Of a DNA stretch of 64,000 nt, positions 1 through 64,000 are shown piece by piece. The notes below the pieces were generated by a model. It saw only the letters and a program-made list of their open reading frames with translations. It did not search any database and was not told the origin of the DNA. Source of the DNA: a virus (taxonomy: Duplodnaviria > Heunggongvirae > Uroviricota > Caudoviricetes). The DNA is taken from IMG/VR virus record IMGVR_UViG_3300035208_004239, positions 259,611-323,610 of that record; one strand, 5' to 3'. A program made the translations under genes and the position numbers. The number at the start of each line of letters is the position of its first letter. Within the stretch, counting starts at the first letter, position 1.

Positions 1-1
1 T

Positions 2-238
2 AATTGTAATATTAATAATTTTATTTTTTGTGTTAATGCTTGTGGCAATGTTGGAAATACTCAAACTTGTAGTAGTGGAATAATTCAAATTCAAGGAATT
101 TCAGAAATGGTCGGTGGTTGTTTCACATATAATTCAAATTCTCAAGATTATCGTACATTTGTAAAAGCAGAATATAAGAGTGATCCTTTTAATCTTGATG
201 ATCCATATCCATCAGGTGCAATACCAACACCAGAATAA
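2..238 (+). CDS. 3' end of a CDS continuing from upstream of the window (Cys/Asn/Gly-rich C-terminus, structural-protein-like)
   Basis: Open frame from window edge to TAA at 236-238; translation NCNINNF...YPSGAIPTPE; no start codon in window. Confidence 0.3.
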   Translation, partial: NCNINNFIFCVNACGNVGNTQTCSSGIIQIQGISEMVGGCFTYNSNSQDYRTFVKAEYKSDPFNLDDPYPSGAIPTPE

Positions 239-249
239 AATTAAAATAA

Positions 250-1209
250 ATGGCAACAGTAATATATACAATAGCTGGTGGAGTAGCACCCTTTACTGTG
301 GAATTAACACCAAGTTTAATTCCAATTAATACTCATCTTTCAATTGGTACTTTTTCATTTACTAATGTGGAAAATGGGGATTATACACTTGTTATTACAG
401 ATTCAAATGAATGTGTGTATGAATATCAACTTACTGTTGATCCTTTTGTTACTACGACCACAACAACAGTAATCCCCGGTAATAATATTATTGTTGGTCA
501 AATACAAGACCCTATATTAATTTTTAATCCTAATTCAACAAATCGAAGTAATCATTATTTTGGTGATACTTTAACAGATACTAATATAACACTTTATTTG
601 TGGTTTAAAACATTAGATGGCAAACCATTAACATCGTCAAAAACCATTAATTATTCAATTAATGCTATTGGTGAAATTCTTAATACTTCAACTACTGGTG
701 CTACAATTGGTTCAGGATATACCGATAATTTTATTGATAATTCTTATTTGGGAGTAACTTTATTGACAACTGGAATTACAGGTGTTTCATTTAATGGTTT
801 GATAAAAATTAGTAGTACTGAATATGAGGGAATTTCATATGCATTTACTGCTATGACTATAACAGGCACAAGTGGTACAGTTTATGTAATTCCTACACAA
901 TATACTGGATTATCATATAATGCTAATAGTAAATTTACATATCTTGGAGTTAGTGATGAAATACATACTGAAGTCACTGAATTAATAAGTGGTGCTGCAA
1001 CTACTATTTATGGTAACATTAAATTTAAAAAAGATTTCATTGAAACATATTTTAAATATAAATATCAAAAAGATTTATTTTTACCAGATTTTCAAATTGA
1101 TTTGAATGCATCTACTTTATGGCTTTCACCAAATATTCCAATTGTGGATGGAACAAAAATTTATGGTGTAAATTATATTGATAGAGATAATGTAATAATG
1201 AAATTTTAA
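250..1209 (+). CDS. hypothetical protein, Thr/Ser/Asn/Gly-rich, beta-rich (tail-fibre/structural-like)
   Basis: 319-aa ORF; composition and T/S/G-rich repeats typical of fibre/structural proteins; no catalytic motif. Confidence 0.35.
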   Translation: MATVIYTIAGGVAPFTVELTPSLIPINTHLSIGTFSFTNVENGDYTLVITDSNECVYEYQLTVDPFVTTTTTTVIPGNNIIVGQIQDPILIFNPNSTNRSNHYFGDTLTDTNITLYLWFKTLDGKPLTSSKTINYSINAIGEILNTSTTGATIGSGYTDNFIDNSYLGVTLLTTGITGVSFNGLIKISSTEYEGISYAFTAMTITGTSGTVYVIPTQYTGLSYNANSKFTYLGVSDEIHTEVTELISGAATTIYGNIKFKKDFIETYFKYKYQKDLFLPDFQIDLNASTLWLSPNIPIVDGTKIYGVNYIDRDNVIMKF

Positions 1210-1224
1210 CTATTTATAAATAGT

Positions 1225-1980
1225 ATGATAAAAGGATATACAGTATTTTTTAGTTATGTTTTAGAAACGAATTCAGGTTATGGATATAGCACAGCAATTC
1301 ACTGTAATTACATCAACAGTCTTTATTTGGATTCTATTACAAATAAAGAAGTGAATATTTATTTTAATAATGTTGATGATTTTAAATATTTGTCAAATAA
1401 TATTAATGGTGGAACTGGATATACCGTAAATAAAATTTATTTATTAATTCAACTTATTAATAATTCAACATATACTAATTTAAATACAATAAAACCAGTT
1501 GCTAATGAGTGGAGAAAATACGAAGTAACTGATCAAATTATAGATTATTTTAGTGGTTATACTACAGGAGAATCATTAACACCAACATATTTATGTGGTA
1601 GTATTTTTAAAGTTCCAATTTATAAATATAATACAATGTCAATTTATAATTTGGATTATTTAAATTACCCTTCAATTACTCAAGCAGAATTGAAGGGTGT
1701 AGATGCTCCACTTTGTTTTGGTGATGAACAATATTTTATTGGAAATGTTTCTGCAGATGCAGAAGCAATAGCATATACAACTGATCTTGCCATTAGTTTA
1801 CCACTTAATCAATATAATTCCACAACAAATCCAACTTGGGATCATCTTTCTGAGGTATATATAACTGAAATTGGGTTATATGACAGTACTAAAAAATTAG
1901 TGGCTATTGGTAAATTAAATGATCCTGTCCCTAAAAATTCAACCATTTCCAGAACAATAGTATTTGGTCTTGATTTTTAA
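1225..1980 (+). CDS. hypothetical protein (structural-like, Tyr/Asn-rich)
   Basis: 251-aa ORF immediately after previous gene, same strand. Confidence 0.3.
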   Translation: MIKGYTVFFSYVLETNSGYGYSTAIHCNYINSLYLDSITNKEVNIYFNNVDDFKYLSNNINGGTGYTVNKIYLLIQLINNSTYTNLNTIKPVANEWRKYEVTDQIIDYFSGYTTGESLTPTYLCGSIFKVPIYKYNTMSIYNLDYLNYPSITQAELKGVDAPLCFGDEQYFIGNVSADAEAIAYTTDLAISLPLNQYNSTTNPTWDHLSEVYITEIGLYDSTKKLVAIGKLNDPVPKNSTISRTIVFGLDF

Positions 1981-2064
1981 TTTAAAATAATCATAAAAAT
2001 TTATATTTTTTTATAAAAACTTAGTATTTATTATAAATGAAAAATAAAAAAATTTATAATATAT

Positions 2065-2268
2065 ATGAAAGATTTACTTATACTTAATGTTGCAAAGCCT
2101 AAATCTATTATAATTAATGGTGATTTACACAAAAGATTTAAGGTATTATGTAAAAACAAAAGTTTAAAAATTGGTGGTGTGATTGAAGATTTAATTAGAT
2201 TATATCTTGAAAACCCCAAAAAAATTCAATTAATGATCGAAGATTCAAAAGAAGTAAAAATAAATTAA
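2065..2268 (+). CDS. small DNA-binding protein, ribbon-helix-helix-like (CopG/Arc type)
   Basis: 67 aa; predicted beta-strand SIIINGDLHKRFK followed by two helices (LCKNKSLKIGGVIEDLIRLYLEN), the RHH pattern. Confidence 0.3.
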   Translation: MKDLLILNVAKPKSIIINGDLHKRFKVLCKNKSLKIGGVIEDLIRLYLENPKKIQLMIEDSKEVKIN

Positions 2269-2288
2269 AAAAATTACATAAATATTTT

Positions 2289-2900
2289 ATGGAAAAATAT
2301 ATTTGGTCATTAGATATAAGTACAACTAATATTGGTAGTTCATTATGGAATAATAAAGGAAAACTTATTGAATTAAAACATCTTGAATTAAAAACAGATA
2401 AAAAAATTACCATTCTAAATCGTGATATTTATAAAGCAGAAATTTTTAGGAAATATGTGTTAGAATATAAAGAACGCATATTGAATGAATTGAATGGTGA
2501 AATAATTAATATTATTGTTGAAGAACCATTGGGTGGAAGTAATAATCCATCGACAGCATCATTATTGTTTGGTTTTAATGGTATATGTAGATATATTTTA
2601 TTTTCAATTTTTGAGATTTATCCATTAAAAATTAGTGTGTATGATTCAAGAAAAACATTTTGTCCTGAATTAATAATTATTACATATAGAAAAGGATTAA
2701 AAAAAGAAACATTAACATTTCCACCTAAATATAAAGATAAAAAGAAGTTGTATATATGGGAAAAAGTATGTAAATTAGAACCACAAATTGAATGGTTTTA
2801 TAAAAAAGATACAAATGAACCCAAAGATATGTGTTTTGATATGAGTGATTCATATTGTGTTGGTTATGCGGGATTAAAACAATTAGAAATTATTAAATGA
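2289..2900 (+). CDS. RuvC-like Holliday junction resolvase
   Basis: IWSLDISTTNIGSS ~ RuvC ILGIDPGSRVTGY; IIVEEPLGG...STASLLFGFNGICRY ~ AIEQVF..SALKLGQARGV; C-terminal DMSDSYCVGYAG ~ DAADALAIAITH. Confidence 0.5.
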   Translation: MEKYIWSLDISTTNIGSSLWNNKGKLIELKHLELKTDKKITILNRDIYKAEIFRKYVLEYKERILNELNGEIINIIVEEPLGGSNNPSTASLLFGFNGICRYILFSIFEIYPLKISVYDSRKTFCPELIIITYRKGLKKETLTFPPKYKDKKKLYIWEKVCKLEPQIEWFYKKDTNEPKDMCFDMSDSYCVGYAGLKQLEIIK

Positions 2901-3205
2901 AATATGTATATTTAATTCAATCATTAGAAAATAGTTATTATAAAATTGGTTTATCTAAACATCCAAACAAAAGAATTAAAGAATTACAAACCGGGAATTC
3001 TTCCGAATTAAAATTAATTGAAACATATGAATCTGAATTTGCACACATAATTGAAAAAACATTACAAAGAAGGTATTCACATCTACGTAAGGAAGGTGAG
3101 TGGTTTGAAATGTCCATAAGTAATGAAATTTCATTTAAAAATGAATGTAAAAAAATAGAAGAAAATTTAAAATTTTTAAAAAAAAACAATTATGTATTTA
3201 TATAA
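2897..3205 (+). CDS. T5orf172/GIY-YIG-superfamily domain protein
   Basis: KYVYLIQSLENSYYKIGLSKHPNKRIKELQTGN...EGEWFEMS matches T5orf172 (MUG113) pattern VYl...yKIG.t.....R..el......gEWF; ATGA overlap with upstream gene. Confidence 0.45.
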   Translation: MKYVYLIQSLENSYYKIGLSKHPNKRIKELQTGNSSELKLIETYESEFAHIIEKTLQRRYSHLRKEGEWFEMSISNEISFKNECKKIEENLKFLKKNNYVFI

Positions 3206-3276
3206 AGTCTTGCTTTATTTCGATATATGTTATAAGTTTGATATAAAAATAAAGCATTTAAATTAATTTTATTTAT

Positions 3277-4743
3277 ATGACAAAAGAACGAATAGAAAAA
3301 GCAGTAGAAATAATAAAATATGCAATCAAAAATAAAATATCAGTTAAAGAAGCGTCAGTTAAATGTGGATATTCTGACACTTATGTAAAAAATGTTAAAA
3401 GAAAAATTTATGAAGCACACAATAATGGTGTTCTTAAAGAAGGACTTTTAAATATTTTTAATGAAGCATATAAAGAATATAAAAAGGGTAATGAACCTAA
3501 CACATTTTTAACTAAAAAAAATTATTCTGAAAATACTAAAACACACAAACCAGAAGACCTTCCTAAAATAATAAAAGGAGAACAAACAACATTTAAAGTT
3601 AATGGTAATTCTGCAGATATAGAATGGAAATCTGGTGGAAATTATCCTTCTGATCACGTAAGAACACTTGATCAATTATTAAAAATTTGTGAAGTTGATT
3701 TAAATCTTTGGCAAGTAAAAGATTATTTGGTTAATAAATGGGATGTAACAAGTTGGAAAAGTAAATATCCGGAAACACTTCAAAATTTTCAAGTTAAAGC
3801 ACGTTTAGAAAAAAATATTAAAGTAGCTGAAGCAATAGACGTAATTGGAATGTTCAGGGAAATGGTTGAAAATTACGAACCCCCAATATATGATTGGATG
3901 CCTGAAACACCAAAAAGAACTGAAGAAAATAATTTATTAGAAATATCAATATTTGATTTACATATTGGTAAACTTGCTTGGTGTGGGGAAACATACGAAA
4001 ATTATGACACAAAAATTGCTCGTGAAAGATTTTTAATTGCAATTGGAAATTTATTACATCGATCAAGCGGTTTTGAATTTTCAAGAATTTTATTTCCGGT
4101 AGGTAATGATTTTTTTAATTCTGATACAATAACTAATACCACTACAAATGGTACTCCACAGGATGAAGACCTTCGTTGGCAAAAAACATTTAAAATCGGT
4201 TGTAAATTACTTGTTGATGCAATTTATCTATTAAAAGAAACGGGTGTTCCTGTTGATGTAGTTGTTATTCCCGGTAATCATGATTTTGAACGTAGTTATT
4301 ATTTAGGTGAATATTTGGATGCTTGGTTTAGGAATGATCCTGTTATTAACATAGATAATGGTGCATCACCAAGAAAATTCTATCGTTTTGGTGAAGTATT
4401 ACTTGGATTTACGCATGGTAGTGAAGAAAAAGAAGGATCGTTGCCACTAATAATGGCAAGTGATATTATATCTAAACCTATGTGGAGTGAAACAAAATAT
4501 CATGAATGGCATCTTGGTCACATTCATAGAAAAAGAAATGTAAACTATAGTGTTACAGATAAAAAAAGAACCTTAAATGAAGATTTAGGGGTTACAGTGA
4601 GATATCTTTCAAGTCTTACAGGAACAGAAGAATGGCATCATAAAAAAGGTTTTATTGGAGCAATAAAAGCAGCAGATGCGTTTGTTTGGAATGATAAACT
4701 TGGATTAGTAGCACATTTAAATTCAAATTTAATTATAGAGTAA
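3277..4743 (+). CDS. calcineurin-like metallophosphoesterase with N-terminal HTH-like region
   Basis: Metallophosphatase motifs DLHIG, VGNDFF, IPGNHDFE, FTHGSE, LGHIHRK in order; 488 aa. Confidence 0.6.
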   Translation: MTKERIEKAVEIIKYAIKNKISVKEASVKCGYSDTYVKNVKRKIYEAHNNGVLKEGLLNIFNEAYKEYKKGNEPNTFLTKKNYSENTKTHKPEDLPKIIKGEQTTFKVNGNSADIEWKSGGNYPSDHVRTLDQLLKICEVDLNLWQVKDYLVNKWDVTSWKSKYPETLQNFQVKARLEKNIKVAEAIDVIGMFREMVENYEPPIYDWMPETPKRTEENNLLEISIFDLHIGKLAWCGETYENYDTKIARERFLIAIGNLLHRSSGFEFSRILFPVGNDFFNSDTITNTTTNGTPQDEDLRWQKTFKIGCKLLVDAIYLLKETGVPVDVVVIPGNHDFERSYYLGEYLDAWFRNDPVINIDNGASPRKFYRFGEVLLGFTHGSEEKEGSLPLIMASDIISKPMWSETKYHEWHLGHIHRKRNVNYSVTDKKRTLNEDLGVTVRYLSSLTGTEEWHHKKGFIGAIKAADAFVWNDKLGLVAHLNSNLIIE

Positions 4744-4744
4744 A

Positions 4745-5275
4745 ATGGGACAAAAAAATTTAATTAATTTGGGAAAGGGTAAAAATAAAAATATTGAAAA
4801 AAAATTACCCGAAGAAAAAAAAGAATTATCACCTGAAGAAGAGAGAGATTTGAAAGCCAAACAAACCGTTAACGAACTTTTACAGGATGTTAAATTAACA
4901 CCATCAAAAAAAGATGATGATTTTTTTGAAATGGTAGATGAATCAAATAATAAAGGAAGTGAATGGCTTTCTGAGCAAGTAACAATTTTAACCAAAGAAA
5001 ATGAAATTCTTCGTCAGAAAATCGAAATTTCGAAAGAAGATTATAAAAGAATTTTTGCGGAATCTCAAGAAATCAAAACTAATTTAGGTATAGTTGATGA
5101 TAATGTAGTAAAAGCAAAGGTAATTGAATTATTCAACGAATTACAAAATAATTACATTTCGATGGGTATTAATGTAATGGGTGTTGAAAATTTTAGGGTT
5201 AGATTTCCAGCCTTTTTAGAAAGAATGATAATGTTCTTTCCATTTTTAAAGGAAAAGAAAAAATATAAAATTTAA
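4745..5275 (+). CDS. hypothetical protein (K/E-rich, coiled-coil)
   Basis: 176-aa ORF, start 1 nt after previous stop. Confidence 0.4.
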   Translation: MGQKNLINLGKGKNKNIEKKLPEEKKELSPEEERDLKAKQTVNELLQDVKLTPSKKDDDFFEMVDESNNKGSEWLSEQVTILTKENEILRQKIEISKEDYKRIFAESQEIKTNLGIVDDNVVKAKVIELFNELQNNYISMGINVMGVENFRVRFPAFLERMIMFFPFLKEKKKYKI

Positions 5276-5311
5276 CTAATGTGAAATAGAATTAAAATTG
5301 CTTCAATTGAG

Positions 5312-5935
5312 TTGGAGCAATTTTTGTTTACATTGATAATTATGGTTGAAGATATAAATTTAATTAAAGAAGTTTTAAATAAAAATTATAAAGCTGAAAA
5401 ATTATTTTTTGATAAATATAGAAAAATAATTAAAAATTTTTTAAAAAATAAATTTTCAAAAATAGTTATTGATGACATAGATGATTATGTTTCAGATATT
5501 TTAATTAAAGTTTATGAAAATCTTAATAAATATAATATTAAATTTAATTTTAAAACATGGGTATTAACCATAGCCAAACATCATATGATTGATGTTTGGA
5601 GAAATAATGCTATTACTATACCAATTAATAATATTATTTTAGATGAAAATGATGATGAAAATAATTATTGTACAACAACAGGATGTTTAACCTTTAATGA
5701 AAATAGTAGTTTTAGTACATCATGTATTGTAGATTTTGAAAACAATAGTTCAATTTCATATATATCTTCACAATTATCCCCTGAAGATTATACTTTATTA
5801 ACAATGAAGTATATTCAAGGATATGATTATAATGAAATTGCTCAAGAATTTAATCTTACAAGTAGTACAATTAGCAATAAAGTAAATTATATTAAAACTA
5901 AACTAAAAAAAATTAACTTGGAGAGAGATTCATAA
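5312..5935 (+). CDS. RNA polymerase sigma factor (sigma-70/ECF-like)
   Basis: Region-2-like VSDILIKVYENLNKYN...FKTWVLTIAKHHMIDVWRNN and region-4 HTH EDYTLLTMKYIQGYDYNEIAQEFNLTSSTISNKVNYIKTKLKK. Confidence 0.6.
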   Translation: MEQFLFTLIIMVEDINLIKEVLNKNYKAEKLFFDKYRKIIKNFLKNKFSKIVIDDIDDYVSDILIKVYENLNKYNIKFNFKTWVLTIAKHHMIDVWRNNAITIPINNIILDENDDENNYCTTTGCLTFNENSSFSTSCIVDFENNSSISYISSQLSPEDYTLLTMKYIQGYDYNEIAQEFNLTSSTISNKVNYIKTKLKKINLERDS

Positions 5936-5968
5936 TTAAATAAGTATTTATAAAAAATATTTATTAAT

Positions 5969-7327
5969 ATGAAACAAGGTATTTTAGAATATATTAATCT
6001 AAAAAAAGAAATTGCTAAAAGTAAAGAAGGTAGAGATTATATAAAATATATTGTAGTTTCTAATATTAAAAATGAAACGTATAACGTAAAAGATAAACTA
6101 AAAGCTCTTGGTTTTAATTGGGATAGAAGAAATTTTAATTGGTATATATTTGGAAATAAATTAACCCATGATATTCTCGATGGGTTAAAACAAATCAATA
6201 ATGAGTTGAAAACTGATGGTGGACAAACCGAAAATATAGATGAATTTATTTATTCATTAGAATCATTTAGAGAACAAATTAATACTTCATCAGCTACTCC
6301 AGAAGTTAAAGTTAATTTAACATCACTTCTTGATCAATATATTGAAGATATAGCAAATGCTACTGATTCAAGAGCAGCAGATGCTGAAATACAAAAATAT
6401 ATTGAATTTTCACATAAATTTCATAATTATAGTTTTTTAAATTCAATATTAATTTATATTCAAGATAATAATGCAACAAAAGTTGCTGGTCGAAAAAAAT
6501 GGGAAAGTTTAGGTAGACAAGTTATTAATTTAGATAAAAGAATTGTAATTAATTGTTTTAATGAATATTATGTTGATCCTAAAACTGGAAAAAGAATGTC
6601 GTATTCATTAGATCAAAAAAAATCAGATAGAGATTATGTTGCAAAAGTAAAGGGAGGTACTGAACCATTTGATAAGAAAAAAATGGATGATATTGAATCA
6701 AGAACTAAAATCATAAAAACTGGTTTTAGTGATTGTAGTGTTTATGATGTTGCCAATACAACAGGAGAAGCATTACCAGAAGAACCTACATGGAAAGGCA
6801 CGTCTGATGATAGTGCAGATTCAATTGCATTATTTAATATTGCTAAAAAAAGTTTAGAAAATTCGGGTATAAAAGTAACTCAAGACCCATCAAAACAAGG
6901 TGAAGGAGGTTTGAGTGGAATTGGTTATATAAATATTAGTGCTGGTGAAAAAGGTAGTGGTGCTGCTTCGATAATTTTTCATGAATGGGGACATGAATTA
7001 CTTCATCATCCTAATAGTAAGTTTCATAGTAGGTCATTAGAATATTTTGAAAAAAAAGGTGAATTAACATATACACAAATTAAACAAATAAAAGAAGTAC
7101 AGGCAGAAACAATCTCTGCGGTATTATGTAAACATTATGCAATACCTACGAATCAACATCCTACATATATGGCTTTATGGCAAGGACAAGGTGGACTTAA
7201 AAGTAAAGAATTGATTAAAGAAAATATTGAAACTATTAGAGAAGTAAGTAATTTTATAATTAAACAAATTGAACTTAATAAAATAGAATTTGATAAGGCT
7301 AAAGAACTGGTACAACAACAAAAATAA
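5969..7327 (+). CDS. ArdC-like protein (N-terminal ssDNA-binding domain + zincin HExxH metallopeptidase-like domain)
   Basis: FHNYSFLNSILIYIQ..ATKVAGRKKWESLGRQV resembles ArdC N-domain; HEWGHELLHH HExxH motif in C-terminal part. Confidence 0.45.
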   Translation: MKQGILEYINLKKEIAKSKEGRDYIKYIVVSNIKNETYNVKDKLKALGFNWDRRNFNWYIFGNKLTHDILDGLKQINNELKTDGGQTENIDEFIYSLESFREQINTSSATPEVKVNLTSLLDQYIEDIANATDSRAADAEIQKYIEFSHKFHNYSFLNSILIYIQDNNATKVAGRKKWESLGRQVINLDKRIVINCFNEYYVDPKTGKRMSYSLDQKKSDRDYVAKVKGGTEPFDKKKMDDIESRTKIIKTGFSDCSVYDVANTTGEALPEEPTWKGTSDDSADSIALFNIAKKSLENSGIKVTQDPSKQGEGGLSGIGYINISAGEKGSGAASIIFHEWGHELLHHPNSKFHSRSLEYFEKKGELTYTQIKQIKEVQAETISAVLCKHYAIPTNQHPTYMALWQGQGGLKSKELIKENIETIREVSNFIIKQIELNKIEFDKAKELVQQQK

Positions 7328-7353
7328 TTAAGACATTTATAAAAATGTCTTAA
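7328..7353. terminator. bidirectional rho-independent terminator between convergent genes
   Basis: Perfect 11-bp stem ttaagacattt/aaatgtcttaa with 4-nt loop, T-runs on both sides. Confidence 0.6.
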
Positions 7354-7376
7354 TTATTTGGGACTTTTATTGTACG

Positions 7377-7643
7377 TTACATAATTTCAATTGTCTTTTT
7401 TATAGTTTTAACATCTTTTGATTTAGGAATGTTAATATTTAACACACCATCTTCCATTGTTGCACTAATATTATCAGAATCGGCATTATCAGGTAAAACA
7501 AATAATCTTTCATATTTACCAAAATAAGTTTGTTTACGATTATATTTTAAATCTTTTGTTTCTTTACGTTCTGCTTTAATAATTAATTTATCTTTTTCAA
7601 CATCAATTGATATGTTTTCTTTTTTTACTCCGGCAAGCAACAT
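7377..7643 (-). CDS. Hsp20/alpha-crystallin family small heat-shock protein (only internal ATG; homology continues upstream to ~7763 without a canonical start)
   Basis: ISATMEDGVLNINIPK and LINMLLAGVKKENISIDVEKDKLIIKAE match Hsp20 ACD; in-frame upstream NISDIFDKLFTHNPSS...PVHDVIENDNEYLIN also Hsp20-like but has no ATG/GTG/TTG. Confidence 0.6.
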   Translation of the reverse strand: MLLAGVKKENISIDVEKDKLIIKAERKETKDLKYNRKQTYFGKYERLFVLPDNADSDNISATMEDGVLNINIPKSKDVKTIKKTIEIM

Positions 7644-8028
7644 ATTAATTAAATATTCATTATCATTTTCGATAACATCATGTACGGGTGTCTTTGTAGT
7701 ACTATTGCAACATCTTGATGATGGATTATGAGTAAATAATTTGTCAAAAATATCTGAAATATTTTAATTAATCGCATATATCATTATATGTATGATAATT
7801 CTAATGTTTATTTAATGCGTAAAAGAAAAATTTTCCTTTCAATTTTGGAAAATAAAGATTATTTTTACGATATTAATAAATATAGAGTTCAAAAAAAACA
7901 TAATATTGAATATAAAAACACATATTATAATCAATCATAATTATCTAAAACATTAAGTAATGAGATTGGAATAAAAGAAACAACAATAAGAAGAATGTTG
8001 CAAAGAGGATATTCAATATCAAAAATAA

Positions 8029-11000
8029 TTGAAAAACAAAAAATTATTTAAATTAATGAGTATTAAAAAGATATGTCATTTGGGAGATATACATATTCGC
8101 AAAACACCCACACGAAATTCAGAATATGAGTTTGTTTTTAAAAATTTAATTAAATCACTTACTGAAAAAAAACCAGATAGAATAGTAATTGTTGGTGATT
8201 TAGTGCATGATTACCTTGATTTACAAGGTGAACAATTAATTATGGCAAATAGATTACTTAATGATTTAAGTAAAATTGCCCCTGTAAGAGTTACAAGAGG
8301 AAATCATGATTGCCGTAAAAAAAATTTAAAAAGAGTTGATTCAATAAAAGCAATTGTTGAAACACTAAATAATCCTGAAGTTATTTATTATGATAAAACA
8401 GGATTTTATGAAGATAAAAATATTAATTGGGCAGTTTGGCATCATGGTGAAATAAAAAATAATCCTTGGAAAAATAAAGAAGGTAAACATATTCTGGAAA
8501 ATCCGAATCATTTTTTAAATATTGATTTATTTCACGATCCAATCAATGGTTGTAAAGCAGTGAACGGTTTTGATATGAAAAGTAAATCATATTATAAACT
8601 TTCAGATTTTAAGGGAGATTTATCATTTTTTGGGGATATTCATAGAATGCAATTTTTAGATGAAACACATACAAAAGCATATTGTGGTTCATTAATCGCA
8701 CAGGATATTGGAGAAGGTGATGATAATTTTCATGGATATTTATTATGGGACGTAGAAACTAAAACTTCTGAATTAATATCAGTTAAAAATTATCATTCAT
8801 ATAATAATATTAAAATTTCACCATTTACGGACTTTGACGATTTGGATTTTGAAATTCCTAACCCAACACGGGAAATGCATGTTAGATTCATTTGGAACAC
8901 TCTTCCACAAACGAGAACTAAAGAAAATGAAAGAAAATTAATAAGTTATATAAAATCTAAATATTCTAATTTAATTATTTTACATAAAAATAACTTTATT
9001 GAAAGTGAAAATATTGAAATAAATGAAAACGTAACACTTCAAAATATTTCAAGTAAAACTGTTCAGCATGAAATTTTTACGGAATTTTTAGAAAAAATAG
9101 GAACAGATGCTAATATTATTAATGATGTAATTACTTTGGATGAAGAAATCCTCAATGAAATTAATATTGATGAAGATGTTAGTATTGAATGGAATATTAT
9201 TAAATTCGGTGGTATTAATTTTGCGTCTTATGGTCAATTGGATATTGATTGGCGAGATATGGACGGGTTATTTCAAATTACAGGTATTAATACTGCAGGA
9301 AAAACAACAATATTAAAATTAATAACATATATTCTTTTTAATAAATCATTAGAAACTGAATCTCGATTAAAATATGGTGATAAACGATTTGTTAATGATA
9401 GGAATGGTGCTACATATTGTGAAACATATCTTGTTTTAGAAGCTAATGGTGAATATTTTGGTATTAAAAGAAGAACTGATATTATAAGAAATAAAGAAGG
9501 TGAAATTACTGGTGCACCAACAAAATTAAACCATTATATACTTTCTAATCCTGATGAAGAAATGAATGAAAATACTTCATTAGAAAAACTGGATGCAGAT
9601 AAAAGGATTATTACACAAAATAAACTCGAATCAATTATTGGTGCATATGATGATTTTATGCGTATTGTGATGACAACATCTGATACTCTTAATAAAATAT
9701 TGTCTAATGATATGGCAATTTTTATTGATTCTTTATTGTCTGATAGTGGTTTAGATATTTTTGATAAAAAATTAGAAGGTTGGAAAATTATAAATAAAAG
9801 AATTAATGAAAAATCACGCATTTCTTGTAATATTGAAATTAAAGAAATGGAAATTGCTACTTTTACTGAAGAAATTAATTTATTTGAAAGTAATATATAT
9901 GATATTGAAATAATAAAATTACCAACTATTCAAAATAAAATTTCTACGGGACGTACATATGTCGAAACATTAACTAAGAAATTATTTAAAATAGACCCCG
10001 AAATTTACGATTTAAACGTAGATACGGTTAGAAAGGATATAAGAGTTCATCAAATGAACATAAATGATTACAATGCACGTAAAATAATATTAAATGATAT
10101 TATTATTCAACTTAAAGAATCTTATAATGAAAAACAACTAATTAAACTAATTGAAAAAAAAGAAGCTCACAAAACCATCGAATATAATAAAAAATTTGAA
10201 ATTAAAACTATTGAGCAAATTATTCGAGATGAAGAACATGCTATTGAAATAATTAATGGGGAAATTTTTAGATTAAAACAGGATGGGACAAAATTAAAAA
10301 CTGAAAGACAAAATTTAAAAAATAGTAAAATTTGTAGTCAATGTGGACAAATTATTGATAAAAAAGAACATCAAGATCATATTGCTAATAATATTAAAAT
10401 AAAAGAAATTGAAATGTTTTCAATTGCTGAAAAAATTAATGAAAAAGAAAAAATTGATAAACAAAATCATTTAAATAAAATCGAAATTAAAAAGGGTGAA
10501 ATAATTCCAATTCAAAAAAGTATTGAAAATTCGGCACTTGAAATGGAAAATGTATTAAGAGAAATAGGTGAACTTCTGAACGATAAAAATGATGTTGATA
10601 AACGTAAAGAATTATCAACAGAATTAAATCAAATACCAATATTGATTCAAAATGAAGAATTGAAAATTAATATACTTCAACAAAAAATAAATAATTACGA
10701 AAATAGTTTAAAGCAAATAGAAGAAAATCATAATACTGAAAAAGTTATTACTGCTGCAAAACAAAAATTATTAGTGCTTGAATCTGAAGAATTTAATGAA
10801 AAGGAAAATATTTTCATTATGAAAACCAGTGTTGCTGAAAAACAAAAAAAGATTAAAGAAAATGATCAATTAATTATCGATTTTAAAGCACAAGAATATA
10901 GAGATTCAGTTATGAATTTATATAAAATGTGTGTTCACCGGGATGGCATTCCAAGACAAATGTTAAGTAATTATATTATCCCAAAAATTAATCTAACACT

Positions 11001-11385
11001 TGAAAATATATTATCAGTTGCACCATTTAAAGTATGGCTTGATCAAGATGATTTACGACCTAAATTAGTCTATAATAATAGACCAACCTCAATTATTGAT
11101 TGTATTGGTGGAAGTGGTAAAGAAAGAACATTTTCCAGTGTGGTGTTAAAATTTGCATTAAATCAAATTAATGTGAAAGCCAAGCCAACAATATTTTTAC
11201 TTGATGAGGTGATGGGTAAATTGGATTTGGAAGGAAGTGTTGAGGAATTTATTGAAATATTACAACTAATTAAATTAAATATGAAAAAGGTATTAATCAT
11301 TGAACAAGTTCATAATATAGAACCAGACTATTTAATTACTGCACAATTGGATGAAAATGGTATATCATCAATTACTATTGAATAA
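8029..11385 (+). CDS. Mre11/SbcD-Rad50/SbcC single-chain fusion nuclease-ATPase
   Basis: N-terminal metallophosphatase motifs GDIHIR, VGDLVHD, RGNHD, FGDIHRMQ; Walker A GINTAGKTT; long coiled coil with CSQCGQ zinc hook; signature GGSGKERTFSSVVLKFAL; Walker B FLLDEVMGKLD. Likely start at internal Met 8056. Confidence 0.75.
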   Translation: MKNKKLFKLMSIKKICHLGDIHIRKTPTRNSEYEFVFKNLIKSLTEKKPDRIVIVGDLVHDYLDLQGEQLIMANRLLNDLSKIAPVRVTRGNHDCRKKNLKRVDSIKAIVETLNNPEVIYYDKTGFYEDKNINWAVWHHGEIKNNPWKNKEGKHILENPNHFLNIDLFHDPINGCKAVNGFDMKSKSYYKLSDFKGDLSFFGDIHRMQFLDETHTKAYCGSLIAQDIGEGDDNFHGYLLWDVETKTSELISVKNYHSYNNIKISPFTDFDDLDFEIPNPTREMHVRFIWNTLPQTRTKENERKLISYIKSKYSNLIILHKNNFIESENIEINENVTLQNISSKTVQHEIFTEFLEKIGTDANIINDVITLDEEILNEINIDEDVSIEWNIIKFGGINFASYGQLDIDWRDMDGLFQITGINTAGKTTILKLITYILFNKSLETESRLKYGDKRFVNDRNGATYCETYLVLEANGEYFGIKRRTDIIRNKEGEITGAPTKLNHYILSNPDEEMNENTSLEKLDADKRIITQNKLESIIGAYDDFMRIVMTTSDTLNKILSNDMAIFIDSLLSDSGLDIFDKKLEGWKIINKRINEKSRISCNIEIKEMEIATFTEEINLFESNIYDIEIIKLPTIQNKISTGRTYVETLTKKLFKIDPEIYDLNVDTVRKDIRVHQMNINDYNARKIILNDIIIQLKESYNEKQLIKLIEKKEAHKTIEYNKKFEIKTIEQIIRDEEHAIEIINGEIFRLKQDGTKLKTERQNLKNSKICSQCGQIIDKKEHQDHIANNIKIKEIEMFSIAEKINEKEKIDKQNHLNKIEIKKGEIIPIQKSIENSALEMENVLREIGELLNDKNDVDKRKELSTELNQIPILIQNEELKINILQQKINNYENSLKQIEENHNTEKVITAAKQKLLVLESEEFNEKENIFIMKTSVAEKQKKIKENDQLIIDFKAQEYRDSVMNLYKMCVHRDGIPRQMLSNYIIPKINLTLENILSVAPFKVWLDQDDLRPKLVYNNRPTSIIDCIGGSGKERTFSSVVLKFALNQINVKAKPTIFLLDEVMGKLDLEGSVEEFIEILQLIKLNMKKVLIIEQVHNIEPDYLITAQLDENGISSITIE

Positions 11386-11427
11386 TAATGGTTTTTTTAC
11401 TATTTATTGTAAAGAAATTAAATACAT

Positions 11428-12579
11428 ATGGACATAAAAAAATATGATGAGTTAAGAAAAAAAATAAACACTAAAGATTTTGAAAGTAGAAATAATGGAC
11501 TTGATAAATGGTTATGGCGTTTTTCTTTTCTTGGTAATATAAGTGCAGTTTTCTTCGCTTATTTTTTGGTATATCCGGCATTATCAAAAACAATTACAAT
11601 AAATTTTATTTCAGGATTCGGTGGTTTATTAATAGCATTTATTATATCGGTAGCATTTCTTGGGACATTTGAAATAATTAAAAGATATTTTATTAGAAAT
11701 TTTTCTGATGATTATTTCAGTAATAATAAAAAGATTAATTTTCAGATTGGTGGATGGTTTACATTAGCAGTAGTAATTATTTCAATAAGTTTTTATCTTT
11801 CAATTGCTGGATCAAAAAATTTGGCAACAACAAGTATAATAAAAAACGATATAATTGAAACAGAAACCACAACAAACAATAATAAACTTATTACAACATA
11901 TGAATATAAAAAGCAAACATATGTTAATGATAATGAATTACTTCGAAAAATAAATAATGATTTAAGACAAAAATTAACCGAAACCCCAATAAATTATGTT
12001 TCTATACGTAAGGATTATCAAGTAAACATAGACAAAAATATTAAAATTATTGAAGATAATGAACGACAGATTGATAAACTTGATGGGGAATTAATTTCAA
12101 AACAAAATGAATTAAATAAAAAATTTTTAAATGCTAAATCAAACCATCAATCTGAAGACATAAAAAATATTTTTTTATTTATAATTATTGTTGTAGTTAA
12201 TGAAGTTCTTATAATTGGTGGAATCTATTTTAGAGAATATTACGAACATAGATTGTTTGAAATAAATCATCAGAGATTTGAAAAATTATATCAAAAAAAA
12301 GATAGATATCTTGCATTATTATCATTTGTTTATGGTGGTGGTAAATTAACCACCGGAGATAGGGTGATAAGTGGTTTAGAATTAAAAAACATTGTTGCAG
12401 AAAAAGCAAACATTTCGAATTCAAACAAATTAGTTGAAGAGTTCTTGCAAGATATGGATAGATTAGGTATATTTGTTACTGTTGGAAAAAGAAGAAACAT
12501 TTCAGCAACATATAGTGAAGCATCAAATATTATTGAGAAATTTGATGATGCTTTTAGGATAATTGAAAATATGAAATAA
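11428..12579 (+). CDS. hypothetical membrane protein with coiled-coil segment
   Basis: 383 aa; several hydrophobic helices at N-terminus and around residue 250. Confidence 0.4.
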   Translation: MDIKKYDELRKKINTKDFESRNNGLDKWLWRFSFLGNISAVFFAYFLVYPALSKTITINFISGFGGLLIAFIISVAFLGTFEIIKRYFIRNFSDDYFSNNKKINFQIGGWFTLAVVIISISFYLSIAGSKNLATTSIIKNDIIETETTTNNNKLITTYEYKKQTYVNDNELLRKINNDLRQKLTETPINYVSIRKDYQVNIDKNIKIIEDNERQIDKLDGELISKQNELNKKFLNAKSNHQSEDIKNIFLFIIIVVVNEVLIIGGIYFREYYEHRLFEINHQRFEKLYQKKDRYLALLSFVYGGGKLTTGDRVISGLELKNIVAEKANISNSNKLVEEFLQDMDRLGIFVTVGKRRNISATYSEASNIIEKFDDAFRIIENMK

Positions 12580-12580
12580 A

Positions 12581-12745
12581 ATGAGTGACGAAAAAGAAAT
12601 TGCTGAATTAATTAAAAAAGCATTACTAATAGTAGATGAATTATCGTTTTACGATTTTGATGAAATTGATGATCAAGAAAAATTGGAAAAGTTAATTAAG
12701 AAAGCAAAAAATTTAACAAGAAATAAATTATGGAAACTAAAATAA
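12581..12745 (+). CDS. small acidic hypothetical protein
   Basis: 54-aa ORF starting 2 nt after previous stop; overlaps start of next ORF in another frame. Confidence 0.25.
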   Translation: MSDEKEIAELIKKALLIVDELSFYDFDEIDDQEKLEKLIKKAKNLTRNKLWKLK

Positions 12746-13077
12746 AAGATAAATGGTGCACTTATGGTGCATGGGGTAAAAAATCACCAACATTTATCGG
12801 AAAATTACTTGAACAACTTGATAAATCTGGAACAATTTTATATTCAGAATCACAAATGTATCCACCTGAATTATGGGATATGGGTTATGTTGAACTATTT
12901 GATACAGTAGAAGAAGCCATAATTTATATGATGAAAAATGATTTTTATAATAGAAGCTTAAATCGTATAAGAGAAAATTTAAGTTTTCCTTCTGATACAA
13001 ATAATATTGATTGGAACAATTTAAGTAAAATTGAAGAGGAAATAAATGAAAAAAAGATACATGGAATCAAATACTAA
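12730..13077 (+). CDS. hypothetical protein
   Basis: 115-aa ORF. Confidence 0.35.
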   Translation: METKIKDKWCTYGAWGKKSPTFIGKLLEQLDKSGTILYSESQMYPPELWDMGYVELFDTVEEAIIYMMKNDFYNRSLNRIRENLSFPSDTNNIDWNNLSKIEEEINEKKIHGIKY

Positions 13078-13181
13078 ATGAGAAAATATAATAAAGAATT
13101 TAATGCTGCATATCGTAATCAATGGCTTAATGATATTAGTAATCATATGATTAATGGTAAATTAAAATAAAATAGGATGTT

Positions 13182-13625
13182 ATGAATAAATGGGATGGAA
13201 GATTTATTAAATTAGCCGAAGAAGTTAGTTTTTGGAGTAAAGATTTAAGAACTAAAGTTGGTTCAATAATTGTAGATAATGATAATAATCCAATATCTAT
13301 GGGTTATAACGGGTTTGCCCGAAAAATTAATGATGAAATTAATGAAAGATATTTACCTGAAAATAAATTAAAATGGGTTATTCATAGCGAAGCAAATGCA
13401 ATAATTAATTGTGCTCGACATAATCAATGTACTGTTAATACAACAATATATGTTACATTATTTCCATGTAGTAATTGTGCTGGTATGATTGTTAATGCTG
13501 GTATTAAAAGAGTTGTTTGTAAAAATAAACCAGATTTTGATAATGAAAGATGGGGTGAAAATTGGAAAATATCATTAATGATATTAAATGAAGGTGGAGT
13601 AACTATTGATTATTTTAATACATAA
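13182..13625 (+). CDS. dCMP deaminase (cytidine/deoxycytidylate deaminase family)
   Basis: HSEANAI (H-x-E) and PCSNCAGMIVNAGIKRVV (PC-x2-C) zinc-binding motifs, size 147 aa. Confidence 0.8.
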   Translation: MNKWDGRFIKLAEEVSFWSKDLRTKVGSIIVDNDNNPISMGYNGFARKINDEINERYLPENKLKWVIHSEANAIINCARHNQCTVNTTIYVTLFPCSNCAGMIVNAGIKRVVCKNKPDFDNERWGENWKISLMILNEGGVTIDYFNT

Positions 13626-13632
13626 ATAGAAA

Positions 13633-14244
13633 ATGATAATTGATACTACAACATATGAAGTAAAAGGGGTTAATCTACATAAAACACATTGCATTAAGAC
13701 ACAAATTATAATAGCAATGAGTTTAAGAAAAAATAGTTATCACATAATTAGATTAAAAAACAAAGAATTTGGTAATTCAAAAAAATGGAATACTTACACT
13801 ATTTCCAGAGACGGAACAATATATCAACATTATGATCCAAAATTCCATACCGATTTTCTTGGTATTAAAGAAGCTGATAAACAATCAATATCAATAGTAC
13901 TGGAAAATATGGGTTGTTTATTTCGTACTTCAACTAATAAATATATTAATTGGTTGAATGAAGAATGTGATAAAAAAAATGTTGTAGCGTTTGATTATAT
14001 GGGATATAATTTTTGGGAACAATATTCAAATGAACAAATAGAAAGTACTGTTCAATTATGTAAAAAATTATGTGAAGATTTTAATATTCCTAATACAAGT
14101 ATGGAATTTTTTCCATATCATAAAGATACAATTAAATTTAAAGGTATTGTTTTCAGAAGTAATCATATTGAAGATAGTAGTGACATAAATCCGCTCTTTA
14201 ATATTGATAAATTTAATGAAATGTTACATAATGAATTTGTTTAA
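13633..14244 (+). CDS. amidase_2/PGRP-like domain protein (possibly non-catalytic)
   Basis: YTISRDGTIYQHYD and FHTDFLGI...SISIVLENMG resemble T7-lysozyme family core, but C-terminal Zn-ligand Cys absent. Confidence 0.3.
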   Translation: MIIDTTTYEVKGVNLHKTHCIKTQIIIAMSLRKNSYHIIRLKNKEFGNSKKWNTYTISRDGTIYQHYDPKFHTDFLGIKEADKQSISIVLENMGCLFRTSTNKYINWLNEECDKKNVVAFDYMGYNFWEQYSNEQIESTVQLCKKLCEDFNIPNTSMEFFPYHKDTIKFKGIVFRSNHIEDSSDINPLFNIDKFNEMLHNEFV

Positions 14245-14268
14245 AGTATTTATAATAAAATTAAGAAA

Positions 14269-14766
14269 ATGTCTAATAATATAAATACTAAAACAACCCC
14301 CGATCAAATGAGAGTTTTCATGGGAAGAATGCGTAATGGTAAGTATGAAATTGTTGAATCTGAAGAAAAATCTAAAGATTTAGATATTAGAAGTATGCTT
14401 AAAATTACTCGTAATTTAAATGAAGAATTTGATGATCAACATAAAAAATCTTTAAATAAAAAAAATGTTTACGATCAAACAGAAGAAGAAAATAAATTAA
14501 AAACATATTTTGATAATATGAGTGTGAGTATTAAATTTATTGAATTGGAAGTTTATGATGATTTAGTTTTTTGGGGAGGTACAATTAATGGTGTAATTCA
14601 ATTTATATTTAAAGTAACTCCAGATGAGACCACAAGTGGTGTAGAATTTAATTATACTGATGATTTTTCGCCCGATAATCCTGAAAATAATGAAATTATA
14701 AAAAAAATTGAAACATATTATGATTCATTTTATAAATATTGGAGAGATAATATAGTACAACAATAA
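14269..14766 (+). CDS. hypothetical acidic protein
   Basis: 165-aa ORF. Confidence 0.4.
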   Translation: MSNNINTKTTPDQMRVFMGRMRNGKYEIVESEEKSKDLDIRSMLKITRNLNEEFDDQHKKSLNKKNVYDQTEEENKLKTYFDNMSVSIKFIELEVYDDLVFWGGTINGVIQFIFKVTPDETTSGVEFNYTDDFSPDNPENNEIIKKIETYYDSFYKYWRDNIVQQ

Positions 14767-14771
14767 AAATA

Positions 14772-14798
14772 AAACCCGATTATACATCGGGTTTTTTC
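14772..14798 (+). terminator. rho-independent terminator
   Basis: aaacccgat-tatac-atcgggttt hairpin followed by T-run. Confidence 0.6.
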
Positions 14799-14835
14799 AT
14801 AATTATTAAACTATTTATTATAAAAATTTATAATT

Positions 14836-15633
14836 ATGAAAAATCTATCTGAAATAATTAGTGCTTTTTTTAAGAATATAAAAAGTTATATCATTATTAT
14901 TATAATTGCAATAATTGTAATACTGATCACAGTTGTTTATTTTCAACACAATAAAATCATTAAATTAAAAAATAATTATGAGACTGAAATTAAATTAAAG
15001 GATGCATTAATTGATTCTGTTCACACATATCAAAATAAACAGAATGAATGGGTAACAGAAAAACTTACAATACAGGAAGATATTAAAAATCTTGAAAAAA
15101 TAAATAATCAATTAACTGCCTCACAAAAAGAATTAATTAAAAGAATTAAAGAAGTAGAAAAAGAAAATTCAATTATTGCTGCAGCACTTATTGAAACAAA
15201 CGTTATAATTGATTCATTAGAAAAATATAAAATTTATGTTGATACTACAAATAAAAATATTGCATTTAGTGATTCAACAAAAAATCTAAAATATAATATT
15301 TGGGTTGGAAAAGTACTTCCGGCATACAGAGATAGTTCACCCACACTAACTTTTAAAGAATTTATATTACCCAATAAACAATTTATTGATTTTCATTGGA
15401 AAGATGATAAGAAAAAAGGATATCCAATTGCATTTAGTGTTACAAATACTAATGATTATTTTAAAACCGTAAATATTGATAGTTATGCAATTAAACCAAT
15501 AAATAAAGAAGTACTTGATCCAAATGGTTGGCAAAAAATTGGAAATTTCTTTATAAAAAATGGTAAAACAGTTGTAGTATTTTCTGTAGGTGCAGTTGGT
15601 GGAGCAACAGCATTTTGGATATTAACTAAATAA
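14836..15633 (+). CDS. hypothetical membrane-anchored protein with coiled coil
   Basis: N-terminal TM helix IIIIIIAIIVILITVVYF; 265 aa. Confidence 0.4.
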   Translation: MKNLSEIISAFFKNIKSYIIIIIIAIIVILITVVYFQHNKIIKLKNNYETEIKLKDALIDSVHTYQNKQNEWVTEKLTIQEDIKNLEKINNQLTASQKELIKRIKEVEKENSIIAAALIETNVIIDSLEKYKIYVDTTNKNIAFSDSTKNLKYNIWVGKVLPAYRDSSPTLTFKEFILPNKQFIDFHWKDDKKKGYPIAFSVTNTNDYFKTVNIDSYAIKPINKEVLDPNGWQKIGNFFIKNGKTVVVFSVGAVGGATAFWILTK

Positions 15634-15783
15634 ATATACCCACTAATATGTGAACATATTTTATATTAAGAAAAGTAAATAAATAAAATTATGTATTTTT
15701 TATGTATAATTTTAAGTATGTGTTCTTTTAATTAATATCGTTTTTTTGTTTTCAGTAAGTATTTATTATCAAGTAGACATAAT

Positions 15784-15990
15784 ATGGATAATAGTGATAT
15801 TAAGAAAATAGTCAAAGATGAAATTACGAATTTTGTTAGAAATTCTTTGGATATTGAATTAAAAAAAATTCTTAGTAATCTAAATAGTAAATCAAGACAT
15901 GAATTAGCAGATGCAATGAAAAGAGCAATGGAAAGTGTTGTTAAAACACTGTGGATCAAGAGAGATTTTTGGAAGACAGATATAAAATAA
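15784..15990 (+). CDS. small hypothetical protein
   Basis: 68-aa ORF; TAATG stop-start overlap with following large gene. Confidence 0.3.
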   Translation: MDNSDIKKIVKDEITNFVRNSLDIELKKILSNLNSKSRHELADAMKRAMESVVKTLWIKRDFWKTDIK

Positions 15991-18900
15991 TGAACGAAGA
16001 TATTAAATTTAAGTCAACACTTAAAGAACCAGTAAGTGATCAGTCAAAGAAATTTGAAAAAGATTTTAAAAAAACTATGACACAATATAACCCAACAACG
16101 AAATTGAATGAAACTGATACTTTATTAAGTGAAGTAGAGCAATCATTAAAGAAAAAGATTTTTAGTTTGGGTAAAATGGAATCATTAGTTTTTGCTGATC
16201 CTAAATTAACTGCGGTTTATAATCAAATGGCTGAAAATGGTGAAGAAAAATATGGATATCATTATAATGAAACTATTCAAAATATGATATTTAATGATTA
16301 TGTATTAAATAGTCCGAAATATTTACAAAAATATAAAATGGCTATACCGAAAGAAAAGAAAAGAAGAGATAAAAGCGGTATTAATCAATTAAAAAAAGCA
16401 GGAGAAATAACTATGGCAAAAACAAATCCAACTCCTAAACCAATTGTTACTGAAAATGATGAATTACCTACTAAAGTAATGTTTTTGGTTAACGATAGAG
16501 ATCAAAAAAATGCAGATGTTTTTGCATATTTTCCAGAAGAAAATTATGATAATGCTGGTAAATATAAAACTGCTTATTCACATATTGGTCAACACTCTTC
16601 TGCAAGTCCAGAATATGCTGCAGAAAGTAGACCAGCATCACCAGAAGAATACGCTGATCTTAAAGCTGAACTTGAAAGTATTGGTTATAATCTTGATGTA
16701 GTTAATGGTATTGAAGAAACTACAGGTGCTGGAAGTGCTGGTGCATTTGCTCCTGCAATGGGAATACAAAAAAGATCATTTGCAGAAGAAGAAATTGAAG
16801 AATCCACATCAGCAAGTAGTGCTGGTGGTGCTGCTGGATATGTTGGTTATGCAGGTCCTGCTGCTTGGGGTAGTGGTGATTTATTAAAAAAAGGTGAAAC
16901 AAGTCCAACATTAAAAAAACCAATATGGAAAGGTGGAACAGTTATACAAGAAAGTAATTATTTAATTGATCCATCTGGATTTGAAAAATATATTCATTTA
17001 TTAAATGAAGTTGATATATCCTATCAAACAAAATTGGAAAAAAAATCCCCAAATAGACAAGAAAAAGATAATACTATTATTAATAAAACTTCTGCATTTA
17101 CAAGTGATGTGGTAAAAAATTGGAACGATGATGATACTAATCTTGAAATGAATCAATTAAAAACTGGTAATCCGGATAAACCAAATTTTAATACAATGGA
17201 AGAAGAAAAGAATCTTAATGAAAAATCTAAATCGAAAACACAACAACGTTTTATGGGTATGGTTCATGCAGTACAAAAAGGTAAATTAAGTCCTGATAAA
17301 GTTGGTAATAGTGTTGAAAAAGCTGCTGTAAATATGAGTGATAAAGATGCTGAAGATTTTGCAAGCACTAAACATAAAGGATTACCTGAAAAAATTGATG
17401 AAAATTTAGATGCAAAATATTCTCCTGATGAAAATTATAAATTTGTTGTTGAATCAAAATATATTATTGGTTTTCAAGGAAGGGAAGATATTTTATATTT
17501 TAAAACTGAAAGCGTTGCATTAAAATTTGTTAATGAAAAACCTAAAACACGAAAATATTTAGGTATTTATAATATTAAAGATGATACATTAACTATGATA
17601 CAAAATAATGGTAATCCAGACAAATCAAATTTAAGAACAATGGATGAAATTTTAAGTGTACATGATACTGTAGAATATATATCAGATAGAAATGGTGAAA
17701 ATCCTTTTGAATTACAGGGTTCAAAATGGCAATTTGTAAATGCTAAATATCCCGATGGTAAGATAGATATTGGAGTATACAAGTTTGGTCAGGATTTGGT
17801 GTTTGATTATACAAGATGGCGAGAAGAAATGGGATTAGATAAAAATAACAATATTAAAGAAGATACACAAACTATGATACAAAATAATGGAACTTCGATG
17901 TCAAACAAAGCACAACCAACTGGTGAACAACCAAGTGGTATGGGTATGGGCATGCAAACAAGTGGTGGATTACAAGAATCCGATCAAATATCAAATCCTG
18001 TTAAATGGGTTCAAGCACAAAAAGATGCTGAAGGAATGAATGAACACTACAAAAAATTATTAAAAGAAATAAATAGTGAGTTGGAAGCATTTTCAATTCA
18101 TCAAAATAAATTAATGAAAATGAGTGAAGATAGAAAACCATCGTCATTGGTACTTAAAGATCGACTTGGTGATGATAATAAGAAAAATTTTAAATCAGAT
18201 TTACAACAAAGCGGTACTAAAGAAGTAATTGATGTTGAAAAAGAATTACAATATAATGACCAACAAACCGATGTAGGTGATAATCCACAAAAATTGGGTC
18301 AAGATATTGAAAATAAACTTTTATTAAACACAAAAGGTGATGCATTATTAAATGTAGGTGATTCTGATAATGATAAGGGTGATGAAATACCAAAACGTAA
18401 TTTCACTACTGAAGAACAACATGAAGTTGATATGATGCGTCAGGGTCAACAAGATTTGATTTTTGATAATAAACCAAGTAAAAGGTTTGAAGATCGTATG
18501 AAAGCTGATATGGGTGATGCAATGTATAAAATCAGACAAGAAAAAATGAAATACAAAGCAAAAGCACCAATGTATAATAAAGAAGAACAACCTATAGCTG
18601 ATACTGCAGTTAATAAAGTACAATTTGATAAAGAAAAATCTGGCTGGAATGAAAGAGAAGGTTTAGCTGAAACTATGATCACTGGTAGATTTATTGATTT
18701 ATTGGGTAAAAAATATGTGAAGGATTTTAGGTTAAATGAAGCTAAAGAACTAAAAACTTCAACTGGAACTGCTAATCAAACAGGATTATTTGAATTAGAT
18801 TTTACTGGATTTGGTAATAAATATAAAGGTAAAACAGAAAATAAAAAAGTTCTTATTAATGAAGGTATTGAAGCAGTATTATCCGAAAATAAATTTTATA

Positions 18901-19076
18901 CTGATGGTATTAATGTTTTTGTTTTAAAGAATCCTGTTCAAAAATTAAACGAAAATGAACATAAATTTGAAAAACAACCAATAAATGAACAAGTAAATAA
19001 AATGAAACACTTACTTGGTTATAAACCAAATGAGTTTGTGAATACAACTAATGTAAAGAAAAATCGTGGATTTTAA
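15990..19076 (+). CDS. large hypothetical protein (about 1028 aa) with Ala/Gly-rich low-complexity segment and GMGMGMQ motif; possible virion/scaffold protein
   Basis: Long uninterrupted ORF; ATG at 15990 overlaps upstream stop; internal TMIQNNG repeat. Track start at 15951 is an in-frame upstream Met. Confidence 0.55.
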   Translation: MNEDIKFKSTLKEPVSDQSKKFEKDFKKTMTQYNPTTKLNETDTLLSEVEQSLKKKIFSLGKMESLVFADPKLTAVYNQMAENGEEKYGYHYNETIQNMIFNDYVLNSPKYLQKYKMAIPKEKKRRDKSGINQLKKAGEITMAKTNPTPKPIVTENDELPTKVMFLVNDRDQKNADVFAYFPEENYDNAGKYKTAYSHIGQHSSASPEYAAESRPASPEEYADLKAELESIGYNLDVVNGIEETTGAGSAGAFAPAMGIQKRSFAEEEIEESTSASSAGGAAGYVGYAGPAAWGSGDLLKKGETSPTLKKPIWKGGTVIQESNYLIDPSGFEKYIHLLNEVDISYQTKLEKKSPNRQEKDNTIINKTSAFTSDVVKNWNDDDTNLEMNQLKTGNPDKPNFNTMEEEKNLNEKSKSKTQQRFMGMVHAVQKGKLSPDKVGNSVEKAAVNMSDKDAEDFASTKHKGLPEKIDENLDAKYSPDENYKFVVESKYIIGFQGREDILYFKTESVALKFVNEKPKTRKYLGIYNIKDDTLTMIQNNGNPDKSNLRTMDEILSVHDTVEYISDRNGENPFELQGSKWQFVNAKYPDGKIDIGVYKFGQDLVFDYTRWREEMGLDKNNNIKEDTQTMIQNNGTSMSNKAQPTGEQPSGMGMGMQTSGGLQESDQISNPVKWVQAQKDAEGMNEHYKKLLKEINSELEAFSIHQNKLMKMSEDRKPSSLVLKDRLGDDNKKNFKSDLQQSGTKEVIDVEKELQYNDQQTDVGDNPQKLGQDIENKLLLNTKGDALLNVGDSDNDKGDEIPKRNFTTEEQHEVDMMRQGQQDLIFDNKPSKRFEDRMKADMGDAMYKIRQEKMKYKAKAPMYNKEEQPIADTAVNKVQFDKEKSGWNEREGLAETMITGRFIDLLGKKYVKDFRLNEAKELKTSTGTANQTGLFELDFTGFGNKYKGKTENKKVLINEGIEAVLSENKFYTDGINVFVLKNPVQKLNENEHKFEKQPINEQVNKMKHLLGYKPNEFVNTTNVKKNRGF

Positions 19077-19440
19077 AAAAAATATAATTACCAGTGATCA
19101 ATTTTTGAAAGCATATAATAATCATTTACCAAGTGGTTGGATTAAATTTGCATATAAGTATTTTTCAACCGAAACAGTTAATAAAAATATGAAGTTAAAA
19201 AATAGTGTAGTATATATATTAATAAGTTTTTTTATAATTGGTTTTATTGGAACAATTTTGAAAGCACCAAGGATAGTAATTGGAATTGCAACAATATCTT
19301 ATTCAATAATTTTAGCTGTTTTAGTATTATATTTATTTAGTGTAGTAAAATTAAATAATCTCAGAATAAAAAAAATTAGAAATGAACTTGGTGGAATTTC
19401 TGCTGAAGAATATAATAAGTTAGTTGAAATGTATTCATAA
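19066..19440 (+). CDS. putative holin (two TM helices, charged C-terminus)
   Basis: Hydrophobic stretches VVYILISFFIIGFIGTIL and IGIATISYSIILAVLVLYLF; sits directly upstream of the amidase gene. Confidence 0.4.
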   Translation: MDFKKNIITSDQFLKAYNNHLPSGWIKFAYKYFSTETVNKNMKLKNSVVYILISFFIIGFIGTILKAPRIVIGIATISYSIILAVLVLYLFSVVKLNNLRIKKIRNELGGISAEEYNKLVEMYS

Positions 19441-19463
19441 TAAAATTTTTAGTAAATATTAAA

Positions 19464-19491
19464 AGTATCAATTATTTGATACTTTTTTTTT
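19464..19491 (+). terminator. rho-independent terminator-like hairpin
   Basis: agtatcaa/ttgatact 8-bp stem followed by 8 T. Confidence 0.45.
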
Positions 19492-20297
19492 ATCTATTAG
19501 TCTGTATTTATAGAAAAAAGTTAAAAATTATGTTATTCAGTATAAATAAATTTTCGTTGGGTTTGTTGAAAGATACTCTTTCATATGCATCCATCCAAAA
19601 AGATAATGACGCATTTGAATTAATTCAAAACATTAAATTAAATATTAATGATATTATTCAGGTTGATTTTCCTGATAATCAATATTATAAAGAACAAACA
19701 AATAAAAACCAAATAGTTTTACATCATACTGTTTCTGGACAAGGTGTTGATGGGGATATTGCATATTGGAGAAGTACGGTAGAAAGAATCGGAACAGCAA
19801 TTATTGTTGGTTGGGATGGTAAAATATATCAATGTTTCAGTACTAAATATTGGGCACATCATTTAGGAACACATGCCGTAAATAATGTTGCTTTAAATAA
19901 AGCGAGTATTGGAATTGAAATTGATGCTTGGGGTGGTTTAATAAAAAAAGATAATCTATGGTATCCGGCAAAATGGGATGTAATTAAAAAGAAAAATATT
20001 CCCAACACAAAAGTTAAACCAATTCAGAATGTTCAGGAATATCCTAAAGGATTTATGGGATATTATGGTTTTGAAAAATATACTGATGCACAAATTGAAT
20101 CGGTAAGAAAATTATTAGTGTTTTGGAATGAAAAATATAATATTCCTCTTGATTATCATCCTGAAATGTGGAATATTTCTATAAAAGCATTGGGAGGTGT
20201 TCCGGGTATTTGGACACATGTTAGTTACAGGGGAAATGGAAAATCTGATTGTCATCCCGATGAAGGATTGATCAAAATGTTAAAATCGTTAAAATAA
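19476..20297 (+). CDS. N-acetylmuramoyl-L-alanine amidase (T7 lysozyme/PGRP, amidase_2 family) endolysin
   Basis: VLHHTVSGQG, IGTAIIVGWDGKIYQ, NKASIGIEIDAWGG and C-terminal KSDCHPDEG align to T7 lysozyme H17/Y46/H122/K128/C130 region; true start probably internal Met about 19530. Confidence 0.65.
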   Translation: MILFFYLLVCIYRKKLKIMLFSINKFSLGLLKDTLSYASIQKDNDAFELIQNIKLNINDIIQVDFPDNQYYKEQTNKNQIVLHHTVSGQGVDGDIAYWRSTVERIGTAIIVGWDGKIYQCFSTKYWAHHLGTHAVNNVALNKASIGIEIDAWGGLIKKDNLWYPAKWDVIKKKNIPNTKVKPIQNVQEYPKGFMGYYGFEKYTDAQIESVRKLLVFWNEKYNIPLDYHPEMWNISIKALGGVPGIWTHVSYRGNGKSDCHPDEGLIKMLKSLK

Positions 20298-20726
20298 ATG
20301 GGTAATAAAAAATATTTAATTGTGAAAGATCGTGTTGAAATTTATAAAGATTTTGCATTAAATCTTTTATATTATATATATAATTATTATATTGATAAAG
20401 AAAGTCTTAGTGATGATCAGGATATTTATAATCATTATATTTGGTGTTTTAATAAAGTGTGTGATGAATTTTTAAAAGAAAATTTAGATTTTTCAAAAAA
20501 TGATGAATTAAAAATGTATTTTTATTCTTATTATTATCATCAATTTTATAAAATTAATGGAAATGTAGTACATGATACTTCTTTAGCATATTACGAAAAA
20601 TTTTGGAAAAATATTTTTGAAATAGACAAACAAAAAAATAAAAACATTATTAACATATTAATTGAAATTTATACAATTTATGATAATTCAATAAATTTAG
20701 AAAAAAATATTTTAGAGATTGTTTAA
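20298..20726 (+). CDS. hypothetical Tyr-rich protein
   Basis: 142-aa ORF starting at stop of previous gene. Confidence 0.4.
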   Translation: MGNKKYLIVKDRVEIYKDFALNLLYYIYNYYIDKESLSDDQDIYNHYIWCFNKVCDEFLKENLDFSKNDELKMYFYSYYYHQFYKINGNVVHDTSLAYYEKFWKNIFEIDKQKNKNIINILIEIYTIYDNSINLEKNILEIV

Positions 20727-20801
20727 AAACTCTTGCATTTTCACACATTAATAATTATTTTTACTAATCATAAATTATAAGAATAATAAAATACATAAAT
20801 T

Positions 20802-21092
20802 ATGGCAGATTTAAAAAAAGACCTTTTAAATGATTTAATGAACAGTAAATATTATGCTGAAATGGAACTTGTTCGTTTAGCGCAAGAACCAAACATGAAT
20901 TATAAAAAAAAAATTAAGGAAATGAAATTTAAGCTTAAAAAACTTGGATTATTAAATGCAGAAATTGGTTTAGTTGGTCAATATTTTCAAGAACCACTTG
21001 CAGGAGCATCTTCTCCATCACAAGGAACAGCTAATACTGTCACAAATCCACCAGCCGGACAAGTTCATCCGGGACAAACACATGGTGAATAA
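20802..21092 (+). CDS. hypothetical protein
   Basis: 96-aa ORF. Confidence 0.35.
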   Translation: MADLKKDLLNDLMNSKYYAEMELVRLAQEPNMNYKKKIKEMKFKLKKLGLLNAEIGLVGQYFQEPLAGASSPSQGTANTVTNPPAGQVHPGQTHGE

Positions 21093-21098
21093 CATTAC

Positions 21099-21308
21099 AT
21101 GGAGTTATTAATAAAAATATTATCCGAAACATATCAGGCGTTATTTATTTCTTCCATAATTTTTATAATTAATATTATAATTAATTTGATTATAAAAATA
21201 TATGGAAGATTTAAGTTCAATACTGAAACACGATTTGTTTTAACAAATAGTGAAAAAATTTTACTTTGGATTTCATTAACAATATTTATTTCATATATAA
21301 TTAAATGA
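21099..21308 (+). CDS. small hydrophobic protein
   Basis: 69 aa, two predicted TM segments. Confidence 0.3.
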   Translation: MELLIKILSETYQALFISSIIFIINIIINLIIKIYGRFKFNTETRFVLTNSEKILLWISLTIFISYIIK

Positions 21309-21784
21309 AAACTGTTGAATTAGCATTGAAACCAATAACTGGTTATTTAATTTCAATAAATCGTAACACAAAAAGTGGTTGGTATGAATTCGAAATAGGT
21401 ATTCATACTAATTGGGTTGTTGGTGAAAATACTAAAATTAGTTGTGATGTATTAAGTGAAAATTCTACGGGAAAATTAATTAAAGTATCACCAAAAAGTG
21501 AAAATGTTGGTATTGATGAATTAATATTATTTGTCGAAGCAATAATTAATACAAATAAAAAAATTGCGGATAAAGAAAAACAATTTACAGACAAAATGGA
21601 ACAAATGAAAGGAGTATTAGAAAAAGAAGCAAGAAAATTTTATGATGATCTTGCTATTCTTAAAGAAACATCATTTAATAATTTCACAAAATCTCTCGAA
21701 TTGGAAAAAGTATCGAAAAAAAGAAAATCAATAATTGATAAAAAATCAATTCCAATAACTGGAGTTACATCATTTGATAATTAA
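21305..21784 (+). CDS. hypothetical protein
   Basis: 159-aa ORF, ATGA overlap with upstream. Confidence 0.4.
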   Translation: MKTVELALKPITGYLISINRNTKSGWYEFEIGIHTNWVVGENTKISCDVLSENSTGKLIKVSPKSENVGIDELILFVEAIINTNKKIADKEKQFTDKMEQMKGVLEKEARKFYDDLAILKETSFNNFTKSLELEKVSKKRKSIIDKKSIPITGVTSFDN

Positions 21785-21806
21785 ATAATCAATTCCAATA
21801 ACTGGA
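21743..21806. repeat. 20-bp direct repeat aatcaattccaataactgga (2 copies, 21743-21762 and 21787-21806) flanking the stop codon of the upstream gene
   Basis: Exact match read directly; second copy forms a 7-bp hairpin aattcca/tggaatt. Confidence 0.7.
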
Positions 21807-21822
21807 ATTATATTATTATAAT

Positions 21823-22254
21823 ATGTTATCTACTACAAAATACTTAAAAAATAAGACAGGTCAATCAGATGGGAGAAATTCTATAAAAAAAGAAACAAAA
21901 TCACCATCATATCCTTCATTAGAAAAAATTAATATTGATGATGATAATAATGTAGATTATGATACATTTTCAGAGTATCTTGGAAAGGATACTGATCGTA
22001 ATAAAAATAAAATTGCATCAGAAATTCAAGATATGGGTGAAAAATTAATTCAAGAAATTGAAGATAAAAAATATCTGGAAACAATAAAAAAACATGAATA
22101 TATTCCATATATATTAAAACATTCCAAAGGAATAATATCTGCTGAAGAATTGCTTTCATATAGTCTTAATGATGTTAAAAGAATTTATTTGGATGTCAAG
22201 GAAGAAAAAAAATCACGGTTTGTAAGATTTTTTAGATTTATATTCAATATATAG
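21823..22254 (+). CDS. hypothetical protein
   Basis: 143-aa ORF. Confidence 0.4.
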   Translation: MLSTTKYLKNKTGQSDGRNSIKKETKSPSYPSLEKINIDDDNNVDYDTFSEYLGKDTDRNKNKIASEIQDMGEKLIQEIEDKKYLETIKKHEYIPYILKHSKGIISAEELLSYSLNDVKRIYLDVKEEKKSRFVRFFRFIFNI

Positions 22255-22278
22255 TATTAACTATTAATTTAATTATCT

Positions 22279-23052
22279 ATGGCACAATTATTTGAAGGAG
22301 TTTTTAATAAATCCATCATTCATGAAACGTTATTTTTTAATATTAAAACAGTTTTAGAATATCCGACTCTTGAAAAATTAAAGGAAAAAAACGAATCATT
22401 ATTTGAACGTTGGAAATTTATATCAAAAAATAAATATAATGCAGATTCTATTGAATCAGAAAAGATATATAATGAAAATGCTTCGTATTATCCTGAATAT
22501 TCTCGGATCGTAGCAATTACTTATGGTAATGTGTATATGGAAAATGGTGAATTAAAAAGAACCATAAAAAGATATGTGAGTGAAAATGAACAAGAAATAG
22601 TTGGTAATTTTATTGATATGTTACAACAATTATCAATTGAAAGTATTCAATCAAATCCACAATTTTTTCCAATACTTTGTGGTTATAATATCATTAATTA
22701 TGATTTGCCTTTATTGATTAAAAGATTTCTATTACATAAAAAAAATCTTACAACTAAAGAATTGCCTTTAATTATTAAAAATATATTAAATGTTAAACCT
22801 TGGGAATCTGGTATAATTGATGTAATTAATATATGGAAATTTAATGGTTATGATACTACTTCTTTAATGTTAATTAGTGATTTTCTTGGTCTAAAAAAAA
22901 CCACGAATTTATTACCTGCTAATGAATTATCTAAATATTATTGGTCTAACATTCAAGAAAAACCTAAAGAAACTCTTGATTTTGTGGGATTACAATCTGC
23001 AACACAAACAAACTTAATTATTCAACTTATGAATGAACTAAGACAACTATAG
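22279..23052 (+). CDS. DnaQ-superfamily (PolB-exonuclease-like) protein, possibly degenerate
   Basis: ILCGYNIINYDLPLLIKRF resembles Exo II (hNa.FDl.fL) and YDTTSLMLISDFLGL Exo III; Exo I acidic pair not evident. Confidence 0.3.
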   Translation: MAQLFEGVFNKSIIHETLFFNIKTVLEYPTLEKLKEKNESLFERWKFISKNKYNADSIESEKIYNENASYYPEYSRIVAITYGNVYMENGELKRTIKRYVSENEQEIVGNFIDMLQQLSIESIQSNPQFFPILCGYNIINYDLPLLIKRFLLHKKNLTTKELPLIIKNILNVKPWESGIIDVINIWKFNGYDTTSLMLISDFLGLKKTTNLLPANELSKYYWSNIQEKPKETLDFVGLQSATQTNLIIQLMNELRQL

Positions 23053-23078
23053 AATAACATATTAAATTCTTATAAAAA

Positions 23079-23110
23079 AGGAGTAAATTTTTAATATTTA
23101 CTCCTTTTTT
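23079..23110. terminator. bidirectional terminator at convergence of + block and - block
   Basis: 10-bp stem aggagtaaat/atttactcct, loop ttttaat, A-run before and T-run after. Confidence 0.6.
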
Positions 23111-23134
23111 ATGGTCTAAATTGAATAAATATAA

Positions 23135-23422
23135 TTATTGCCAAATTAATTGTTCAGTAAATGTACCTTCAATACTTTCAGAATCATAATATTTATCGAA
23201 ATTTTCTTCAGTCATATATGCTCTTTTCATTTTATTTTCACCGTATAGTAGATAATCGAACATATCAATCATAGTATTAAAGAAAATATATGTTCCTTCC
23301 CGATAAATATAGACAAAACTATCTTTCCAATCACTAATGGGAGAATAATTAAGCAAGACACCTAATGTCCTGCTTTTATCTGAATATTCTTCTTCGTGAG
23401 CAGTTTTAATTTTTGTGATCAT
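23135..23422 (-). CDS. hypothetical protein
   Basis: 95-aa ORF. Confidence 0.4.
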   Translation of the reverse strand: MITKIKTAHEEEYSDKSRTLGVLLNYSPISDWKDSFVYIYREGTYIFFNTMIDMFDYLLYGENKMKRAYMTEENFDKYYDSESIEGTFTEQLIWQ

Positions 23423-24320
23423 TTTTTGCTAATAATATTGATTCTGTGGTTAAATAAGTATAAAAATAACTTAATGGGTCTTTTAATTCATTATTTTGAT
23501 GTATTTCATAATGAAGATGATCACCAGTTGCTAAACCCGTATTTCCAACAGTTCCAATATAATCACCCTTTTGAACAATTTGTCCTTTTTTTATGATTAT
23601 GGATGAAAGATGAGCATAAAGTGTTTCAAAACCACTTGAATTTTTTATAACAATTTTGTTTCCGTAACCATATTTTGAATATGTTATTTTTTCAACTATA
23701 CCTTTCATTGATGAATATACTTTAGTTCCTTTACTTGCATTAATATCAACACCATCATGAAATAGTTGTGTATGATAAATTGGATGCATTCTCCATCCAA
23801 ATCCTGATGATATTTGAATTAAATCAATTGTTTTAATTGGTGAAATAGTAGGATAATTATTTAAAAGTTCTTTATTATTTTTTATTTCTTCTGATGTTGA
23901 TAACATTTTTTCTAATTGATTAGCCATTATACAAGATAATGTTAACATTCTTTTATCTAAATAATTAAAAATTGAATCAACTGAAATTGTATCTAAATTT
24001 GTATATAAATTAAACGATTTAATATTAAGACAATTAGTATCAATATCAATTCCTAAAGTTTGATAATAAATATAGTTATCATAATTATTGATTGAAATTA
24101 AATTGTTTTCAATATCAATTAATTTTTTTTCGAGTTCAACATATTTTTTTCTTAACATAAAATTTTCATACAATAAAATGCCATTTTTATTGTTGATAAT
24201 TATATCATCATTGGTACTGGCACTAATTGGAGTTGAACTAAAAAAAATCATCACATTGACTGCAAGTAAAATTGAAAAGACAATTATTAACTTACGTAAA
24301 ATTAAAATAGATTTTCTCAT
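23406..24320 (-). CDS. secreted M23-family metallopeptidase (peptidoglycan endopeptidase)
   Basis: N-terminal signal/TM ILILRKLIIVFSILLAVNVMIFF; M23 motifs HDGVDI (HxxxD) and GDHLHYE (HxH). Confidence 0.75.
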   Translation of the reverse strand: MRKSILILRKLIIVFSILLAVNVMIFFSSTPISASTNDDIIINNKNGILLYENFMLRKKYVELEKKLIDIENNLISINNYDNYIYYQTLGIDIDTNCLNIKSFNLYTNLDTISVDSIFNYLDKRMLTLSCIMANQLEKMLSTSEEIKNNKELLNNYPTISPIKTIDLIQISSGFGWRMHPIYHTQLFHDGVDINASKGTKVYSSMKGIVEKITYSKYGYGNKIVIKNSSGFETLYAHLSSIIIKKGQIVQKGDYIGTVGNTGLATGDHLHYEIHQNNELKDPLSYFYTYLTTESILLAKNDHKN

Positions 24321-24420
24321 AATAGTTTTTTTAAATAGTGTTATTTTTGGAAATTAAACAGTTAACCAACAAGTATTTTTAAAAAAATCTTATAATCTGG
24401 TGCTGTTTTTAAATGAAAAT

Positions 24421-24444
24421 GCCCGAAAATGTAAATTTTTTCGG
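24421..24444 (-). terminator. hairpin, possible terminator within 260-bp intergenic region
   Basis: cccgaaaa/ttttcggg 8-bp stem. Confidence 0.3.
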
Positions 24445-24584
24445 GTATTGAGAAGTTTGGTACTTCATTTTTAACCAAATTTCTTATATTTGAAGGAATT
24501 TTTTGTCGAATTTTCCTTAATATTATGAATATGTTTATTATCATTTGGTATATATAAATACAAAAAAAACCTGCAAACACCATA

Positions 24585-24845
24585 TTATTGGGTATCAGCC
24601 GTTTTTTCTTTGTCAAATATTTTAAATTCCTTTCTACTAAGTTCTTGATAAATATCTGCAATAATTTTAAGTGCTTTTTTTATTTTTTTCTTTATTTTTT
24701 TATGTTTTTTGAACACAGGATGTCCATCAATAAACATTTCACCAATATTACCCAATAAATAAATTCTTTCAATTGCTTCATGATAGTGAAATTGATCAAG
24801 AATTAAATTTTTATTTTTTTTCTTTGAATGTCCCATATTATTCAA
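24585..24845 (-). CDS. small basic hypothetical protein
   Basis: 86-aa ORF whose ATG overlaps the stop of the upstream - strand gene. Confidence 0.3.
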   Translation of the reverse strand: MNNMGHSKKKNKNLILDQFHYHEAIERIYLLGNIGEMFIDGHPVFKKHKKIKKKIKKALKIIADIYQELSRKEFKIFDKEKTADTQ

Positions 24846-25578
24846 TATTGATAATTTTTAAATTATCTTGTTTAAATTTCATTCTATTAATAGTTTTCTC
24901 CGGGGATAGAATAAATAAATGTGATTCACCAATTCTTTTAAAACCACAATTATTCGCTTTTGAAAATAATTTATATTCATTTAATTCTTCATCATTCTTT
25001 TTAGTTAATTGATTTAATTCAAAATATTTAACTGCTGGAATAATATGAGTTTCAGTTGAATTATAATATTCTTTATATTTTACTGTTTTATATTTTAAAT
25101 ATGTGTCATAATCATTATTATTATTTTGAAGTGGTTTTACAAGCATAATTATGGCAGTATGATCATTATGATATTCTTTATAGATCATTTCCACAAATTC
25201 TTCAGTAACACCTTTTTTTCGAAATTCTTCCAATATAATATAACTATGTATGAAAATTATTTTTTTGTAATAATTAATGTGAAATTCATTATGGTTTATT
25301 AATTTAAGTAATTCGGAATATGCATCATCAAGACAATAATAATTAAATAATTTGCAAAAATCTGCCCCAAATGATATACCTAATCCAATATTCCAAATAG
25401 AGAAACGATATTCACCAATAATGCGGGGTAATTTATGCTCATTAATTCTAATTTGAGAAATATTGCCTTCACATTCAGTAATAAAATTTTCATGTTCACA
25501 TATGAGATCAAAATTTTTATGTAAAGTTCGAGTATCAAATGCGAGATTAATCCATATGTTCCAATCAGAAATATTCAT
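24838..25578 (-). CDS. hypothetical protein (weak GNAT-acetyltransferase-like segment)
   Basis: IHSYIILEEFRKKGVTEEFVEMIY loosely resembles GNAT motif A; 246 aa. Confidence 0.35.
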   Translation of the reverse strand: MNISDWNIWINLAFDTRTLHKNFDLICEHENFITECEGNISQIRINEHKLPRIIGEYRFSIWNIGLGISFGADFCKLFNYYCLDDAYSELLKLINHNEFHINYYKKIIFIHSYIILEEFRKKGVTEEFVEMIYKEYHNDHTAIIMLVKPLQNNNNDYDTYLKYKTVKYKEYYNSTETHIIPAVKYFELNQLTKKNDEELNEYKLFSKANNCGFKRIGESHLFILSPEKTINRMKFKQDNLKIINIE

Positions 25579-25619
25579 ATAAACAAAGATAATAAAAATT
25601 TAGTAAATTACAAATTGAA

Positions 25620-26051
25620 TTAAGATAACTCATGAGACTTACCAATACTACCCAATAAGTTGGTATAGTAACCAGAAACCTCATTTTTATTCATAAAATC
25701 TTTTGGTTCAAGGATGTTAATAATCTGTTCATACCAATAAAGCTGAATACCAAATCGATCCATATCGTTAATAAATTCATTGATTGTTTTGGGTAAACTC
25801 ATTTGATATGTAATATTATCACCAATATTTTTTATTTTATAATTATCAAGGTAAAATTCAAGAATTATTTTATCATCATTGATAAATTTATACCAGTTAA
25901 TCATATTCTTGCCTTTCCACCCATTAAAAAGCGTCTTACAAGAATTTTCATTGAATACTGGATATAACATATCAATTGAAAACAAAGTAGCAAGAAACGC
26001 TTTATATTTCTCGCTACAGTTAGTTTGAATAAATGGGATTACATTTATCAT
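25620..26051 (-). CDS. hypothetical protein
   Basis: 143-aa ORF, ATGA overlap with downstream gene. Confidence 0.4.
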   Translation of the reverse strand: MINVIPFIQTNCSEKYKAFLATLFSIDMLYPVFNENSCKTLFNGWKGKNMINWYKFINDDKIILEFYLDNYKIKNIGDNITYQMSLPKTINEFINDMDRFGIQLYWYEQIINILEPKDFMNKNEVSGYYTNLLGSIGKSHELS

Positions 26052-26713
26052 AAATTTATTTTAAAATTTTCTTTTATTTTATACATTTCATTACCGATTG
26101 GTTCAAAAATGATAATATGAAAATATGATTTGTTTTTATCTTGTTTAGAATCTGTATATGAATGTTTTAAAATACCCATTTCAAATCTGCCTTCCGATAA
26201 AGGCTTGACATAGCTGCCCCAATTTTTATCTGTCGCACTAAAATAGATATCAAAATAATAATAGGCTTTAGCATTAGGCATTCTCCAATCTTCAGCAAAA
26301 TAACTATAAAAATCGACATCAATAATATCATCAGATGCAAGATTCCAAACCATATTAATGGTATCATCCAATCGATACAACCTGAGATTTCTTTTTATAA
26401 TATCACCCGAATACATATTATTATATGGATAATAATATTTACTGGTTGTATCTCTCATATATTCCCATTTATTGGCACAAAGTTCATTTACTTGATATGG
26501 CTCATATGAAAGCATATAATACTTATTATTGTCATAAAATCGATAAGTTGAAATAAAGGGATTGAAATTTGTAAAAATCCTAAAACCATTATCTTGTGAT
26601 CGTTCACATAAACTAACTTTATGTAATGGATCATAATCACCTCCAAATAAACCTTGTCCATAAGTACTCAAAGTAAGTAACATTATAATTGATAAAATCA
26701 TTAATTTTTTCAT
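26048..26713 (-). CDS. secreted hypothetical protein
   Basis: Signal peptide MKKLMILSIIMLLTLSTYGQ; 221 aa, Tyr-rich. Confidence 0.45.
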   Translation of the reverse strand: MKKLMILSIIMLLTLSTYGQGLFGGDYDPLHKVSLCERSQDNGFRIFTNFNPFISTYRFYDNNKYYMLSYEPYQVNELCANKWEYMRDTTSKYYYPYNNMYSGDIIKRNLRLYRLDDTINMVWNLASDDIIDVDFYSYFAEDWRMPNAKAYYYFDIYFSATDKNWGSYVKPLSEGRFEMGILKHSYTDSKQDKNKSYFHIIIFEPIGNEMYKIKENFKINL

Positions 26714-26771
26714 AAATTTAACTTTTAATATGATGGATTATACGGATCATAAGCATTATTGTTACAAAAAA

Positions 26772-26797
26772 AGGTGTATTTTCATACACCTTTTTTA
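26772..26797 (-). terminator. rho-independent terminator
   Basis: aggtgtat/atacacct 8-bp stem, tttc loop, flanked by A-run and T-run. Confidence 0.55.
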
Positions 26798-26816
26798 TTT
26801 ATAAAAATTTCTATAA

Positions 26817-27074
26817 TTATTCTTCAATTAATTTAAATATTGCTACTGGTAATACCATAAGGGTTTTTGGTTTATTTTTTTTATTTCTTAATTCATATTC
26901 AATTAATGAAGTAACTGCACCATCAGATAAAATTTCACCAATATTTATCCAGCTTCTATCAGTTACTTCAAAAAGTACTTCTTCAGTATCACCATCAATA
27001 AATTTAACTGGAATTCTTGGAGTTTCTTTTATGTATTTCATATTATTTAATATCAATTTTATTATATTTTTCAA
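26817..27074 (-). CDS. hypothetical protein
   Basis: 85-aa ORF. Confidence 0.35.
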   Translation of the reverse strand: MKNIIKLILNNMKYIKETPRIPVKFIDGDTEEVLFEVTDRSWINIGEILSDGAVTSLIEYELRNKKNKPKTLMVLPVAIFKLIEE

Positions 27075-27219
27075 ATTTTCTTTTCATATAAATTGTAGCA
27101 TCTTTATATAACCAATTCATAAATTTTCTTACTTGCCGACCACCAGTTAAACGTGTATTACCAATATCATTGTATCGAACACATGACTTCGATATTAGAA
27201 ACAGACCAATTGATGATGT

Positions 27220-27741
27220 TTATGGTAATTTAATATTAAATTTGTTTGATAAATATAATAATGCTTCAGCATTTCCACGACAGTCATCTACCGGAAAATG
27301 GGAGTGGTTAGTTATTCTATGTTTTTTCCATTTATAATACATATTATGTTCAGCACCGCAAAATAAATCACCAATTCTTCTGGATGACCAACCAAAAGGG
27401 TTTGAGCCATAAAATTTATGAAAATAATAATTAAGACATACTCCGAAATCATATCCATTATTATCTGAAATTCCAATTGGTGATCCGATTATATTAATTT
27501 TTAACCAATCCGCAAATTCAGTCATAACTTTTTCTGGTTCATTAAAAGTAAGATGTTCTTCACGACTAAATCCACTAATGGCAAGTGCTTCTGGATTCCA
27601 TTTATCTGAAATAGGTTTTATTTTACCGTAAAATATTTTAGATAATGATGGTTCAACAACGATTGCAGCAAAACAGACAATAGAATAATCTGGAATATAA
27701 CTACCATCGCTTTCAACATCAACACATATTAATTTACTCAT
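27220..27741 (-). CDS. DEDDh-type 3'-5' exonuclease (DnaQ-like)
   Basis: Exo I CVDVESDG, Exo II SDNNGYDFG, Exo III HSHFPVDDCRGNAEAL. Confidence 0.5.
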   Translation of the reverse strand: MSKLICVDVESDGSYIPDYSIVCFAAIVVEPSLSKIFYGKIKPISDKWNPEALAISGFSREEHLTFNEPEKVMTEFADWLKINIIGSPIGISDNNGYDFGVCLNYYFHKFYGSNPFGWSSRRIGDLFCGAEHNMYYKWKKHRITNHSHFPVDDCRGNAEALLYLSNKFNIKLP

Positions 27742-28013
27742 TTTTTATTTTTAGTATCAATTGGATTTACTGTAACAATATACATTTTTTGTAAATTGGA
27801 TTTAAACATCTTATTTGCGAAAATAAATAACATTAATTCAAATAATGTATGTGCTATTCCAAAAACATAATGACCTAAAGAAACAAGAACTGCAACAATT
27901 AAACCAAATGTTAATTTATTTAACCAAGGATTAAATTTATTAAACATTTCTTTAATTCGATTCCAATGGATTTTTTCTTTTCTCCAAAGAATTTTTACCA
28001 AATTTATTTTCAT
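27738..28013 (-). CDS. small membrane protein
   Basis: 91 aa with TM segment GLIVAVLVSLGHYVFGIA. Confidence 0.35.
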   Translation of the reverse strand: MKINLVKILWRKEKIHWNRIKEMFNKFNPWLNKLTFGLIVAVLVSLGHYVFGIAHTLFELMLFIFANKMFKSNLQKMYIVTVNPIDTKNKK

Positions 28014-28014
28014 A

Positions 28015-28554
28015 TTAAAAAGGTATTTTACGAATTAGTGATTTAGGTATTTTATTATATTCTTTTGGGGGAATGTAAAGAACCTTTATTGTAGCAATGC
28101 GTGGTAAACTAAAACCAGTTATCCAATTACTTGATTTAGTATCATAATAAAGTTTTTTCTTAATTATGTATCCTACAGTATCTGATTCGCTTGGTGCAAT
28201 GTAAATTGTATTTAGTTTAATTTTTGTTGTATTATCAGTTTTATTATTACCATACTTAATACAAGTATCTTTTTCATTTTTGGTTGTTATTACACAATAC
28301 GATTTAAAATTAATAGTATCTTTTTTTACAGTATCAACATGAAAACTATTAAAACTATAAGTTGGTTTTTTCCAAGCAATCTCAGTTCTTGTTGAAAGAT
28401 GTTTTCGTATTGAATAATTTGTGGCAAGAGTTGCAACTAATGCAACACCTGCACAAATTAATAGTACAAGATATCTATTTTCCCAAAATTTAGTTTTAAA
28501 AAAACATGAACAGATAAATGAAGTAATTAATACAGAGTTTATAAATATTAACAT
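28015..28554 (-). CDS. membrane protein
   Basis: 179 aa; N-terminal TM helices. Confidence 0.4.
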   Translation of the reverse strand: MLIFINSVLITSFICSCFFKTKFWENRYLVLLICAGVALVATLATNYSIRKHLSTRTEIAWKKPTYSFNSFHVDTVKKDTINFKSYCVITTKNEKDTCIKYGNNKTDNTTKIKLNTIYIAPSESDTVGYIIKKKLYYDTKSSNWITGFSLPRIATIKVLYIPPKEYNKIPKSLIRKIPF

Positions 28555-28574
28555 ATCTTTTAATTATTAAGTTT

Positions 28575-30050
28575 TTAAATTTCAACATTAGTTTCTTTAA
28601 TTTCTTCTTCCACATCTACCCATTCAAGACCCGGACAATAATCGGTATAACTTGAACTAAAATACTCACCAAAAATACCAGTGCTGTTAATAAGACCATT
28701 ACTAAAACCACATAATCCTTTCCAAATATTAACTCCAATAAAAGTACCTACTGGTGCTAAAATTAAATTAAAAAGAAATGTATAAAAAATGAATTTTATT
28801 GGTGTCCAAAGAACATAAAATAAACCATATGCAATTACAATTATAATATATTTTACTGGATAATAAATAATATATATTCCAATGAATCTAAGTGGTTCAG
28901 CATACCAAACTTTTTTTCCTCTTTTATATTTATTAATAACTCCTTGTAACCATCCGGTAATAAAAACATATAAAACATATATAATACCAACAACAATTGC
29001 TGATAAGCCAATAGCAGCAAAAAATATCCAATTACTAATACACCAATCAGCAGCAATTGTTATTCCTAAAACTAAACCATTTACGATAAAATAAGCAACA
29101 CCAAGTAAAAATATTGTAATAAATGCTCCTACAATTTGTTTAGTTGTTTTAATAATATTTTTCCAGTTAGCTGGATTTGTTCTAAATTTATTACGAATTG
29201 ATTTTAATACTTCACCAATTGATTCACCTAATTTATTAAAACCTTCATTTATTGGTTTCATTCTGGCTTCCCATTTAGCTTTTCTAATGATTTCTTTTCT
29301 TCTACGTTCTATGTTTTTTTCTCTTTCTTTTTCTTCATAAATAGCTGCTTTTCTTCTACGTTCAATGTTTATCTCATTACGTTCTTTACGCCATTTGGCT
29401 TCCATTTCTTCTTTTTTCTTTTTATATTCTTCTTCACTTATTTTTTTATCAATATTATATTTTTCAAGAATAAAATATTCAATAAATTCTTCGTCAGCCC
29501 ACTCAGTTTTGTTATTGAAAAACATTTTTACCGTTAATGGCATTTTATTATGTTTATCTTGATAAGAACCCCTATACACATCATATGCTTCTTGATCATT
29601 CAAATCAGCTATATACCGATTAACTAATATTTCAAGACAATTAAAGAAAAGAGTTGGGAAAAATAAAAATATTTTCAATAGAAGTTTTGCAATAAATATG
29701 AAAGAGCAAACAAATAAGGAAAATAATAATAACCAAAAATACGGACATCCGTTTTGCATAGTTTTTGGTGTTGGTGCATTATCCCGGAGTACATATTTAA
29801 TTAAACGATAATGCCATGATTTCATACTTACTCGCATAAGTTTTGGCTTATCTGCTTGAATTACATATTGTTCATCCCCATCATTTAAACGAACTACACT
29901 ATCAATAGGAAATGAACCTAAAATACTTTCAACTACCTTAATATAATAGCCATGTTTATCATTATAAAGAAAACCTTTAAAATGTGAAATATCATGTTGA
30001 TAGAAATCAACGATTTTATTTACTAAGTACTCAAATTTTTGATTTTTCAT
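28575..30050 (-). CDS. large integral membrane protein with internal basic coiled-coil (NIERRRK repeats)
   Basis: 491 aa; multiple hydrophobic helices; ERRRKAAIYEEKEREKNIERRRKEIIRKAKWE segment. Confidence 0.5.
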   Translation of the reverse strand: MKNQKFEYLVNKIVDFYQHDISHFKGFLYNDKHGYYIKVVESILGSFPIDSVVRLNDGDEQYVIQADKPKLMRVSMKSWHYRLIKYVLRDNAPTPKTMQNGCPYFWLLLFSLFVCSFIFIAKLLLKIFLFFPTLFFNCLEILVNRYIADLNDQEAYDVYRGSYQDKHNKMPLTVKMFFNNKTEWADEEFIEYFILEKYNIDKKISEEEYKKKKEEMEAKWRKERNEINIERRRKAAIYEEKEREKNIERRRKEIIRKAKWEARMKPINEGFNKLGESIGEVLKSIRNKFRTNPANWKNIIKTTKQIVGAFITIFLLGVAYFIVNGLVLGITIAADWCISNWIFFAAIGLSAIVVGIIYVLYVFITGWLQGVINKYKRGKKVWYAEPLRFIGIYIIYYPVKYIIIVIAYGLFYVLWTPIKFIFYTFLFNLILAPVGTFIGVNIWKGLCGFSNGLINSTGIFGEYFSSSYTDYCPGLEWVDVEEEIKETNVEI

Positions 30051-30059
30051 ATAATTAAT

Positions 30060-30350
30060 TTATTTAATAGTGTCATCTTCTAAAAAAAATTGTGCGAAAT
30101 TTGGATCAATAATGATATCATCGTAGTTTCCCAAAGTATCTTTAATGTAAAATCGATATGTATTAATTGTACCTATAGAGTCTTGTTCAATTTTAAGAAT
30201 AATACTTCCTTTATATTCGTTAACATTATCAAATTTAACGAATGTACAACTACTACAAGAACTTAACAACAAATATAATACTAATGCGCTAAGTCCAAAT
30301 GTAAATATAAATGAAAATAAAAAAGCTAAAGTATTTTTTATTGTTTTCAT
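30060..30350 (-). CDS. small lipoprotein/secreted protein
   Basis: Signal peptide with LLLSSCSSC lipobox-like Cys. Confidence 0.4.
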   Translation of the reverse strand: MKTIKNTLAFLFSFIFTFGLSALVLYLLLSSCSSCTFVKFDNVNEYKGSIILKIEQDSIGTINTYRFYIKDTLGNYDDIIIDPNFAQFFLEDDTIK

Positions 30351-30841
30351 AAAAATTTAGTTAATATTTTGTGTTTAATACCACTTTGTTTAATACCTTC
30401 ATTTGAACGTGGTGTTATAATAAAATTATCTGGAATCCAAGTAGATAAATCAAGATCGTCAATAGCAACATATTGACATATGTCAATATGTTCATTAATG
30501 TATTGTAATATCTCCATTGAACGACATTCTTCTAATTCTTGTAAACTAAAATATTTGATACCCCATAAATTAGGGGTCTTATCAAATATTTTAGTTTTAA
30601 CACCATTTATTTCAAAGATACGGTTTAAAATATCGAGAGTATAATCCTCTTTCCAATCACTGGATAAAACTATACGTAAATCACTAATTTTTTCAATAAT
30701 TTGATTAAAAACATTTACGCATTTTTCATCAAACCTATAACGATTATATTCAGAATTCCATTTCTTTCTATTAGTGTAATATTGCATTGTTGTTGCTAAT
30801 ACACCGTCAATATCAAGAAATATATAATTATATTGTTTCAT
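30347..30841 (-). CDS. HAD-superfamily hydrolase-like protein
   Basis: N-terminal motif I FLDIDGVLATT (DxDGV). Confidence 0.45.
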   Translation of the reverse strand: MKQYNYIFLDIDGVLATTMQYYTNRKKWNSEYNRYRFDEKCVNVFNQIIEKISDLRIVLSSDWKEDYTLDILNRIFEINGVKTKIFDKTPNLWGIKYFSLQELEECRSMEILQYINEHIDICQYVAIDDLDLSTWIPDNFIITPRSNEGIKQSGIKHKILTKFL

Positions 30842-31194
30842 TCATGTTGAATATCAAATGTGTTTCTGATTGCTTCAATAAGTGCATTTTTTGGAACTGC
30901 ACCGACACCCATTGCTGGTGTTCCTGTAAGTGGAATGAATAAAAGTGCAGGAATGCTTCTAATTTGAAACGCTGAACTAATTTCAATTTCACTATCAATA
31001 TCCACTTTATAAAAATCCACATCTGGAAATTCTTGACTAAGTTCTTCCAGTATTGGAGTAACCATTTTACAAGGAGAACACCAATCGGCATAAAAATCAA
31101 TAATTGTTGGTTTAGTTCCTTCAAATTTCCAATCTTTGTTTTTTTCAAAATTAAAAATCTTAACTTTAAATGTTTCTGTTGTTAAGTTTTCCAT
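30838..31194 (-). CDS. trx: thioredoxin
   Basis: FYADWCSPCKMVTPILEELSQEF active-site (WCxPCK); likely start is Met of MENLTTETFKV, upstream Met of the ORF track overlaps the terminator hairpin. Confidence 0.75.
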   Translation of the reverse strand: MENLTTETFKVKIFNFEKNKDWKFEGTKPTIIDFYADWCSPCKMVTPILEELSQEFPDVDFYKVDIDSEIEISSAFQIRSIPALLFIPLTGTPAMGVGAVPKNALIEAIRNTFDIQHE

Positions 31195-31260
31195 ATATTT
31201 AAATAAAATTAATTGAATATTGTGACCAAATGTAATATAATTTATTTTAATAAACAAAAA

Positions 31261-31283
31261 AGGGGATGAAAAAATCATCCCCT
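31261..31283. terminator. rho-independent terminator after SPFH gene
   Basis: 9-bp stem aggggatga/tcatcccct, loop aaaaa; T-runs on both strands. Confidence 0.6.
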
Positions 31284-31303
31284 TTTATATAATTTATACA
31301 TAT

Positions 31304-32339
31304 TTAATTGTTTGGTAAGCTTAAAATTACCCCTTGACCGTTACCCATCATGTAAGTAGGAAGTTTACCATCCCATTTATTGATCCATTCAAGTTGTATA
31401 ATCTTAGGATTTGCTGCAACTGAAGTACCTTTAATTTGTAAAGATTTTGCTTCACCCATTGCTTGTTCAATGGCAATATTTTTATTAATTTCTGCTTGTT
31501 TAAGTTTTTCTTCCTGTTGTCTTGTTACTTCAACAAGTCTTAAAACTTCTTGTTCGGCAAGTTTTTTAGCATCAATTGCTTTTTCAAAATCACTATTATA
31601 ATAAACTTCTCGAACATCTACCTGATCAATAATAAGTTTATATCCTTTAACTTCTACTTTCTTTAACTTCTACTTTCATTCTTTTAATGACTTCATCTTG
31701 AATTTCTTGACGTTTTGTGCTATAAACTTCAATAGGATTATAATTACTTACTGTTAATGCAAGTGCTGATTTTAATTTAGTTCGAATAATATTATCTTCT
31801 AACCAAATATATCTACCAGTATTTCCACCATCATTTTCAGTAACATTTTGATAAATCCACGAAGCTTCATCCGGAATAATTTTCCAAGATACTGATACGT
31901 CTAATCCCATTTTAATACCATCTTTTGTTGGTGACCAAATAGCATCGGCATTAGGTTTTGCTCCTTCTTGCTGTGCATTTGCACAAGTGTAAACCCAAAC
32001 TGTTTTATCCATCATATGAACATCACACCAAGGCATAACAATATGCCAACCAGTATGAAGTTCCATTTCGGATACTCCTTTTGGTGTAACAAGAACACCT
32101 ACGTCTTGAGGACCTACTTTAGTAATCATACTAAATAAAGCACCCATAATAAAACCCACAATCATTGCAGGTAATGCTAAAGGTAATTCTATTTTTACCT
32201 TTTCAGTTATCGTTTTTGCTCGACCCATACCATCTTTTTCACCAGTTGGTACTTCTTTATCAATAAAGAATAATCGTAAAACTAAACCAACTAAACCATA
32301 AAGAAATAAAATCCAAAATAAAAAACTAAAAAACCACAT
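31304..32339 (-). pseudogene. SPFH/band-7 (HflK/C-stomatin-prohibitin) family membrane protein, frameshifted by a 16-bp tandem duplication
   Basis: N-terminal ORF 31647-32339 (TM anchor + SPFH core) ends MKVEVKESRS*; removing one copy of tttaacttctactttc restores frame into ...GYKLIIDQVDVREVYYNSDFEKAIDAKKLAEQEVLRL...GQGVILSLPNN* (typical SPFH C-terminus) ending at 31304. Confidence 0.6.
31646..31677. repeat. perfect 16-bp tandem duplication (tttaacttctactttc x2) inside SPFH gene
   Basis: Read directly: 31646-31661 and 31662-31677 identical. Confidence 0.9.
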
Positions 32340-32500
32340 ATTATTAGGTATTTAATGATGCTTACTCTAAAGGTTTTCAGCTTCCCCGTTTTATATTATT
32401 TATTAAATATTGTATCAAGTTCATCCCATAATTCAATAAGTAAATATTGATCAATTTTATCTTTATACCACATCAATGCTTGTTGAAATATTGGTTTACG

Positions 32501-32944
32501 TTATAAGTATTCTTTTTTGTATTTACAATACATTGAATCATTATGTTCATAACTATATGTCGCATTTGCAAGAATATCACACATTTTAAGAATAATTGCA
32601 CGATAATCAGCAACAGTCTTAACCATAGTTAATAAATGTTTCATAAGACGATTTGATGATGGTACATCAGTGACAGCTAATACAATATCAGCAATATCTT
32701 TATTAGTATTTTCTAATATGTTATTATAGGATTGTCGAGCATCTTCAATACTATCATGAAAAAGTGATGCAATTTTTGTGTTAATAAAATCATCATTATT
32801 ATGTATAAAAACATTTTGATATCTATCTATTATTGCAGATACTGCATCTATGTGATAGATATATTCTTTATTATCGTATTTAGAATTAACCTCGTTATAT
32901 TGTTTACGAGCAATTTCATGTAATTTTTCATAATTTAAAATCAT
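32501..32944 (-). CDS. HD-domain phosphohydrolase (YfbR-like 5'-deoxynucleotidase / dNTPase family)
   Basis: YHIDAV ... LFHDSIED ... D pattern (H..HD..D); 147 aa. Confidence 0.45.
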   Translation of the reverse strand: MILNYEKLHEIARKQYNEVNSKYDNKEYIYHIDAVSAIIDRYQNVFIHNNDDFINTKIASLFHDSIEDARQSYNNILENTNKDIADIVLAVTDVPSSNRLMKHLLTMVKTVADYRAIILKMCDILANATYSYEHNDSMYCKYKKEYL

Positions 32945-33116
32945 ATTCTTTTAGGATAAATTTTTCCAAGTAAAGTTATGTATAATTTTCCAAATACATG
33001 GTTTTTTAACTGCATATTTTTTTGCAAGATTTATCAAATTTAATCCATTATTATATTCAATTCTAATATATCATGTAAAAAATTTATTAATTAATTTACA
33101 AATTTAGAAAATTATA

Positions 33117-33659
33117 TTACATAACCAAAATTTTTGAATAAATTTTAATATTTTCAAATTTACCTGACCATTTTGAATCATCTTTAAATAAACTATTATC
33201 ACCTTTTGTTTGTAAAAAGTCAATACTTTTAATATAACGTTTATTTTTTGCGTCATGAACAACCCACCAACCATTTATTTCAATATGTGGACTTACAATC
33301 CAAATGGTGTCACCATATTGTATTTTACCATTAAAACGATTGGTATCGTATTTATATTTTTTTGATAATTCTGCCCGATACATATCGTTAATTAAATCCT
33401 GACTAATAGCTATCCAACGATAATTACTTGCCAGTTTCGGATTAATTATTGAACCATCACCAGTTATTGTTGGTGTTGAGTCACATTGTCTTTCTTCTGC
33501 ATGATAAATACTACCCCACACATTGTCATATAATAATATATGGTAAGTATCTTTCTTAATCAATTTTTTATTTATACCATTATTAATCATTGAAGTAGAT
33601 AGAAAAAAAATTGACATTAAAATTACAATTTTATAAAATATTATTTTTTTCATTTTCAA
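33117..33659 (-). CDS. secreted 3D-domain protein (MltA/YabE-like peptidoglycan-binding or lytic domain)
   Basis: Signal peptide; NYRWIAISQDL...IQYGDTIWIV...WVVHDAKNKRYIKSIDFL resembles 3D-domain conserved Asp pattern. Confidence 0.45.
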   Translation of the reverse strand: MKMKKIIFYKIVILMSIFFLSTSMINNGINKKLIKKDTYHILLYDNVWGSIYHAEERQCDSTPTITGDGSIINPKLASNYRWIAISQDLINDMYRAELSKKYKYDTNRFNGKIQYGDTIWIVSPHIEINGWWVVHDAKNKRYIKSIDFLQTKGDNSLFKDDSKWSGKFENIKIYSKILVM

Positions 33660-33751
33660 TAGTTTTTATTAATACTTACACAAAAATACGAATGTTTATA
33701 CAAAGTTGTTACAATTTTTTTGACGAAAGAATATAAATTAGATATGGATAA

Positions 33752-34273
33752 TTGAAAATATTAGATATATTTGCCACAATTAATCATAAATTAATGAAAA
33801 TAATAGAAGCAAATTGGATAGCATTTCATTATGTTACCCGAAGTAATACTACTTGTAAAAATGCAATGGAATTAATCAAGAAATGGAAACTTGAAGATCA
33901 ATATATTAAATTTTATTATGTTACTCGTGCTTATCAAACTCGTCATGGTAATGGATATATAACCAATGAAGGTCTTGATATATCATATATTAAAGAAAAT
34001 CCAGATGAAACAAATACCGATCATGGTATGCAAGGTAAGTTCAGAAAAACTGTATTAGATTTAGACTTACTTAAATATGCTATTTCTTGTAATGAATATC
34101 ATGGTCAGAAACGTGATTATGAAATAGTAATGACTTGTCTTGATCAAGTACCAACAAAAATTCCGGTAACTATTAACGGAGAATTGATTAAGCTTGATAC
34201 TAATCAAATTGCAGAACATTTTGGTTTATTTCATCTTATCGAATGTCATTCAGATAAGGGTTTTGAGATATAA
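33752..34273 (+). CDS. adenylosuccinate synthetase (PurA/PurZ)-like protein, C-terminal part only; 5'-truncated and active-site-divergent
   Basis: FHYVTRSNTT ~ PurA YPYVTSSNTT; AYQTRHGNGYITNE ~ AYSTRVGAGPFPTE; TDHGMQGKFRKTVLDLDLL ~ TTGRRRRTGWLDTVAV; VMTCLDQV ~ CLTKLDVL. No P-loop (GDEGKGK) half anywhere upstream. Confidence 0.5.
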   Translation: MKILDIFATINHKLMKIIEANWIAFHYVTRSNTTCKNAMELIKKWKLEDQYIKFYYVTRAYQTRHGNGYITNEGLDISYIKENPDETNTDHGMQGKFRKTVLDLDLLKYAISCNEYHGQKRDYEIVMTCLDQVPTKIPVTINGELIKLDTNQIAEHFGLFHLIECHSDKGFEI

Positions 34274-34286
34274 TAAAAAACCTTTA

Positions 34287-34326
34287 TATTATTAATTTTT
34301 CATATATATTATTAATTTTTCATATA
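34287..34326. repeat. perfect 20-bp tandem duplication (tattattaatttttcatata x2) in intergenic/promoter region
   Basis: Read directly. Confidence 0.9.
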
Positions 34327-34359
34327 TTTGATGTTTGGTTTTAATAATAATTAAATATT

Positions 34360-35112
34360 ATGAAGTTTTTAATTCAAAAAATAAACGGGAAAATTACTCA
34401 TGATTTTTCTTTTACATTATTAAAATCAATTGAATATCAAAATTGGTTGCACCGGGATTCCTTCATTAAGTTTAAATATTTCAATACTATTTGTCCGGAT
34501 GGTGAAAATTTTAAATATTTTGAATTTAATTCTTCTCATAAAAATTATGTGCCTGTTGGTAGTGTAGAATTTGTAATAGTATTTTTAGAAAAATTCTATG
34601 GGCTTACACCAAAACCACTTAATGTTCCCGAAGAACTTTTTGATCCATATTATTCTTCTCGTCCAATTTTTAATGAAAATAATACGAGTTTGAAAATATA
34701 TAATGATTTTAAATGGTTTGTTAAAAGTAATGATAAAATAAAGGGGTTTTCAGAAATTATTAAACTATCAAAACCATATTCAATTCCAGAAGGTAATTAT
34801 CAAATTTCAGAATATATTAATATTTATAGTGAATGGCGTGCGTTTATATATAATGGAAAATTAGTTGGATTACAAAATTATTCTGCCGAATTCACTAAAT
34901 TTCCAGACATTAATAAAATTCATGCTATGATAAAAGCATATAAATCAGCACCAGTAGCATATACTTTGGATGTAGGTATTGATGGTTCAAATAATACATT
35001 TGTAATTGAATGTCATGATTTCTTTTCCTGTGGATTATATGGATTTGCAGATCATAGAATATATCCACAAATGTTATATAAATGGTTTAAGAATTATATA
35101 AATAAAAAATAA
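34360..35112 (+). CDS. ATP-grasp-fold-like protein
   Basis: C-terminal YSEWRAFIYNGKLVGLQNY ... AYTLDVGIDGSNNTFVIECHDF resembles ATP-grasp core (E-x-N end motif). Confidence 0.35.
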   Translation: MKFLIQKINGKITHDFSFTLLKSIEYQNWLHRDSFIKFKYFNTICPDGENFKYFEFNSSHKNYVPVGSVEFVIVFLEKFYGLTPKPLNVPEELFDPYYSSRPIFNENNTSLKIYNDFKWFVKSNDKIKGFSEIIKLSKPYSIPEGNYQISEYINIYSEWRAFIYNGKLVGLQNYSAEFTKFPDINKIHAMIKAYKSAPVAYTLDVGIDGSNNTFVIECHDFFSCGLYGFADHRIYPQMLYKWFKNYINKK

Positions 35113-36257
35113 TGGAATTTCCAAAACTTTATAAAAAAACCAGTACTGGTGCAATTCAGGAATGGAATGTTAGTGTTGTTATAATTGATGATATAATTAA
35201 CATTGTCAATAAATACGGACAATTAAACGGGAAAATTCAAGAAAGTTGTGAAAAAATTCATGAAGGTAAAAATACTGGTAAAGCCAATGCCACAACTGCT
35301 ATTGAACAAGCCGAATCGCAAGCTAAAAGTCGTTGGGAAAAACAACTCAAAAAAGGTTATGTGGAAACTATTGATGATGCCAAAGCAGGTAAAATTAATG
35401 ATATTATCGAAGGTGGTATCTTTCCGATGCTTGCACATAAGTTTTCGGAGCAGGAAAAGAAAATTAAGTTTCCCGCATTAGCACAACCTAAATTGGATGG
35501 TCACCGCAGTACAAGTCAATATGAAAATACTGTGGTTACGATGTGGAGTAGAACACGTAAACCAATTTTAACTGTACCACACATTGTTAATACTCTTGAA
35601 AATTGTGGTCTTGCCGATAGGTTCGATGGTGAACTTTATAATCATGATTACCGTGAAAATTTTGAAGAATTAACTTCGTTAATAACACCGGATGAACCCC
35701 AAGAAGGTTACGAAAAAATTCAATATCATGTTTATGATTTGGCACTTCCTAACCTTAGTAATTATGATAGATATTTAATCCTTGAAGGATGGCGATCTCA
35801 ATTCGAAAACACTCCGGTTCATATTGTTGAAACTCGTATTGTTAATAATAGAGAAGAATTGATGCAAGCATATGAAGATTTCATGGAACAGGGTTATGAG
35901 GGTGCGATTGTTAGAAATTTTGATGGAAAATATGTTTACAAACGTTCGTATGATTTACAAAAGGTGAAATTCTTCGATGATGATGAATTTCGCATTGTAG
36001 ATATAAAAGTTGGTACAAAAGGTAGTATGGCTGGTAAAGCAGTCTTTATTTGTGAAAGAATTAGAGAAGATCAAAAACTTCCAGAAGGTATAACTTTTGA
36101 TTGTAAACTCAAAGGCGATATGAGTAAACTCAAAGAATATGCAGATGACCCATCACTTGTAATTGGAAAAATAGTTACTGTTCAATATCAAGGATATACG
36201 AGAAAAAATATGAAACCAAGATTTCCGGTTGCATTACGATTTAGAGTAGATTTATAA
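35112..36257 (+). CDS. ATP-dependent DNA ligase
   Basis: Motif I KLDGHR, motif III DRFDGELY, motif IV EGAIVRN, motif V QKVKFF. Confidence 0.8.
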   Translation: MEFPKLYKKTSTGAIQEWNVSVVIIDDIINIVNKYGQLNGKIQESCEKIHEGKNTGKANATTAIEQAESQAKSRWEKQLKKGYVETIDDAKAGKINDIIEGGIFPMLAHKFSEQEKKIKFPALAQPKLDGHRSTSQYENTVVTMWSRTRKPILTVPHIVNTLENCGLADRFDGELYNHDYRENFEELTSLITPDEPQEGYEKIQYHVYDLALPNLSNYDRYLILEGWRSQFENTPVHIVETRIVNNREELMQAYEDFMEQGYEGAIVRNFDGKYVYKRSYDLQKVKFFDDDEFRIVDIKVGTKGSMAGKAVFICERIREDQKLPEGITFDCKLKGDMSKLKEYADDPSLVIGKIVTVQYQGYTRKNMKPRFPVALRFRVDL

Positions 36258-36268
36258 ATTTTAATATT

Positions 36269-36802
36269 ATGTCAGAAACTAAACAACTTACAGCTTATTT
36301 GGCAGGTCCGGATGTTTTCCGTAAAGATGCATTAGAATTTTTTGCCGAAAGAAAAAAACTTTGTTTACAACATGGTATTCAAGGATTATCACCATTTGAT
36401 AATGAAGATAATTTTGGTGATGAATTGTTTTCTAAAGCACATAGCACACATGTATTTATGGGTAATCATAACATTATAGGATTGTGTGATATTATTATTG
36501 CCAATTTGATTCCGTTTCGGGGAGCATGTGTAGACGATGGAACAGCATGGGAACTTGGGTGTGGATATGCTAAAAATAAATTATTGTATGGTTATACACC
36601 ATTTATTAAATATAATTTACCGAGCATTACCGAAATTTCAACATTATGGTTGAATATTAGAAATACTGAATATCCAAAAATTGAATCTTTTGGTAATAAT
36701 ACAGTAAATTTAATGCTTCAAGAAAGTATTGAATTAAGTGGTGGTAAAATATTTTCAACATTTGAAGAATGTTTAATTAATATTAAAAATAGATTCAAAT
36801 AA
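36269..36802 (+). CDS. nucleoside 2-deoxyribosyltransferase family protein (NDT/Rcl-like)
   Basis: TAYLAGPDVF ~ NDT IYFGAGWF; CVDDGTAWELGCGYAKNK ~ DVGLGMELGYALSQGK. Confidence 0.55.
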   Translation: MSETKQLTAYLAGPDVFRKDALEFFAERKKLCLQHGIQGLSPFDNEDNFGDELFSKAHSTHVFMGNHNIIGLCDIIIANLIPFRGACVDDGTAWELGCGYAKNKLLYGYTPFIKYNLPSITEISTLWLNIRNTEYPKIESFGNNTVNLMLQESIELSGGKIFSTFEECLINIKNRFK

Positions 36803-36810
36803 TTAACATT

Positions 36811-37041
36811 ATGATAAAATTTTTAAAAGAAAATGGTTTTCCGATGACATTAATCCTTGATACTGTTGAATATAATGATAAAGAAAATGAATTCAATGGT
36901 TTTTTAACGATTATCAATGATGATCAGGAAAATGAAATTATTAAATTTACTCATACTGATCTACGTGCCAGAATTCATTGGGTTGAAGGATTTTTTACTG
37001 CATATAAAATGTTTAAAAAAGAACCAATTAATTTACAATGA
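36811..37041 (+). CDS. hypothetical protein
   Basis: 76-aa ORF. Confidence 0.35.
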   Translation: MIKFLKENGFPMTLILDTVEYNDKENEFNGFLTIINDDQENEIIKFTHTDLRARIHWVEGFFTAYKMFKKEPINLQ

Positions 37042-37436
37042 AATTTAAAGCACTTAGAAAAAAAGATACTAAAGAATTCATTTATTTTCTCGTAAATGAA
37101 AATTTAAAAATAAGTCTTGGTACTTATATAAGTAAACTTCCTAATCCAATGGCTATTACTGCAACAATGGAAAATGTGAAAGAATATTATTCACAATTCA
37201 CATCAAATTTTGATTTTAATAATATTGAATTAATTGAATTTGATATGTTTGAATCAGATGTTGTTGGTGCAGATATAAGAAATAAACTTACACCACTTAA
37301 AAATCTTCCAGCAATGTTAAAAATATTGAAAAAACGAAAAATAACTAAAGAACAAAGAAAAAAAATAAAAGAATTAATTGAAGTAGAAATAATAAGATGT
37401 GAAAAAAATGTTGATTATATCGCAAATTTATTATAA
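37038..37436 (+). CDS. hypothetical protein
   Basis: 132-aa ORF, ATGA overlap. Confidence 0.4.
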   Translation: MKFKALRKKDTKEFIYFLVNENLKISLGTYISKLPNPMAITATMENVKEYYSQFTSNFDFNNIELIEFDMFESDVVGADIRNKLTPLKNLPAMLKILKKRKITKEQRKKIKELIEVEIIRCEKNVDYIANLL

Positions 37437-37483
37437 TTTTATGAAAAATATTTAAAATAATGGCAGGGCATTGAACCCTGATG

Positions 37484-37618
37484 TGTTGTGTGGTGGAAGG
37501 GTAGACACTCCGGGCGCAGAGATACTAAAAAAGCAATAAAATAAAAACTATTTTAGTCAGCCGGAATAGCGAAGAGTCTCTATAATGCTAAGTGCAGGTT
37601 CGAGTCCTGTCACAACCT
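37484..37618 (+). tRNA. tRNA-like unit 1 (non-canonical, about 135 nt)
   Basis: T-arm gcagg-ttcgagt-cctgt; 3' acceptor cacaacc pairs 6/7 with tgttgtg at 37484-90; D-arm-like gtg-gaagggtaga-cac; stem tccgg/ccgga encloses a 47-nt loop; 28-nt hairpin before T-arm. Confidence 0.3.
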
Positions 37619-37840
37619 CAAAATAGTTCTTTGAAAATGTTAGTCTTTTTACTGAAAATAAATAATGATTACACCCTAAAAAAACCAGAGTCACAGGGAA
37701 AGGTGAGGCGTGGCTCAATCATAGTTAAACCAAATTAACACCATTTATTGTAAGATATTTGTCGATAGACAAGGAGTATGTGGGTTTGGGCACATATAAA
37801 TATTCTGTATTTTGGAACAGATGAAAAGACTAATTTTTAT

Positions 37841-38000
37841 GATCGGATAACTTAATTGGTAAAGTCATATTTTGAGTTGAGTCGTCCAAAACACATACAC
37901 GCAAATCCTTGTCAGCGAAAGCGAATATAAGTCAGTATGTGATATGCTAAAAGGATAAAACATTAACCTTTTAATGTAAGTTCGAGTCTTGCTCCGATCA
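37841..38000 (+). tRNA. tRNA-like unit 2 (about 160 nt; cloverleaf ends with expanded anticodon-side loop; tentative Leu(GAG)-like reading)
   Basis: Acceptor gatcgga/tccgatc perfect 7 bp; D-arm actt-aattggtaa-aagt with GG; stem atatt/gatat encloses 69 nt beginning ttgagtt (U33, GAG); long variable hairpin aaaagg/cctttt; T-arm gtaag-ttcgagt-cttgc. Confidence 0.45.
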
Positions 38001-38158
38001 CGAATCCTAACACGGTGGCTACGTGTTGAAATGTCGGATAACGTGCCTGATAGTTATAAAACTGAAAGGTTTGAATGCCAAAAAGAAGGAACGACAGGAA
38101 GGAAAGTTTTCGCTAAACCTAAGTTTGCCAGTTTTATGAAGACAAAACTGGTTAATTT

Positions 38159-38311
38159 GAATGATTGGCAGAATGTAAAATGCTACAGTTGAAAGTTTGG
38201 CAATAGGCGTTGAGTACAAGTCCATACAGAAGGGCAGGAAAGAAAATGCGATTATGTCCAATACTGGAACGGTAATGTAAAACCGTGTGGGTTTAAATCC
38301 CATATCATTCA
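38159..38311 (+). tRNA. tRNA-like unit 3 (about 153 nt, same architecture)
   Basis: Acceptor gaatgat/atcattc perfect 7 bp; D-stem ggca/tgct; 4-bp stem cagt/actg enclosing 73 nt; variable hairpin acgg/ccgt; T-arm gtggg-tttaaat-cccat. Confidence 0.4.
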
Positions 38312-38470
38312 TTTTATAATAATTTCTAAAAGATCAAGATATTCATCGGACAATTATTGATAAATTTTTTCTGAAAAATTTTTTTCAATATTCAAAAGGA
38401 TAGTCAGCCATATAGAGATATATTAACATATTTTCTTATATTAAAACAGTATTTATATTAAAAAGATTTT

Positions 38471-38737
38471 ATGATTACTTTACATAATTTGGAGCTACAA
38501 AAAATTATTGAACATATGGCTATTCATATTCATGAACAAGCAGTACAAATTCGTAAAGATTATGAAATTCTTCCCGGAATGATAAAATTGTATGCAGATT
38601 TTGCAATTTATTGTACTGATGATAATAAATATTTTTCGTTTCATTATGTGGTTTATGTTGATAATAAAGGTGAAAGATTCCATATTGTGACTTGGACACC
38701 TGCAACACAGGATGAGTTTTTAGATTCAATTAATTAA
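38471..38737 (+). CDS. hypothetical protein
   Basis: 88-aa ORF. Confidence 0.35.
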   Translation: MITLHNLELQKIIEHMAIHIHEQAVQIRKDYEILPGMIKLYADFAIYCTDDNKYFSFHYVVYVDNKGERFHIVTWTPATQDEFLDSIN

Positions 38738-38807
38738 AAAATAATAAAATTTAATTATATTTTCATTTATTTTTTGTATCATTGTGTAATAAAAAATAAT
38801 TACATAT

Positions 38808-39704
38808 ATGAGACAAGCGAGCACCAATTATGGAATTATAATTAATAATGATCAATTTATCGGCATTTCTCTTGGTTATGATTATTGTTCTGAACATGAA
38901 TGGGGAATAAAAGACATAAGAAGATTATGTGGTATTCCAGAATCAACTAAAAAAATTATGGGAGTTAAATCTCGTACAATAACTGTATGTCCTCCCCTTG
39001 TTTTTAATAAAACAACCATTAAAAAAAGAAAATACGCTTACCTATATACTGGAAATTCTTCGGATACTCAAGAAAAAATGGAGAAAAATTTTCCTTATGA
39101 ATTAAAAGATTATTCAGAAAGTCTTATCTATAATGAAGAATGGAATATTAAACATTCGGAAGATAAAGAAAGTAAAGACTTAATCATCACTGCTTGGGAT
39201 GAACATAGTTTTGGTATTGCGGTCATGGGTGAAAAAGAAATTAGTTATCTTCAAGAACTTTACGATGAGTTTCAAAATAAAAATATAACTATTGCGGTCA
39301 TTAATCATCGTGTAACAAATCCTTTTGCTGGCACTGCACTTTCTTTAATGATTACTGACCGTCTTCCTCAAGAAATTCTTGATATGATGTATGCTGGAGA
39401 TAAAGAATATTTTGATCGTGAAGATTATGAAGAAAAAATTGGTATGAAAAAAATCATCCAAAAATATGGAAATAAAAATGGATATAATGGTTTACATTAT
39501 TTTATGGCATGTTCTCCAAATTGGATTGATTATAATGATGAAAAGAAGCGTGAAGAATATAAAACAAAATACAATACCAAGTATAATATTAAATATTGGA
39601 TAAATTATAGTGATGATGATAATAATTGTGGTTGGTATACTGTTGAAGAAATTGAGAAATGGCTCACCGGAAGTAAAAAATTAACCGAAATAAGAAAGGG
39701 ATAA
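38808..39704 (+). CDS. hypothetical protein
   Basis: 298-aa ORF. Confidence 0.45.
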   Translation: MRQASTNYGIIINNDQFIGISLGYDYCSEHEWGIKDIRRLCGIPESTKKIMGVKSRTITVCPPLVFNKTTIKKRKYAYLYTGNSSDTQEKMEKNFPYELKDYSESLIYNEEWNIKHSEDKESKDLIITAWDEHSFGIAVMGEKEISYLQELYDEFQNKNITIAVINHRVTNPFAGTALSLMITDRLPQEILDMMYAGDKEYFDREDYEEKIGMKKIIQKYGNKNGYNGLHYFMACSPNWIDYNDEKKREEYKTKYNTKYNIKYWINYSDDDNNCGWYTVEEIEKWLTGSKKLTEIRKG

Positions 39705-39920
39705 ATACATGATAAAAACAATAAAAATAACTCATTGTATGTTTCAATGTCCCTTTTTACGGAAACTCAATTGATGGAATGATCAGTAATCATCCTTATT
39801 GGAAAGATTATGGAGCATATGATAATAACACAAGAAAATAGTAGAGATAGTAAAATACTGGAAAAATGTCCTTTAATTAAAGAAGAATTAACTATACATT
39901 ATAAACTAAAATAATAAATT

Positions 39921-40241
39921 ATGTGGGGATTTAATATTTATCGGAAAAGAAAAAAATTGGAAATTGACATTGAAATGCAAAAGTACAAAACAACAGCGAT
40001 TAAAGAAGTTGAAACAGTTGCTTTAACATGTGCAAAACAAATAGGTGAATATGAACACACATTTCATTCAAAAAGAGAAGAATTGGGAATCGTCATCGCA
40101 AAAATTGAAGCAAGTAAAGAATCAATGACTAAAGAAATTGAAAATCTTCAAAAGATTATCGAAATAAAAGATTTAGAAATTGATAGGTTAAATAATATCT
40201 GTTTAGAATCTGTAGAAGGAAAAATTATAATTCAAAAATAA
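39921..40241 (+). CDS. hypothetical coiled-coil protein
   Basis: 106-aa ORF. Confidence 0.4.
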   Translation: MWGFNIYRKRKKLEIDIEMQKYKTTAIKEVETVALTCAKQIGEYEHTFHSKREELGIVIAKIEASKESMTKEIENLQKIIEIKDLEIDRLNNICLESVEGKIIIQK

Positions 40242-40246
40242 ATTTT

Positions 40247-40663
40247 ATGATTACTGCAGAAGATAAAAAAATATTCGAAGAATTCGATGAAGTAACCAGT
40301 TATTTCTTTATTGATATGGTTGGTGGCATTATATGGAGAACTGGTCATGATGCTGGTCATGGTAGATATGATATTACTCCTGAAATGCAGGAAGACCTTA
40401 ATGTTCTTCATGAAAAACAAGTATTTTGTGTTCAACAATTAGGTAAGTTTGGAGTTGATCCTGAATCAGCAAACAACAGACCTGATGGTGATTATTGGAA
40501 ATGGTATACTCATTGGGATAATTGGAAAAAAGCAATGAGTGATGAAGAATGGAATACTCTCAATAATAAAATGAGTCAGAAAGAAGACATTTCCGATTTG
40601 CTTCCAAAACATAAATGGAACGAAGTAAAGAAAAAACGAAAAAATGGAAGAAAAAATACTTGA
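40247..40663 (+). CDS. hypothetical Trp-rich protein
   Basis: 138-aa ORF. Confidence 0.4.
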   Translation: MITAEDKKIFEEFDEVTSYFFIDMVGGIIWRTGHDAGHGRYDITPEMQEDLNVLHEKQVFCVQQLGKFGVDPESANNRPDGDYWKWYTHWDNWKKAMSDEEWNTLNNKMSQKEDISDLLPKHKWNEVKKKRKNGRKNT

Positions 40664-41189
40664 ACTAAGAGCATATTTTTTTGTACCATATAATATAAGT
40701 GAAATGCAACGTGGTGTACAAGGAATACATGCAGCATTCAGATATGGTAGAAAATTTGCAGAAGACGAAATTTTTAAAAATTTTGTTGATAATCATGAAA
40801 CTGTTATTATACTCAACGGTGGTACAACTAACGATGAGAGAGATTTTGAAGGATTCGCTGCAGGTACTTTGAATCATATAGGTGATCAACTAAATGATGA
40901 GGGTATTCCTTTCACATATTTCGTTGAACCTGATTTAAATCATGCACTTACAGCATTGTGTTTTATTGCAGATGAAAGAATATGGAATAAAGAAGATTAT
41001 CCAGATTTTATTGATTATCTTACTAATTCAAAAGATATTGTTGATGAATCGTTTACTGCACTAATTACAGCACCACCTGAAGAACTTAAAACCATATTTC
41101 CTGATAAATATAAAGAATGGGTTCGATTAATCGGTGGAGTAAAAAATATATTTTTACGTGAACTATTAAAAGGTAAAAAATTAGCATAA
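40644..41189 (+). CDS. hypothetical protein
   Basis: 181-aa ORF overlapping upstream gene end; no secure motif. Confidence 0.4.
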   Translation: MEEKILELRAYFFVPYNISEMQRGVQGIHAAFRYGRKFAEDEIFKNFVDNHETVIILNGGTTNDERDFEGFAAGTLNHIGDQLNDEGIPFTYFVEPDLNHALTALCFIADERIWNKEDYPDFIDYLTNSKDIVDESFTALITAPPEELKTIFPDKYKEWVRLIGGVKNIFLRELLKGKKLA

Positions 41190-41197
41190 AAAGTATA

Positions 41198-41761
41198 ATG
41201 ACTAAACCCAAACTTATTGCAATTGCTGCCGTTGCTTTAGATGGTACAATTGGTATTGATGATAAAATTCCTTGGAGAATACCTGAAGATTTTAAACATT
41301 TCAGAGAAACAACTATGGGGAATTTACTTATTGTTGGAAACATAACGTATCATACTCTACCAGATAAAGCATTTGAAGGTAGAGAATATATTGTTTTAAA
41401 TCACAATCGATTTAAAACTGATAGACCTAAAGTATATCAATTTAGTGATATTGATATGGTTTTAATGTTATTAAATAATCTTCATTTCGATAAGGTTTTT
41501 ATTGCTGGCGGTGCAAGCATTTATAATGCAATGATTGATTATTGTGATGAAGCAATAATTACAGTAGTTAATAGTCCTTTCTTAAATGGTAACAAAAAAT
41601 TTCCAATAGAAAAATTAGTGAGTGATTTTGAAATACTTACTGGTAATGAATGGGTAGATAATAATTGTGAAGAATGGTTAATTAGTAAAACTGGAATAGA
41701 ATATAAAATTATCCATTATATGAGAAAATTTAATGAAATCCAAGATACAAAAACCGATTAA
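41198..41761 (+). CDS. folA: dihydrofolate reductase
   Basis: LIAIAAVALDGTIGIDDKIPWRIPEDFKHFRETTMGN and FIAGGASIY match DHFR (IAA..GIG..MPW; VIGGGRVY). Confidence 0.75.
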   Translation: MTKPKLIAIAAVALDGTIGIDDKIPWRIPEDFKHFRETTMGNLLIVGNITYHTLPDKAFEGREYIVLNHNRFKTDRPKVYQFSDIDMVLMLLNNLHFDKVFIAGGASIYNAMIDYCDEAIITVVNSPFLNGNKKFPIEKLVSDFEILTGNEWVDNNCEEWLISKTGIEYKIIHYMRKFNEIQDTKTD

Positions 41762-42263
41762 GATTAAATCAAAACAAATTACTACCATTGAAATGGAATT
41801 TGCAATTTCAATTTTATTTGGTATTAGAAAACACATTATTGTACCTAATCTATCTTGGGGTTTTGTTTCGCATGAATGTGATATTTTTTTAGTGAAAAAA
41901 AGTAGATATGCTGTTGAAGTTGAGATTAAAAGAAGTTATAGTGATTTTATGGCTGATTTTAATAAAAGTCATCATCATAAAGAAAGAAATAATAAAATTG
42001 CAGAATTTTATTATGCATTCCCTTCAACAATAGTTGATAGATGTAGAGATTTAGTTCCAGAAGGAGTTGGAATTATTGTTTGTGAAAGACAAAAAACTAC
42101 AGAAACAATTTGGGCAAGTATAGAAAGACGACCAATAAAAATAAAAAATTCAAGAAAATTAACAATAGAAGAAGTATTAAAAGTAGCGTCTTTAGGTTGT
42201 ATGAGAATTTGGAACTTAAAAAGTAAAGTTGTTAATTTACAAAATCAAATTAAGAATGGATAA
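41733..42263 (+). CDS. PD-(D/E)XK-family nuclease-like protein
   Basis: ECDIFLVKK...AVEVEIKRS (D-x(n)-E-x-K) pattern. Confidence 0.3.
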   Translation: MKSKIQKPIKIKSKQITTIEMEFAISILFGIRKHIIVPNLSWGFVSHECDIFLVKKSRYAVEVEIKRSYSDFMADFNKSHHHKERNNKIAEFYYAFPSTIVDRCRDLVPEGVGIIVCERQKTTETIWASIERRPIKIKNSRKLTIEEVLKVASLGCMRIWNLKSKVVNLQNQIKNG

Positions 42264-42843
42264 GCCAGTATTTAAAAATAAACCTAATGAACATATAATA
42301 ATTCGTCATGAATTTAAAAATACTATTAATACTATTGATTATTGGATTAGTCGTGCTGTGGCTGTGGTCGGAATCGTATTCGTTATACCGTTGGTTGGTG
42401 GCATTCAAACTCTTATCACCAGAAGAACAATGGAAATGCCTGATGAAGCCGGAAAATTTGGTTTACCTTGTGGTTATTTGGATTTTGATGAAACTGGTTA
42501 TGATGCTATGGTGAGAGAAGTTTATGAAGAAACATCATTATATCTTCCTAAATATAAAAAATATTTAGTTTTAAATAATAATGAACAACCATTTACTGTT
42601 CATGATAAACCATCCAGAGATTCAAGACAAAATGTTTCTTTAATATATCTTTCAGTTTATGATTTTCATGAAGCAATGGATCAATTTCCATTAGATATTT
42701 TAAAATATACAGATAAAGAAACCTCGGAAGTTAAATGGATGTTATTAACTGATTTTTATTGTAAATTTGATAGAGAATATGAATGGGCATTTAAACATAA
42801 TGAAACCATAAAAGAAGCATTAATATTTTTCAATAATAAATAA
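42256..42843 (+). CDS. Nudix hydrolase (N-terminal hydrophobic segment)
   Basis: Nudix box CGYLDFDETGYDAMVREVYEETSL (Gx5Ex7REuxEExGu); ORF-track start 42229 is in frame, internal Met 42256 more likely. Confidence 0.6.
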   Translation: MDKPVFKNKPNEHIIIRHEFKNTINTIDYWISRAVAVVGIVFVIPLVGGIQTLITRRTMEMPDEAGKFGLPCGYLDFDETGYDAMVREVYEETSLYLPKYKKYLVLNNNEQPFTVHDKPSRDSRQNVSLIYLSVYDFHEAMDQFPLDILKYTDKETSEVKWMLLTDFYCKFDREYEWAFKHNETIKEALIFFNNK

Positions 42844-42844
42844 A

Positions 42845-44272
42845 ATGAAATCACCTGAAAATCAATTATTATTATCAAGTGGTAAAATAATTACTTTTAA
42901 TCCTGAACAGCTTGATGGATTAAATAAAATAAAATCTTGGCTCAGAAATGGGCAAACGTTTTTTACATTAGCGGGATCGGCTGGTTCAGGAAAAAGTACT
43001 ATGGTAAAAAAAATTTTAGAAAATTATCGTGGTGGGGTTGTCGTAACTGCACCTACACATAAAGCAGTTAAAGTAATTTCAAATATTACTAAAAAAGAAG
43101 GTAATACACTGCATTCATTACTTGGACTTCGACCTGATGTTGATTTAATAACATTTGATCCAAATCGTCCTCAATTTAATCCAATTGCAATTCCAAAAAT
43201 TAATGACTTTAATTTTGTAATTGTTGACGAAGCAAGTATGATAAATAAGGAATTATTTAATTTAATTAATGAAAAAGCTAAAAATAGTAGTATTAAAATT
43301 TTATTTATTGGAGATTCTGCTCAATTACCACCAGTTAATGAAGACATTTCTATTGTTTTCATTGAAAATAAAATAGAAAAACACATATTATTTAAAATTG
43401 AAAGACAAAAAGATGGTAATCCAATTTTAATTACATGTGATAATATTAGAAATAATTTAAATATTATTGATGGTGGATACGTAAGAGAAACAAATATTAA
43501 TAACATTGGAGATGGTATAATATTTACAATAAATAAAAATGAATTTAGAAATTTATGTATAAAAAAATTCACTTCCGAAGAATATAAAAAAGATATTGAT
43601 TATTGTAAAGGTCTTGCATGGAGAAACCAAACGGTTATGGAATCTAATAAAATAATTAGAAATATTTTATTTGGTGAAAAAAGTGATATTATTGAAATTA
43701 ATGATGTACTAACTGGATATAGAACAATAACTACCGAAAATCAAAATACTATAATCATTCAAAATTCTGGAGATTATCAAATAATTGAAAAATTCAATAT
43801 TGAAGAAAATTCTTATGGAATTAAAGGTTTTAGAGTTAAACTTAAAGAAAATCTTTTAAATGGTTTAAATAAATTTCAAGATATTTTTATTATCGATATT
43901 AAAGATCATCAAAATTTACATTTATATGGTGACATGCATGATTATTTTCGTGATATGGGTAAGTCAAATAAAAAAATGTGGAAAAAATATTATGAATTTA
44001 GAAGAAATAATATTTTAATGTGTGATATTAATAAATATAGTAATGGTCAATTAAGAAATAATTCAGATATTATAGTAAAAGATATTGATTATGGTTATTT
44101 TTTAACTGTACATAAAAGTCAGGGTTCAACATATAAACATGTTATGGTTATTGAGAGTGATTTAAATCTAAATCGAGATGTGGTTGAAAAAAATAAATTA
44201 AAATATGTTGCATTTTCTCGACCAGAAAAAACTTGTACTGTTCTTACTACAAAGATTGATAATTATCAATAA
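42845..44272 (+). CDS. SF1B DNA helicase (Dda/RecD-like)
   Basis: Walker A LAGSAGSGKST, Walker B VIVDEASMI, motif VI TVHKSQGSTYKHVMV. Confidence 0.75.
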   Translation: MKSPENQLLLSSGKIITFNPEQLDGLNKIKSWLRNGQTFFTLAGSAGSGKSTMVKKILENYRGGVVVTAPTHKAVKVISNITKKEGNTLHSLLGLRPDVDLITFDPNRPQFNPIAIPKINDFNFVIVDEASMINKELFNLINEKAKNSSIKILFIGDSAQLPPVNEDISIVFIENKIEKHILFKIERQKDGNPILITCDNIRNNLNIIDGGYVRETNINNIGDGIIFTINKNEFRNLCIKKFTSEEYKKDIDYCKGLAWRNQTVMESNKIIRNILFGEKSDIIEINDVLTGYRTITTENQNTIIIQNSGDYQIIEKFNIEENSYGIKGFRVKLKENLLNGLNKFQDIFIIDIKDHQNLHLYGDMHDYFRDMGKSNKKMWKKYYEFRRNNILMCDINKYSNGQLRNNSDIIVKDIDYGYFLTVHKSQGSTYKHVMVIESDLNLNRDVVEKNKLKYVAFSRPEKTCTVLTTKIDNYQ

Positions 44273-44492
44273 TATATTTTTTCCCTCCTAAACGATTTTT
44301 ATTGTTTAATTTTGCCAATCTCATTTTTTCTTTAGATATTTCAGTGTGTTTTTTTCCAATCCAATGATTTTTAAATTTTTTGGTTTCTTTCATTTTATTT
44401 TTAGTTTCATTAGTATGTTTTTTATTTAACCATAATTTTAATCCTTTGTGACCGATGCTAATTTTTTCTTTACTTTCATTAGATTGAATTAA
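44247..44492 (-). pseudogene. homing-endonuclease remnant: NUMOD3-like DNA-binding repeats with no catalytic domain and no start codon
   Basis: Minus-strand open frame (stop to stop) LIQSNESKEKISIGHKGLKLWLNKKHTNETKNKMKETKKFKNHWIGKKHTEISKEKMRLAKLNNKNRLGGKKYIIDNYQSL; three G/N-KKHT-x-E-x-K-x-K-M/I repeats; 3' end overlaps helicase gene antisense. Confidence 0.45.
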
Positions 44493-44543
44493 TTAATTTA
44501 GTATCTTTATCCAAAGATAATTAATATAATTGGAATAATTAAT

Positions 44544-44804
44544 ATGAAAAAATTTACACATGGTATTGTAGTAATCGATCCAATACCTGATGAAAATGAT
44601 GAAGTGGAAATAGTACATTTTATTGGTTTATGGGAAGCACCTACTAAAGAAGTATTTTTACAATATGAAAAAGAAATAAAAACCGATCCTGAATTTGGTT
44701 TAATTGAAATTATTGATAGAATTGAAGTTTTACCTGCATCAGAAGAAATTTTAGAAATGTATAATAAAATGGTACAGGAACATGAATTAAGTAAATTAAA
44801 TTAA
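44544..44804 (+). CDS. hypothetical protein
   Basis: 86-aa ORF. Confidence 0.4.
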   Translation: MKKFTHGIVVIDPIPDENDEVEIVHFIGLWEAPTKEVFLQYEKEIKTDPEFGLIEIIDRIEVLPASEEILEMYNKMVQEHELSKLN

Positions 44805-44805
44805 T

Positions 44806-45300
44806 ATGGAAAGAATAACTGATACACATGTATTTTTTTGGGGTGGTATATTATCAAATTGGTATCCAATTAAATTTAAATATAAACATTTCACTTTTTT
44901 TAATACAGAACAAGCATTTATGTGGGAAAAGGCTGTTTATTTTGGTGATATGAATATTGCTGAAGAAATTATGAAAACACCCAATCCAAGAGAAGCCAAA
45001 AAATTAGGACGTAAAGTTATTAATTTTAATGCAGATACTTGGACAAATATTTCATATCAAATAATGGTTGATGTTAATTTAGCTAAATTTGAACAAAATA
45101 GAATTCTTTCACACGTATTACTTTCAACCGAAAGTAAAATAATTGTCGAAGCAAGTCCCAATGATCGAATATGGGGAATTGGTCTTCATTGGAGTGATGA
45201 TAAATGTCTTGATAAAAGTAATTGGCAAGGCACTAATCTATTAGGTAAAGCATTAATGGATGTAAGAAAAGAATTAATTAATAAATATAATGAAGATTGA
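44806..45300 (+). CDS. NADAR-domain (YbiA-like, DUF1768) protein
   Basis: FFWGGILSNWYP ~ YbiA FYSTSDDYGDFSNFAAWP; TEQAFMWEKAVYF ~ SEHYFQAQKF; KFEQN; IVEASPNDRIWGIG ~ LVEHTENDAYWGDG. Confidence 0.65.
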   Translation: MERITDTHVFFWGGILSNWYPIKFKYKHFTFFNTEQAFMWEKAVYFGDMNIAEEIMKTPNPREAKKLGRKVINFNADTWTNISYQIMVDVNLAKFEQNRILSHVLLSTESKIIVEASPNDRIWGIGLHWSDDKCLDKSNWQGTNLLGKALMDVRKELINKYNED

Positions 45301-45616
45301 AACACTAAAAGTAACATGGAAACTCATTTGGAAGGGAAAATATGATAAAAGAAAAAAAGTTTCCAAAATGAATACAATTATCAATAGTTCAGAAAATAAT
45401 GAAACTAAAAAGAGTTATTGTAGATATATTGCTGAAAATGATAAACATAAACATGAATTAAAAACTATAGAAGGTACAAAATTATTTGAATTGCTTCAAG
45501 AAACTGTGATTCAACATAATAAAAGTAATGCTGAACGATTTGAAAAATGTGTTTATGTAGACGGTGTATATTTTGCAGATAAATTGTTATTCATAAAAAA
45601 TCCAAGGGTTGTGTAA
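45290..45616 (+). CDS. hypothetical protein
   Basis: 108-aa ORF. Confidence 0.35.
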   Translation: MKIETLKVTWKLIWKGKYDKRKKVSKMNTIINSSENNETKKSYCRYIAENDKHKHELKTIEGTKLFELLQETVIQHNKSNAERFEKCVYVDGVYFADKLLFIKNPRVV

Positions 45617-45691
45617 CAGACATTAAAAAATTTCGTATTATTAAATTGTAAGAGATATATAAATTATGTCACTAAATTTTAATTCAAATAT

Positions 45692-46246
45692 ATGTTAAAA
45701 TTAAACGAAATTAAATCAATAATTAAACCTGAAAACGGGATTGAATCTGCAATCATAACCAATGTTGAATTTATTGAAGGAGTAAATTGGGGTAAAGTCA
45801 GACCCGGACATCCAGAATCACAAGTCATTTACCACATACAACAAGTTTTGGATAATGTTAATAAATTTTATGGTAAAGATGATGATAGATCAAATTTACG
45901 TTTAATTGCTATATTGCATGATAGTTTTAAATATAAAGTTGATCATACTCAACAAAAAGTTGGTGAAAATCATCATGGGATGATAGCCAGAAGATTTGCG
46001 GAAAAATATGTTAATGATTATGGTTTGTGTAAAATTATTGAATTGCATGATGAAGCATATAATGCTTGGCAAAAAGGTAGTAGACGTGGTGATTGGTATG
46101 GTGCAGTAACTCGTGCAAATAATCTTATTAGTGGATTAATGATTGAAGGTAGGCTTGATTTATATTTGAAATTTTATCGTTGCGATAATGCAACTGGTGA
46201 TAAATCAAGAGATAATTACGAATGGTTTGAGAATTTAATAAAATAA
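45692..46246 (+). CDS. HD-domain-like protein
   Basis: YHIQQV ... IAILHDSFKY ... ELHDEAY pattern. Confidence 0.35.
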   Translation: MLKLNEIKSIIKPENGIESAIITNVEFIEGVNWGKVRPGHPESQVIYHIQQVLDNVNKFYGKDDDRSNLRLIAILHDSFKYKVDHTQQKVGENHHGMIARRFAEKYVNDYGLCKIIELHDEAYNAWQKGSRRGDWYGAVTRANNLISGLMIEGRLDLYLKFYRCDNATGDKSRDNYEWFENLIK

Positions 46247-46737
46247 TGAGTTTAATTCCAAAGTTTTTATTTTTGCTCTTTCAAAAAAAAGATGAACCAG
46301 AATTATATAAAACAATAATTCTGAATAATAAAGTTATGAGTAAAGCACAAAAAGAGTTAATTAAATCTTGTAGGAAAATTCTTTCAGATAATAATGTGCC
46401 TTTAAATAAAATCCGATTTATTTTAGAATCATCATTTATGTATGATATTGATAAAAATACTATTAATCCCACATATAAACAGTTAATTCCTAAAAATAAA
46501 AAACGTCCAATTATTGAAATCGATAAACCCAAGAATCTTATGACTATTTTCTTAGGTGAATATGAAACTGAAAATAATTTTGATGTGGTTAAAACTTTAT
46601 TAAAAAAAACCAAAAAGGGTTTAATAATATTAGCTAATAATATTGATTATAATTTAATTATTTCCATAGCAAATTTGGATGATGCTATTATATTTTATAA
46701 TCAACAAATTGTTGATAGTGTTTGCGATTGTGAATAA
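46246..46737 (+). CDS. hypothetical protein
   Basis: 163-aa ORF. Confidence 0.35.
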   Translation: MSLIPKFLFLLFQKKDEPELYKTIILNNKVMSKAQKELIKSCRKILSDNNVPLNKIRFILESSFMYDIDKNTINPTYKQLIPKNKKRPIIEIDKPKNLMTIFLGEYETENNFDVVKTLLKKTKKGLIILANNIDYNLIISIANLDDAIIFYNQQIVDSVCDCE

Positions 46738-46891
46738 TATATTAGTAATGATAAATGATAATTTAAATATTGAATATAAAAAAGCTAAAAGATTTATAAA
46801 AATTATTTCAATAATTAAATATATTGTTATAATAATTTCTATATTTGGAATAATTATTATAATTATTTTAATTAAATAATTTTTATATATC

Positions 46892-47419
46892 ATGAATAAG
46901 CAAAGAATAATTGATGCGTTTAGTAAACATTCTCCAATAACTCCAATGTCATTGGAAGAAAGTAAAACATTTTTAGATATTTTATTATCTAAAGATGAAA
47001 ATATTAATTGTGATGTTAATAAAATTGATAAAGAAAGTGAAATCTATAAAATACTTGAACCATTAATAAATTCATTTCAGGCACAAGTTTTTTTAAAAAG
47101 ACTTAAACTTTTTACCAGTCTTCATATTACAACAGGTGCTTTAGTCATATTAATGTATCATTTTCCAAATCCTGCTGTTTGTGTTATGTACGCTTTTTAT
47201 TTACATAATAATCTCCCTGCAGATACTTTAATAGATGTTAAAAAATTTGCAGAAATATTTCCTTGGGGATTCTTTTCAGTAGACCAATTAAATACAATTT
47301 GGAATGAATTAAAAGTACGAAAAACTGATAAATTGGATGAATGTCATTGTTATGGTGCTCCTGACAAATTATTGGATTATATTGAACCTTGGGAATATAC
47401 TGATCCCATATTAAATTAA
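46892..47419 (+). CDS. hypothetical protein
   Basis: 175-aa ORF. Confidence 0.4.
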   Translation: MNKQRIIDAFSKHSPITPMSLEESKTFLDILLSKDENINCDVNKIDKESEIYKILEPLINSFQAQVFLKRLKLFTSLHITTGALVILMYHFPNPAVCVMYAFYLHNNLPADTLIDVKKFAEIFPWGFFSVDQLNTIWNELKVRKTDKLDECHCYGAPDKLLDYIEPWEYTDPILN

Positions 47420-47424
47420 ATGAA

Positions 47425-47793
47425 ATGGCGGTAATTGGTATAAATTATGATGAAGGAAGCGATAAAACTGATTTAGGATATAAATCTGTTGATATTTCTT
47501 ATGGGAGTCCAAGTGAAGTTAAGGTTTTTGAAACCGGAAATTTTGCAATGGATTGGTATAATATGCGAAAATTCATGATACAAAAATTAACAGAAATCGA
47601 ATTTCATTTTTGTCATTCTTCAAGTGTTGATCATTTTATAATGGACGGTGCACCATATGATAGTATGTATTTAAAATTTGATAGTGAAAATAAACCATAT
47701 TTAACATCAGAATATGATGAAGATGGTATTGAATTTTTTGTCCCGGAAGGAACGACTCCAACATGGGGAGAACTTAAAAAAATGTATGAATGA
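47425..47793 (+). CDS. hypothetical protein
   Basis: 122-aa ORF. Confidence 0.4.
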   Translation: MAVIGINYDEGSDKTDLGYKSVDISYGSPSEVKVFETGNFAMDWYNMRKFMIQKLTEIEFHFCHSSSVDHFIMDGAPYDSMYLKFDSENKPYLTSEYDEDGIEFFVPEGTTPTWGELKKMYE

Positions 47794-48008
47794 TATTAAC
47801 ACTTAAAATAATATTCTTTTTCTTAGGATTGTGGTCAACAATATCTCTTATTGAAGACGCAATAGAAAAGATAATTATTCACACTAAACAAGATGGATTA
47901 GAACTTCATCAATTATATACACATGGTTTATTATCCACATTTAATGTTACGATATGGATATTATCTATGGTATTTTGGACTGGATTTTATTTAGTAAATC
48001 AATTATAA
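47790..48008 (+). CDS. small membrane protein
   Basis: 72 aa, two hydrophobic helices. Confidence 0.3.
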   Translation: MILTLKIIFFFLGLWSTISLIEDAIEKIIIHTKQDGLELHQLYTHGLLSTFNVTIWILSMVFWTGFYLVNQL

Positions 48009-48442
48009 TGGTTGAATTATTTTTAGGACATCTTGCAGGAGACTATTTACTACAAAATGAGTGGATGGCGTTAAATAAAAGCAAAAACACTCGTATAGGT
48101 TGGCTTGCAGCATTTATTCATTGTGTACTATATACTATAGCAATATGTTTATTTATGTGGAATTTTGATTGGTATTGGATACTAATAGTATTTCTTTCAC
48201 ATTTTCCAATAGATAAGTTTAGTCTGGCTGAAAAATATATGCATTATATTATGGGAAAGGGTATGAAGGATTATGTAAATAATGATAATTGGATGAATAA
48301 TTCAGTGTATGTTAAACCAATAAAGAAAGAACTCAACCGTTACGATATGTTAGAAGGTGGTTTTACAGCTATTGTTTATACGATTACTGATAATTCCATA
48401 CATTTAATATTAATGTGGGGTGCATATAATTTAATTTATTGA
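48008..48442 (+). CDS. multi-pass membrane protein
   Basis: Hydrophobic helices; ATG at 48008 overlapping upstream stop (track ORF 47954 begins at an in-frame upstream Met). Confidence 0.4.
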   Translation: MVELFLGHLAGDYLLQNEWMALNKSKNTRIGWLAAFIHCVLYTIAICLFMWNFDWYWILIVFLSHFPIDKFSLAEKYMHYIMGKGMKDYVNNDNWMNNSVYVKPIKKELNRYDMLEGGFTAIVYTITDNSIHLILMWGAYNLIY

Positions 48443-48494
48443 TTCTTTAATGTTTATATAAACTTTCACTTATAATAATAATAATTATTCTATT

Positions 48495-49394
48495 ATGAAA
48501 TTCAGATCATACATAGACTCATTAGAATACATTAAAAAATTAACATATAAAACCAATGAATATTTTATTAAAGGTAAGTTCGTTGGTTTACCTTCTCAAA
48601 AAATTGAAACACGTGCAATAAATACTTTATTTAGTGAAGGTTTAATTATTTCTCAAAAAGATTTTGGTAATTATCAAGCACGTAGTGTAGTGACCAAAGA
48701 AGCAATTACAAGATTTCATCCAAATAATATAGATAATAAAAACTTTTGGATTCAATGTAGAAAACACTTTCCACTGTTAAGTGTGTCTGGTGGTATTTGC
48801 AAAAACATTAAAGAAGTTAATGAAAAAACCCTTAAATTAAGTAAGGATATTGGTGCATATAGATTTCTTAGGAAAATTTTAAAAGAAGCTAAAGAAAAAT
48901 TAAATATTTTAGAAATTGGATGCGGATACGGTGGTTTATTTAATATTATTAAAGATAAGTGTACGTATTATGGTATTGATTATGTTATACATCAATCATT
49001 AAAAAAATATAAGAAAAATTTTATTGAAATTGATGTAAGCGGTATTCCTGATTATTTACAAATTGATAATTTTTTTGATATAATATATTGTGTAAATGTT
49101 TTACAACACTGCTCACAAAAAGATAGATTTGAATATTTTAAACAAGGTCATAAAATATTGAAAAAAGGTGGATATTTTATATTTACAGTATTTTTAATGA
49201 ATGAAGAAAATAAAGAAGATAATTGTTGGGGAGTTATTGATGAAAAAGGTATTGGATATACACATTTTTTTAATCAATTAACCGAATGTGATTGGAATTA
49301 TGAATTATATTTATATTTAGAAGAAATTGGGTTTGAACCAATTGAATCCAAAATAGTTGGTAATTTTGCATATTTTACAGTAAAAAAATTATGA
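48495..49394 (+). CDS. class I SAM-dependent methyltransferase
   Basis: Motif I LNILEIGCGYGGLF; downstream DIIYCVNVLQHC. Confidence 0.6.
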   Translation: MKFRSYIDSLEYIKKLTYKTNEYFIKGKFVGLPSQKIETRAINTLFSEGLIISQKDFGNYQARSVVTKEAITRFHPNNIDNKNFWIQCRKHFPLLSVSGGICKNIKEVNEKTLKLSKDIGAYRFLRKILKEAKEKLNILEIGCGYGGLFNIIKDKCTYYGIDYVIHQSLKKYKKNFIEIDVSGIPDYLQIDNFFDIIYCVNVLQHCSQKDRFEYFKQGHKILKKGGYFIFTVFLMNEENKEDNCWGVIDEKGIGYTHFFNQLTECDWNYELYLYLEEIGFEPIESKIVGNFAYFTVKKL

Positions 49395-49762
49395 GTACAC
49401 AAATTAATCAATATTTCATGTATGGTATTTTAAAACCATATGATTGGCGTAAAAAATGGGAAACCGAAACAGGTAAAAATTTTTTTGATACTTTTGAAGA
49501 GTTTATGAATGATAATGCTTTCAATGATGAAATTAAAGAAAAAGAAGGAATATTTTGTTTATCTGACGGTCGAGATGGGAGATTTATAATTATTGGAAAA
49601 GTACTTGAAAAATCAAGTGACGGAGAATATTTAGGATCAAGCGCACCAATTAAAGTACCTGATTTAAACATTATTGAAAAAATGAAAATAGTGAATAATG
49701 TTAATAAATATTTTGGATTATTTGGTGAGTTTAATTTTTATTTTGTAACTAATTATAGATAA
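49391..49762 (+). CDS. hypothetical protein
   Basis: 123-aa ORF. Confidence 0.4.
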   Translation: MSTQINQYFMYGILKPYDWRKKWETETGKNFFDTFEEFMNDNAFNDEIKEKEGIFCLSDGRDGRFIIIGKVLEKSSDGEYLGSSAPIKVPDLNIIEKMKIVNNVNKYFGLFGEFNFYFVTNYR

Positions 49763-49790
49763 AACTCGTTTAATATTAAAAAATAAAATT

Positions 49791-50081
49791 ATGAAAATTT
49801 TTTTTAGTAAAAATATGAGATCATTCATATTAATGGGTGTTTCAATAATAGTCTTCGTTATTTTAATGATTAGTGATCGGAATGATAGAAAAGAAAACTT
49901 GAATGGTCTTATTATTTTCTACAAAATATTATACGAAGATACATATGCTAAAGGACAAGCAGATGCAATAAAAGGAGATATTCGTATTAATCAAATTAAT
50001 GATAGTACGTGGGTTTACGTTAAATCACCTTGGGATGGTGGAATGAAATTAATTACAGATACTATAATTATTAAACAATAA
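49791..50081 (+). CDS. small membrane-anchored protein
   Basis: 96 aa, N-terminal TM. Confidence 0.35.
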   Translation: MKIFFSKNMRSFILMGVSIIVFVILMISDRNDRKENLNGLIIFYKILYEDTYAKGQADAIKGDIRINQINDSTWVYVKSPWDGGMKLITDTIIIKQ

Positions 50082-50087
50082 TTTATA

Positions 50088-50633
50088 ATGGGAAAAAGTG
50101 TAGTAAAAACATTGATGGGCATTACTCTTTATGAAATTTCTGAGGATTTTATTTATAATTTAAGACAAAAACATAAAAATCCTGAAAATATTTTTAATTT
50201 TCTACCTGAATATACCATCAATACCAATAAAGAAGCAAATAATCAACCCATTAAAGCTGAATATTTTCATCAATATTTAGGTCATGTTCTTGATCCAAGT
50301 CATGGTAATGGTGAAAAATATTTATATTTTAATGTTGAAACTCTTGACAGGAATTTATTGGAAGAATTTTCAAATGCTGGTGTTGATGAATTATTTGACG
50401 AATTTAATTTTAAAAAGATATTATCCTATTTCAAATCAAATACTGAAGATGATCTATCTAAATTTGTCTTCCCTACTACGAATTATTTAATTGTTGAAAT
50501 AATTTATGATACATCGTATGATTATTATAGTGGTGGTTTTGATTGTGATGTTTATTATGATATTATAGGATATTTAAATAACAATTTAGAATTAACATTA
50601 TTTAACGATGAAACCATACGTTCTTCTAAATAA
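50088..50633 (+). CDS. hypothetical protein
   Basis: 181-aa ORF. Confidence 0.4.
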   Translation: MGKSVVKTLMGITLYEISEDFIYNLRQKHKNPENIFNFLPEYTINTNKEANNQPIKAEYFHQYLGHVLDPSHGNGEKYLYFNVETLDRNLLEEFSNAGVDELFDEFNFKKILSYFKSNTEDDLSKFVFPTTNYLIVEIIYDTSYDYYSGGFDCDVYYDIIGYLNNNLELTLFNDETIRSSK

Positions 50634-50687
50634 ATTTATTATTTAAAAATATTGTAACATTTTTTAAAAAATATCGTATAATTTTTT

Positions 50688-51017
50688 GTGGAAAAAAAAA
50701 TAAAAATAAGAAAAGTGTTTTTCAATTCGGATGAAGAAAGAAAAATTTGGATTCGTATTAATGCCGAACTAATTCAATATACACAAAAATTAATAAATGG
50801 TATTAATAATGAAATCGGTAAAATAAATTTACCATATTCCCCAATGTGGATATCGAACAACCAATTAACTTATGATGAGTATGAATGTGATGCTCCGAGA
50901 TTTTCTCTTGATGAACTTTTAAGCTTATCAATTTCCGAATTATTTAAATTAAATCAACAAAGAGAAGAAGATGAAATTCAAAGAATGTTTTTAGAATGTA
51001 AAAAAAATAATCTTTAA
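50688..51017 (+). CDS. hypothetical protein
   Basis: 109-aa ORF. Confidence 0.35.
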   Translation: MEKKIKIRKVFFNSDEERKIWIRINAELIQYTQKLINGINNEIGKINLPYSPMWISNNQLTYDEYECDAPRFSLDELLSLSISELFKLNQQREEDEIQRMFLECKKNNL

Positions 51018-51021
51018 TGTT

Positions 51022-51561
51022 ATGAATAACGAGAAACTTAACGATTCAAATAATAAAAAAACAATTTTTAAAGTCTTTAATAATAAAAAACTTAACAATT
51101 ATAAAGAATCACTAAGATTGGGAATGATTAAAAATTTTGAAAAAAATGGTCATCTTGCACCTATTTTATTTTTTTTAAAAGATAATGCACCAGTAATTAT
51201 TCAAATTCCGTCTGATTTTCTTTCAACTCAGGAAAGTAAAGTACTTTTCGGTAATTCAGTAAGAAGATTATGTCAAGAACCAAACGTAATGGCTGCGGGT
51301 ATGATTATTGAAGCTTGGGGTGTAAAACTTCATGAAGATAATGAAATGTCAAAATTACTTATGAATGGTAATATGAAAGTTCGTGATGTTAAAGATAGAC
51401 AAGATATAATAATTATGATTTTTAGTACTCCAGAAGGTGAAGAAACAATTTCATATGTTGTTGATTGTGAAAATAAAACAGTTGGTGAAAAATTTATTGG
51501 TGAAGATGCGGGTAAAATGGGCGGTAATTTTTCAAATTTTTTTAACTGGACAAAAAATTAA
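51022..51561 (+). CDS. hypothetical protein
   Basis: 179-aa ORF. Confidence 0.4.
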   Translation: MNNEKLNDSNNKKTIFKVFNNKKLNNYKESLRLGMIKNFEKNGHLAPILFFLKDNAPVIIQIPSDFLSTQESKVLFGNSVRRLCQEPNVMAAGMIIEAWGVKLHEDNEMSKLLMNGNMKVRDVKDRQDIIIMIFSTPEGEETISYVVDCENKTVGEKFIGEDAGKMGGNFSNFFNWTKN

Positions 51562-51567
51562 AAGATA

Positions 51568-51801
51568 ATGAAACTTACAGGTAAATTAAATCCAATAACT
51601 AAAGAAGAAATATTTCGTGTTAATGAACAAGATATAAATTTTTGGAATAAGAATTGGGATGATCTAACTCTTGATGAAAAAGCAACGTTTTGTTCATTCA
51701 TTGAAGCACCATTTCTTGCAACAAAAGGAGAATTCAAAAATGATCATATCATTAAAGATCGATATGAATATTTTCAAATGAAAAACATAATGGAATTATA
51801 A
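51568..51801 (+). CDS. hypothetical protein
   Basis: 77-aa ORF. Confidence 0.35.
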   Translation: MKLTGKLNPITKEEIFRVNEQDINFWNKNWDDLTLDEKATFCSFIEAPFLATKGEFKNDHIIKDRYEYFQMKNIMEL

Positions 51802-51863
51802 TATATCCATTTAAAAATTATTGGGCATTAATTGAGTATTTATTTTCAGTTAATGCCTTTTTT

Positions 51864-52232
51864 ATGTGGATATATAGCATATTATTAATTATAATTGCTG
51901 GCATATTTAATGCTTGCATGGATGTTTTAAGATATAGATATAAAGTTTCTATTTTTAGATTTTGGAAATATCAAAATTGGATTAATCCTACCCTTTCAGT
52001 AAATAATAAATGGAAATCAACAACGTGGTTAGGTGATAAAATTATGTCTACTGTATTAGTCTGGATTACTGATATGTGGCATTTTGTTAAAATGTTAATG
52101 CTTACTTTCATATTTTTAGCAATGGTTTTATATAAACCAATGTGGAATTGGTGGGGTGATGTGATAATATTTTACTTCTCATTTACTATCACTTTTGAAA
52201 TATTTTTTTCAACTTTTTTTATTAAAAAATAA
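51864..52232 (+). CDS. membrane protein
   Basis: 122 aa, 3-4 TM helices. Confidence 0.4.
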   Translation: MWIYSILLIIIAGIFNACMDVLRYRYKVSIFRFWKYQNWINPTLSVNNKWKSTTWLGDKIMSTVLVWITDMWHFVKMLMLTFIFLAMVLYKPMWNWWGDVIIFYFSFTITFEIFFSTFFIKK

Positions 52233-52289
52233 ATATTGTAACTAATTTTTACTATTTTCGTAAAATATGGTAAACATAATTTTACAATC

Positions 52290-52589
52290 ATGAAAATTTT
52301 TTACTTATTACCAATTGTAATTGTTATAATATTCATATCAATTACATTAAATCATCTAATTTATATTATACCTATTCAAGAATGTGTTGAAGGTGCTAAA
52401 GTTTATGGCTTTTGGAATGGTTTATGGCATGGAATGATTTCAATAATTTCTCTTATTGCCAGTCTTTTTAATCATGATATTGCAGTATATGCAATTAATA
52501 ATAACGGTGCATGGTATAATCTTGGTTTTATTATGGGTGTTAATGCATTAGCTGGTAGTGGTAGTAAAATGATACAAAATAAAAAATAA
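52290..52589 (+). CDS. membrane protein
   Basis: 99 aa, TM helices. Confidence 0.4.
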   Translation: MKIFYLLPIVIVIIFISITLNHLIYIIPIQECVEGAKVYGFWNGLWHGMISIISLIASLFNHDIAVYAINNNGAWYNLGFIMGVNALAGSGSKMIQNKK

Positions 52590-52591
52590 TT

Positions 52592-52807
52592 ATGAAAGCA
52601 GAAATATATTATTTTGCTTGTATTGCCAGTCAATATGAAGATTCAATTGGTTATAAACATAACCAAGAAATCCCGGTATCTGATATATGGAAAGTTGCTG
52701 AAGAAATTTACAATAAAGGTCTTAATGTGAAAATAACACATTCTTCTCATAATGGAGAGAAAAAAATTATGCTGTATGTAGATGATAAACACTTCAATCA
52801 AAGATAA
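52592..52807 (+). CDS. hypothetical protein
   Basis: 71-aa ORF. Confidence 0.35.
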   Translation: MKAEIYYFACIASQYEDSIGYKHNQEIPVSDIWKVAEEIYNKGLNVKITHSSHNGEKKIMLYVDDKHFNQR

Positions 52808-52876
52808 TGGAAGAATTGGTTGAAGATTTGAGAATGGCAACTTTTCATATGAATAATGAAGAAGCAAAACCAGTAA

Positions 52877-53362
52877 TTGATGATTTTCTTTTTAAATATC
52901 CTCAATTGCTCACATATCATGAAAAAGAATGGTATTATATTAATTGTTAATATGAATAAAGAATTTAAAAAAATCCCCATAGAACAAAGACTTCTGGAAA
53001 TTGATCAGGAAATTGATAAATTGGATGAAATTGTTGGACAAAAAGATAATGTTTGGGATCGTAATAAACCTTTTGAGGAATGGTGGGAACATATAAGACC
53101 TGAACAAAGTAAAATTTCTGAACTCAGTAGAGAAAGACGAATGATAATGCCATATGAATTATCTAAATTATCTGATTTTGGTGATGTCATGTCTTTGGAA
53201 CATTTTATTGATAATGTAAAATGTGGTGGTTTTATTGATTATGATGGATACGGTCATTATATTAAATATGGTCAAGAAACTAATGTTGAAATTCATCCAA
53301 GTGATGTTAAAAATAATTCTATTCGAAAAGAATTTGATACAATAATTTGGTTTAATCGATAA
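52877..53362 (+). CDS. hypothetical protein (start possibly at internal Met about 52954)
   Basis: 161-aa ORF. Confidence 0.4.
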   Translation: MMIFFLNILNCSHIMKKNGIILIVNMNKEFKKIPIEQRLLEIDQEIDKLDEIVGQKDNVWDRNKPFEEWWEHIRPEQSKISELSRERRMIMPYELSKLSDFGDVMSLEHFIDNVKCGGFIDYDGYGHYIKYGQETNVEIHPSDVKNNSIRKEFDTIIWFNR

Positions 53363-53364
53363 TT

Positions 53365-53808
53365 ATGAAAAAACTTCTTGATTTTGAAAAACCTAAAAAG
53401 GTTAAAAGCTCCGAAGATCACAATAAAATATATATGAGTGATTCTGGTGTAGCAGGTACTTATGTTCCAAACATGAGTGATGAGGATAAAAATAAATGGA
53501 AAGCTAAACATATTAAAGGTGATGATGAACGCATAGAAATCCGTAAATCATTGAATGGTGTTCAAATACTTATCGTTATTTATAAAAATCCATTTCAACC
53601 AAATAAACCAGTATTTCCAGAATATGATGGTGGCGGTAAAGATTTTTATTGGGAACAAGCTAATATTTTTTATCGTGCAGATTGTAAAAGATATGCTAAA
53701 CGCCATCAAAATGTTCAAATGTCAATGAATGGTAAAATTGATATGACTTGGGATAATTGGTGGGATTTGACTGAAGCAGTAAAAGAAGCACTTGAAATAC
53801 TATTATAA
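53365..53808 (+). CDS. hypothetical protein
   Basis: 147-aa ORF. Confidence 0.4.
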   Translation: MKKLLDFEKPKKVKSSEDHNKIYMSDSGVAGTYVPNMSDEDKNKWKAKHIKGDDERIEIRKSLNGVQILIVIYKNPFQPNKPVFPEYDGGGKDFYWEQANIFYRADCKRYAKRHQNVQMSMNGKIDMTWDNWWDLTEAVKEALEILL

Positions 53809-53809
53809 T

Positions 53810-54394
53810 ATGAATTTAATTCAAATAGATGATACCGATATAATTCTTCAAGATTTTGAAGCTGGTCATGGTAAGATTATTATTTCAGATAATGATTGGG
53901 GTTATAATTTTTCACATTATTGGGGTGCGATGGGTGAAAATACTAACATTGCTCAATTTTTATGTCGAATTAATTCCAGTTATTTTATTGATAAATTATC
54001 CAATCGTCAACATGGTGATTTCAGTCCTAAAAAAACATTTAAAAATATAAGAAAATATATCAGGGAAGAATGTAGTTGTGAGTTGCCTTGGTATAAACAT
54101 TTGGAATTCCAAAAGGATTTGAGGGAAAAATTAAATGATTGGGAAAAAGAATGTGGTTGTGAACACGAATTTGTTAATAGCTGGACATATTTTTTTAAAT
54201 ATACTCTCAATTATTATTTAATTGAAGATAGGTACGATCAAAAAGAAATTGAAAGTATGTTTAATAATATAACTGAAGAATGGAATTTTATTGTATATGA
54301 TGAACCAAGAGAGAATATTTGGTTAAATAAATTATTTCCGAAATTACAATCTTATTTAAAAAAAGAACCATTAATGTTTTTAAATAAAAAATAA
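53810..54394 (+). CDS. hypothetical protein
   Basis: ORF 53792-54394; Met at 53810 just after upstream stop. Confidence 0.4.
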   Translation: MNLIQIDDTDIILQDFEAGHGKIIISDNDWGYNFSHYWGAMGENTNIAQFLCRINSSYFIDKLSNRQHGDFSPKKTFKNIRKYIREECSCELPWYKHLEFQKDLREKLNDWEKECGCEHEFVNSWTYFFKYTLNYYLIEDRYDQKEIESMFNNITEEWNFIVYDEPRENIWLNKLFPKLQSYLKKEPLMFLNKK

Positions 54395-54470
54395 ATTTAT
54401 AGAATTTGCTTGCAATTAATAAAAAATACCTTAATTTTGATACTTTAATATTTAATAAAACTATTAATCA

Positions 54471-55403
54471 ATGAAAAAAAATAATTTAGTTCCAAATAAA
54501 GGTTTAAGTCTTTCTCAAGCACAATCGATCTCTAATCTATGTTATCAAAGAGCAACAGAAATTGGCACTAAACTTAGTGTGGTTAATAATTTCAGTAAAA
54601 CTATTACAATTGGTGAAGAAACTAAAATATTAAAAAAGGCGATTAAACTTCCGGATGATGTAGTTAATCTATTAAAAGAAAAAGCAACACTACATGCATG
54701 TCAAGCATTCTTAATGGAAAATATTAAAGCTAAAGAAAACTTGCTTTCAACTATTAAAAAGGTAGTTGCTAATGTTTCGGAAATTGATTATCCAGAATCT
54801 CCTGATTATGTTGAACCACTAATACTTACAAATGTTGATGAAAATTTTGGTTGGGAACAACTTTCTGCTGCCGAAATTAATGAATATCTTGAAGCAGAAG
54901 CATTTGCTTCTCATATTGGTTTATTTATTCATAAAGATTGTCATCTTGACAGATTAAGAGCAGAATTGCCAAATATTCCAGAAATAGAATGGTTTGAAGT
55001 TGAAACTGGTAAAAAAACCCCGGTAATTGTAGAAATTCATCATACTGCAGAAGGTCTTTTAAAAATACATGAAGAACTTGCAGCATTGCATAGGGAATAT
55101 GAACAAAAAGTAAACTTTTATAAAGCAAAGGTTAAAAATTTAACTACTGCTGAAAATGCTCGTATTGCTAAAGAAAATGCTGATGAACAAACTGAAGCAG
55201 AAAAGACAAATAAGGTTCTTCGTGCTGAATATGAAACCATTTATAAAAATGCACAAGAAGAAATTCGTACTATTCGTTCTAATTTTGAAAAAGAACGTCA
55301 AGCAAATATTGCTGAAATTGCAATAATGCGTATTGATGTTGATCCACGATTCCAAAAAATAATTGACGTTTTCTTAAAAAAATTACCTGAAAGTCAGGAA
55401 TAA
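54471..55403 (+). CDS. hypothetical coiled-coil protein
   Basis: 310-aa ORF. Confidence 0.45.
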   Translation: MKKNNLVPNKGLSLSQAQSISNLCYQRATEIGTKLSVVNNFSKTITIGEETKILKKAIKLPDDVVNLLKEKATLHACQAFLMENIKAKENLLSTIKKVVANVSEIDYPESPDYVEPLILTNVDENFGWEQLSAAEINEYLEAEAFASHIGLFIHKDCHLDRLRAELPNIPEIEWFEVETGKKTPVIVEIHHTAEGLLKIHEELAALHREYEQKVNFYKAKVKNLTTAENARIAKENADEQTEAEKTNKVLRAEYETIYKNAQEEIRTIRSNFEKERQANIAEIAIMRIDVDPRFQKIIDVFLKKLPESQE

Positions 55404-55829
55404 GATACAGGGTAAAACACTGACAAAGCAAAAGTAGAGTTAGTGTTTTTTTATACTCAATGATAAGGTTCTTTAAAATATATGATATAAATTATCAATA
55501 CGAAAATCGCATATGTGAAGCTCCGAAAGGAGACTCATACGCTCTTTGATAACGCTTCTTTCACTGAAACCTTCGGGTTTCATAAACTAAAAAAGTTTTT
55601 ATGGAGTTCTTAAAACTACCATATAGTAGTGTAAGTTACCAATAAGTCCTATAGGCATGGAGAATTAGGCTACGAAAACAAGACTTGGTTTTTGTCTGTG
55701 TCATTGTGTGAAAGAAGGTTTTTGTTCTTGATATTGGCATTGATTTAGACTATATCACTTTATCATTGGGTAACTTGTTTTTTATCGTAAAAAATATATA
55801 ATAAAATTTATTAATCAATTAAAAATTCA
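55404..55829. ncRNA. structured non-coding region (candidate ncRNA or structured leader) with GNRA and UUCG tetraloop hairpins
   Basis: 426 bp without ORF, GC-richer than surroundings; ctcc-gaaa-ggag (55521-55532), gaaacc-ttcg-ggtttc (55566-55581), bulged stem ccaataagtc/gacttgg. Confidence 0.25.
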
Positions 55830-57620
55830 ATGAAAATAATAAAAATTTTACTAACAATCCTTATTATTGTAGGATTAGGAATACTATCTTCATGCACTGC
55901 ATTGAAAAAAAGTATTTGTGGAACAGAAACTTTATTTGATACCGTAACTTACGAAAATCATTTTTATGATACAATACCAGTTCTGGTTGAATTTAATGAT
56001 ACCATAGCATATGTCGGAACTATGTATAGGGATACTATACCAGTATTTAAAGGAATTAATATTTTTATTGGTAGTTCTGTTGACAGTGTTTCATTGAAAG
56101 ATTCATTACGTTACTATCAGTTTGAAATTAGAAATTATGGATCGGAGAATTATATACCAACCTCTAATTCTTATTTAAATATGATTGCTGATGTTGCAAT
56201 AAAAAATGTTATTTATCGTAGTGATACAATTAAAATTAATGAAATTTCAAGTGGATCATCACGCTACTTTACATTAAAATATCCTATTACTTGGTTTATG
56301 TCAGATAAATCTAAACCTTGGAATTATTCTTCTTTAGATTTACAATATAATTATAGATTAACAATTACAAATCAAGATTGGGATATAAAAGACGCATATT
56401 ATTCAAAAACGTTAAATAAACAACCTCCGATAATAAAATATGATGAAGTAACTAAAGATAGTATTATTTATTGGGTACGTCCAATAGTAAAAGATACTAC
56501 CATTACAATTAAACATATTGGATATGCATTTAAAGACTCATTAATTTTTATTGATGATATGGTTGGTTGTAATATTTTTGCACACACATTTTTCGGTAAT
56601 AGAATTTATAATTTTACTGTTGATACTTGCATGAAAATTATTTGTAGTAATGAAATTATTAATAATCCAAATACTGAAGGCATTTCTGATTTTTTTCTAA
56701 AAGCATATTCAAATGTTGATACAGCAAGACTAAGAGTATATATTAATGATTCATTAATTGGTGTAGAAAAAAATGCTCATGATTCAATGTTTATATATTT
56801 AATAAGAAAATCTTCTAAAGATATTAAATCTATTAAATTTGAATCAAATAATGATTGGATTATAAAAAAAGTAGTATTAAATAATTCAAATTTACTTATT
56901 AACCCTTCAGTTACTGTTACTGGAATTATAAATATTAATGGTACATATAAAGTATTAGCACCTATTGTTGTAGCGAAAAATCCACTTGTAGCTCAATGGA
57001 AATTTAATGGAAACAGTAATGATGAAACTGGAAAATATCCATTGACAGTTACTGATCCAACAAATATGTTTAATACTAATAATGGTACTAATGGTTCTGC
57101 AGAAGGAACTGGTAATATAAGTTTTCAAGGAAGTGATTATTATATAAATGCTGGTGTTATACCAATAACTGATGAATTTTCATTTTGTTTTTGGTTTCAA
57201 ACATGGAATCCAAGTTCAAATATAAGACCACAATTTGGTAATTCTATGGTTGATTATCCAAATGGATATATTTGTTTACTCGATGAAATCAATAAAGGTG
57301 TTAAATTCTGTACCGGTAACGGTACAATGAGAAATTTTATATTATCTAATGATAATCTTTGGACAGTTGGAAAATGGATACATGTAGTTATAACTGGTAG
57401 TAGAATAACTGGAACTGGAAAGATATATATAAATGGTGTAGATAAAACAAGAGCCAGTTCAACAGGAATATTTAAAACATTTTCTACAACATTTCCATTA
57501 CTTCTTGGTAGAAGTACTGATCCAAATCAAGCATGGAGTTATATGGATGATTTTAGAATTTATAATAGAATTCTTACACCTGCAGAAGTAGTTCAAGTAT
57601 ATAAATTAGAAACAATTTAA
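55830..57620 (+). CDS. lipoprotein/secreted protein with C-terminal LamG (concanavalin A-like lectin) domain; possible receptor-binding protein
   Basis: Signal peptide with LGILSSC lipobox; C-terminal FSFCFWFQTW...WIHVVITGS...IYINGV...DDFRIYNRILTPAEV typical Laminin_G_3. Confidence 0.5.
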   Translation: MKIIKILLTILIIVGLGILSSCTALKKSICGTETLFDTVTYENHFYDTIPVLVEFNDTIAYVGTMYRDTIPVFKGINIFIGSSVDSVSLKDSLRYYQFEIRNYGSENYIPTSNSYLNMIADVAIKNVIYRSDTIKINEISSGSSRYFTLKYPITWFMSDKSKPWNYSSLDLQYNYRLTITNQDWDIKDAYYSKTLNKQPPIIKYDEVTKDSIIYWVRPIVKDTTITIKHIGYAFKDSLIFIDDMVGCNIFAHTFFGNRIYNFTVDTCMKIICSNEIINNPNTEGISDFFLKAYSNVDTARLRVYINDSLIGVEKNAHDSMFIYLIRKSSKDIKSIKFESNNDWIIKKVVLNNSNLLINPSVTVTGIININGTYKVLAPIVVAKNPLVAQWKFNGNSNDETGKYPLTVTDPTNMFNTNNGTNGSAEGTGNISFQGSDYYINAGVIPITDEFSFCFWFQTWNPSSNIRPQFGNSMVDYPNGYICLLDEINKGVKFCTGNGTMRNFILSNDNLWTVGKWIHVVITGSRITGTGKIYINGVDKTRASSTGIFKTFSTTFPLLLGRSTDPNQAWSYMDDFRIYNRILTPAEVVQVYKLETI

Positions 57621-57800
57621 TGTTTTTAAATGTGGTTTAAAAATAGAATACGAAGAAAAGTATATCGATTATATCTTAAAGGAGTACCAACATTTAATAT
57701 ATCACAAATTTTTGAAGGAAAATTAAATGAGAAAAATGTTGATGAGATTATTGATTATATGAACGAAATTTACTTTTAAACCACACAAAAATACGATATT

Positions 57801-57827
57801 AACCCTTGATTCATAAGGGTTTTTTTA
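57801..57827 (+). terminator. rho-independent terminator
   Basis: aaccctt-gattcat-aagggtt followed by 6 T. Confidence 0.6.
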
Positions 57828-57848
57828 TTAATTTTCATTTTTAAAAAT

Positions 57849-57860
57849 CCTTGCATTTTT
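57849..57860 (+). promoter_or_regulatory. candidate promoter element (ccttgcattttt) upstream of sigma-factor gene; same core at 20732-20741
   Basis: aaaa-(c/t)c-(c/t)-ttgcatttt shared by two intergenic regions about 60-80 nt upstream of a start. Confidence 0.25.
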
Positions 57861-57940
57861 AGCTATTTATTTCTATTATTGTATTAGAAACACCAGAAAT
57901 ACAAACATAATAAAAAAAGCTATTAAAGAATTAAATAAAA

Positions 57941-58477
57941 ATGAATACCACGTCTCGTATAAAAAATATTGAATTAGCTTATCCAAGACTTAAAAAATAT
58001 TCACATATTCTTGAAAAAAAACCTGAAAATGCTGAAGATTTACTTCATGATACAATCATAAAAATGATTGAAAAAGAAAATCAATTTGATGGCGAAAAAG
58101 ATTATATTAAATGGGGATTTTCTGTAATGCATAATCTATTTATTGATGAAAAAAGAAGATATAAAAGTAATAAAAATATACATACTCAATATTTTTCCGA
58201 AATTGAACGATTTGATTATCCGGCATCGTTCGATCAACCACGAGATTTATTAATTAAATATAAATTTAAAATAATTAAAGAAAAACTCAAATTAAAGAAA
58301 AATGAAAAACATTATGAACTTTTTATTTTAAGAAGTATGGGTTTTAGTTATAAAGAAATTTCTGTTTTATTAAACATTACAGTATCAAGAGTTAAAGGAA
58401 AAATGCACGATATGAAATTAAATATTATTAATATTGATATTAATAAAGTTATTCAAAATCAAGATTTTTACTTATAA
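57941..58477 (+). CDS. RNA polymerase sigma factor (second copy, sigma-70/ECF-like)
   Basis: Region 2-like LLHDTIIKMIEK...WGFSVMHNLFIDEKRRYK; region 4 HTH ELFILRSMGFSYKEISVLLNITVSRVKGKMHDMK. Confidence 0.5.
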   Translation: MNTTSRIKNIELAYPRLKKYSHILEKKPENAEDLLHDTIIKMIEKENQFDGEKDYIKWGFSVMHNLFIDEKRRYKSNKNIHTQYFSEIERFDYPASFDQPRDLLIKYKFKIIKEKLKLKKNEKHYELFILRSMGFSYKEISVLLNITVSRVKGKMHDMKLNIINIDINKVIQNQDFYL

Positions 58478-58511
58478 AAATATAATTAAGAGACTATTCG
58501 ACTTTAAATAA

Positions 58512-58543
58512 AAAAACCCATCAAATTTTGATGGGTTTTTTTT
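58512..58543 (+). terminator. rho-independent terminator
   Basis: cccatcaa/ttgatggg 8-bp stem then 8 T. Confidence 0.6.
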
Positions 58544-58568
58544 AAATTCTTAAAAATTATTTGTAATA

Positions 58569-58766
58569 TTGTTAAAAATTTATTATATGAAACCATATAA
58601 AATAGCTTATGAGTATTATCCATTTAATATGGAAGATTTTATTCCAAAAATGGAAGTTGTTGAAGCAGCTTCACTTAATGAAGCATTTGATAAAATGGAA
58701 AAAAAGTACAGTGATAAAATTGAAATTTTTAAAGAAGCTGCAAGAAAATTTTATAATGAACCTTAA
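58569..58766 (+). CDS. small hypothetical protein
   Basis: 65-aa ORF. Confidence 0.3.
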   Translation: MLKIYYMKPYKIAYEYYPFNMEDFIPKMEVVEAASLNEAFDKMEKKYSDKIEIFKEAARKFYNEP

Positions 58767-58777
58767 CACTTGATAAT

Positions 58778-59038
58778 ATGGATAAAAAAAATAAATTAAG
58801 ACCTTGTGATTGTAAGGATAGGTTAGATGCTTATAATATACAAGAACAAGGTATAGCACATAATGATGAATCTATTGTGATAGAACCTAATGTTGTTGTA
58901 ATGACTCTTGGTCATACAACTATACGTATTCCAATGGATAGATTTAAAATGTTTGCTGAATGGTATCTTAAACCACAAGAAACAAAAACTACTTATTCTG
59001 AAAGATTTAATTATATTAACAATACATCCACAAAATAA
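58778..59038 (+). CDS. hypothetical protein
   Basis: 86-aa ORF. Confidence 0.35.
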   Translation: MDKKNKLRPCDCKDRLDAYNIQEQGIAHNDESIVIEPNVVVMTLGHTTIRIPMDRFKMFAEWYLKPQETKTTYSERFNYINNTSTK

Positions 59039-59049
59039 TTCGGTTAATA

Positions 59050-59451
59050 ATGAATAATGTTAAATTTTCATATAAAGCTATAAAAGATTGTATATTTTTA
59101 GGTGTTAAATATAAGTATGAAAGTTATGATCATCAAAAAGCAATATTAGAATTTAATGATCATTTACATAAAATTGGTAAGTTACGTGTTGATGAAAATT
59201 TAATAGATAGTAATGAATTTATTCCTGATAATATTAAACAAAATTGTATTGTTTGGCGTATTGGAAAAATTAGGAAAATTAAATTTAATCCCCAAGGTAA
59301 AATGTGGATATTTTATATTGGAAATCGTAGAGCTAAAAGATTTTTTTGTGATGATTTTGGTATTAAAGTATTTCCAATAATTCATAAAATTGATGATAAA
59401 TACAATTTAATTAATCAAAATTTAGCTATCGATATTGAAACTATTCTGTAA
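59050..59451 (+). CDS. hypothetical protein
   Basis: 133-aa ORF. Confidence 0.4.
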   Translation: MNNVKFSYKAIKDCIFLGVKYKYESYDHQKAILEFNDHLHKIGKLRVDENLIDSNEFIPDNIKQNCIVWRIGKIRKIKFNPQGKMWIFYIGNRRAKRFFCDDFGIKVFPIIHKIDDKYNLINQNLAIDIETIL

Positions 59452-59493
59452 CAGAATTAAATATTTATCGTATAATTATTATAAATTTTAATA

Positions 59494-59967
59494 ATGGAAA
59501 AACTAAAAGAAATTATTCAAAACAATCGTATGAGTGCCAGACCTGAATATTATTCAGGAAGAGGTGCTACTATAAGCGATCTTAATGATCAAATTCTTGA
59601 AGGAATTTATCAGGGTATTAAAAAAGAATATGGTGATAAACCTGCCGAAAATTTTGTGAAAATGGTAGAAGATATTACAATACTTTCGGCAACAACCTTT
59701 CTACAAGAACTTTATGATCTATTTAATTGTAATTGGAAATATAAAAAAAAGAAACAACACGCCATTGGTATTACCATTCAAAAAAATGAAAATGGTGAAT
59801 ATGATGAAGGAAGCATTACACAAGGAATTGTAAGTATATTTTCAGCAATATTAAATAGTGACCGGGATGATACCAATATAATTAAAGGACATTTTCTTCG
59901 TATTCACGGTATTAAACCCAAAGAACTTATATTTGATAATGATGGTCGATCTTCTTGGTATTATTAA
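59494..59967 (+). CDS. hypothetical protein
   Basis: 157-aa ORF. Confidence 0.4.
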   Translation: MEKLKEIIQNNRMSARPEYYSGRGATISDLNDQILEGIYQGIKKEYGDKPAENFVKMVEDITILSATTFLQELYDLFNCNWKYKKKKQHAIGITIQKNENGEYDEGSITQGIVSIFSAILNSDRDDTNIIKGHFLRIHGIKPKELIFDNDGRSSWYY

Positions 59968-60221
59968 TGATTAAAGCAGGTGATATATTAATTGTTGATC
60001 ATGAATTGATCAATGAATCTGCTGAAATTGTTCTTGCAGAAAACGAAAAAGTGGTTGTTCGTGAATTAATGATTATAGAAGCACACTGGTCACGATTATG
60101 TCCAGATATTTGGATATCTGAAGAACTTCTCGGCATAATGCTTGAAAATCATTATGGTATTTTTAAACCAAGAGTATTTAAAGAATTTAATAAATCTTTA
60201 CTTGAATATGAAAAAAAATAA
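59955..60221 (+). CDS. hypothetical protein
   Basis: 88-aa ORF overlapping neighbours. Confidence 0.35.
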   Translation: MVLLMIKAGDILIVDHELINESAEIVLAENEKVVVRELMIIEAHWSRLCPDIWISEELLGIMLENHYGIFKPRVFKEFNKSLLEYEKK

Positions 60222-60435
60222 AAGAAAAGACGTTTCACTTGGTCAAAAATTTCAATATCCTTTTTTAGCAATTAATGAAATGGATATAAGTAAAGGTGTA
60301 GTTAAATATAAAACAGATGTAGTTGGTATTGCTTGTCAATTTAGTTCTCAACCAAAACTTAAACGTGAAGATTTTAATGGGATAATGGATTTGACTCTTA
60401 ATGAAATTGTAAATATTTTAGAAATAGAATTATGA
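60208..60435 (+). CDS. small protein translationally coupled to radical-SAM gene
   Basis: 75 aa from Met 60208 (in frame with track ORF 60142); ATGA overlap with 60432 gene. Confidence 0.35.
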   Translation: MKKNKRKDVSLGQKFQYPFLAINEMDISKGVVKYKTDVVGIACQFSSQPKLKREDFNGIMDLTLNEIVNILEIEL

Positions 60436-61232
60436 AACCTTGTGAGATTTGTTTAGAAAAAGAATGCAAATCCAAAAACGGTATTGGTAGTTGCAATTGC
60501 GAAACTTGCAAGGTTAAAGAAAAATGTCTAAGAAAACTTCGTGCAACTATTCGTATTACTCTTAAATGTACACAATCGTGTAAACATTGTTGTTACGAAT
60601 GTTCCCCATTAAAGGAAACACATATGTCGATTGAAACTGCGAAAAATGTCACTTCATTTTTAATTAAAAATGAAATATATTCAGTTAATCTTATGGGAGG
60701 GGAAATATTTTGTAATCCAAACTGGCGAGAAATATTAGACCTAATAATACCAGCGGTAGAAATTACAAGAATAGTTTCAAATGGTGATTGGGCAACAGAA
60801 GAAAAAGAATTCGCAAATTATCTTACTAAATTTAAAAATTGTTATGTATCTTTATCTAAAGACATATGGCATACTAATAAAAATATTGAAAAAGCAGAAA
60901 AATTCTTAAAAGAAAATAATATCATTTATAAAATTTCGGATTTAGATGAATCTGAATTTAGTTTAGTACCTGTTGGTAGGTCACAATTTTCAAGTGGATT
61001 ATTTTCTATGTTCGGTTGTTATTGTCATAATCCAGAACATCAATATTCATTTTTAATTGATGAAATTGGAAAAATTTATAAATGTGCATTTGGTATTTGG
61101 GATTATGCCGAAATTAATGATTATATTTGTGGTGGTTTTGCTGCCAGATTTAAAGAATTTAATAAATTATTTTATAATACATTTATATCCAATTGCACTC
61201 GATGTTCACAATCATATCAATTTAATTTATAA
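60432..61232 (+). CDS. radical SAM enzyme with N-terminal Cys-rich zinc-ribbon-like segment and C-terminal Cys-rich (SPASM/twitch-like) segment
   Basis: CTQSCKHC (CxxxCxxC) then NLMGGEIF glycine motif; N-term CEIC...CNCETC; C-term GCYC...KCAF...YICGG...SNCTRC. Confidence 0.55.
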   Translation: MKPCEICLEKECKSKNGIGSCNCETCKVKEKCLRKLRATIRITLKCTQSCKHCCYECSPLKETHMSIETAKNVTSFLIKNEIYSVNLMGGEIFCNPNWREILDLIIPAVEITRIVSNGDWATEEKEFANYLTKFKNCYVSLSKDIWHTNKNIEKAEKFLKENNIIYKISDLDESEFSLVPVGRSQFSSGLFSMFGCYCHNPEHQYSFLIDEIGKIYKCAFGIWDYAEINDYICGGFAARFKEFNKLFYNTFISNCTRCSQSYQFNL

Positions 61233-61237
61233 ATATT

Positions 61238-61444
61238 ATGAGTAGTTTAAAAAATTTTTTAGTAGCATACTCTTTATTTGCTGCACCAATAATGGAAGAG
61301 ATTGCTACGTCTGCAAAGTGGAAAGCAAAAATATTAGAGAAATGGGAAGAATCTAAAAATTTTCCACGAAAAAAAAAGAAAAAAATTAGAAAAGAACTTC
61401 AATTAGATTGGAGTATTGCCTGTTATAACCCTTATGATTTTTAA
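61238..61444 (+). CDS. small hypothetical protein
   Basis: 68-aa ORF. Confidence 0.3.
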   Translation: MSSLKNFLVAYSLFAAPIMEEIATSAKWKAKILEKWEESKNFPRKKKKKIRKELQLDWSIACYNPYDF

Positions 61445-61445
61445 T

Positions 61446-61802
61446 ATGAAAACATTAAAAAATTATTCGAAAATATTAATAATAATTACATTATTTATTA
61501 TTAGTGAATCATTATTAATTTCATGTAAACCTAAACCCTTAAATGGAAAAGGAAGTCGTTATATTCAAATTGAACCTAAATCAAAAAAAGAAAATCTTCA
61601 AAAGACTAAAGAAAAAACTAATACGGGAAGAATTAAAATAATTGAAAATTTTAAAATTGATTGTTCCTGTAATATCACTGATATTAATATTATTGAAATT
61701 GATGGTCAGGAATATATTTATGTAAGAAATGGTACAATTACACCACTTAAAAAATATCCTAAAAATTATGGATTTTATTTGGGTAATGACACTACAGAAT
61801 GA
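61446..61802 (+). CDS. small lipoprotein-like protein
   Basis: Met 61446 in frame with track ORF 61416; signal peptide ILIIITLFIISESLLISC. Confidence 0.35.
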   Translation: MKTLKNYSKILIIITLFIISESLLISCKPKPLNGKGSRYIQIEPKSKKENLQKTKEKTNTGRIKIIENFKIDCSCNITDINIIEIDGQEYIYVRNGTITPLKKYPKNYGFYLGNDTTE

Positions 61803-61981
61803 ATAAACTTGAAGAAATAGGACTTCAAAAACTTGAAGAACACCTATATAAAATATTGGAAAATCTTCAAGATAAAGAAGAAGGTAGACAAGAATATTTA
61901 AGAACTTTTACTAAAGAAAAGATTCAACATACTATAGATGTTTTAAATGCATTACAAGAAAATAACAAACAACTAAAATGA
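61799..61981 (+). CDS. small hypothetical protein
   Basis: 60-aa ORF, ATGA overlap. Confidence 0.3.
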   Translation: MNKLEEIGLQKLEEHLYKILENLQDKEEGRQEYLRTFTKEKIQHTIDVLNALQENNKQLK

Positions 61982-62241
61982 TGAAAAAATTAAAACCATT
62001 TATCGAATATCTTGATGAAGGTGATGATTATGAACCACCAATACAAGAAGAAGTAACTCAAATTATTGAAATACGGTTGTATTGTGAGCATAAAGGTTGT
62101 AAAAAATACATTAAAGGTAATATGGGATACAATGGTGCGTTTCATGATGAAACTGGTAAATATGCTGATTTAAGAAATCAATCGTGGATTTGTAGTGAAC
62201 ATCAACCAAAAAAAATGAATAATTATGGAATATACATTTAA
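61978..62241 (+). CDS. hypothetical protein with C-x2-H...C-x3-H-type Cys/His pairs
   Basis: 87-aa ORF. Confidence 0.35.
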   Translation: MMKKLKPFIEYLDEGDDYEPPIQEEVTQIIEIRLYCEHKGCKKYIKGNMGYNGAFHDETGKYADLRNQSWICSEHQPKKMNNYGIYI

Positions 62242-62419
62242 ACTCGATTCATATCAAATAAAAAAACTTGAAGATTGGGAGAAAAAAATTAAAGAAGAAC
62301 ATGGTGAATATGGAACATTTACTTATTCTTTCACACCATGTGGTATGGGAACAGCAGTAAAAGTACGTAGTCATAAAACAAAGAAAACATTGGATTTATC
62401 TGATGTAGATAATTGGTAA
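62225..62419 (+). CDS. small hypothetical protein
   Basis: 64-aa ORF. Confidence 0.3.
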   Translation: MEYTFKLDSYQIKKLEDWEKKIKEEHGEYGTFTYSFTPCGMGTAVKVRSHKTKKTLDLSDVDNW

Positions 62420-62742
62420 ATATGAATATTACATATAAACAAAATGCAGTTTTGAATGGTGATCACTATCATCATTTTGGTATTCAACCTTCGCTTGCAA
62501 ATCTTTATGGTGATAAACCAGAAGATATTGTTGAGGTAGAAATTAAAATTAGTGAAGATCAAACTATACCAAAACATGATAATAAATTAAATCCCGATTA
62601 TTGGGGATGGTTTGATGATGATCGGCAGGAATTTACAATGATTTATGCAAAACGATTTTTATTGGAAATGTGTTTTCCAAATGGAATAAAACCATGTGAA
62701 GAAAAAAATCAAGGTAAAGCATACAGATTAGAAATAATTTAA
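62413..62742 (+). CDS. hypothetical protein
   Basis: 109-aa ORF. Confidence 0.35.
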   Translation: MVNMNITYKQNAVLNGDHYHHFGIQPSLANLYGDKPEDIVEVEIKISEDQTIPKHDNKLNPDYWGWFDDDRQEFTMIYAKRFLLEMCFPNGIKPCEEKNQGKAYRLEII

Positions 62743-62753
62743 AATAAAATGCT

Positions 62754-63389
62754 ATGAATTTTAATGTTGATAGATTTAAAGAATTAAAAAACGAAATTTT
62801 ACTTAAATGGGTAAAAAAATTAAAAAAATCAGATGCTGAAGGATATGCAATTGGTGATTTAGTTGAAGAAATTCTAAATGCACTAAAATCTGGAAAGTAC
62901 GATATTTGTATTCCCGGTTTATATTACAGATATAAAAAAACTGAAGATAGTGAGATTAAAAATTACTTATCTAAAATAAAATTAGTAAAGAAAGAGCATA
63001 AAGGAGTTGAGAGTATTTTTGGTTATTATCCGTTAAGCGAAGAATCAATGAAAAAAATAATGGAAAATCCTCGAAATATTTCATTAACTTTTGATGCAGA
63101 AGAAACTTTAAATGAAGCACTTCCCGGACTTGAAGAATATAAAACCATTGTTTTTCTGATTAAATCAACTTCCCGTTTCTTTTTAAAACCAGATATTGGT
63201 GAAGTATTTGATCAGATAAATTTTCACGATTTATTTGAACCTTACAAATTTTCAGCAATTTGTGTGAATTTGAAAGATTATGAAACTCTTGATGGAACAG
63301 ATGGTGAGCATTTTTTAATGACAGCAACACTTTTAAGAGAAATTGATGCTGAGAAAAAAGAGGCAATAAAAAAATTACATGAACTTTAA
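62754..63389 (+). CDS. hypothetical protein
   Basis: 211-aa ORF. Confidence 0.4.
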   Translation: MNFNVDRFKELKNEILLKWVKKLKKSDAEGYAIGDLVEEILNALKSGKYDICIPGLYYRYKKTEDSEIKNYLSKIKLVKKEHKGVESIFGYYPLSEESMKKIMENPRNISLTFDAEETLNEALPGLEEYKTIVFLIKSTSRFFLKPDIGEVFDQINFHDLFEPYKFSAICVNLKDYETLDGTDGEHFLMTATLLREIDAEKKEAIKKLHEL

Positions 63390-63401
63390 ATAAAAATAGT
63401 T

Positions 63402-63671
63402 ATGATTGGAATGATTCTTTCTTTTTTTAAAAACATGATTTGGTTAGGATTTTCCTTAGTTGAATCACTCGTATTTACTTTGGCTTTTAATTTTTTAGCA
63501 CCAAGAGTGAATGAAATTTATTTAGTAAATATCACATGGAAACTTCCTTTTGTACACGTGCATTTTTGGCACGTGTTCACATTTTTTATAGTAATACATT
63601 ATGTTGGACAGTTTATACAAAACATTACACCTAAAATAGTCAATGTAACTAATAACAACAAAAATGACTGA
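63402..63671 (+). CDS. small membrane protein
   Basis: 89 aa, hydrophobic. Confidence 0.35.
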   Translation: MIGMILSFFKNMIWLGFSLVESLVFTLAFNFLAPRVNEIYLVNITWKLPFVHVHFWHVFTFFIVIHYVGQFIQNITPKIVNVTNNNKND

Positions 63672-64000
63672 AAATATAAAAAATGCAATTGAAAAATATC
63701 AATGTCCCGGTTGTATAAAAGGTAGAAATATCACATGCTTTCAACCAAATGAAAATGGTGGTGTTGGTTGTGGTAAACATAGTGCCGGGACATATATTCC
63801 CTATATTGGTTGTATATTATTGGGTACACCAAAAGGTTTTAATCGACTTGGTGAATTAGATAAAATGAGACCCAATATTTTTGAAAATTATAATGATCCT
63901 GATTGGATATTTGATATATGGAATATCCCGGTTTGGAAATACTTATCTGAGGATGGGCATACTTTTATTAGAGGATTGATACCAAGAAGAAATGAACCAT
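63664..64000 (+). CDS. 5' part of a CDS running off the window end (Cys-containing, CPGC...C-x-C)
   Basis: ATG 63664 overlapping upstream stop; open to window end: MTENIKNAIEKYQCPGCIKGRNITCFQPNENGGVGCGKHS... Confidence 0.35.
   Translation, partial: MTENIKNAIEKYQCPGCIKGRNITCFQPNENGGVGCGKHSAGTYIPYIGCILLGTPKGFNRLGELDKMRPNIFENYNDPDWIFDIWNIPVWKYLSEDGHTFIRGLIPRRNEP

Follow-up and report, generated by a model that had tools for sequence, protein, structure and literature searches.

SPFH-domain proteins occur in RaK2-like and other jumbo phages, where their function has been described as poorly understood (PMC7760394, PMC6034870). By tblastn, the phage SPFH family phrog_200 has homologues in 729 phage records, including Staphylococcus, Pseudomonas, Erwinia and Bacillus phages. 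Outside the phages, many of the listed relatives of the gene described here are 'prohibitin family proteins' of Bacteroidota genomes, at 63-73% identity.

This gene lies in a window of 64,000 nucleotides (the whole stretch of DNA that was analysed, positions 259,611 to 323,610 of the IMG/VR record IMGVR_UViG_3300035208_004239), and its reading frame is broken by a perfect tandem duplication of 16 nt. When one repeat unit is removed, the restored protein matches phrog_200 over residues 1-331 (E 1.7e-53). The best phage match, with 55% identity, is found in LR756501, a 735-kb uncultured huge phage; the cultured-phage SPFH members are only about 27% identical and, among the matches listed, cover up to 96% of the query. 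The Bacteroidota prohibitin-family proteins (for instance P0019 on CP065006.1 and P0108 from Saprospiraceae) are like the restored protein at the identities given above and have a similar length, and their strongly conserved C-terminal motifs are shared with it; their genes have no NfeD partner. However, the Bacteroidota genes are intact and chromosomal, whereas the copy in the window is phage-borne and frameshifted. We regard the lesion as very probably a genuine mutation, recent in evolutionary terms, by which an accessory gene of an uncultivated huge (jumbo) phage lost its function.

A frameshifting tandem duplication in an SPFH gene

Tandem Repeats Finder detects a period-16 repeat within the gene (2.1 copies, 100% matches, no indels, score 66; Table 1). 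The repeat unit, TTTAACTTCTACTTTC, is present at two positions only within the 64-kb window, 31646 and 31662, and in the sense of the gene the repeat reads GAAAGTAGAAGTTAAA GAAAGTAGAAGTTAAA G. The repetition at period 16 extends over 33 nt as read from the sequence, leaving a microhomology of only 1 nt at the duplication boundary. A perfect tandem duplication with a period of at least 16 appeared in just one of 400 order-3 Markov simulations of the window, and this result, together with a gap at the same place in the comparative alignment (see below), leads us to reject a chance origin of the repeat.

The minus strand across the repeat reads AAAAGA ATG AAA GTA GAA GTT AAA GAA AGT AGA AGT TAA AGG ATA TAA. 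With 16 nt added, reading moves into the +1 frame, where five aberrant codons (E-S-R-S-stop) follow, the last being a TAA within the second repeat copy; the resulting minus-strand ORF encodes 230 amino acids and has the C-terminus MKVEVKESRS. Deletion of one unit yields 1020 nt, a multiple of three, encoding a 339-aa protein that reads MKVEVKGYKLIIDQVDVREVYYNSDFEKAIDAKKLAEQEVLRL across the former break and stops at 31304. Loss of a single unit would thus restore the gene, and hence the lesion is formally reversible. Beginning 18 nt 3' of the restored stop codon is a hairpin, AAAAGGGGATGA-TTTTT-TCATCCCCTTTT followed by a T run, with a 12-bp stem that includes five GC pairs; the scan found four terminator-like sites in the 1.5-kb region against 0.5 expected. 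The sequence-only reading, which had described an SPFH/Band_7 gene split by a frameshifting 16-nt duplication and originally extending to 31304 just 5' of a terminator, was accurate in its coordinates and its statements on the repeat, the stop, the restored frame and the hairpin. Repeat detection, frame restoration, the Pfam match and the alignment of relatives all agree with it.

Table 1. Features of the disrupted SPFH gene; positions are those of the window
Feature	Position	Strand	Basis or remark
Disrupted SPFH/prohibitin-family gene, whole	31304..32339	-	1036 nt as found; 1020 nt (339 aa) after removal of one unit
5' ORF, truncated 230-aa product ending in KESRS	31647..32339	-	ORF list; partial Band_7 match
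Tandem duplication, two 16-nt units plus 1 matching base	31645..31677		Tandem Repeats Finder; gap in L003, L001 and L002
In-frame TAA created by the duplication	31649-31647	-	Sequence
Out-of-frame 3' remnant, 113 codons plus stop	31304..31645	-	Open frame; homology; model
Intrinsic-terminator-like hairpin	31258..31286	-	Terminator scan

The restored protein matches the Pfam Band_7 domain (PF01145) with residues 74-272, aligned to profile positions 2-175 of 176 (E 1.5e-27; 97.2 bits, above the gathering cut-off of 23.6), while the 230-aa ORF reaches 63.8 bits and covers profile positions 2-131 only. The short product keeps two hydrophobic helices at its N-terminus and roughly three quarters of the SPFH domain. 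The hydrophobic segments have their centres at residues 10-19 and at 57 and 59-68 (Kyte-Doolittle, 19-residue windows, >1.6), and they precede the SPFH domain as do the membrane anchors of the SPFH superfamily. NCBIfam offers no named family for the protein. The break falls inside the Band_7 domain and is therefore not a boundary between two genes. Moreover, the sole start codon in the downstream frame yields a tail fragment of 51 aa, and the possibility that two genuine genes meet here is rejected, as no relative has a gene boundary at this point.

An AF2 model of the restored protein, built from an alignment of 37 sequences and of moderate confidence (mean pLDDT 72.7), consists of helices at residues 2-21 and 55-71, the SPFH alpha/beta domain with its last strand at 230-242, and a long helix at 244-304. 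The break lies at residue 226/227, in front of both this last strand and the long helix, so that the remnant encodes the last SPFH beta-strand, the long helix (about 60 residues) and a C-terminal tail that is conserved. The best Foldseek matches of the model are prohibitin, HflK/C, erlin, stomatin, flotillin and QmcA (E 1e-15 to 1e-9, probability 1.00), and the nearest solved structures by sequence are human prohibitin-2, matched over residues 181-315, and prohibitin-1. The long C-terminal helix and the fold of a cage member are present in the restored sequence only, and are out of frame in the gene as found. In SPFH complexes with solved structures the long C-terminal helices make the wall of a ring or cage. 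Lacking the last SPFH strand and this helix, the truncated 230-aa product should be unable to form such a scaffold. Loss of function thus seems the probable outcome, judging from distant solved structures (14-19% identity to the solved chains) and the moderate-confidence model, but some activity could be left to the membrane-anchored fragment or be newly acquired by it.

Relatives, genomic setting and age of the lesion

A search of 5.8 billion clustered proteins returned 839 homologues. The 119 others listed, which are the best of the 839, are 286-366 aa long (mostly 317-343 aa) and cover 73-100% of the restored protein; none of them ends at the break. Homologues that end naturally at this point, with a separate downstream gene, had been suggested as a possible ground for discarding the split-gene interpretation, and no such case exists among these 119. 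The only other short family member seen is P0125, with 231 aa, encoded on a contig of 1,096 bp. The nearest listed relative, P0001, is 76% identical over the whole protein and is located on a 357-kb viral contig (L003, IMGVR_UViG_3300037067_018912, 357,275 bp). Another listed homologue, P0121 (346 aa), corresponds to MFA5366368.1, 'MAG: prohibitin family protein [Dehalococcoidia bacterium]', and may stem from a huge-phage genome binned into a bacterial MAG if it lies on the same contig as P0001.

Comparison with related phage genomes, proposed in the sequence-only reading, gave a uniform picture. Three related huge-phage loci (L003, L001 and L002; 65-76% amino acid identity) have a single unit at the site, with a clean 16-column gap opposite the duplication and no repeat in the alignment at this place. 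The gap falls exactly at the second unit, and the duplication is therefore a lineage-specific insertion. L003, the closest relative, has similar DNA and size-matched ORFs in a conserved order, apart from two additional ORFs that follow its SPFH gene. A megablast search of positions 30800-32900 against GenBank phages gave no match.

The part of the gene downstream of the duplication has kept the features of a coding sequence. Its original frame is open throughout, with many stops in the other two; 103 of 112 residues (92%) are identical to P0001, a higher value than the 76% for the whole protein; every column downstream of residue 226 that is invariant in the 37-sequence alignment is retained; and the terminator still follows the restored stop codon. 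Decay of the remnant has not yet begun, and the lesion is hence very recent. The locus hence combines a break in a conserved domain, full-length orthologues and homology continuing in another frame, as is characteristic of recent frameshift pseudogenes. Of the three possibilities raised in the sequence-only reading (a fresh duplication making a pseudogene, a phase-variable switch and an assembly artefact), the first fits the undecayed remnant, the intact relatives and the two-copy contigs described below.

The window has a GC content of 25.9% and contains genes for phage replication proteins, among them a Dda-like helicase, an ATP-dependent DNA ligase and SbcCD-like nucleases. Related IMG/VR contigs are 299-357 kb long and the contig of the truncated product measures 327,244 bp; the source is a huge (jumbo) phage, and its host is probably a member of Bacteroidota. 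The SPFH gene is situated between a gene for a small HD-domain phosphohydrolase and one for thioredoxin, with a HAD_SAK_2 gene following. No NfeD partner was found adjacent to it, the neighbours being the HD_4 phosphohydrolase, thioredoxin, HAD_SAK_2 and unknowns. A link between SPFH proteins of mobile elements and membrane-associated defence or exclusion modules had also been proposed, but it finds no support here: PADLOC assigned no defence family to the restored SPFH protein or to six neighbouring proteins, and the nearest cellular homologues stand alone in ordinary Bacteroidota chromosomal neighbourhoods without NfeD or defence genes.

Two of the neighbouring genes deserve a comment of their own. 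The HD-domain protein immediately upstream of the SPFH gene (147 aa, 32501-32944, minus strand) has weak matches to the hydrolase part of RelA/SpoT (TIGR00691, E 1e-7), to Pfam HD_4 and to phrog_990, a metal-dependent phosphohydrolase family, and it may act as a small alarmone (ppGpp) hydrolase of the phage. The thioredoxin ORF (30838-31278, minus strand, 146 aa as called) starts within the SPFH terminator hairpin, and a later ATG at MENLTTETF (about 31194) is a more plausible start.

The same strain in other assemblies, and an adjoining deletion

The 230-aa product (P0014) is also encoded on an ENA MEGAHIT k141 contig of 188,756 bp and on Logan contigs of two SRA runs, SRR6484787 and SRR18595299. 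All three retrieved contigs match the window at 100% identity over 4-12 kb, and each contains both repeat units; in addition, the protein index lists the truncated product on the 327,244-bp contig, which is from JGI. At the level of assemblies, the two-copy allele is hence the sole form of this strain retrieved, though a minority one-copy allele may exist in the population. In a collection of 15 billion proteins the 51-aa remnant ORF is present, and the exact one-copy product of 339 aa is absent. Exact-pattern scans of JGI metagenome contigs and IMG/VR for one or two units gave no matches, and the window's own sequence is also absent there. A literature search with the run and assembly accessions gave no papers. 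The assemblies may come from the same or closely related samples; they show the allele to be real in the reads, but its fixation in independent populations does not follow from them.

A stretch of 3,927 bp in the ENA contig (L025:4583-8509), which is otherwise 100% identical, is missing from the window. The junction, at window 33830|33831, is 1.5 kb from the SPFH gene and has no microhomology. The deletion removed the first 229 codons of the adenylosuccinate synthetase gene purA and a GIY-YIG/NUMOD3 homing-endonuclease gene, as well as four small genes (304, 50, 60 and 295 aa) and the greater part of a 99-aa gene. It leaves an in-frame fusion ORF (33752-34273, plus strand) in which 26 codons of the 99-aa gene lead into the last 147 residues of PurA. 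In the undeleted allele the GIY-YIG/NUMOD3 gene (L025:5263-5994) overlaps the start of purA, and in L003 there is no ORF of this size between the purA-like ORF and the next gene. A connection between cutting by the homing endonuclease and the nearby deletion would be pure speculation.

In SRR6484787 the Logan contig extends 30 nt beyond the deletion junction and stops there. We take Logan assemblies to use k = 31, in which case 30 nt equals k-1. A contig end at this distance would reflect a branch in the assembly graph and thus the presence of both alleles in one read set, which suggests that both deletion alleles coexist in that run. The Logan contigs of both runs also end at window position 19914 (computed), and one of them has an end at 32602. 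No 31-mer is repeated within the window near 19914, and these ends may represent additional polymorphisms, or repeats in other parts of the 327-kb genome.

A second perfect tandem duplication, TATATTATTAATTTTTCATA in two copies of 20 nt with three further matching bases, is found at 34285-34324. It is intergenic, between the purA remnant and an R2K-domain gene (34360-35112), and could be a duplicated promoter element. The ENA contig shares it, and it was not found in L001-L003. With the 3.9-kb deletion and this 20-nt duplication close by, the SPFH lesion sits in an accessory region that is visibly changing in this population. The recent age of the lesion and its position beside a deletion segregating in the same strain suggest that the SPFH gene is dispensable, at least in this population.

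Alternative readings and comparison with known systems

In the reading that we prefer, a 16-nt segment of the prohibitin-type SPFH gene would have been duplicated in tandem, probably by replication slippage or by template switching, with only 1 nt of microhomology to assist. The added 16 nt move the ribosome into the +1 frame, translation ends five codons on, and the 230-aa product, with its anchor and most of the SPFH domain but no long helix, would not build the oligomeric SPFH scaffold.

A reversible on/off switch is very unlikely, and nothing points to a programmed one. This reading supposes that the phage population is a mixture of one-copy genomes with SPFH on and two-copy genomes with SPFH off, as in contingency loci. 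Slipped-strand misalignment is familiar from the Streisinger model and from the T4 rII duplications, and perfect tandem duplications are known to be intrinsically unstable and able to revert precisely. The undecayed remnant is what would be expected of a gene that is regularly turned back on, and a second perfect tandem duplication (two copies of 20 nt) lies 2.6 kb off. However, a recent mutation explains the undecayed remnant equally well, and high switching rates go with tracts of many short repeats, whereas the present repeat has only two units of 16 nt. The repeat is not conserved either, being absent from the site in L001-L003. Moreover, the one-copy product is missing from the 15 billion proteins, the three retrieved contigs are all two-copy, and the contigs cross the duplication without a break in the graph, yet break at the neighbouring deletion polymorphism.

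In a broader version of the same idea, which seems to us very unlikely, the duplication is one state of a duplication/deletion toggle; with the 20-nt duplication and the 3.9-kb deletion it would mark a huge-phage population whose accessory genes for host interaction stay switchable. If it were true, SPFH would be off in a sub-population in which its expression is costly, for instance by interference with the host's near-identical prohibitin-family protein.

It is just as doubtful that useful expression persists, either by +1 ribosomal frameshifting at AGU-UAA-A or through a functional 230-aa protein that acts, for instance, as a dominant-negative on the host's prohibitin-family protein. Skipping the U at the stop would bring back the downstream frame and give a full-length protein with an insertion of five residues (ESRSK). 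However, the site is absent from L001-L003 and no conserved signal accompanies it, the AGU peptidyl-tRNA re-pairs poorly on GUU, and no stimulatory element was identified; because the site is unconserved and re-pairing is poor, programmed frameshifting is judged improbable. As for the short protein, the host-type homologues are 63-73% identical, and a truncated copy could conceivably co-assemble with them and poison the complex, but no other family member is seen to be cut at this point, P0125 being the only other short one. Recoding of the stop codon is irrelevant, as readthrough of the TAA leaves the frame unrestored.

A sequencing or assembly artefact, with a true genome that has one unit and an intact gene, is the least credible reading and is effectively excluded. 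All instances of the allele are 100% identical, and one sample or library could be their source; neither the one-copy nor the two-copy sequence occurs in the searchable JGI or IMG/VR contig collections. Yet the same allele was obtained by different assemblers (MEGAHIT k141 and Logan) and from two SRA runs. Within 31600-31720 every 21-, 30- and 31-mer is unique, and a de Bruijn graph thus has no cycle at the site from which a second copy could be invented, and the 29 private 31-mers that define the two-copy allele must come from reads. With the second copy present in the reads, an assembly artefact is very unlikely, and to our knowledge short-read chemistry does not generate duplications of 16 nt.

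As a recent loss-of-function mutation, the lesion is an ordinary kind of event in a gene family already known in phages, and it opens no new biological question. For annotation, it means that the two ORFs of 230 and 51 aa in the JGI and ENA gene calls belong to a single broken gene, which is best labelled a pseudogene. It also provides an example of accessory-gene decay in huge phages, with a recent lesion, a pristine downstream part and a segregating 3.9-kb deletion next to it.

The restored protein has the same predicted arrangement of anchor, SPFH domain and long helix as the cage-forming SPFH complexes (prohibitin PHB1/2, 8rrh; HflK/C-FtsH, 7vhq and 7wi3; stomatin, erlin, flotillin and QmcA-YbbJ), but it is only 12-19% identical to the solved cage chains and has two predicted N-terminal hydrophobic helices instead of one. 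Partners of SPFH proteins include NfeD, encoded in the same operon (QmcA-YbbJ, stomatin-NfeD), and FtsH-type proteases; no such partner gene is adjacent here. In contingency loci, units of 1-7 nt are repeated many times, and the loci are conserved from strain to strain; the locus in the window, in contrast, has two copies of a 16-nt unit and is unique to this strain. The closest likeness in the lesion itself is to frameshift pseudogenes formed by short tandem duplication, with which it shares the head-to-tail arrangement, a length that is not a multiple of three, the premature stop and, in principle, precise reversibility.

Follow-up and report, generated by a model that had tools for sequence, protein, structure and literature searches.

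A PurA-like gene remnant in a jumbo phage is very probably the scar of a recent 3,927-bp deletion

The best points of comparison for the locus described here are adenylosuccinate synthetase itself and its phage-encoded relatives. In E. coli PurA (b4177, EC 6.3.4.4), we take Thr300, Thr301, Arg303 and the Val273 loop to be the aspartate-binding residues, and Thr129 and Arg143 to be those that engage the IMP phosphate. PurZ and PurZ0, which are related to archaeal PurA, act as N6-succino-2-amino-2'-deoxyadenylate synthases in Z-genome phages. A serine occupies the position of Asp13 in 100% of 147 phage PurZ sequences (PMC12884076). A further phage clade, covered in part by PHROG 1211, includes the mycobacteriophage cluster C 'PurA-like adenylosuccinate synthetase' (Catera gp252) together with proteins of Vibrio phage phiKT1024 and Rhizobium phage RHph_Y65; like PurZ, its members are phage-encoded PF00709 homologues, and no functional work on these non-PurZ proteins turned up in literature searches. 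With respect to genome structure, the closest parallel is provided by deletion-derived fusion ORFs and gene remnants of phages, which share with the present case a contiguous deletion, a blunt junction, truncation of both flanking genes and survival of the intact allele in the population; there is no essential difference, except that here the fusion happens to keep the reading frame.

The DNA analysed (the window) is a 64,000-nucleotide stretch of a jumbo phage genome of at least 327 kb and 26% GC. It contains a short ORF (Table 1) that the sequence-only reading had described as a 5'-truncated relative of PurA, and profile searches agree with this assignment. The ORF matches Pfam PF00709 (Adenylsucc_synt; E=2.3e-7, 30.3 bits against a gathering score of 27) over profile positions 229-328 of 416, matches PHROG 1211 with E=8.7e-8, and scores 216.8 bits over positions 222-377 of 379 in a family HMM built from nine full-length relatives. 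What is missing, both from the ORF and from the whole window, is the N-terminal P-loop (GDEGKGK) with the catalytic Asp13 and the His41 loop, elements that are present only in an intact sister allele. No P-loop half was found in the ORF, as had been noticed, nor in the 64-kb window, either by tblastn with the nine relatives or by an unfiltered HMM search of six frames, and the same window, out of a genome of at least 327 kb, yielded no second PurA-like sequence. The next best HMM score, at 59943-60218, is a chance match (6.5 bits, E=0.16). A decayed in-frame relic upstream was considered and rejected: a tblastn alignment with P0006 reaches back to 33602 only by crossing stop codons and is invisible to the family HMM, and the sequence up to 33830 is that of another gene (gene X) and its upstream region. 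The several in-frame TAA codons upstream likewise dispose of stop-codon recoding as the cause of the truncation.

Table 1. Coordinates of the fusion ORF, its parts and neighbouring features (window positions unless a contig is named).
Feature	Position	Strand	Description
Chimeric fusion ORF	33752..34273	+	173 aa from TTG 33752; stop ends at 34273
Fusion ORF, alternative start	ATG 33794		159 aa, the form called by JGI (P0146)
5' part from gene X	33752..33830	+	codons 1-26 (MKILDIFATINHKLMKIIEANWIAFH) and first base of codon 27
Deletion junction	33830..33831	.	3,927 bp of L098 8506-12432 lost
3' PurA-like remnant	33831..34273	+	residues 231-376 of the 376-aa protein P0148, and stop codon
Promoter-like site	33611..33639	+	TTGACA-17-TAAAAT, 11/12, consensus match only; upstream of the X/fusion start
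Promoter-like site	34263-34292		overlaps last codons of the PurA-like stub
20-bp perfect tandem repeat	34285..34327	.	TATATTATTAATTTTTCATA, 2.2 copies; spacer between stub and R2K gene
HD_4 phosphohydrolase gene	32501..32944	-	RelA/SpoT/Mesh1-type; not DatZ/dNTPase type
Signal-peptide-bearing protein gene	33117..33659	-	divergent; position conserved in relatives; untouched by the deletion
R2K-clade ATP-grasp gene	34360..35112	+	PF18299, 1e-19; intact in both alleles
ATP-dependent DNA ligase gene	35112..36257	+	PF01068 and PF14743
Nucleoside 2-deoxyribosyltransferase (NDT) family gene	36269..36802	+	PF05014, 4e-23
Module locus	L098 8731-12875		missing from window; also in L015-L094, L001, L096, L097

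Alignment of the window with a near-identical sister genome accounts for this structure, and we consider it very probable that the ORF is the scar of a recent deletion in the PurA-like gene. Positions 1-8505 of an ENA contig of 188,756 bp (L098, from ERZ27247350) correspond to window 25326-33830 at 100% identity, with 0 mismatches, and L098 12433-20915 corresponds to window 33831-42291 (99.7%) except for one SNP and one 22-bp indel, which are the only differences in the 17 kb compared outside the deletion; the 3,927 bp of L098 8506-12432 are missing from the window exactly between 33830 and 33831. The same intact allele is carried, independently of L098, by the closest IMG/VR match to the window, the 4,157-bp JGI contig Ga0172381_10038993 (L014), whose positions 1-123 and 4051-4157 equal window 33708-33830 and 33831-33937, both at 100%, and which is identical to L098 8383-12539. 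The junction is blunt and shows no microhomology, and since 3,927 is 3 x 1309, the fusion is in frame, with a hybrid codon 27 at the joint. The alignment to the C-terminal part of PurA that had been drawn from the ORF holds for the remnant, but not for residues 1-26, which derive from another gene.

The intact form is ancestral, because in the intact allele each of the two ORFs runs unbroken through its breakpoint, because homologues of gene X in two other contigs (L021 and L045) span the left breakpoint, and because the gene order of the deleted module (J-like, vWA-like, with or without the endonuclease, then PurA-like) is kept in 74 of 74 related IMG/VR loci; the breakpoints, the content of the lost segment and the direction and recency of the change can all be read directly from these comparisons. 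The 146 residues at positions 28-173 of the window ORF match residues 231-376 of the intact protein (P0148) without exception, so no change has followed the deletion. The deletion junction itself recurs in a Logan contig (L010, from SRR18595299), identical over 11.1 kb, and in two JGI contigs, one of them 327 kb long (P0146). Searches with the exact left-flank pattern found only the intact-allele contig L014/L095 in the IMG/VR and JGI metagenomes and nothing in GTDB genomes, the right-flank pattern was not found in IMG/VR, and a look-up of the 159-aa product in public collections returned no record. As a mechanism, we envisage a blunt deletion by illegitimate recombination that removed everything from codon 27 of gene X through codon 230 of the PurA-like gene; the promoter, start and first 26 codons of X now read into the last 146 PurA-like codons, because the deleted length is a multiple of three.

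In the intact allele, gene X is followed by a J-domain/kinase-like gene, two small ORFs, a vWA-fold gene, a GIY-YIG homing endonuclease gene, the PurA-like gene and then the R2K ATP-grasp, DNA ligase and NDT genes. The deleted segment comprises the rest of X, the J-domain/kinase-like gene, the two small ORFs, the vWA-fold gene and the homing endonuclease gene, and it also holds the first 229 codons of the 376-aa PurA-like gene with its GDEGKG P-loop. Gene X encodes a 99-aa protein without a family match; the J-domain/kinase-like protein (295 aa) has an N-terminal J-domain-like HPD motif and a weak match to a PHROG 'kinase' family, the vWA-fold protein (304 aa) falls in PHROG 2971, and the endonuclease (GIY-YIG/NUMOD3, 243 aa) lies at L098 11021-11752. 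None of the X, J-like and vWA-like proteins has a PADLOC or NCBIfam match. The intact PurA-like protein begins MNSIIIGMGMGDEGKG and carries the full family consensus, its first 265 residues scoring 127.3 bits against PF00709. The intact allele has the vWA-fold gene in its expected place immediately before the PurA-like gene; in the window it is deleted.

Inspection of the wider family places the ORF in a large clade of PurA-like proteins, about 375-385 aa in length, from metagenomic phage contigs of which many are 100-366 kb long. A reconstructed full-length member retrieved 2,276 proteins at E<=1e-5, and the best matches in phage databases are clade genes of 36-39% identity. Intact members display GxGxGDEGKG, GGHQ(V/C)GHT, FSNFGSG, HGTVGVGFG, IFEGGQGIMLDxDYGFFPxVTRSNTTSKNA, YYVTRAYQTRHGNGxMxNE, ETNxxxxQGxFR(K/R)xVLD and (I/V)TC(L/M)D. 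When the window ORF and Catera gp252 are aligned with the clade, YxTRHGNG, QGxFR and TxLD stand out as invariant, and the ORF shares TRHGNG, QGxFR and T(C/H)LD in the C-terminal half with the clade. What sets the window copy apart is that just the final 146 of 376 residues remain, preceded by 26 foreign residues, and that its partner genes are deleted. The motifs RHGNGYITNE and TDHGMQGKF on which the sequence-only reading had dwelt are indeed present, but its view of them as replaced catalytic residues and a sign of active-site loss does not hold, since they are invariant in hundreds of intact relatives. Judged from these alignments, the divergent motifs are a conserved signature of the phage clade and not decay, a caution that unusual motifs in a fragment need mean neither decay nor repurposing.

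Comparison of the intact allele with E. coli PurA shows a common PF00709 fold at 25% identity. Asp13, His41, Gln224, Thr239, Asp333 and probably Arg305 are kept, whereas TTGRRRR is replaced by MQGKFRK, TRVGAGPFPTE by TRHGNGYITNE, GTTGRG by GTVGVG, Val273 by His, Thr129 by Val and Lys331 of the guanine motif by Cys; Arg143 is lost, and the clade as a whole lacks a C-terminal subdomain of about 45 residues. In this alignment the intact allele does not share the aspartate-binding and IMP-phosphate residues of PurA, and P0148 remains well below the NCBIfam PurA equivalog cutoffs (125.9 vs 402 for NF002223, 109.7 vs 395.6 for TIGR00184). Bacterial PurA proteins are the best PDB sequence matches of the clade, with the reconstructed L002 gene as query. 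The clade thus belongs to the PF00709 superfamily but falls below the model cutoffs of both PurA and PurZ, although its members carry the label 'adenylosuccinate synthase' throughout.

The signals of gene X probably still drive transcription and translation of the fusion ORF. Every N-terminal catalytic element of PurA is missing from the fragment. With the P-loop (GDEGKG), the His41 loop (GGHQVGH), the loop for the nucleotide phosphate and EGGQG, with Gln224, all gone, its product should be unable to act as an enzyme. An AF2 model of the fusion ORF is confident solely in the PurA-derived part, with pLDDT below 50 at residues 1-4 and 15-24 and 10-residue block means of 47-49 over residues 1-30. 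The modelled fragment matches parts of PurA structures, with target-normalised TM values of at most 0.22, and no stand-alone domain among the structures searched; as modelled, the remaining 40% of the PurA fold is not an independent domain. Of the two fates that had been proposed for the ORF, remnant or repurposed domain, the former is borne out by the loss of 229 5' codons in the 3,927-bp deletion and by the intact allele in the sister genome. The latter finds no support in a PurA part that is 100% identical to the intact allele and so has not had time to adapt, in the missing P-loop, His41 loop and Gln224 motif, or in a model that fits just part of PurA. The refuting case of a complete gene elsewhere, which would make the ORF a duplicate fragment, does not apply, since the complete gene lies at the same locus in a sister genome. 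The ORF is very probably an ordinary gene remnant, neither a repurposed enzyme nor a sign of a 2-aminoadenine genome.

Related phages have lost the module region independently and with different breakpoints. In L007-L009, codon 91 of the J-like gene abuts codon 123 of the PurA-like gene out of frame, leaving a 279-aa ORF; the L007 stub gene lies at 5402-6241, next to a 101-aa J-domain remnant. The stub of L003-L006 is 142 aa long; it begins close to codon 247 (4774-5202 in L003), some 30 bases downstream of a HAD gene, and the similarity seen upstream of the L003 stub is a chance match lying in the C-terminus of that HAD gene. As a rate test, protein distances for the PurA C-terminal part were divided by those for the neighbouring R2K gene, giving 0.92 for L003-6 and 1.00 for L007-9, against 0.93-1.31 for intact genes; the window ratio, 1.17, is uninformative. 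Divergence of the stubs is not accelerated, which fits either recent events or retained constraint.

Several other explanations of the ORF have to be weighed against a deletion scar. An assembly artefact, whether a misjoin or a collapsed bubble, in a real genome with an intact gene would be in keeping with data that are all metagenomic and with a contig, L014, that ends 123 and 107 bp past the two breakpoints in the manner of an assembly-graph branch. We regard it as highly improbable, given that the junction is repeated in a Logan contig of another run and in two JGI contigs, that the breakpoints have no common k-mer or repeat able to cause a misjoin, and that reading L014 as a branch of the graph puts the deletion path in the reads as well. 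The ends of L014 suggest, without amounting to proof, that both alleles co-occur in its sample. Homing-endonuclease-split genes occur in T4-like phages, and the intact allele has a GIY-YIG gene immediately in front of the PurA-like gene, which raises the idea that the N-terminal half is encoded elsewhere and that two polypeptides assemble into an active enzyme, the more so as, of the genome's 327 kb or more, the search covered 64 kb. By the same token, the lost segment might conceivably have moved to another part of the genome. Such a split gene seems more improbable still: no N-terminal half is found in the window, the PurA-like gene is in one piece in the intact allele, and the loss is a contiguous deletion with a blunt junction that took five other genes with it. 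The homing endonuclease could possibly have promoted breaks or local rearrangements.

The remaining alternatives concern what the fragment does or once did. That it is the remnant of a PurZ gene marking a present or former 2-aminoadenine (Z) genome, the angle for which phage PurA homologues had first drawn attention, has a probability close to nil. The PHROG 1211 label is of the PurZ type ('2-aminooxy adenylosuccinate synthetase') and HD and NDT-family genes lie nearby, but the intact allele has GDEGKG with Asp instead of Ser, the NCBIfam PurZ model NF038379 gives 23 bits against a cutoff of 300, no PDB PurZ chain is matched at E<0.01 by the reconstructed L002 gene, and the HD gene is RelA/SpoT-type and not DatZ-like. 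In the window ORF itself the Asp13 position is deleted; GD(E/A/G)GKG, with Asp, is found in the intact allele and all relatives examined, no neighbouring gene is of the DatZ/MazZ type, and the NDT-family gene has no NCBIfam model match. Because the clade scores below the PurZ model cutoff and keeps Asp13, there is very probably no link to Z-genomes, and a false lead towards PurZ and Z-DNA is removed. Less far-fetched, although still improbable, is a C-terminal fragment retained as a functional protein, be it a partner of the R2K ATP-grasp or ligase or a dominant-negative factor acting on host PurA, which would explain its survival in different phages after loss of the 5' part. Three independent truncations have left open ORFs, no residue of the C-terminal half that is invariant in the family is missing from the truncated copies, their rate is not accelerated relative to R2K, and the window fusion keeps the reading frame downstream of an intact start codon and a promoter-like site. 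Against this, the window remnant is identical to the intact allele in flanks with 1 SNP in 17 kb, in L007 the two parts are joined out of frame, the right-hand breakpoints fall at different codons (~123, 230 and 247), the fragment is no separate domain of the PurA fold, and survivorship suffices, a promoter-like site overlapping the last stub codons. Conservation of the window stub says nothing about selection, because a sequence identical to the intact allele within near-identical flanks marks the deletion as too recent. The in-frame fusion could give a stable protein. Under the preferred reading of the ORF as a deletion scar, the stub most likely survives since viable deletions cannot enter the R2K and ligase genes or their upstream signals.

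The deletion scar matters little in itself; the more interesting lead is the pair of vWA-fold and PurA-like genes. Among the 74 related IMG/VR loci with enough upstream sequence, a vWA-fold gene of PHROG 2971 lies upstream of the PurA-like gene in every one (74/74), preceded by the 295-aa J-domain/kinase-like gene in 45, and a free-standing GIY-YIG/NUMOD3 gene occurs sporadically between the two in 12-14. Copies of this endonuclease were also noted at L011 4602-5342 and, as a remnant, in L002. The same arrangement is found in Catera (gp250/gp252), Vibrio phage phiKT1024 and Rhizobium phage RHph_Y65, and isolate phages contribute 220 vWA-fold and 219 PurA-like records from the same host genera. 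The module is found in jumbo phages whose hosts are unrelated: mycobacteriophage cluster C, phages of Vibrio and Rhizobium, and the AT-rich window lineage. An AF2 model of the vWA-fold protein (pLDDT 70, pTM 0.78) has as its top Foldseek matches the NorD VWA domain, integrin I domains and the Ku vWA domain, and the protein carries a DxTGS MIDAS-like motif; a profile search of PDB sequences gave no match. These observations suggest that the vWA-fold and PurA-like genes are linked in function and form an uncharacterised module, now missing from the window phage. Tentatively, the window phage might be seen as a natural knock-out of a three-gene module, in which GTP-dependent activation of a 6-oxopurine nucleotide would be coupled, with a vWA partner, to a nucleophile other than aspartate, because Asp13, His41 and Gln224 are kept but the aspartate pocket is rebuilt; on this view the widely conserved module is lost as a unit, and a less likely variant would give the in-frame X-PurA fusion protein an activity of its own. 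Under at least some conditions the phage can do without the J-domain/kinase-like, vWA-fold and PurA-like module, and its two alleles, intact and deleted, amount to a near-isogenic pair found in nature that offers a handle on its function.

Examination of the flanking genes confirms by Pfam matches the ATP-grasp, DNA ligase and NDT-like neighbours that had been named downstream (Table 1), while the upstream HD gene, taken earlier for dNTPase-like, is instead an HD_4 gene, and the solved structures closest to it are RelA/SpoT hydrolase domains and Mesh1; from these resemblances it may encode an alarmone hydrolase. The R2K gene directly follows the PurA-like gene in 33 of 80 loci, all in the closer clade, and a functional link between the two was set aside, as adjacency so limited may be plain synteny. 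A HAD_SAK_2 phosphatase gene at 30347-30841 (- strand), with the R2K ATP-grasp, ligase and NDT genes (34360-36802, + strand), resembles RNA-repair gene sets, which in relatives are joined by genes for an RNA ligase and a Thg1-like protein (L002 15906-17349; L003 12235-12849).

Some further features of the two alleles and their relatives were recorded in passing. The SNP between the alleles is T/C at window ~40232 (L098 ~18834), and the 22-bp indel is a tandem duplication (GAATGGTTAATTAGTAAAACTG) in the L098 DHFR gene (window ~41650-41671, L098 ~20274-20295), the product of which is 169 aa in L098, with the duplication, and 187 aa in the window. In L002 (ENA contig_106906), frameshifts break the PurA-like gene (9316-10474) and the DNA ligase gene (12830-13466) and are probably long-read assembly errors; positions 1-5064 at the end of this contig hold bacterial-type genes (MetH, UbiA, prephenate dehydratase). 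Window 37440-38400 is ORF-poor, at 33-40% GC against a background of 26%. ARAGORN reports no tRNA in the window, and at 38159-38311 (+ strand) the Rfam tRNA model matches over its full length with 28.8 bits (gathering score 29, E=0.0012). In this candidate the acceptor and T arms are good, the anticodon arm contains a 77-nt insert and the variable arm is long; it may be a tRNA-like gene with an intron or of some other unusual type.

Follow-up and report, generated by a model that had tools for sequence, protein, structure and literature searches.

Tandem tRNA-shaped units in a phage genome are probably non-decoding shell RNAs carrying structured cargo

Results

Architecture of the locus

Three tRNA-shaped units of 135–160 nt each are found at 37484–38311 (+ strand) of the window, the whole 64-kb stretch of viral DNA that was analysed. 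All three have a 7-bp acceptor stem, a Leu-type D arm and a canonical T arm, and the reading that we favour and hold to be rather probable is that they are non-decoding, tRNA-derived shell RNAs, in which a structured cargo replaces the anticodon arm, lying in one untranslated operon. The order of the locus is unit 1 shell RNA, a spacer (S1) with a boxA-like element, unit 2 shell RNA, a structured RNA that we call X and unit 3 shell RNA. The phage itself is large and AT-rich and probably infects Bacteroidota. The elements of the units are as follows.

37464–37480, + strand: hairpin CAGGG-CAUUGAA-CCCUG, immediately 5′ of unit 1
37484–37618, + strand: unit 1, shell RNA 'class D', discriminator U at 37618
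37484–37490 with 37611–37617, + strand: unit 1 acceptor UGUUGUG/CACAACC, 6/7 paired, U1·C72 mismatch
37492–37508, + strand: unit 1 D arm GGUGGAAGGGUAGACAC
37509–37513 with 37561–37565, + strand: unit 1 closing stem, insert of 47 nt at 37514–37560
37566–37593, + strand: unit 1 variable-position hairpin
37594–37610, + strand: unit 1 T arm GCAGG-UUCGAGU-CCUGU
37841–38000, + strand: unit 2, shell RNA 'class B', subfamily B1, discriminator A at 38000
37841–37847 with 37993–37999, + strand: unit 2 acceptor GAUCGGA/UCCGAUC, 7/7 paired
37850–37865, + strand: unit 2 D arm
37866–37870 with 37942–37946, + strand: unit 2 closing stem CAUAU/AUAUG, register backed by homologues
37871–37941, + strand: unit 2 cargo, 71 nt
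37891–37898 with 37935–37941, + strand: unit 2 cargo helix ACACAUAC/GUAUGUG
37915–37922, + strand: unit 2 cargo GNRA hairpin
37948–37973, + strand: unit 2 variable-position hairpin
37976–37992, + strand: unit 2 T arm GUAAG-UUCGAGU-CUUGC
38159–38311, + strand: unit 3, shell RNA, discriminator A at 38311
38159–38165 with 38304–38310, + strand: unit 3 acceptor GAAUGAU/AUCAUUC, 7/7 paired
38168–38183, + strand: unit 3 D arm, degenerate Leu-type
38186–38189 with 38263–38266, + strand: unit 3 closing stem CAGU/ACUG, encloses 73 nt
38269–38286, + strand: unit 3 hairpin
38287–38303, + strand: unit 3 T arm GUGGG-UUUAAAU-CCCAU

The first-pass annotation had described three oversized tRNA-like units with canonical T arms and 7-nt acceptor strands, the complement of which lies upstream, perfect in units 2 and 3 and one pair short in unit 1, and the coordinates bear this out. 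The closing stems of 4–5 bp enclose 47, 71 and 73 nt in units 1, 2 and 3, in line with the 47–73 nt first given. A hairpin of 28–30 nt had been placed at the variable position of all three units; it measures 28 nt in unit 1 and 29 nt in unit 2, but only about 20 nt in unit 3. The D arm reported for unit 2 stands, but it is not peculiar to that unit, since the D arms of all three resemble that of tRNA-Leu. The claim that a layout shared by three units exceeds chance also holds: a scan for a T arm with a perfect 7-bp acceptor gives two matches inside a 470-nt stretch of the locus, compared with a mean of 0.4 per whole 64-kb window (both strands) for shuffled sequences.

We took a canonical decoding tRNA to have a 5-bp anticodon stem, a 7-nt loop with U33 and purine 37, and a total length of about 72–95 nt. 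The ends of the units agree with such a molecule (acceptor stem, discriminator, 5-bp T stem and 7-nt T loop); the anticodon arm does not, since closing stems around 47–73 nt stand where a 7-nt loop with U33 would be expected. Standard annotation overlooks such shell genes, as both ARAGORN (no tRNA in the 64-kb window in default mode) and Rfam (no match in the window at the gathering threshold) are silent here. On the Rfam tRNA model (RF00005, threshold 29 bits), unit 1 gives no match and unit 2 none even when searched alone; unit 3 scores 28.8 bits with a 77-nt insert and folds into a cloverleaf at minimum free energy. Neither the locus nor X had a real blastn match in a cultured-phage database (50,697 phage records), and a full-text literature search returned no description of the shell RNAs or of X.

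Conservation of the units and of the unit 2 cargo

Relatives were compared as fetched loci or contigs, labelled with L-numbers (L001, L050 and so on). Homologues of units 1 and 2 occur on contigs of other uncultivated phages. Unit 2 was aligned with L001, L022 and L113 (alignment A1). Seven of the 35 consensus pairs in this alignment are changed on both sides, and these two-sided changes fall in the acceptor, the closing stem, the cargo helix, the variable hairpin and the T stem; the search for covariation in relatives that had been proposed for the locus thus gave a positive answer for the stems of unit 2, the acceptor included. The cargo combines long invariant blocks with compensated helices and is better conserved than the D arm, which drifts. 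This pattern indicates that selection acts on the cargo. If the shells were mere punctuation, the strong conservation of the unit 2 cargo would be unexplained, and the cargo should therefore have a role of its own. The conserved single strand GAGUCGUCC of unit 2 has no complementary site in the window above chance.

For unit 1 there is a single homologue, L050 (AGUUGUG..CACAACU+U, 159 nt), which shares the D arm, is conserved over its 3′ third and has a compensated closing stem (UCCGG/CCGGA versus UCGAG/CUCGA); a 14-mer scan for others gave 120 matches, mostly due to chance, with L050 alone being real. The hairpin at 37464–37480 is absent from the L050 homologue. For unit 3, neither blastn on all fetched loci nor scanning viral contigs for a T-arm pattern revealed a homologue; it could be a copy in decay that is peculiar to this lineage.

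Shell families in relatives

The units found upstream of X in relatives form families with a fixed acceptor identity and a total length of 79–218 nt. Class B shells have G1–C72, U3–A70, A73 and the D arm UGGCGAAAUUGGUAGACGC; class A shells have G1–C72, C2–G71, G3–C70 and U73, with loops of 5–8 nt (for example GGGAA) that are not decoding loops. The T stems, which played no part in selecting the shell units, are paired in 14/14 class A and 20–21/21 class B sequences, with several pair types per position. L127 contains five paralogues (78–155 nt in total) with the same acceptor and T arm and unrelated interiors. Several relatives exceed the Rfam tRNA gathering score, either with inserts of 41–70 nt (36.6 bits for L036, 36.2 for L064 and 34.3 for L054) or as a class A shell (34.0 bits for L030). 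Dozens of contigs, from several environments, retain the shell. As there is no canonical tRNA nearby in the closest relatives, shells are the only tRNA-like genes there. They apparently constitute a widespread, undescribed family of tRNA-shaped non-coding RNAs.

S1 and its boxA-like motif

37619–37840, + strand: S1, conserved leader/spacer RNA, beginning one base past the unit 1 discriminator
37625–37637, + strand: boxA-like motif AGUUCUUUGAAAA in S1

S1 contains hairpins, among them GAGUCAC..GUGGCUC and UAUGUG-GGUUUGGG-CACAUA, and ends in a U-rich run, AAUUUUUAU, that abuts unit 2. Its segment 37624–37726 is 86% identical to L018, and 37744–37840 is part of a 72% match to L001. The boxA-like motif, so called for its resemblance to the boxA consensus, has one exact copy in the window; in many related contigs it lies between TAnnTTTG promoter-like −7 boxes and tRNA/ncRNA arrays. 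The leaders upstream of shells are U-rich and end in AU. We also considered GTTCTTTGA as a general phage promoter and rejected it, as it has only one exact copy in the window; its behaviour in relatives is that of a leader element of RNA operons.

The X RNA

38001–38152, + strand: X RNA, between units 2 and 3, 5′ end CGAAUCCU
38009–38027, + strand: X invariant hairpin AACACG-GUGGCUA-CGUGUU
38032–38037, + strand: X helix b strand UGUCG(G)

The first-pass annotation had noted further hairpins in the spacers. They are present in S1, but the remark understated the case, since the most conserved element of the locus is the spacer between units 2 and 3, namely X. On the 3′ side of the helix b strand follow a conserved single strand, AUAACGUGCC, two variable hairpins, and then strand a′ (AGGA) and immediately strand b′ (CGACA), which form a covariation-supported pseudoknot; the 3′ part consists of a conserved GGAAGGAAAGUUUUCGCUAAACCU and a terminal hairpin, GCCAGUUUU..AAAACUGGU. 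The 19-nt motif of X is present in 29 viral contigs and in no fewer than 119 metagenome loci, giving 76 distinct true copies. Judging by the contig titles, the phage contigs with X come from metagenomes of marine, freshwater, soil and gut origin; a Dyadobacter prophage carries X as well. In an alignment of 63 sequences (A2), 92.5% of cells are paired, and each of the ten variable pairs shows two-sided change. The covariation score of 0.451 is reached by none of 500 shuffles (0.147), and slid controls do not exceed 0.113. The terminal hairpin covaries too. In 59 of the 76 distinct copies the first base of X immediately follows a tRNA discriminator, and 72 of the 76 begin with CGA.

No Rfam family matches X at E < 10 (searched over 37000–38800), HDV-like/theta, hatchet, glmS and other ribozyme families included. 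We examined X as an RNase P RNA and rejected this assignment: the look-alikes of CR-I (GGAAAGUCC), CR-IV and CR-V are in the wrong order, part of the 'CR-IV' stretch is merely one strand of the covarying helix b, the P4 candidate (the invariant loop UGGCU with AAAGUCCGC) is uncompensated in clades with AAAAAUUUCGU or AAAGAUUUCGC, and there is no Rfam RNase P match. An RNA ligase gene adjoins X in L002 (PF09414, Pfam match) and in L001 (a homologue with 72.7% identity), and probably, as read from the sequence, in L030 as well; tblastn with the L002 ligase found none in the 64-kb window. One ORF of the window has a HAD_SAK_2 phosphatase domain, of the RNA-repair type.

Discussion

Proposed processing of the locus as tRNA-derived shells

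Among the three options raised at first for the units (a novel intron or ribozyme, a tRNA-derived RNA and a decayed tRNA gene), the second, in its non-decoding form, fits best. Through their class II (Leu-type) acceptor stem, discriminator, T arm and D arm/elbow, the shells retain the parts read by RNase P, RNase Z and the CCA-adding enzyme. The host Nus/boxA system would take RNA polymerase through the untranslated, hairpin-rich transcript, in keeping with the documented boxA antitermination of non-coding arrays (PMC7665894). RNase P would then cleave the 5′ end of each shell, after the U-rich leader ending in U(−1), and cleavage past the discriminator would both free the 3′ end of the shell and define, to the base, where the following RNA (S1 or X) begins. 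In this way the precursor would yield stable tRNA-capped RNAs, the cargo presumably being their functional part, together with X.

A rather unlikely alternative is that the shells are acceptor-end mimics of tRNA, for which processing is secondary: they could receive an amino acid from LeuRS or GlyRS and donate it outside the ribosome, or act as decoys for host defence enzymes directed at the acceptor ends of tRNAs. The acceptor identity is strict in each class, class B combining A73 with a Leu-type D arm and class A having the bacterial Gly identity set (G1–C72, C2–G71, G3–C70 and U73), and LeuRS and GlyRS read little or nothing of the anticodon arm. The hypervariable interiors of paralogues with identical acceptor stems resemble the outcome of an arms race, and RNA-repair genes in the same genomes also favour mimicry. 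However, the acceptor stems of the window's own units have diverged, with a 1–72 mismatch in unit 1, and mimicry leaves the exact abutment of X and shell unexplained.

The intron reading

Since the inserts occupy the position of the anticodon loop, the units might be real tRNA genes with a new kind of intron, self-spliced or removed by a phage endonuclease and RNA ligase, giving class II products of about 90 nt; we regard this as improbable. In intron mode, ARAGORN does call unit 2 as tRNA-Ser(GCU) at default stringency and, at the lowered stringency of -ps90, unit 1 as Leu(CAG) and unit 3 as Trp(CCA); it places the intron before U33 in units 2 and 3, and unit 3 would acquire a textbook loop, UUCCAAU, on removal of the intron, although it would be unorthodox for a tRNA-Trp to combine a long variable arm with A73. 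These calls nevertheless survive shuffling of the interior, in 41, 62 and 5 of 200 shuffles of units 1, 2 and 3 at default stringency and in 190, 197 and 131 of 200 with -ps90. Orthologous shells with the same acceptor stem are assigned to Ser, Tyr, Stop, Phe, Leu, Lys or no isotype, class A shells receive no call even in intron mode, and insert removal does not restore the same anticodon or isotype across orthologues. The ARAGORN intron-mode calls carry no information here, which is also a warning that intron-aware tRNA finders call an intron tRNA in almost any good shell of acceptor and T arm.

The anticodon proposed for unit 2 lies inside a covarying 7-bp hairpin (UAAAAGG/CCUUUUA, CUAAUGG/CCAUUAG and CCAACGG/CCGUUGG). 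Nor can we retain the GAG (Leu) anticodon read from UUGAGUU in the first-pass annotation, as it needs a stem register that homologues do not support, whereas they do support CAUAU/AUAUG. We scanned for bulge-helix-bulge (BHB) motifs, defined as a helix, a 3-nt bulge, a 4-bp helix, a 3-nt bulge and a helix at the exon–intron junctions; the custom scan found two, one and none in units 1, 2 and 3, compared with 0.5, 1.4 and 1.0 in shuffles, and none was anchored on the closing stem. No Rfam model of group I or group II introns or of hammerhead, twister, pistol, hatchet or HDV ribozymes matches the locus or the relatives searched, so that the small-ribozyme core suggested for the inserts is not found by Rfam. 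The catalytic core of group I introns (P3–P9) is usually longer than 200 nt, against inserts of only 47–73 nt here, and there is no group I match in relatives either, where inserts reach about 150 nt. The RNA-repair genes (the ligase beside X in relatives and the HAD phosphatase in the window) could in principle serve protein-based splicing; no splicing endonuclease (EndA/Sen) was found by Pfam among 58 ORFs of the window (51 of at least 150 amino acids and seven shorter ones near the locus), from a genome of about 360 kb. The units are most likely not intron-bearing tRNAs.

It is very improbable that the units are tRNA pseudogenes in decay or hairpins brought together by chance: unit 3 has no homologue, the first acceptor pair of unit 1 is mismatched and D arms drift in the unit 2 subfamily, but two scan matches within 470 nt against 0.4 expected per window, compensatory changes in every unit 2 stem, an insert of unit 2 better conserved than its D arm and the recurrence of the family across many contigs and several environments speak against it, and the decayed-gene option of the first-pass annotation is dropped with it.

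Comparison with known systems

As in tmRNA, the 5′ and 3′ ends of the shells form an acceptor stem beside a normal T arm, a large structured domain replaces the anticodon arm and, by our reading, tRNA end-processing enzymes would carry out maturation. Unlike tmRNA, the shells have no G3·U70 alanine identity (position 3–70 is U–A, U–A and A–U in units 1, 2 and 3), tag reading frame or pseudoknot ring and are 135–160 nt rather than about 350 nt long; neither the ARAGORN tmRNA search (-m) nor Rfam RF00023 gave a match in the window. tRNA-like modules also serve RNA processing in MALAT1/mascRNA, mitochondrial 'tRNA punctuation', engineered tRNA scaffolds and the T4 stable RNAs C and D within a tRNA cluster. 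In these, the tRNA fold directs RNase P and RNase Z cuts that release or stabilize an adjoining ncRNA, as we suppose it does in the shells, and engineered scaffolds likewise carry cargo in the anticodon arm. Compared by architecture and not by sequence, the shells differ in being natural, phage-encoded and multi-copy, with class-specific acceptor identities and a conserved partner, X. YrlA and bacterial Y RNAs are ncRNAs with a module that mimics the acceptor, T and D parts of tRNA, and in YrlA the termini form the Ro-binding stem (PMC4201824); the shells contain a similar module, but their termini form the acceptor stem instead. RF02553 (YrlA) has no match in the window. A single weak, sub-threshold match to RF02553 was seen in L139.

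X, for its part, resembles the large phage ncRNAs GOLLD and ROOL, which lie beside tRNA genes (PMC12286853), in being phage-borne, strongly structured and habitually located in tRNA islands, but it is far smaller and has no Rfam match. Theta (minimal HDV-like) ribozymes are found 3′ of phage tRNAs, including in Bacteroidota phages, with RNA ligase genes enriched nearby (PMC10879173). X shares with them its location directly 3′ of tRNA genes and the nearby ligase genes, and with the HDV fold a crossing helix pair that starts at the 5′ end. However, X is about 150 nt long compared with about 50–60 nt for theta ribozymes and matches no HDV family in Rfam; its strands a′ and b′ follow each other without a gap, so that there is no J4/2 to hold a catalytic C, and bases 1–4 of X are unpaired.

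Implications

Circumstantial evidence for self-cleavage comes from the N73/C1 junction, exact in 59 of 76 copies, from the conserved CGA and from the pseudoknot at the 5′ end, and X may be a new 3′-trailer ribozyme. A bolder and rather doubtful proposal is that X is a new self-cleaving or end-defining ribozyme that would cut precisely behind the discriminator of the tRNA or tRNA-like RNA upstream, the shells then being CCA-tailed, possibly aminoacylated, non-decoding mimics with a fast-evolving cargo directed against host tRNA-directed defences. If this is true, X and the shells would be a previously unrecognized RNA toolkit of large Bacteroidota phages. As a pseudoknotted RNA of about 150 nt that always adjoins a tRNA 3′ end and has no described family, X is in any case a candidate new ribozyme or RNA-processing element. 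If transcripts confirm the shell RNAs, they would show that phages, naturally and widely, employ the tRNA fold as both carrier and processing handle for structured RNAs.

A non-coding locus with three tRNA-shaped genes

The window is AT-rich phage DNA that, besides a DNA ligase and an RNA-repair phosphatase, encodes a Dda-like helicase, SbcCD-like nucleases, two sigma factors, DHFR, NADAR and NUDIX proteins. The RNA locus falls in a stretch of about 1 kb that has no plausible ORFs and in which GC content rises from about 22% to 34-40%.

RNA locus and neighbouring genes in the window
30347-30841, minus strand: HAD_SAK_2 phosphatase of the 'Swiss-army-knife' RNA-repair type, about 7 kb upstream of X
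35112-36257: ATP-dependent DNA ligase gene
37484-37618, plus strand: unit 1
37619-37840: S1, leader/spacer RNA between units 1 and 2, conserved with the related contigs L018 and L001
37841-38000, plus strand: unit 2
38001-38152: X, RNA between units 2 and 3, also found in loci L001-L166 (e.g. L002 9567-9710; L007 4796-4925, minus strand; L165)
38159-38311, plus strand: unit 3

The three T arms, distant acceptor strands and enclosed loops described in the first-pass annotation are indeed present. The T arms begin at 37594, 37976 and 38287 on the plus strand, and the 7-nt strand after each one has its complement 135-160 nt upstream (6/7, 7/7 and 7/7 pairs). Every unit also contains a D arm, and a closing stem of 4-5 bp encloses 47, 71 and 73 nt in units 1, 2 and 3, respectively. 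The claim that this layout is not due to chance held up as well: a scan of the window for a T arm with a perfect 7-bp acceptor recovered units 2 and 3 and one low-complexity match elsewhere, versus a mean of 0.4 matches in shuffled windows. ARAGORN found no genes in the window, and Rfam gave no match there at the gathering threshold; in permissive mode unit 3 reaches 28.8 bits on the Rfam tRNA model (threshold 29) with a 77-nt insert, and unit 2 searched alone still has no Rfam tRNA match. Three related viral contigs were reached via the window's DNA ligase gene, and DNA comparison showed that the 'spacers' between the units are conserved too.

X is a conserved RNA with a covarying pseudoknot

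The hairpins that had been noticed in the spacers are real, and the spacer between units 2 and 3 proved to be X. Copies of its 19-nt motif, AACACGNTGGCTNCGTGTT, are present in 29 IMG/VR contigs and in no fewer than 119 metagenome loci, chance matches in GC-rich coding DNA making up about one third of the distinct motif copies; filtering left 76 distinct copies of X, of about 120-185 nt, in phage contigs that come from several environments. With a longer form of the motif, a Dyadobacter (Bacteroidota) prophage was matched as well, in which X lies 3' of a tRNA-Gln. X has no Rfam match.

The structure was derived from a 63-sequence alignment. X opens with an 8-nt 5' segment, an invariant 6-bp hairpin (AACACG-NUGGCUN-CGUGUU), helix b and a conserved strand, AUAACGUGCC; next come zero to two variable hairpins and strands a' and b' back to back, and X ends with a conserved GGAAGGAAAGU..CGC..AAACCU tract and a covarying terminal hairpin. 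The latter is followed by a U run in many relatives, which turns it into a terminator there. Because helices a/a' and b/b' cross, they form a pseudoknot; changes on both sides are seen in 10/10 of their pairs, and 92.5% of cells pair overall. The covariation score is 0.451, compared with 0.147 for shuffles (0/500 reach 0.451) and at most 0.113 for slid registers.

In 59 of the 76 distinct copies the first base of X directly follows the discriminator of a tRNA or tRNA-like unit, and 72/76 begin with CGA, irrespective of the discriminator. Where no tRNA precedes it (locus L106), a promoter-like TAnnTTTG box does. X could be released by RNase Z, or could be self-cleaving. That X is a ribozyme seems to us unlikely, though far from negligible: what keeps the idea alive is that the junction is exact, CGA is conserved and the pseudoknot involves the 5' end. 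Theta ribozymes offer a parallel in their RNA ligase neighbour, RNA ligase being 140-fold enriched in theta-ribozyme phages (PMC10879173). The same kind of association with RNA-ligase and RNA-repair genes is seen in relatives carrying X and, through HAD_SAK_2, in the window, which unlike these relatives has no RNA ligase beside X.

RNA ligase genes downstream of X in related loci
L002 9739-10599: RNA ligase (PF09414), directly downstream
L001 11304-12167: homologue of the L002 ligase, directly downstream
L030, from about 1990 onward: start of the same ligase ORF, by reading of the sequence only

In L001 a Cys-rich ORF with zf-FCS repeats lies on the opposite strand between the class B unit (defined below) and X (9356-10189, minus strand), and it recurs in L011, L039, L062 and L091; it resembles a mobile (homing-type) element inserted in the RNA operon, with an AT-rich pseudo-T-arm remnant left immediately 5' of X. 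L166 (JBAZIW010000001.1, 362,763 nt), which carries the RNA locus, was deposited as a 'Candidatus Paceibacterota' MAG; IMGVR_UViG_3300029288_000055 has the same locus and also measures 362,763 nt. L166 is probably a mis-binned huge phage.

tRNA-like units with variable interiors precede X

Three kinds of gene precede X: ordinary tRNAs (e.g. an 86-nt tRNA-Leu(UAA)), class B units and class A units. The classes were defined from units adjoining X, with acceptor pairing, and not the T stem, as selection criterion; the T stems are paired in 14/14 class A and 20-21/21 class B units, with several pair types per position. Class B has the acceptor GAUUGGA/GGUUGGA..UCCAAUC, A73, a tRNA-Leu D arm (UGGCGAAAUUGGUAGACGC) and a normal T arm, with 20-150 nt of varying structured sequence in place of the entire anticodon and variable region, hence a total length of 79-218 nt. 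Invariant in class A units (97-112 nt) are G1-C72, C2-G71, G3-C70 and U73, the glycine-type acceptor identity. Where the anticodon arm would be, they carry a hairpin with a 5-8 nt loop (e.g. GGGAA). A long hairpin presents the palindrome GGUGCACC or ACGUGCACG, through which a kissing dimer could arise. Several of the class A and class B units taken together exceed the Rfam tRNA threshold despite their inserts.

tRNA-like units in related loci
L002 9465-9565, L031 7102-7206, and L032, L050, L061, L071, L082 and L151: class A units (none in the window)
L127 184-2066: five paralogous units of 78-155 nt total, with a common acceptor (AGUCAGG..CCUGACU+A) and T arm and unrelated interiors

The pattern in the L127 paralogues is a constant shell (acceptor and T arm) with a variable cargo in the interior. 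In arrays that also contain X (L012, L028), ARAGORN lists as 'tRNA-???' a number of phage tRNAs whose anticodon loop has 6 or 8 nt (anticodons such as gaag, ggaa, gt and at), and a tRNA-array contig with X, L164, has a presumably phage-encoded tmRNA gene (1702-2067; Rfam, 78 bits).

Unit 2 belongs to class B and forms a subfamily with L001, L022 and L113, whose consensus fold is a cloverleaf. Testing the stems for covariation, as had been suggested, gave seven compensated pairs here, distributed over the acceptor, closing stem (CAUAU/AUAUG versus CAUGU/GCAUG), cargo helix, variable-position hairpin and T stem. A GNRA hairpin in the cargo covaries by eye (GC-GAAA-GC versus GU-GUAA-AC), long cargo blocks are invariant (GAGUCGU, CAUACACGCA, AAGUCAGUAUGU) and the D arm drifts. 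For unit 1 the check extends to a single homologue, in L050 (AGUUGUG..CACAACU+U), which shares the Leu-type D arm and whose closing stem is compensated. No homologue of unit 3 turned up among the loci compared or in a T-arm pattern scan of viral contigs; the D arm of unit 3 is a degraded form of the Leu-type sequence of the other units.

Evidence against units 1-3 as intron-containing tRNAs

The first-pass annotation had offered tRNAs with a novel intron as one reading, which five tests oppose. In intron mode ARAGORN does call unit 2 a tRNA-Ser(GCU) with a 71-nt intron at default stringency and, at lowered stringency, unit 1 Leu(CAG) and unit 3 Trp(CCA), but these calls are undone by controls with shuffled interiors, which are still called in 41/200, 62/200 and 5/200 cases (units 1, 2 and 3) by default and in 190/200, 197/200 and 131/200 at -ps90. 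Moreover, isotypes clash among orthologous shells (Ser, Tyr, 'Stop', Phe, Leu, Lys or none), class A never receives an intron-mode call, and the proposed anticodon of unit 2 lies inside a covarying 7-bp hairpin (UAAAAGG/CCUUUUA, CUAAUGG/CCAUUAG, CCAACGG/CCGUUGG). A bulge-helix-bulge scan of the units found motifs at the shuffle rate, none anchored on the closing stem, and models of group I and group II introns and of the small ribozymes that had also been suggested matched neither the window nor relatives with larger inserts. Placing the intron at 37/38 instead would give the anticodons UGA, UGU, UGU and UGG in the four orthologues of the unit 2 subfamily, all with G37, in keeping neither with one constant identity nor with the usual rules of tRNA modification at position 37.

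A boxA-like motif in the leader

S1 opens with AGUUCUUUGAAAA (37625-37637), for which no second exact match exists in the window. The motif (A)GUUCUUUGA(A/C)A recurs in leaders of phage tRNA/ncRNA operons downstream of TAnnTTTG -7 boxes (L008, L012, L015, L018, L024, L028, L049, L097 and others), lying in related contigs between Bacteroidota-type -7 boxes and the tRNA/ncRNA arrays. The rrn boxA consensus is GCUCUUUAACAA in E. coli and UGUUCUUUGAAAA in Gram-positive bacteria, and by this resemblance we take the leader motif to be boxA-like. Conserved S1 hairpins, such as GAGUCACAGGGAAAGGUGAGGCGUGGCUC and GGAGUAUGUGGGUUUGGGCACAUAUA (window 37640-37840; L018 6172-5945, minus strand; L001 8867-9185), may constitute at least one additional structured RNA. 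That boxA can mediate antitermination on long transcripts without translation has been described, Bacteroidetes included (PMC7665894). The resemblance to boxA points to antitermination by Nus factors in untranslated phage RNA operons, and the motif fits one long non-coding transcript that needs to escape Rho.

Discussion

Full-text literature searches, mostly outside subscription journals, returned no prior description of the shell RNAs or X. Judging from sequence, units 1-3 are probably non-decoding, tRNA-derived shells with cargo that punctuate an untranslated operon. Work on minimal substrates has established that RNase P and RNase Z need no more than the stacked acceptor and T arm together with the elbow. 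The shells would keep the features read by this end-processing machinery and have lost decoding, a cargo domain would occupy the former anticodon-arm position, and S1 and X would thereby acquire exact 5' ends. Conservation of the unit 2 cargo and the strict acceptor identity of each class (Gly-like for class A; for class B, A73 and a D arm of Leu type) suggest that the shells are more than punctuation, and they may have charging, decoy or partner functions as well.

Follow-up and report, generated by a model that had tools for sequence, protein, structure and literature searches.

A NUMOD3-only remnant, probably of a free-standing Seg-like GIY-YIG homing endonuclease gene, at the 3′ end of a Dda-like helicase gene in an uncultivated phage

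The locus described here lies in a 64,000-nucleotide stretch of phage DNA, which was analysed as a whole and which we refer to as the window. The window has a G+C content of about 25% throughout, and from approximately 33.7 kb onwards nearly all of its long open reading frames (ORFs) are found on the plus strand. One of these encodes a Dda-like SF1 helicase and is separated by 271 bp (44273-44543) from a conserved gene of 86 aa. Most of an open frame on the opposite strand, which we regard as the remnant of a homing endonuclease gene (HEG), falls in this gap. The genes and features that the following paragraphs draw on are:

42229-42843: Nudix-like gene (the label is our own reading of sequence motifs)
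42845-44272, plus strand: Dda-like SF1 helicase gene, 475 aa (Pfam AAA_30, AAA_19 and UvrD_C_2; PHROG 325, E=6e-89)
44247-44492, minus strand: probable HEG remnant, an 81-codon open frame plus TAG, comprising the NUMOD3 DNA-binding region only, the whole frame having no start codon
44247-44393, minus strand: the sole start-to-stop ORF of the remnant in the ORF list, which starts at an internal ATG (44393) and encodes 48 aa
44250-44303, minus strand: C-terminal tail of the remnant, NKNRLGGKKYIIDNYQSL, with its last 8 codons antisense in the helicase 3′ end
44304-44363, minus strand: NUMOD3 repeat 3, WIGKKHTEISKEKMRLAKLN, with a pattern match at 44322-44357
44376-44432, minus strand: NUMOD3 repeat 2, WLNKKHTNETKNKMKETKK, with a pattern match at 44391-44426; best Pfam stretch and DNA repeat D1
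44442-44483, minus strand: NUMOD3 repeat 1, a weak copy, SNESKEKISIGHKG, one of the three Pfam NUMOD3 stretches
44493-44495, minus strand: TAA closing the remnant frame upstream, where the junction with a GIY-YIG catalytic domain would be expected
44273-44543, no strand assigned: extra DNA of 271 bp compared with relatives whose site is empty, made up of the bulk of the remnant (44273-44492), its upstream TAA (44493-44495) and the 48 bp that precede the 86-aa gene
44544-44804, plus strand: conserved 86-aa gene, bounding the insertion site on its other side, with homologues after the helicase gene in relatives
44806-45300: NADAR-domain gene, which follows the 86-aa gene

An earlier, sequence-only reading of this DNA had described a T-rich gap of about 270 bp containing a minus-strand frame that lacks a start codon and runs antisense into the helicase stop. 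This description is largely accurate. T accounts for 130 of the 246 bases on the plus strand of the frame, with the minus strand here being 53% A, and the frame shares 26 nt with the helicase gene, its TAG (44247-44249) lying 21 nt upstream of that gene's stop codon (44270-44272). Translation of the minus strand of 44247-44492 gives LIQSNESKEKISIGHKGLKLWLNKKHTNETKNKMKETKKFKNHWIGKKHTEISKEKMRLAKLNNKNRLGGKKYIIDNYQSL, followed by the stop codon. The absence of a start codon holds for codons 1-33, which contain no ATG, GTG or TTG; the internal ATG at 44393 had been missed. The 48-aa ORF that begins there is identical to a JGI gene call (P0001, 'hypothetical protein') whose longest contig is 327244 bp, and by itself it reaches 22.9 bits for NUMOD3, above the Pfam cut-off. 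At the other end, the 86-aa gene begins a mere 48 bp beyond the upstream TAA, and the sequence upstream of that TAA is antisense to this gene.

The sequence-only reading had also proposed that the frame is built from NUMOD3-like repeats, with a Pfam search as a check. That search was positive: NUMOD3 (PF07460) matches the remnant at 39.4 bits (E=5.7e-10), above the curated gathering threshold of 20.4 bits, in three stretches, the best of which covers residues 23-58. Individual repeats can be placed on intact proteins. Repeat 1 aligns to SDESKMKMSIALKG of the HEG at locus L030, one of the relatives that carry an endonuclease gene at the same site, and repeat 3 aligns without gaps both to FWVGRKHSEESKEKMREGSKG of the corresponding HEG at locus L022 and to SWIGRKHTPESKEKMRLAKLG of P0017, a 159-aa GIY-YIG and NUMOD3 protein encoded on an unrelated phage contig. 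The tail of the remnant matches the very end of P0017, NKNRLGGNKYFENLIK, and also the start of the C-terminal domain of the L030 HEG, NRNRVGSYEIYNINN. At the DNA level, direct repeats recur in the remnant at distances of 69 and 72 nt, which is the spacing that repeats of a 23-24-codon module should give.

Given the approximately 25% G+C of the window and the A-rich minus strand at this position, the frame could in principle be a chance opening in A/T-rich DNA, its Lys/Asn-rich translation mimicking NUMOD3 through composition alone. Shuffling and scanning tests speak against this. The frame was open in none of 5000 dinucleotide-preserving shuffles, and a strict NUMOD3-type pattern occurred in none of 12000 translated dinucleotide shuffles; in a six-frame scan of the 64 kb, the same pattern matched solely at two adjacent places in the remnant. 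A profile of the HEG family, made from ten intact genes of the syntenic group, scored the remnant at 20.5 bits, versus 11.7 bits for the best of 12000 translated shuffles. Along with the Pfam E-value, library matches with E down to 5e-16 and similarity to a syntenic HEG that extends to the DNA level, these tests refute the reading of the frame as a chance product, to which we assign almost no probability.

The remnant contains neither a GIY-YIG catalytic domain (approximately 95 residues) nor a start codon for the whole frame. The absence of a catalytic domain had been recognised from the sequence, and it applies to the window as a whole: Pfam did not find GIY-YIG (PF01541) in the remnant frame or its upstream extension, and a profile of the GIY-YIG domain alone gave nothing significant in any frame of the 64 kb. 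We considered a split endonuclease with its catalytic half elsewhere in the window. The best profile match for such a half, 12746-12907 at 10.9 bits, lies off-frame within a likely real gene and was treated as noise. We also rejected an apparent extension of the remnant past the TAA into a GIY-YIG tail, 'RYWIDYYNTMCKFFHINYSN', which tblastn suggested with the HEG of locus L003. This tail, with its 'RYWIDYYNT' resemblance, is an artefact, since it is antisense to the N-terminus of the conserved 86-aa gene, since locus L017, which has no HEG, reads 'LIQWIDCYNSM' at the same place (our own reading of the sequence), and since Pfam finds no GIY-YIG domain there.

NUMOD3 is a minor-groove-binding helix module common to I-TevI and I-BmoI, both GIY-YIG enzymes, and to the HNH enzyme I-HmuI (PMC3664794). 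With the catalytic domain gone, the family of the parent is not readable directly from the remnant, and an HNH or intron-encoded endonuclease might have left it instead of a free-standing GIY-YIG gene. The relationships of the remnant point elsewhere. In pairwise alignments, it is closest to the syntenic L022 HEG (Smith-Waterman score 133 vs a shuffle mean of 43, z=13.6), over 48 ungapped residues that begin just past the L022 GIY-YIG domain; the L030 HEG is the second-best syntenic match (z=8.3), and the remaining syntenic HEGs show modest similarity. The match to L022 is also visible in the DNA: over 133 nt, 44277-44406 and the interior of the L022 HEG share 71% identity, and both lie the same way round with respect to the helicase gene. 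The match of the HEG family profile (E=1.1e-4) is confined to positions 100-157 of 222, which is the NUMOD3 region, and the alignments of the remnant to the L022, L030 and P0017 endonucleases likewise cover their NUMOD3 regions only. The L022 HEG in turn shares 30-34% identity with genes annotated as SegD or Seg-like in cultured phages. A tblastn search of cultured phages with the fragment itself gave no match, possibly through low-complexity masking.

A wider search gives the same picture. HMMER returned 164 matches to the remnant at E<=1e-3 (best 5e-16) among 1.84 billion representative proteins, and nearly all of these relatives are 160-350 aa long and are matched in their middle or C-terminal part. 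Ten matches, namely nine of the ten best plus P0017, were checked with Pfam. GIY-YIG together with NUMOD3 was found in eight, each with the GIY-YIG domain N-terminal to the NUMOD3 repeats, and HNH was absent from all ten as well as from every syntenic gene. Two short, seemingly stand-alone NUMOD3 ORFs among the library matches proved to be second halves of interrupted GIY-YIG genes, so nothing points to NUMOD3-only proteins as a family of their own. The syntenic L022 and L030 matches, the family profile, the GIY-YIG library matches and the Seg-like identity of the L022 gene therefore indicate a Seg-like, free-standing GIY-YIG parent. In addition, the site is intergenic and has no intron-like structure; the gap yielded no credible Rfam match, and its folding z-score was -0.17. 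An HNH or intron-encoded parent is thus very unlikely, and of the two origins that the sequence-only reading had left side by side, GIY-YIG stands and HNH does not. Direct descent from the HEG lineage now found at this site is not provable, as no relative found exceeds 65% helicase identity.

Comparison with relatives identifies the gap as an insertion site. We collected 51 loci, 6 viral and 42 metagenomic through the helicase protein and 3 more through the 86-aa gene, and the helicase 3′ end is included in 48 of them. Leaving out two distant loci (L047 and L048), helicase identity to the window ranges from 56 to 65%, and neither the helicase-based nor the 86-aa-based search found a relative above 65% or one carrying the same remnant. 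Twelve of the 48 loci (L001-L004, L007-L010, L012, L022, L030 and L038) have an intact gene of 220-299 aa on the minus strand, with its stop abutting the helicase stop, and Pfam identifies all twelve as GIY-YIG with NUMOD3. An intact endonuclease at the syntenic site of relatives had been put forward as a further check, and these twelve genes share the antisense orientation of the remnant. The site is empty in four loci that keep the gene order of the window, helicase followed by the 86-aa gene (L017, L036, L070 and L071). In these loci, the 86-aa gene begins a few nucleotides from the helicase stop or overlaps it, and the 86-aa homologues directly after the helicase gene are 55-61% identical to that of the window in L017, L036 and L070 and 35% identical in L071. 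Because these four sites are empty, 44273-44543 can be recognised as extra DNA.

Other arrangements also occur. The NADAR gene directly follows the helicase gene in L005, L016 and L018, and in L069 an 86-aa homologue (61%) is split from the helicase gene by an unrelated plus-strand ORF of 87 aa. The similar-sized gap in L069 was considered as a second remnant and ruled out on account of this content. At this site, a remnant-like piece was found in none of the other 47 loci. A second decayed HEG, reduced to a C-terminal piece, does exist in a relative (L008, 2704-2847). Most relatives with a HEG also have a small ORF upstream of it, for which we know of no described counterpart in the T4 Seg genes. 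The insertion site is polymorphic for the presence of a HEG among relatives, and with occupied and empty versions in hand, the earlier proposal of a footprint left by a past endonuclease insertion next to the helicase gene is well founded.

The endonuclease would have targeted the helicase gene, likely in or next to its 3′ end. Over approximately the last 53 residues of the helicase, identity is decoupled from that of the remaining protein: it is 76% vs 59% between the window and L005, and 83% vs 67% over the rest between L001 and L030. This pattern, read from a short segment in a small sample, is suggestive of co-conversion. Two further observations concern the helicase gene itself. The same gene also carries inteins at two positions. 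A 16-bp palindrome coincides with the helicase stop; by a composition-based calculation, chance alone would produce about 6 of this kind in 64 kb, and we give it no weight.

How the remnant came to have its present ends can be read in part from its relatives. Its match to P0017 (57% identity over 54 aa) ends 5-7 residues from both C-termini, and by comparison with the natural end of this short protein, the 3′ end of the remnant may be native. Compared with the syntenic HEGs, the remnant stops at what looks like the start of their C-terminal domain of about 50 aa, and its 3′ end has possibly been deleted as well. The window helicase ends in a three-residue extension, NYQ, that is unseen in relatives, whereas the helicases of 45 relatives end 0-1 residue past a conserved Asp; such an extension would be consistent with a second deletion in which the original helicase stop was lost.

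The sequence-only reading had called the gene decayed. Truncated it is, although the frame that remains is unbroken, which argues for recent truncation over long decay. In this frame, 54 of the 729 possible substitutions (approximately 7%) create a stop, and 44 of the 81 codons are one substitution away from one; approximately 30 random substitutions would leave a 10% chance of the frame still being open. On the scale of the divergence from any sampled relative, the truncation is therefore likely to be a recent event. The open 81-codon frame could instead reflect purifying selection on a translated product, as an intact frame fits either youth or constraint and the nearest relatives, at 65% helicase identity, are too far away for dN/dS.

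Selection of this kind would be expected if the fragment had been domesticated, with either the 48-aa ORF or a longer frame read from an atypical start codon being expressed as a nuclease-dead NUMOD3 DNA-binding peptide. Such a peptide might mask the old recognition site from endonucleases of co-infecting phages, or might act in local regulation. Beyond the unbroken frame, this reading can draw on the 48-aa ORF, with its NUMOD3 score and its JGI gene call, and on a promoter-like site directly upstream of the remnant (minus strand, 44550-44523). However, promoter-like sites are no commoner here than in shuffles (8 vs 10.8), and the promoter and terminator scan of the region predicted no terminator. 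Two thirds of the first repeat pair lie upstream of the sole start codon, no conserved short-form homologue came to light, both short NUMOD3 ORFs examined being halves of split HEGs, and the other 47 loci, as noted above, have no such piece at the site. That a Shine-Dalgarno sequence is missing is uninformative on translation, as this genome does not use such sites (of 58 long ORFs, 40 lack a Shine-Dalgarno-like core). We consider domestication unlikely. The specific case in which the NUMOD3 piece is kept and expressed, binds its former site at the helicase 3′ end and shields the phage from related endonucleases is highly improbable; if true, it would be an 'anti-homing' immunity factor made from the invader's own DNA-binding domain.

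By far the most probable explanation is that the remnant is the non-functional leftover of a free-standing, Seg-like GIY-YIG HEG that was once convergent with the Dda-like helicase gene and abutted its 3′ end. The ancestral element would have spread in the manner of Seg and Mob genes, by cutting a HEG-less allele of the helicase region in a co-infecting phage. Repair of the double-strand break would then have copied the HEG into the cut allele and co-converted flanking sequence. With the HEG fixed, selection on the nuclease presumably lapsed, and a deletion would have taken approximately 300 bp from the 5′ side and possibly the C-terminal domain on the 3′ side too. The present piece would have no nuclease activity and is most likely neutral debris heading to loss. 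A cycle of degeneration and loss has been described for free-standing HEGs, as has the homing biology of the Seg and Mob genes (PMC2988022).

For annotation, the value of this explanation is that a 271-bp 'intergenic' stretch and a JGI 'hypothetical protein' of 48 aa are accounted for as HEG debris. More broadly, a single site presents a natural series of empty, intact and truncated states in an uncultivated, phage-like lineage of about 25% G+C (the contig carrying the 48-aa ORF is 327 kb long). This series could serve studies of HEG turnover, and it leaves the current understanding of that process unchanged.

Among known systems, the closest are the free-standing Seg HEGs of the T4 type, which resemble the element described here in their site between conserved phage replication genes and in their presence/absence polymorphism. 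Examples include SegE, which adjoins uvsW, and SegD of KVP40. As in the Seg family, intact copies at this site join a GIY-YIG domain to a NUMOD3 region, and homing and cleavage by the intact HEGs of this clade are predicted by analogy with Seg and Mob genes. The window copy differs in having neither catalytic domain nor start codon and so cannot be an active Seg enzyme. P0017, from its 36% G+C contig (L049), resembles the remnant in KEKMRLAKLGNKNRLGGNKY vs KEKMRLAKLNNKNRLGGKKY near both C-termini; in contrast to the remnant, it is intact with its GIY-YIG domain and lies among structural genes, sharing a strand with its neighbours. Three NUMOD3 repeats are predicted in I-BmoI (PMC3664794), and the remnant likewise has three, although in I-BmoI, I-TevI and I-HmuI the repeats are joined to a nuclease domain and usually to a helix-turn-helix, whereas those of the remnant stand alone. 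I-TevIII, in the nrdB intron of T4, is defunct, and a cycle of degeneration and deletion has been described for such genes (PMC2988022). Like I-TevIII, the remnant is an endonuclease gene that has lost its function and persists in place as a fragment; unlike I-TevIII, it is free-standing rather than intron-borne, and its N-terminal nuclease domain is wholly gone while the frame is otherwise clean. The remnant is thus an ordinary stage or outcome of homing-endonuclease turnover and an element of a known kind.

In this phage group, a conserved ORF of 51-70 aa lies ahead of almost every intact GIY-YIG homing endonuclease gene (HEG) and overlaps the HEG start. The small ORF carries the sequence ...YSIRIHPEQLKYLR..NFTTVTQYIIDL..KDMKN and gave zero Pfam matches. 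It was found at the following positions, where L-numbers denote loci from other contigs, mostly helicase-bearing relatives, in locus coordinates.

HEG-associated small ORFs in related loci
L001 5848-6003, - strand, small ORF
L004 6829-7041, - strand, small ORF
L007 3088-3267, - strand, small ORF
L010 6127-6282, - strand, small ORF
L022 ~6335-6469, - strand, small ORF
L027 ~1963-2103, - strand, small ORF
L030 and L038, small ORF also present

Judging from this gene arrangement, the small ORF and the GIY-YIG gene appear to move together as a two-gene cassette. In the window, which retains the truncated NUMOD3 frame (44247-44492, - strand), the small ORF left no trace. A 114-aa ORF with an N-terminus similar to the small ORF by tblastn is found in L006 (region 4262-5890), where it follows a 422-aa ORF located directly upstream of the helicase gene. 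From its sequence, the 422-aa product may be a TnpB/IS605 OrfB-type protein.

At the 3′ end of the window helicase gene, positions 44255-44270 form a perfect palindrome of 16 bp, ATTGATAATTATCAAT, across the gene end, with IDNYQ read on both strands, and the helicase C-terminus bears a three-residue extension, NYQ, that is absent from 45 relatives. The palindrome and extension could represent a deletion junction; in DNA this rich in A/T, palindromes of 16 bp should also arise by chance. Across the loci, the last ~53 helicase residues (window 44110-44272) form sequence types whose distribution is decoupled from identity over the remainder of the protein, and these types track HEG presence in part. 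L013 has the HEG-associated C-terminal type yet no HEG, with a (TA)n run after the helicase stop. Co-conversion tracts or clean loss of the HEG may account for these patterns.

Decay of an endonuclease gene is also seen in a relative. In L008, a paralogous HEG directly upstream of a Nudix gene is reduced to its C-terminal ~38 residues (2704-2847, - strand; E=5.8e-10 with the family profile of intact HEGs), where L001, L002, L004 and L012 have an intact 265-aa copy flanked by a 173-aa gene and the Nudix gene. The L008 piece is a second decayed endonuclease gene. The short 'NUMOD3-only' proteins P0129 and P0091 from the public protein collection (loci L073 2169-2755 and L072 3-398) each have a separate GIY-YIG-domain ORF directly ahead of them, and are endonuclease genes split through a frameshift, stop or sequencing error. 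Within the window, the GIY-YIG portion of the HEG profile gave a 10.9-bit match (window-wide E=0.035) to a 54-codon stretch (12746-12907, + strand) that lies off-frame inside a 115-aa ORF (12730-13077); this match is probably noise.

The helicase homologues of several relatives carry in-frame insertions with LAGLIDADG-like motifs, identified from these motifs as inteins at two positions. Insertions follow the P-loop GK in L036 (2726-5278; ~370 aa) and L034, and those in L024 (3944-6637; ~400 aa), L035, L039, L045 and L046 lie in a C-terminal helicase motif, between HK and SQGST. Neither insertion is present in the window helicase.

Upstream of the start codon, 40 of the 58 long ORFs in the window lack a Shine-Dalgarno-like core, and a 4-nt core precedes only one. 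Translation initiation in the window does not seem to rely on Shine-Dalgarno pairing, a pattern known from phages of hosts such as Bacteroidota.
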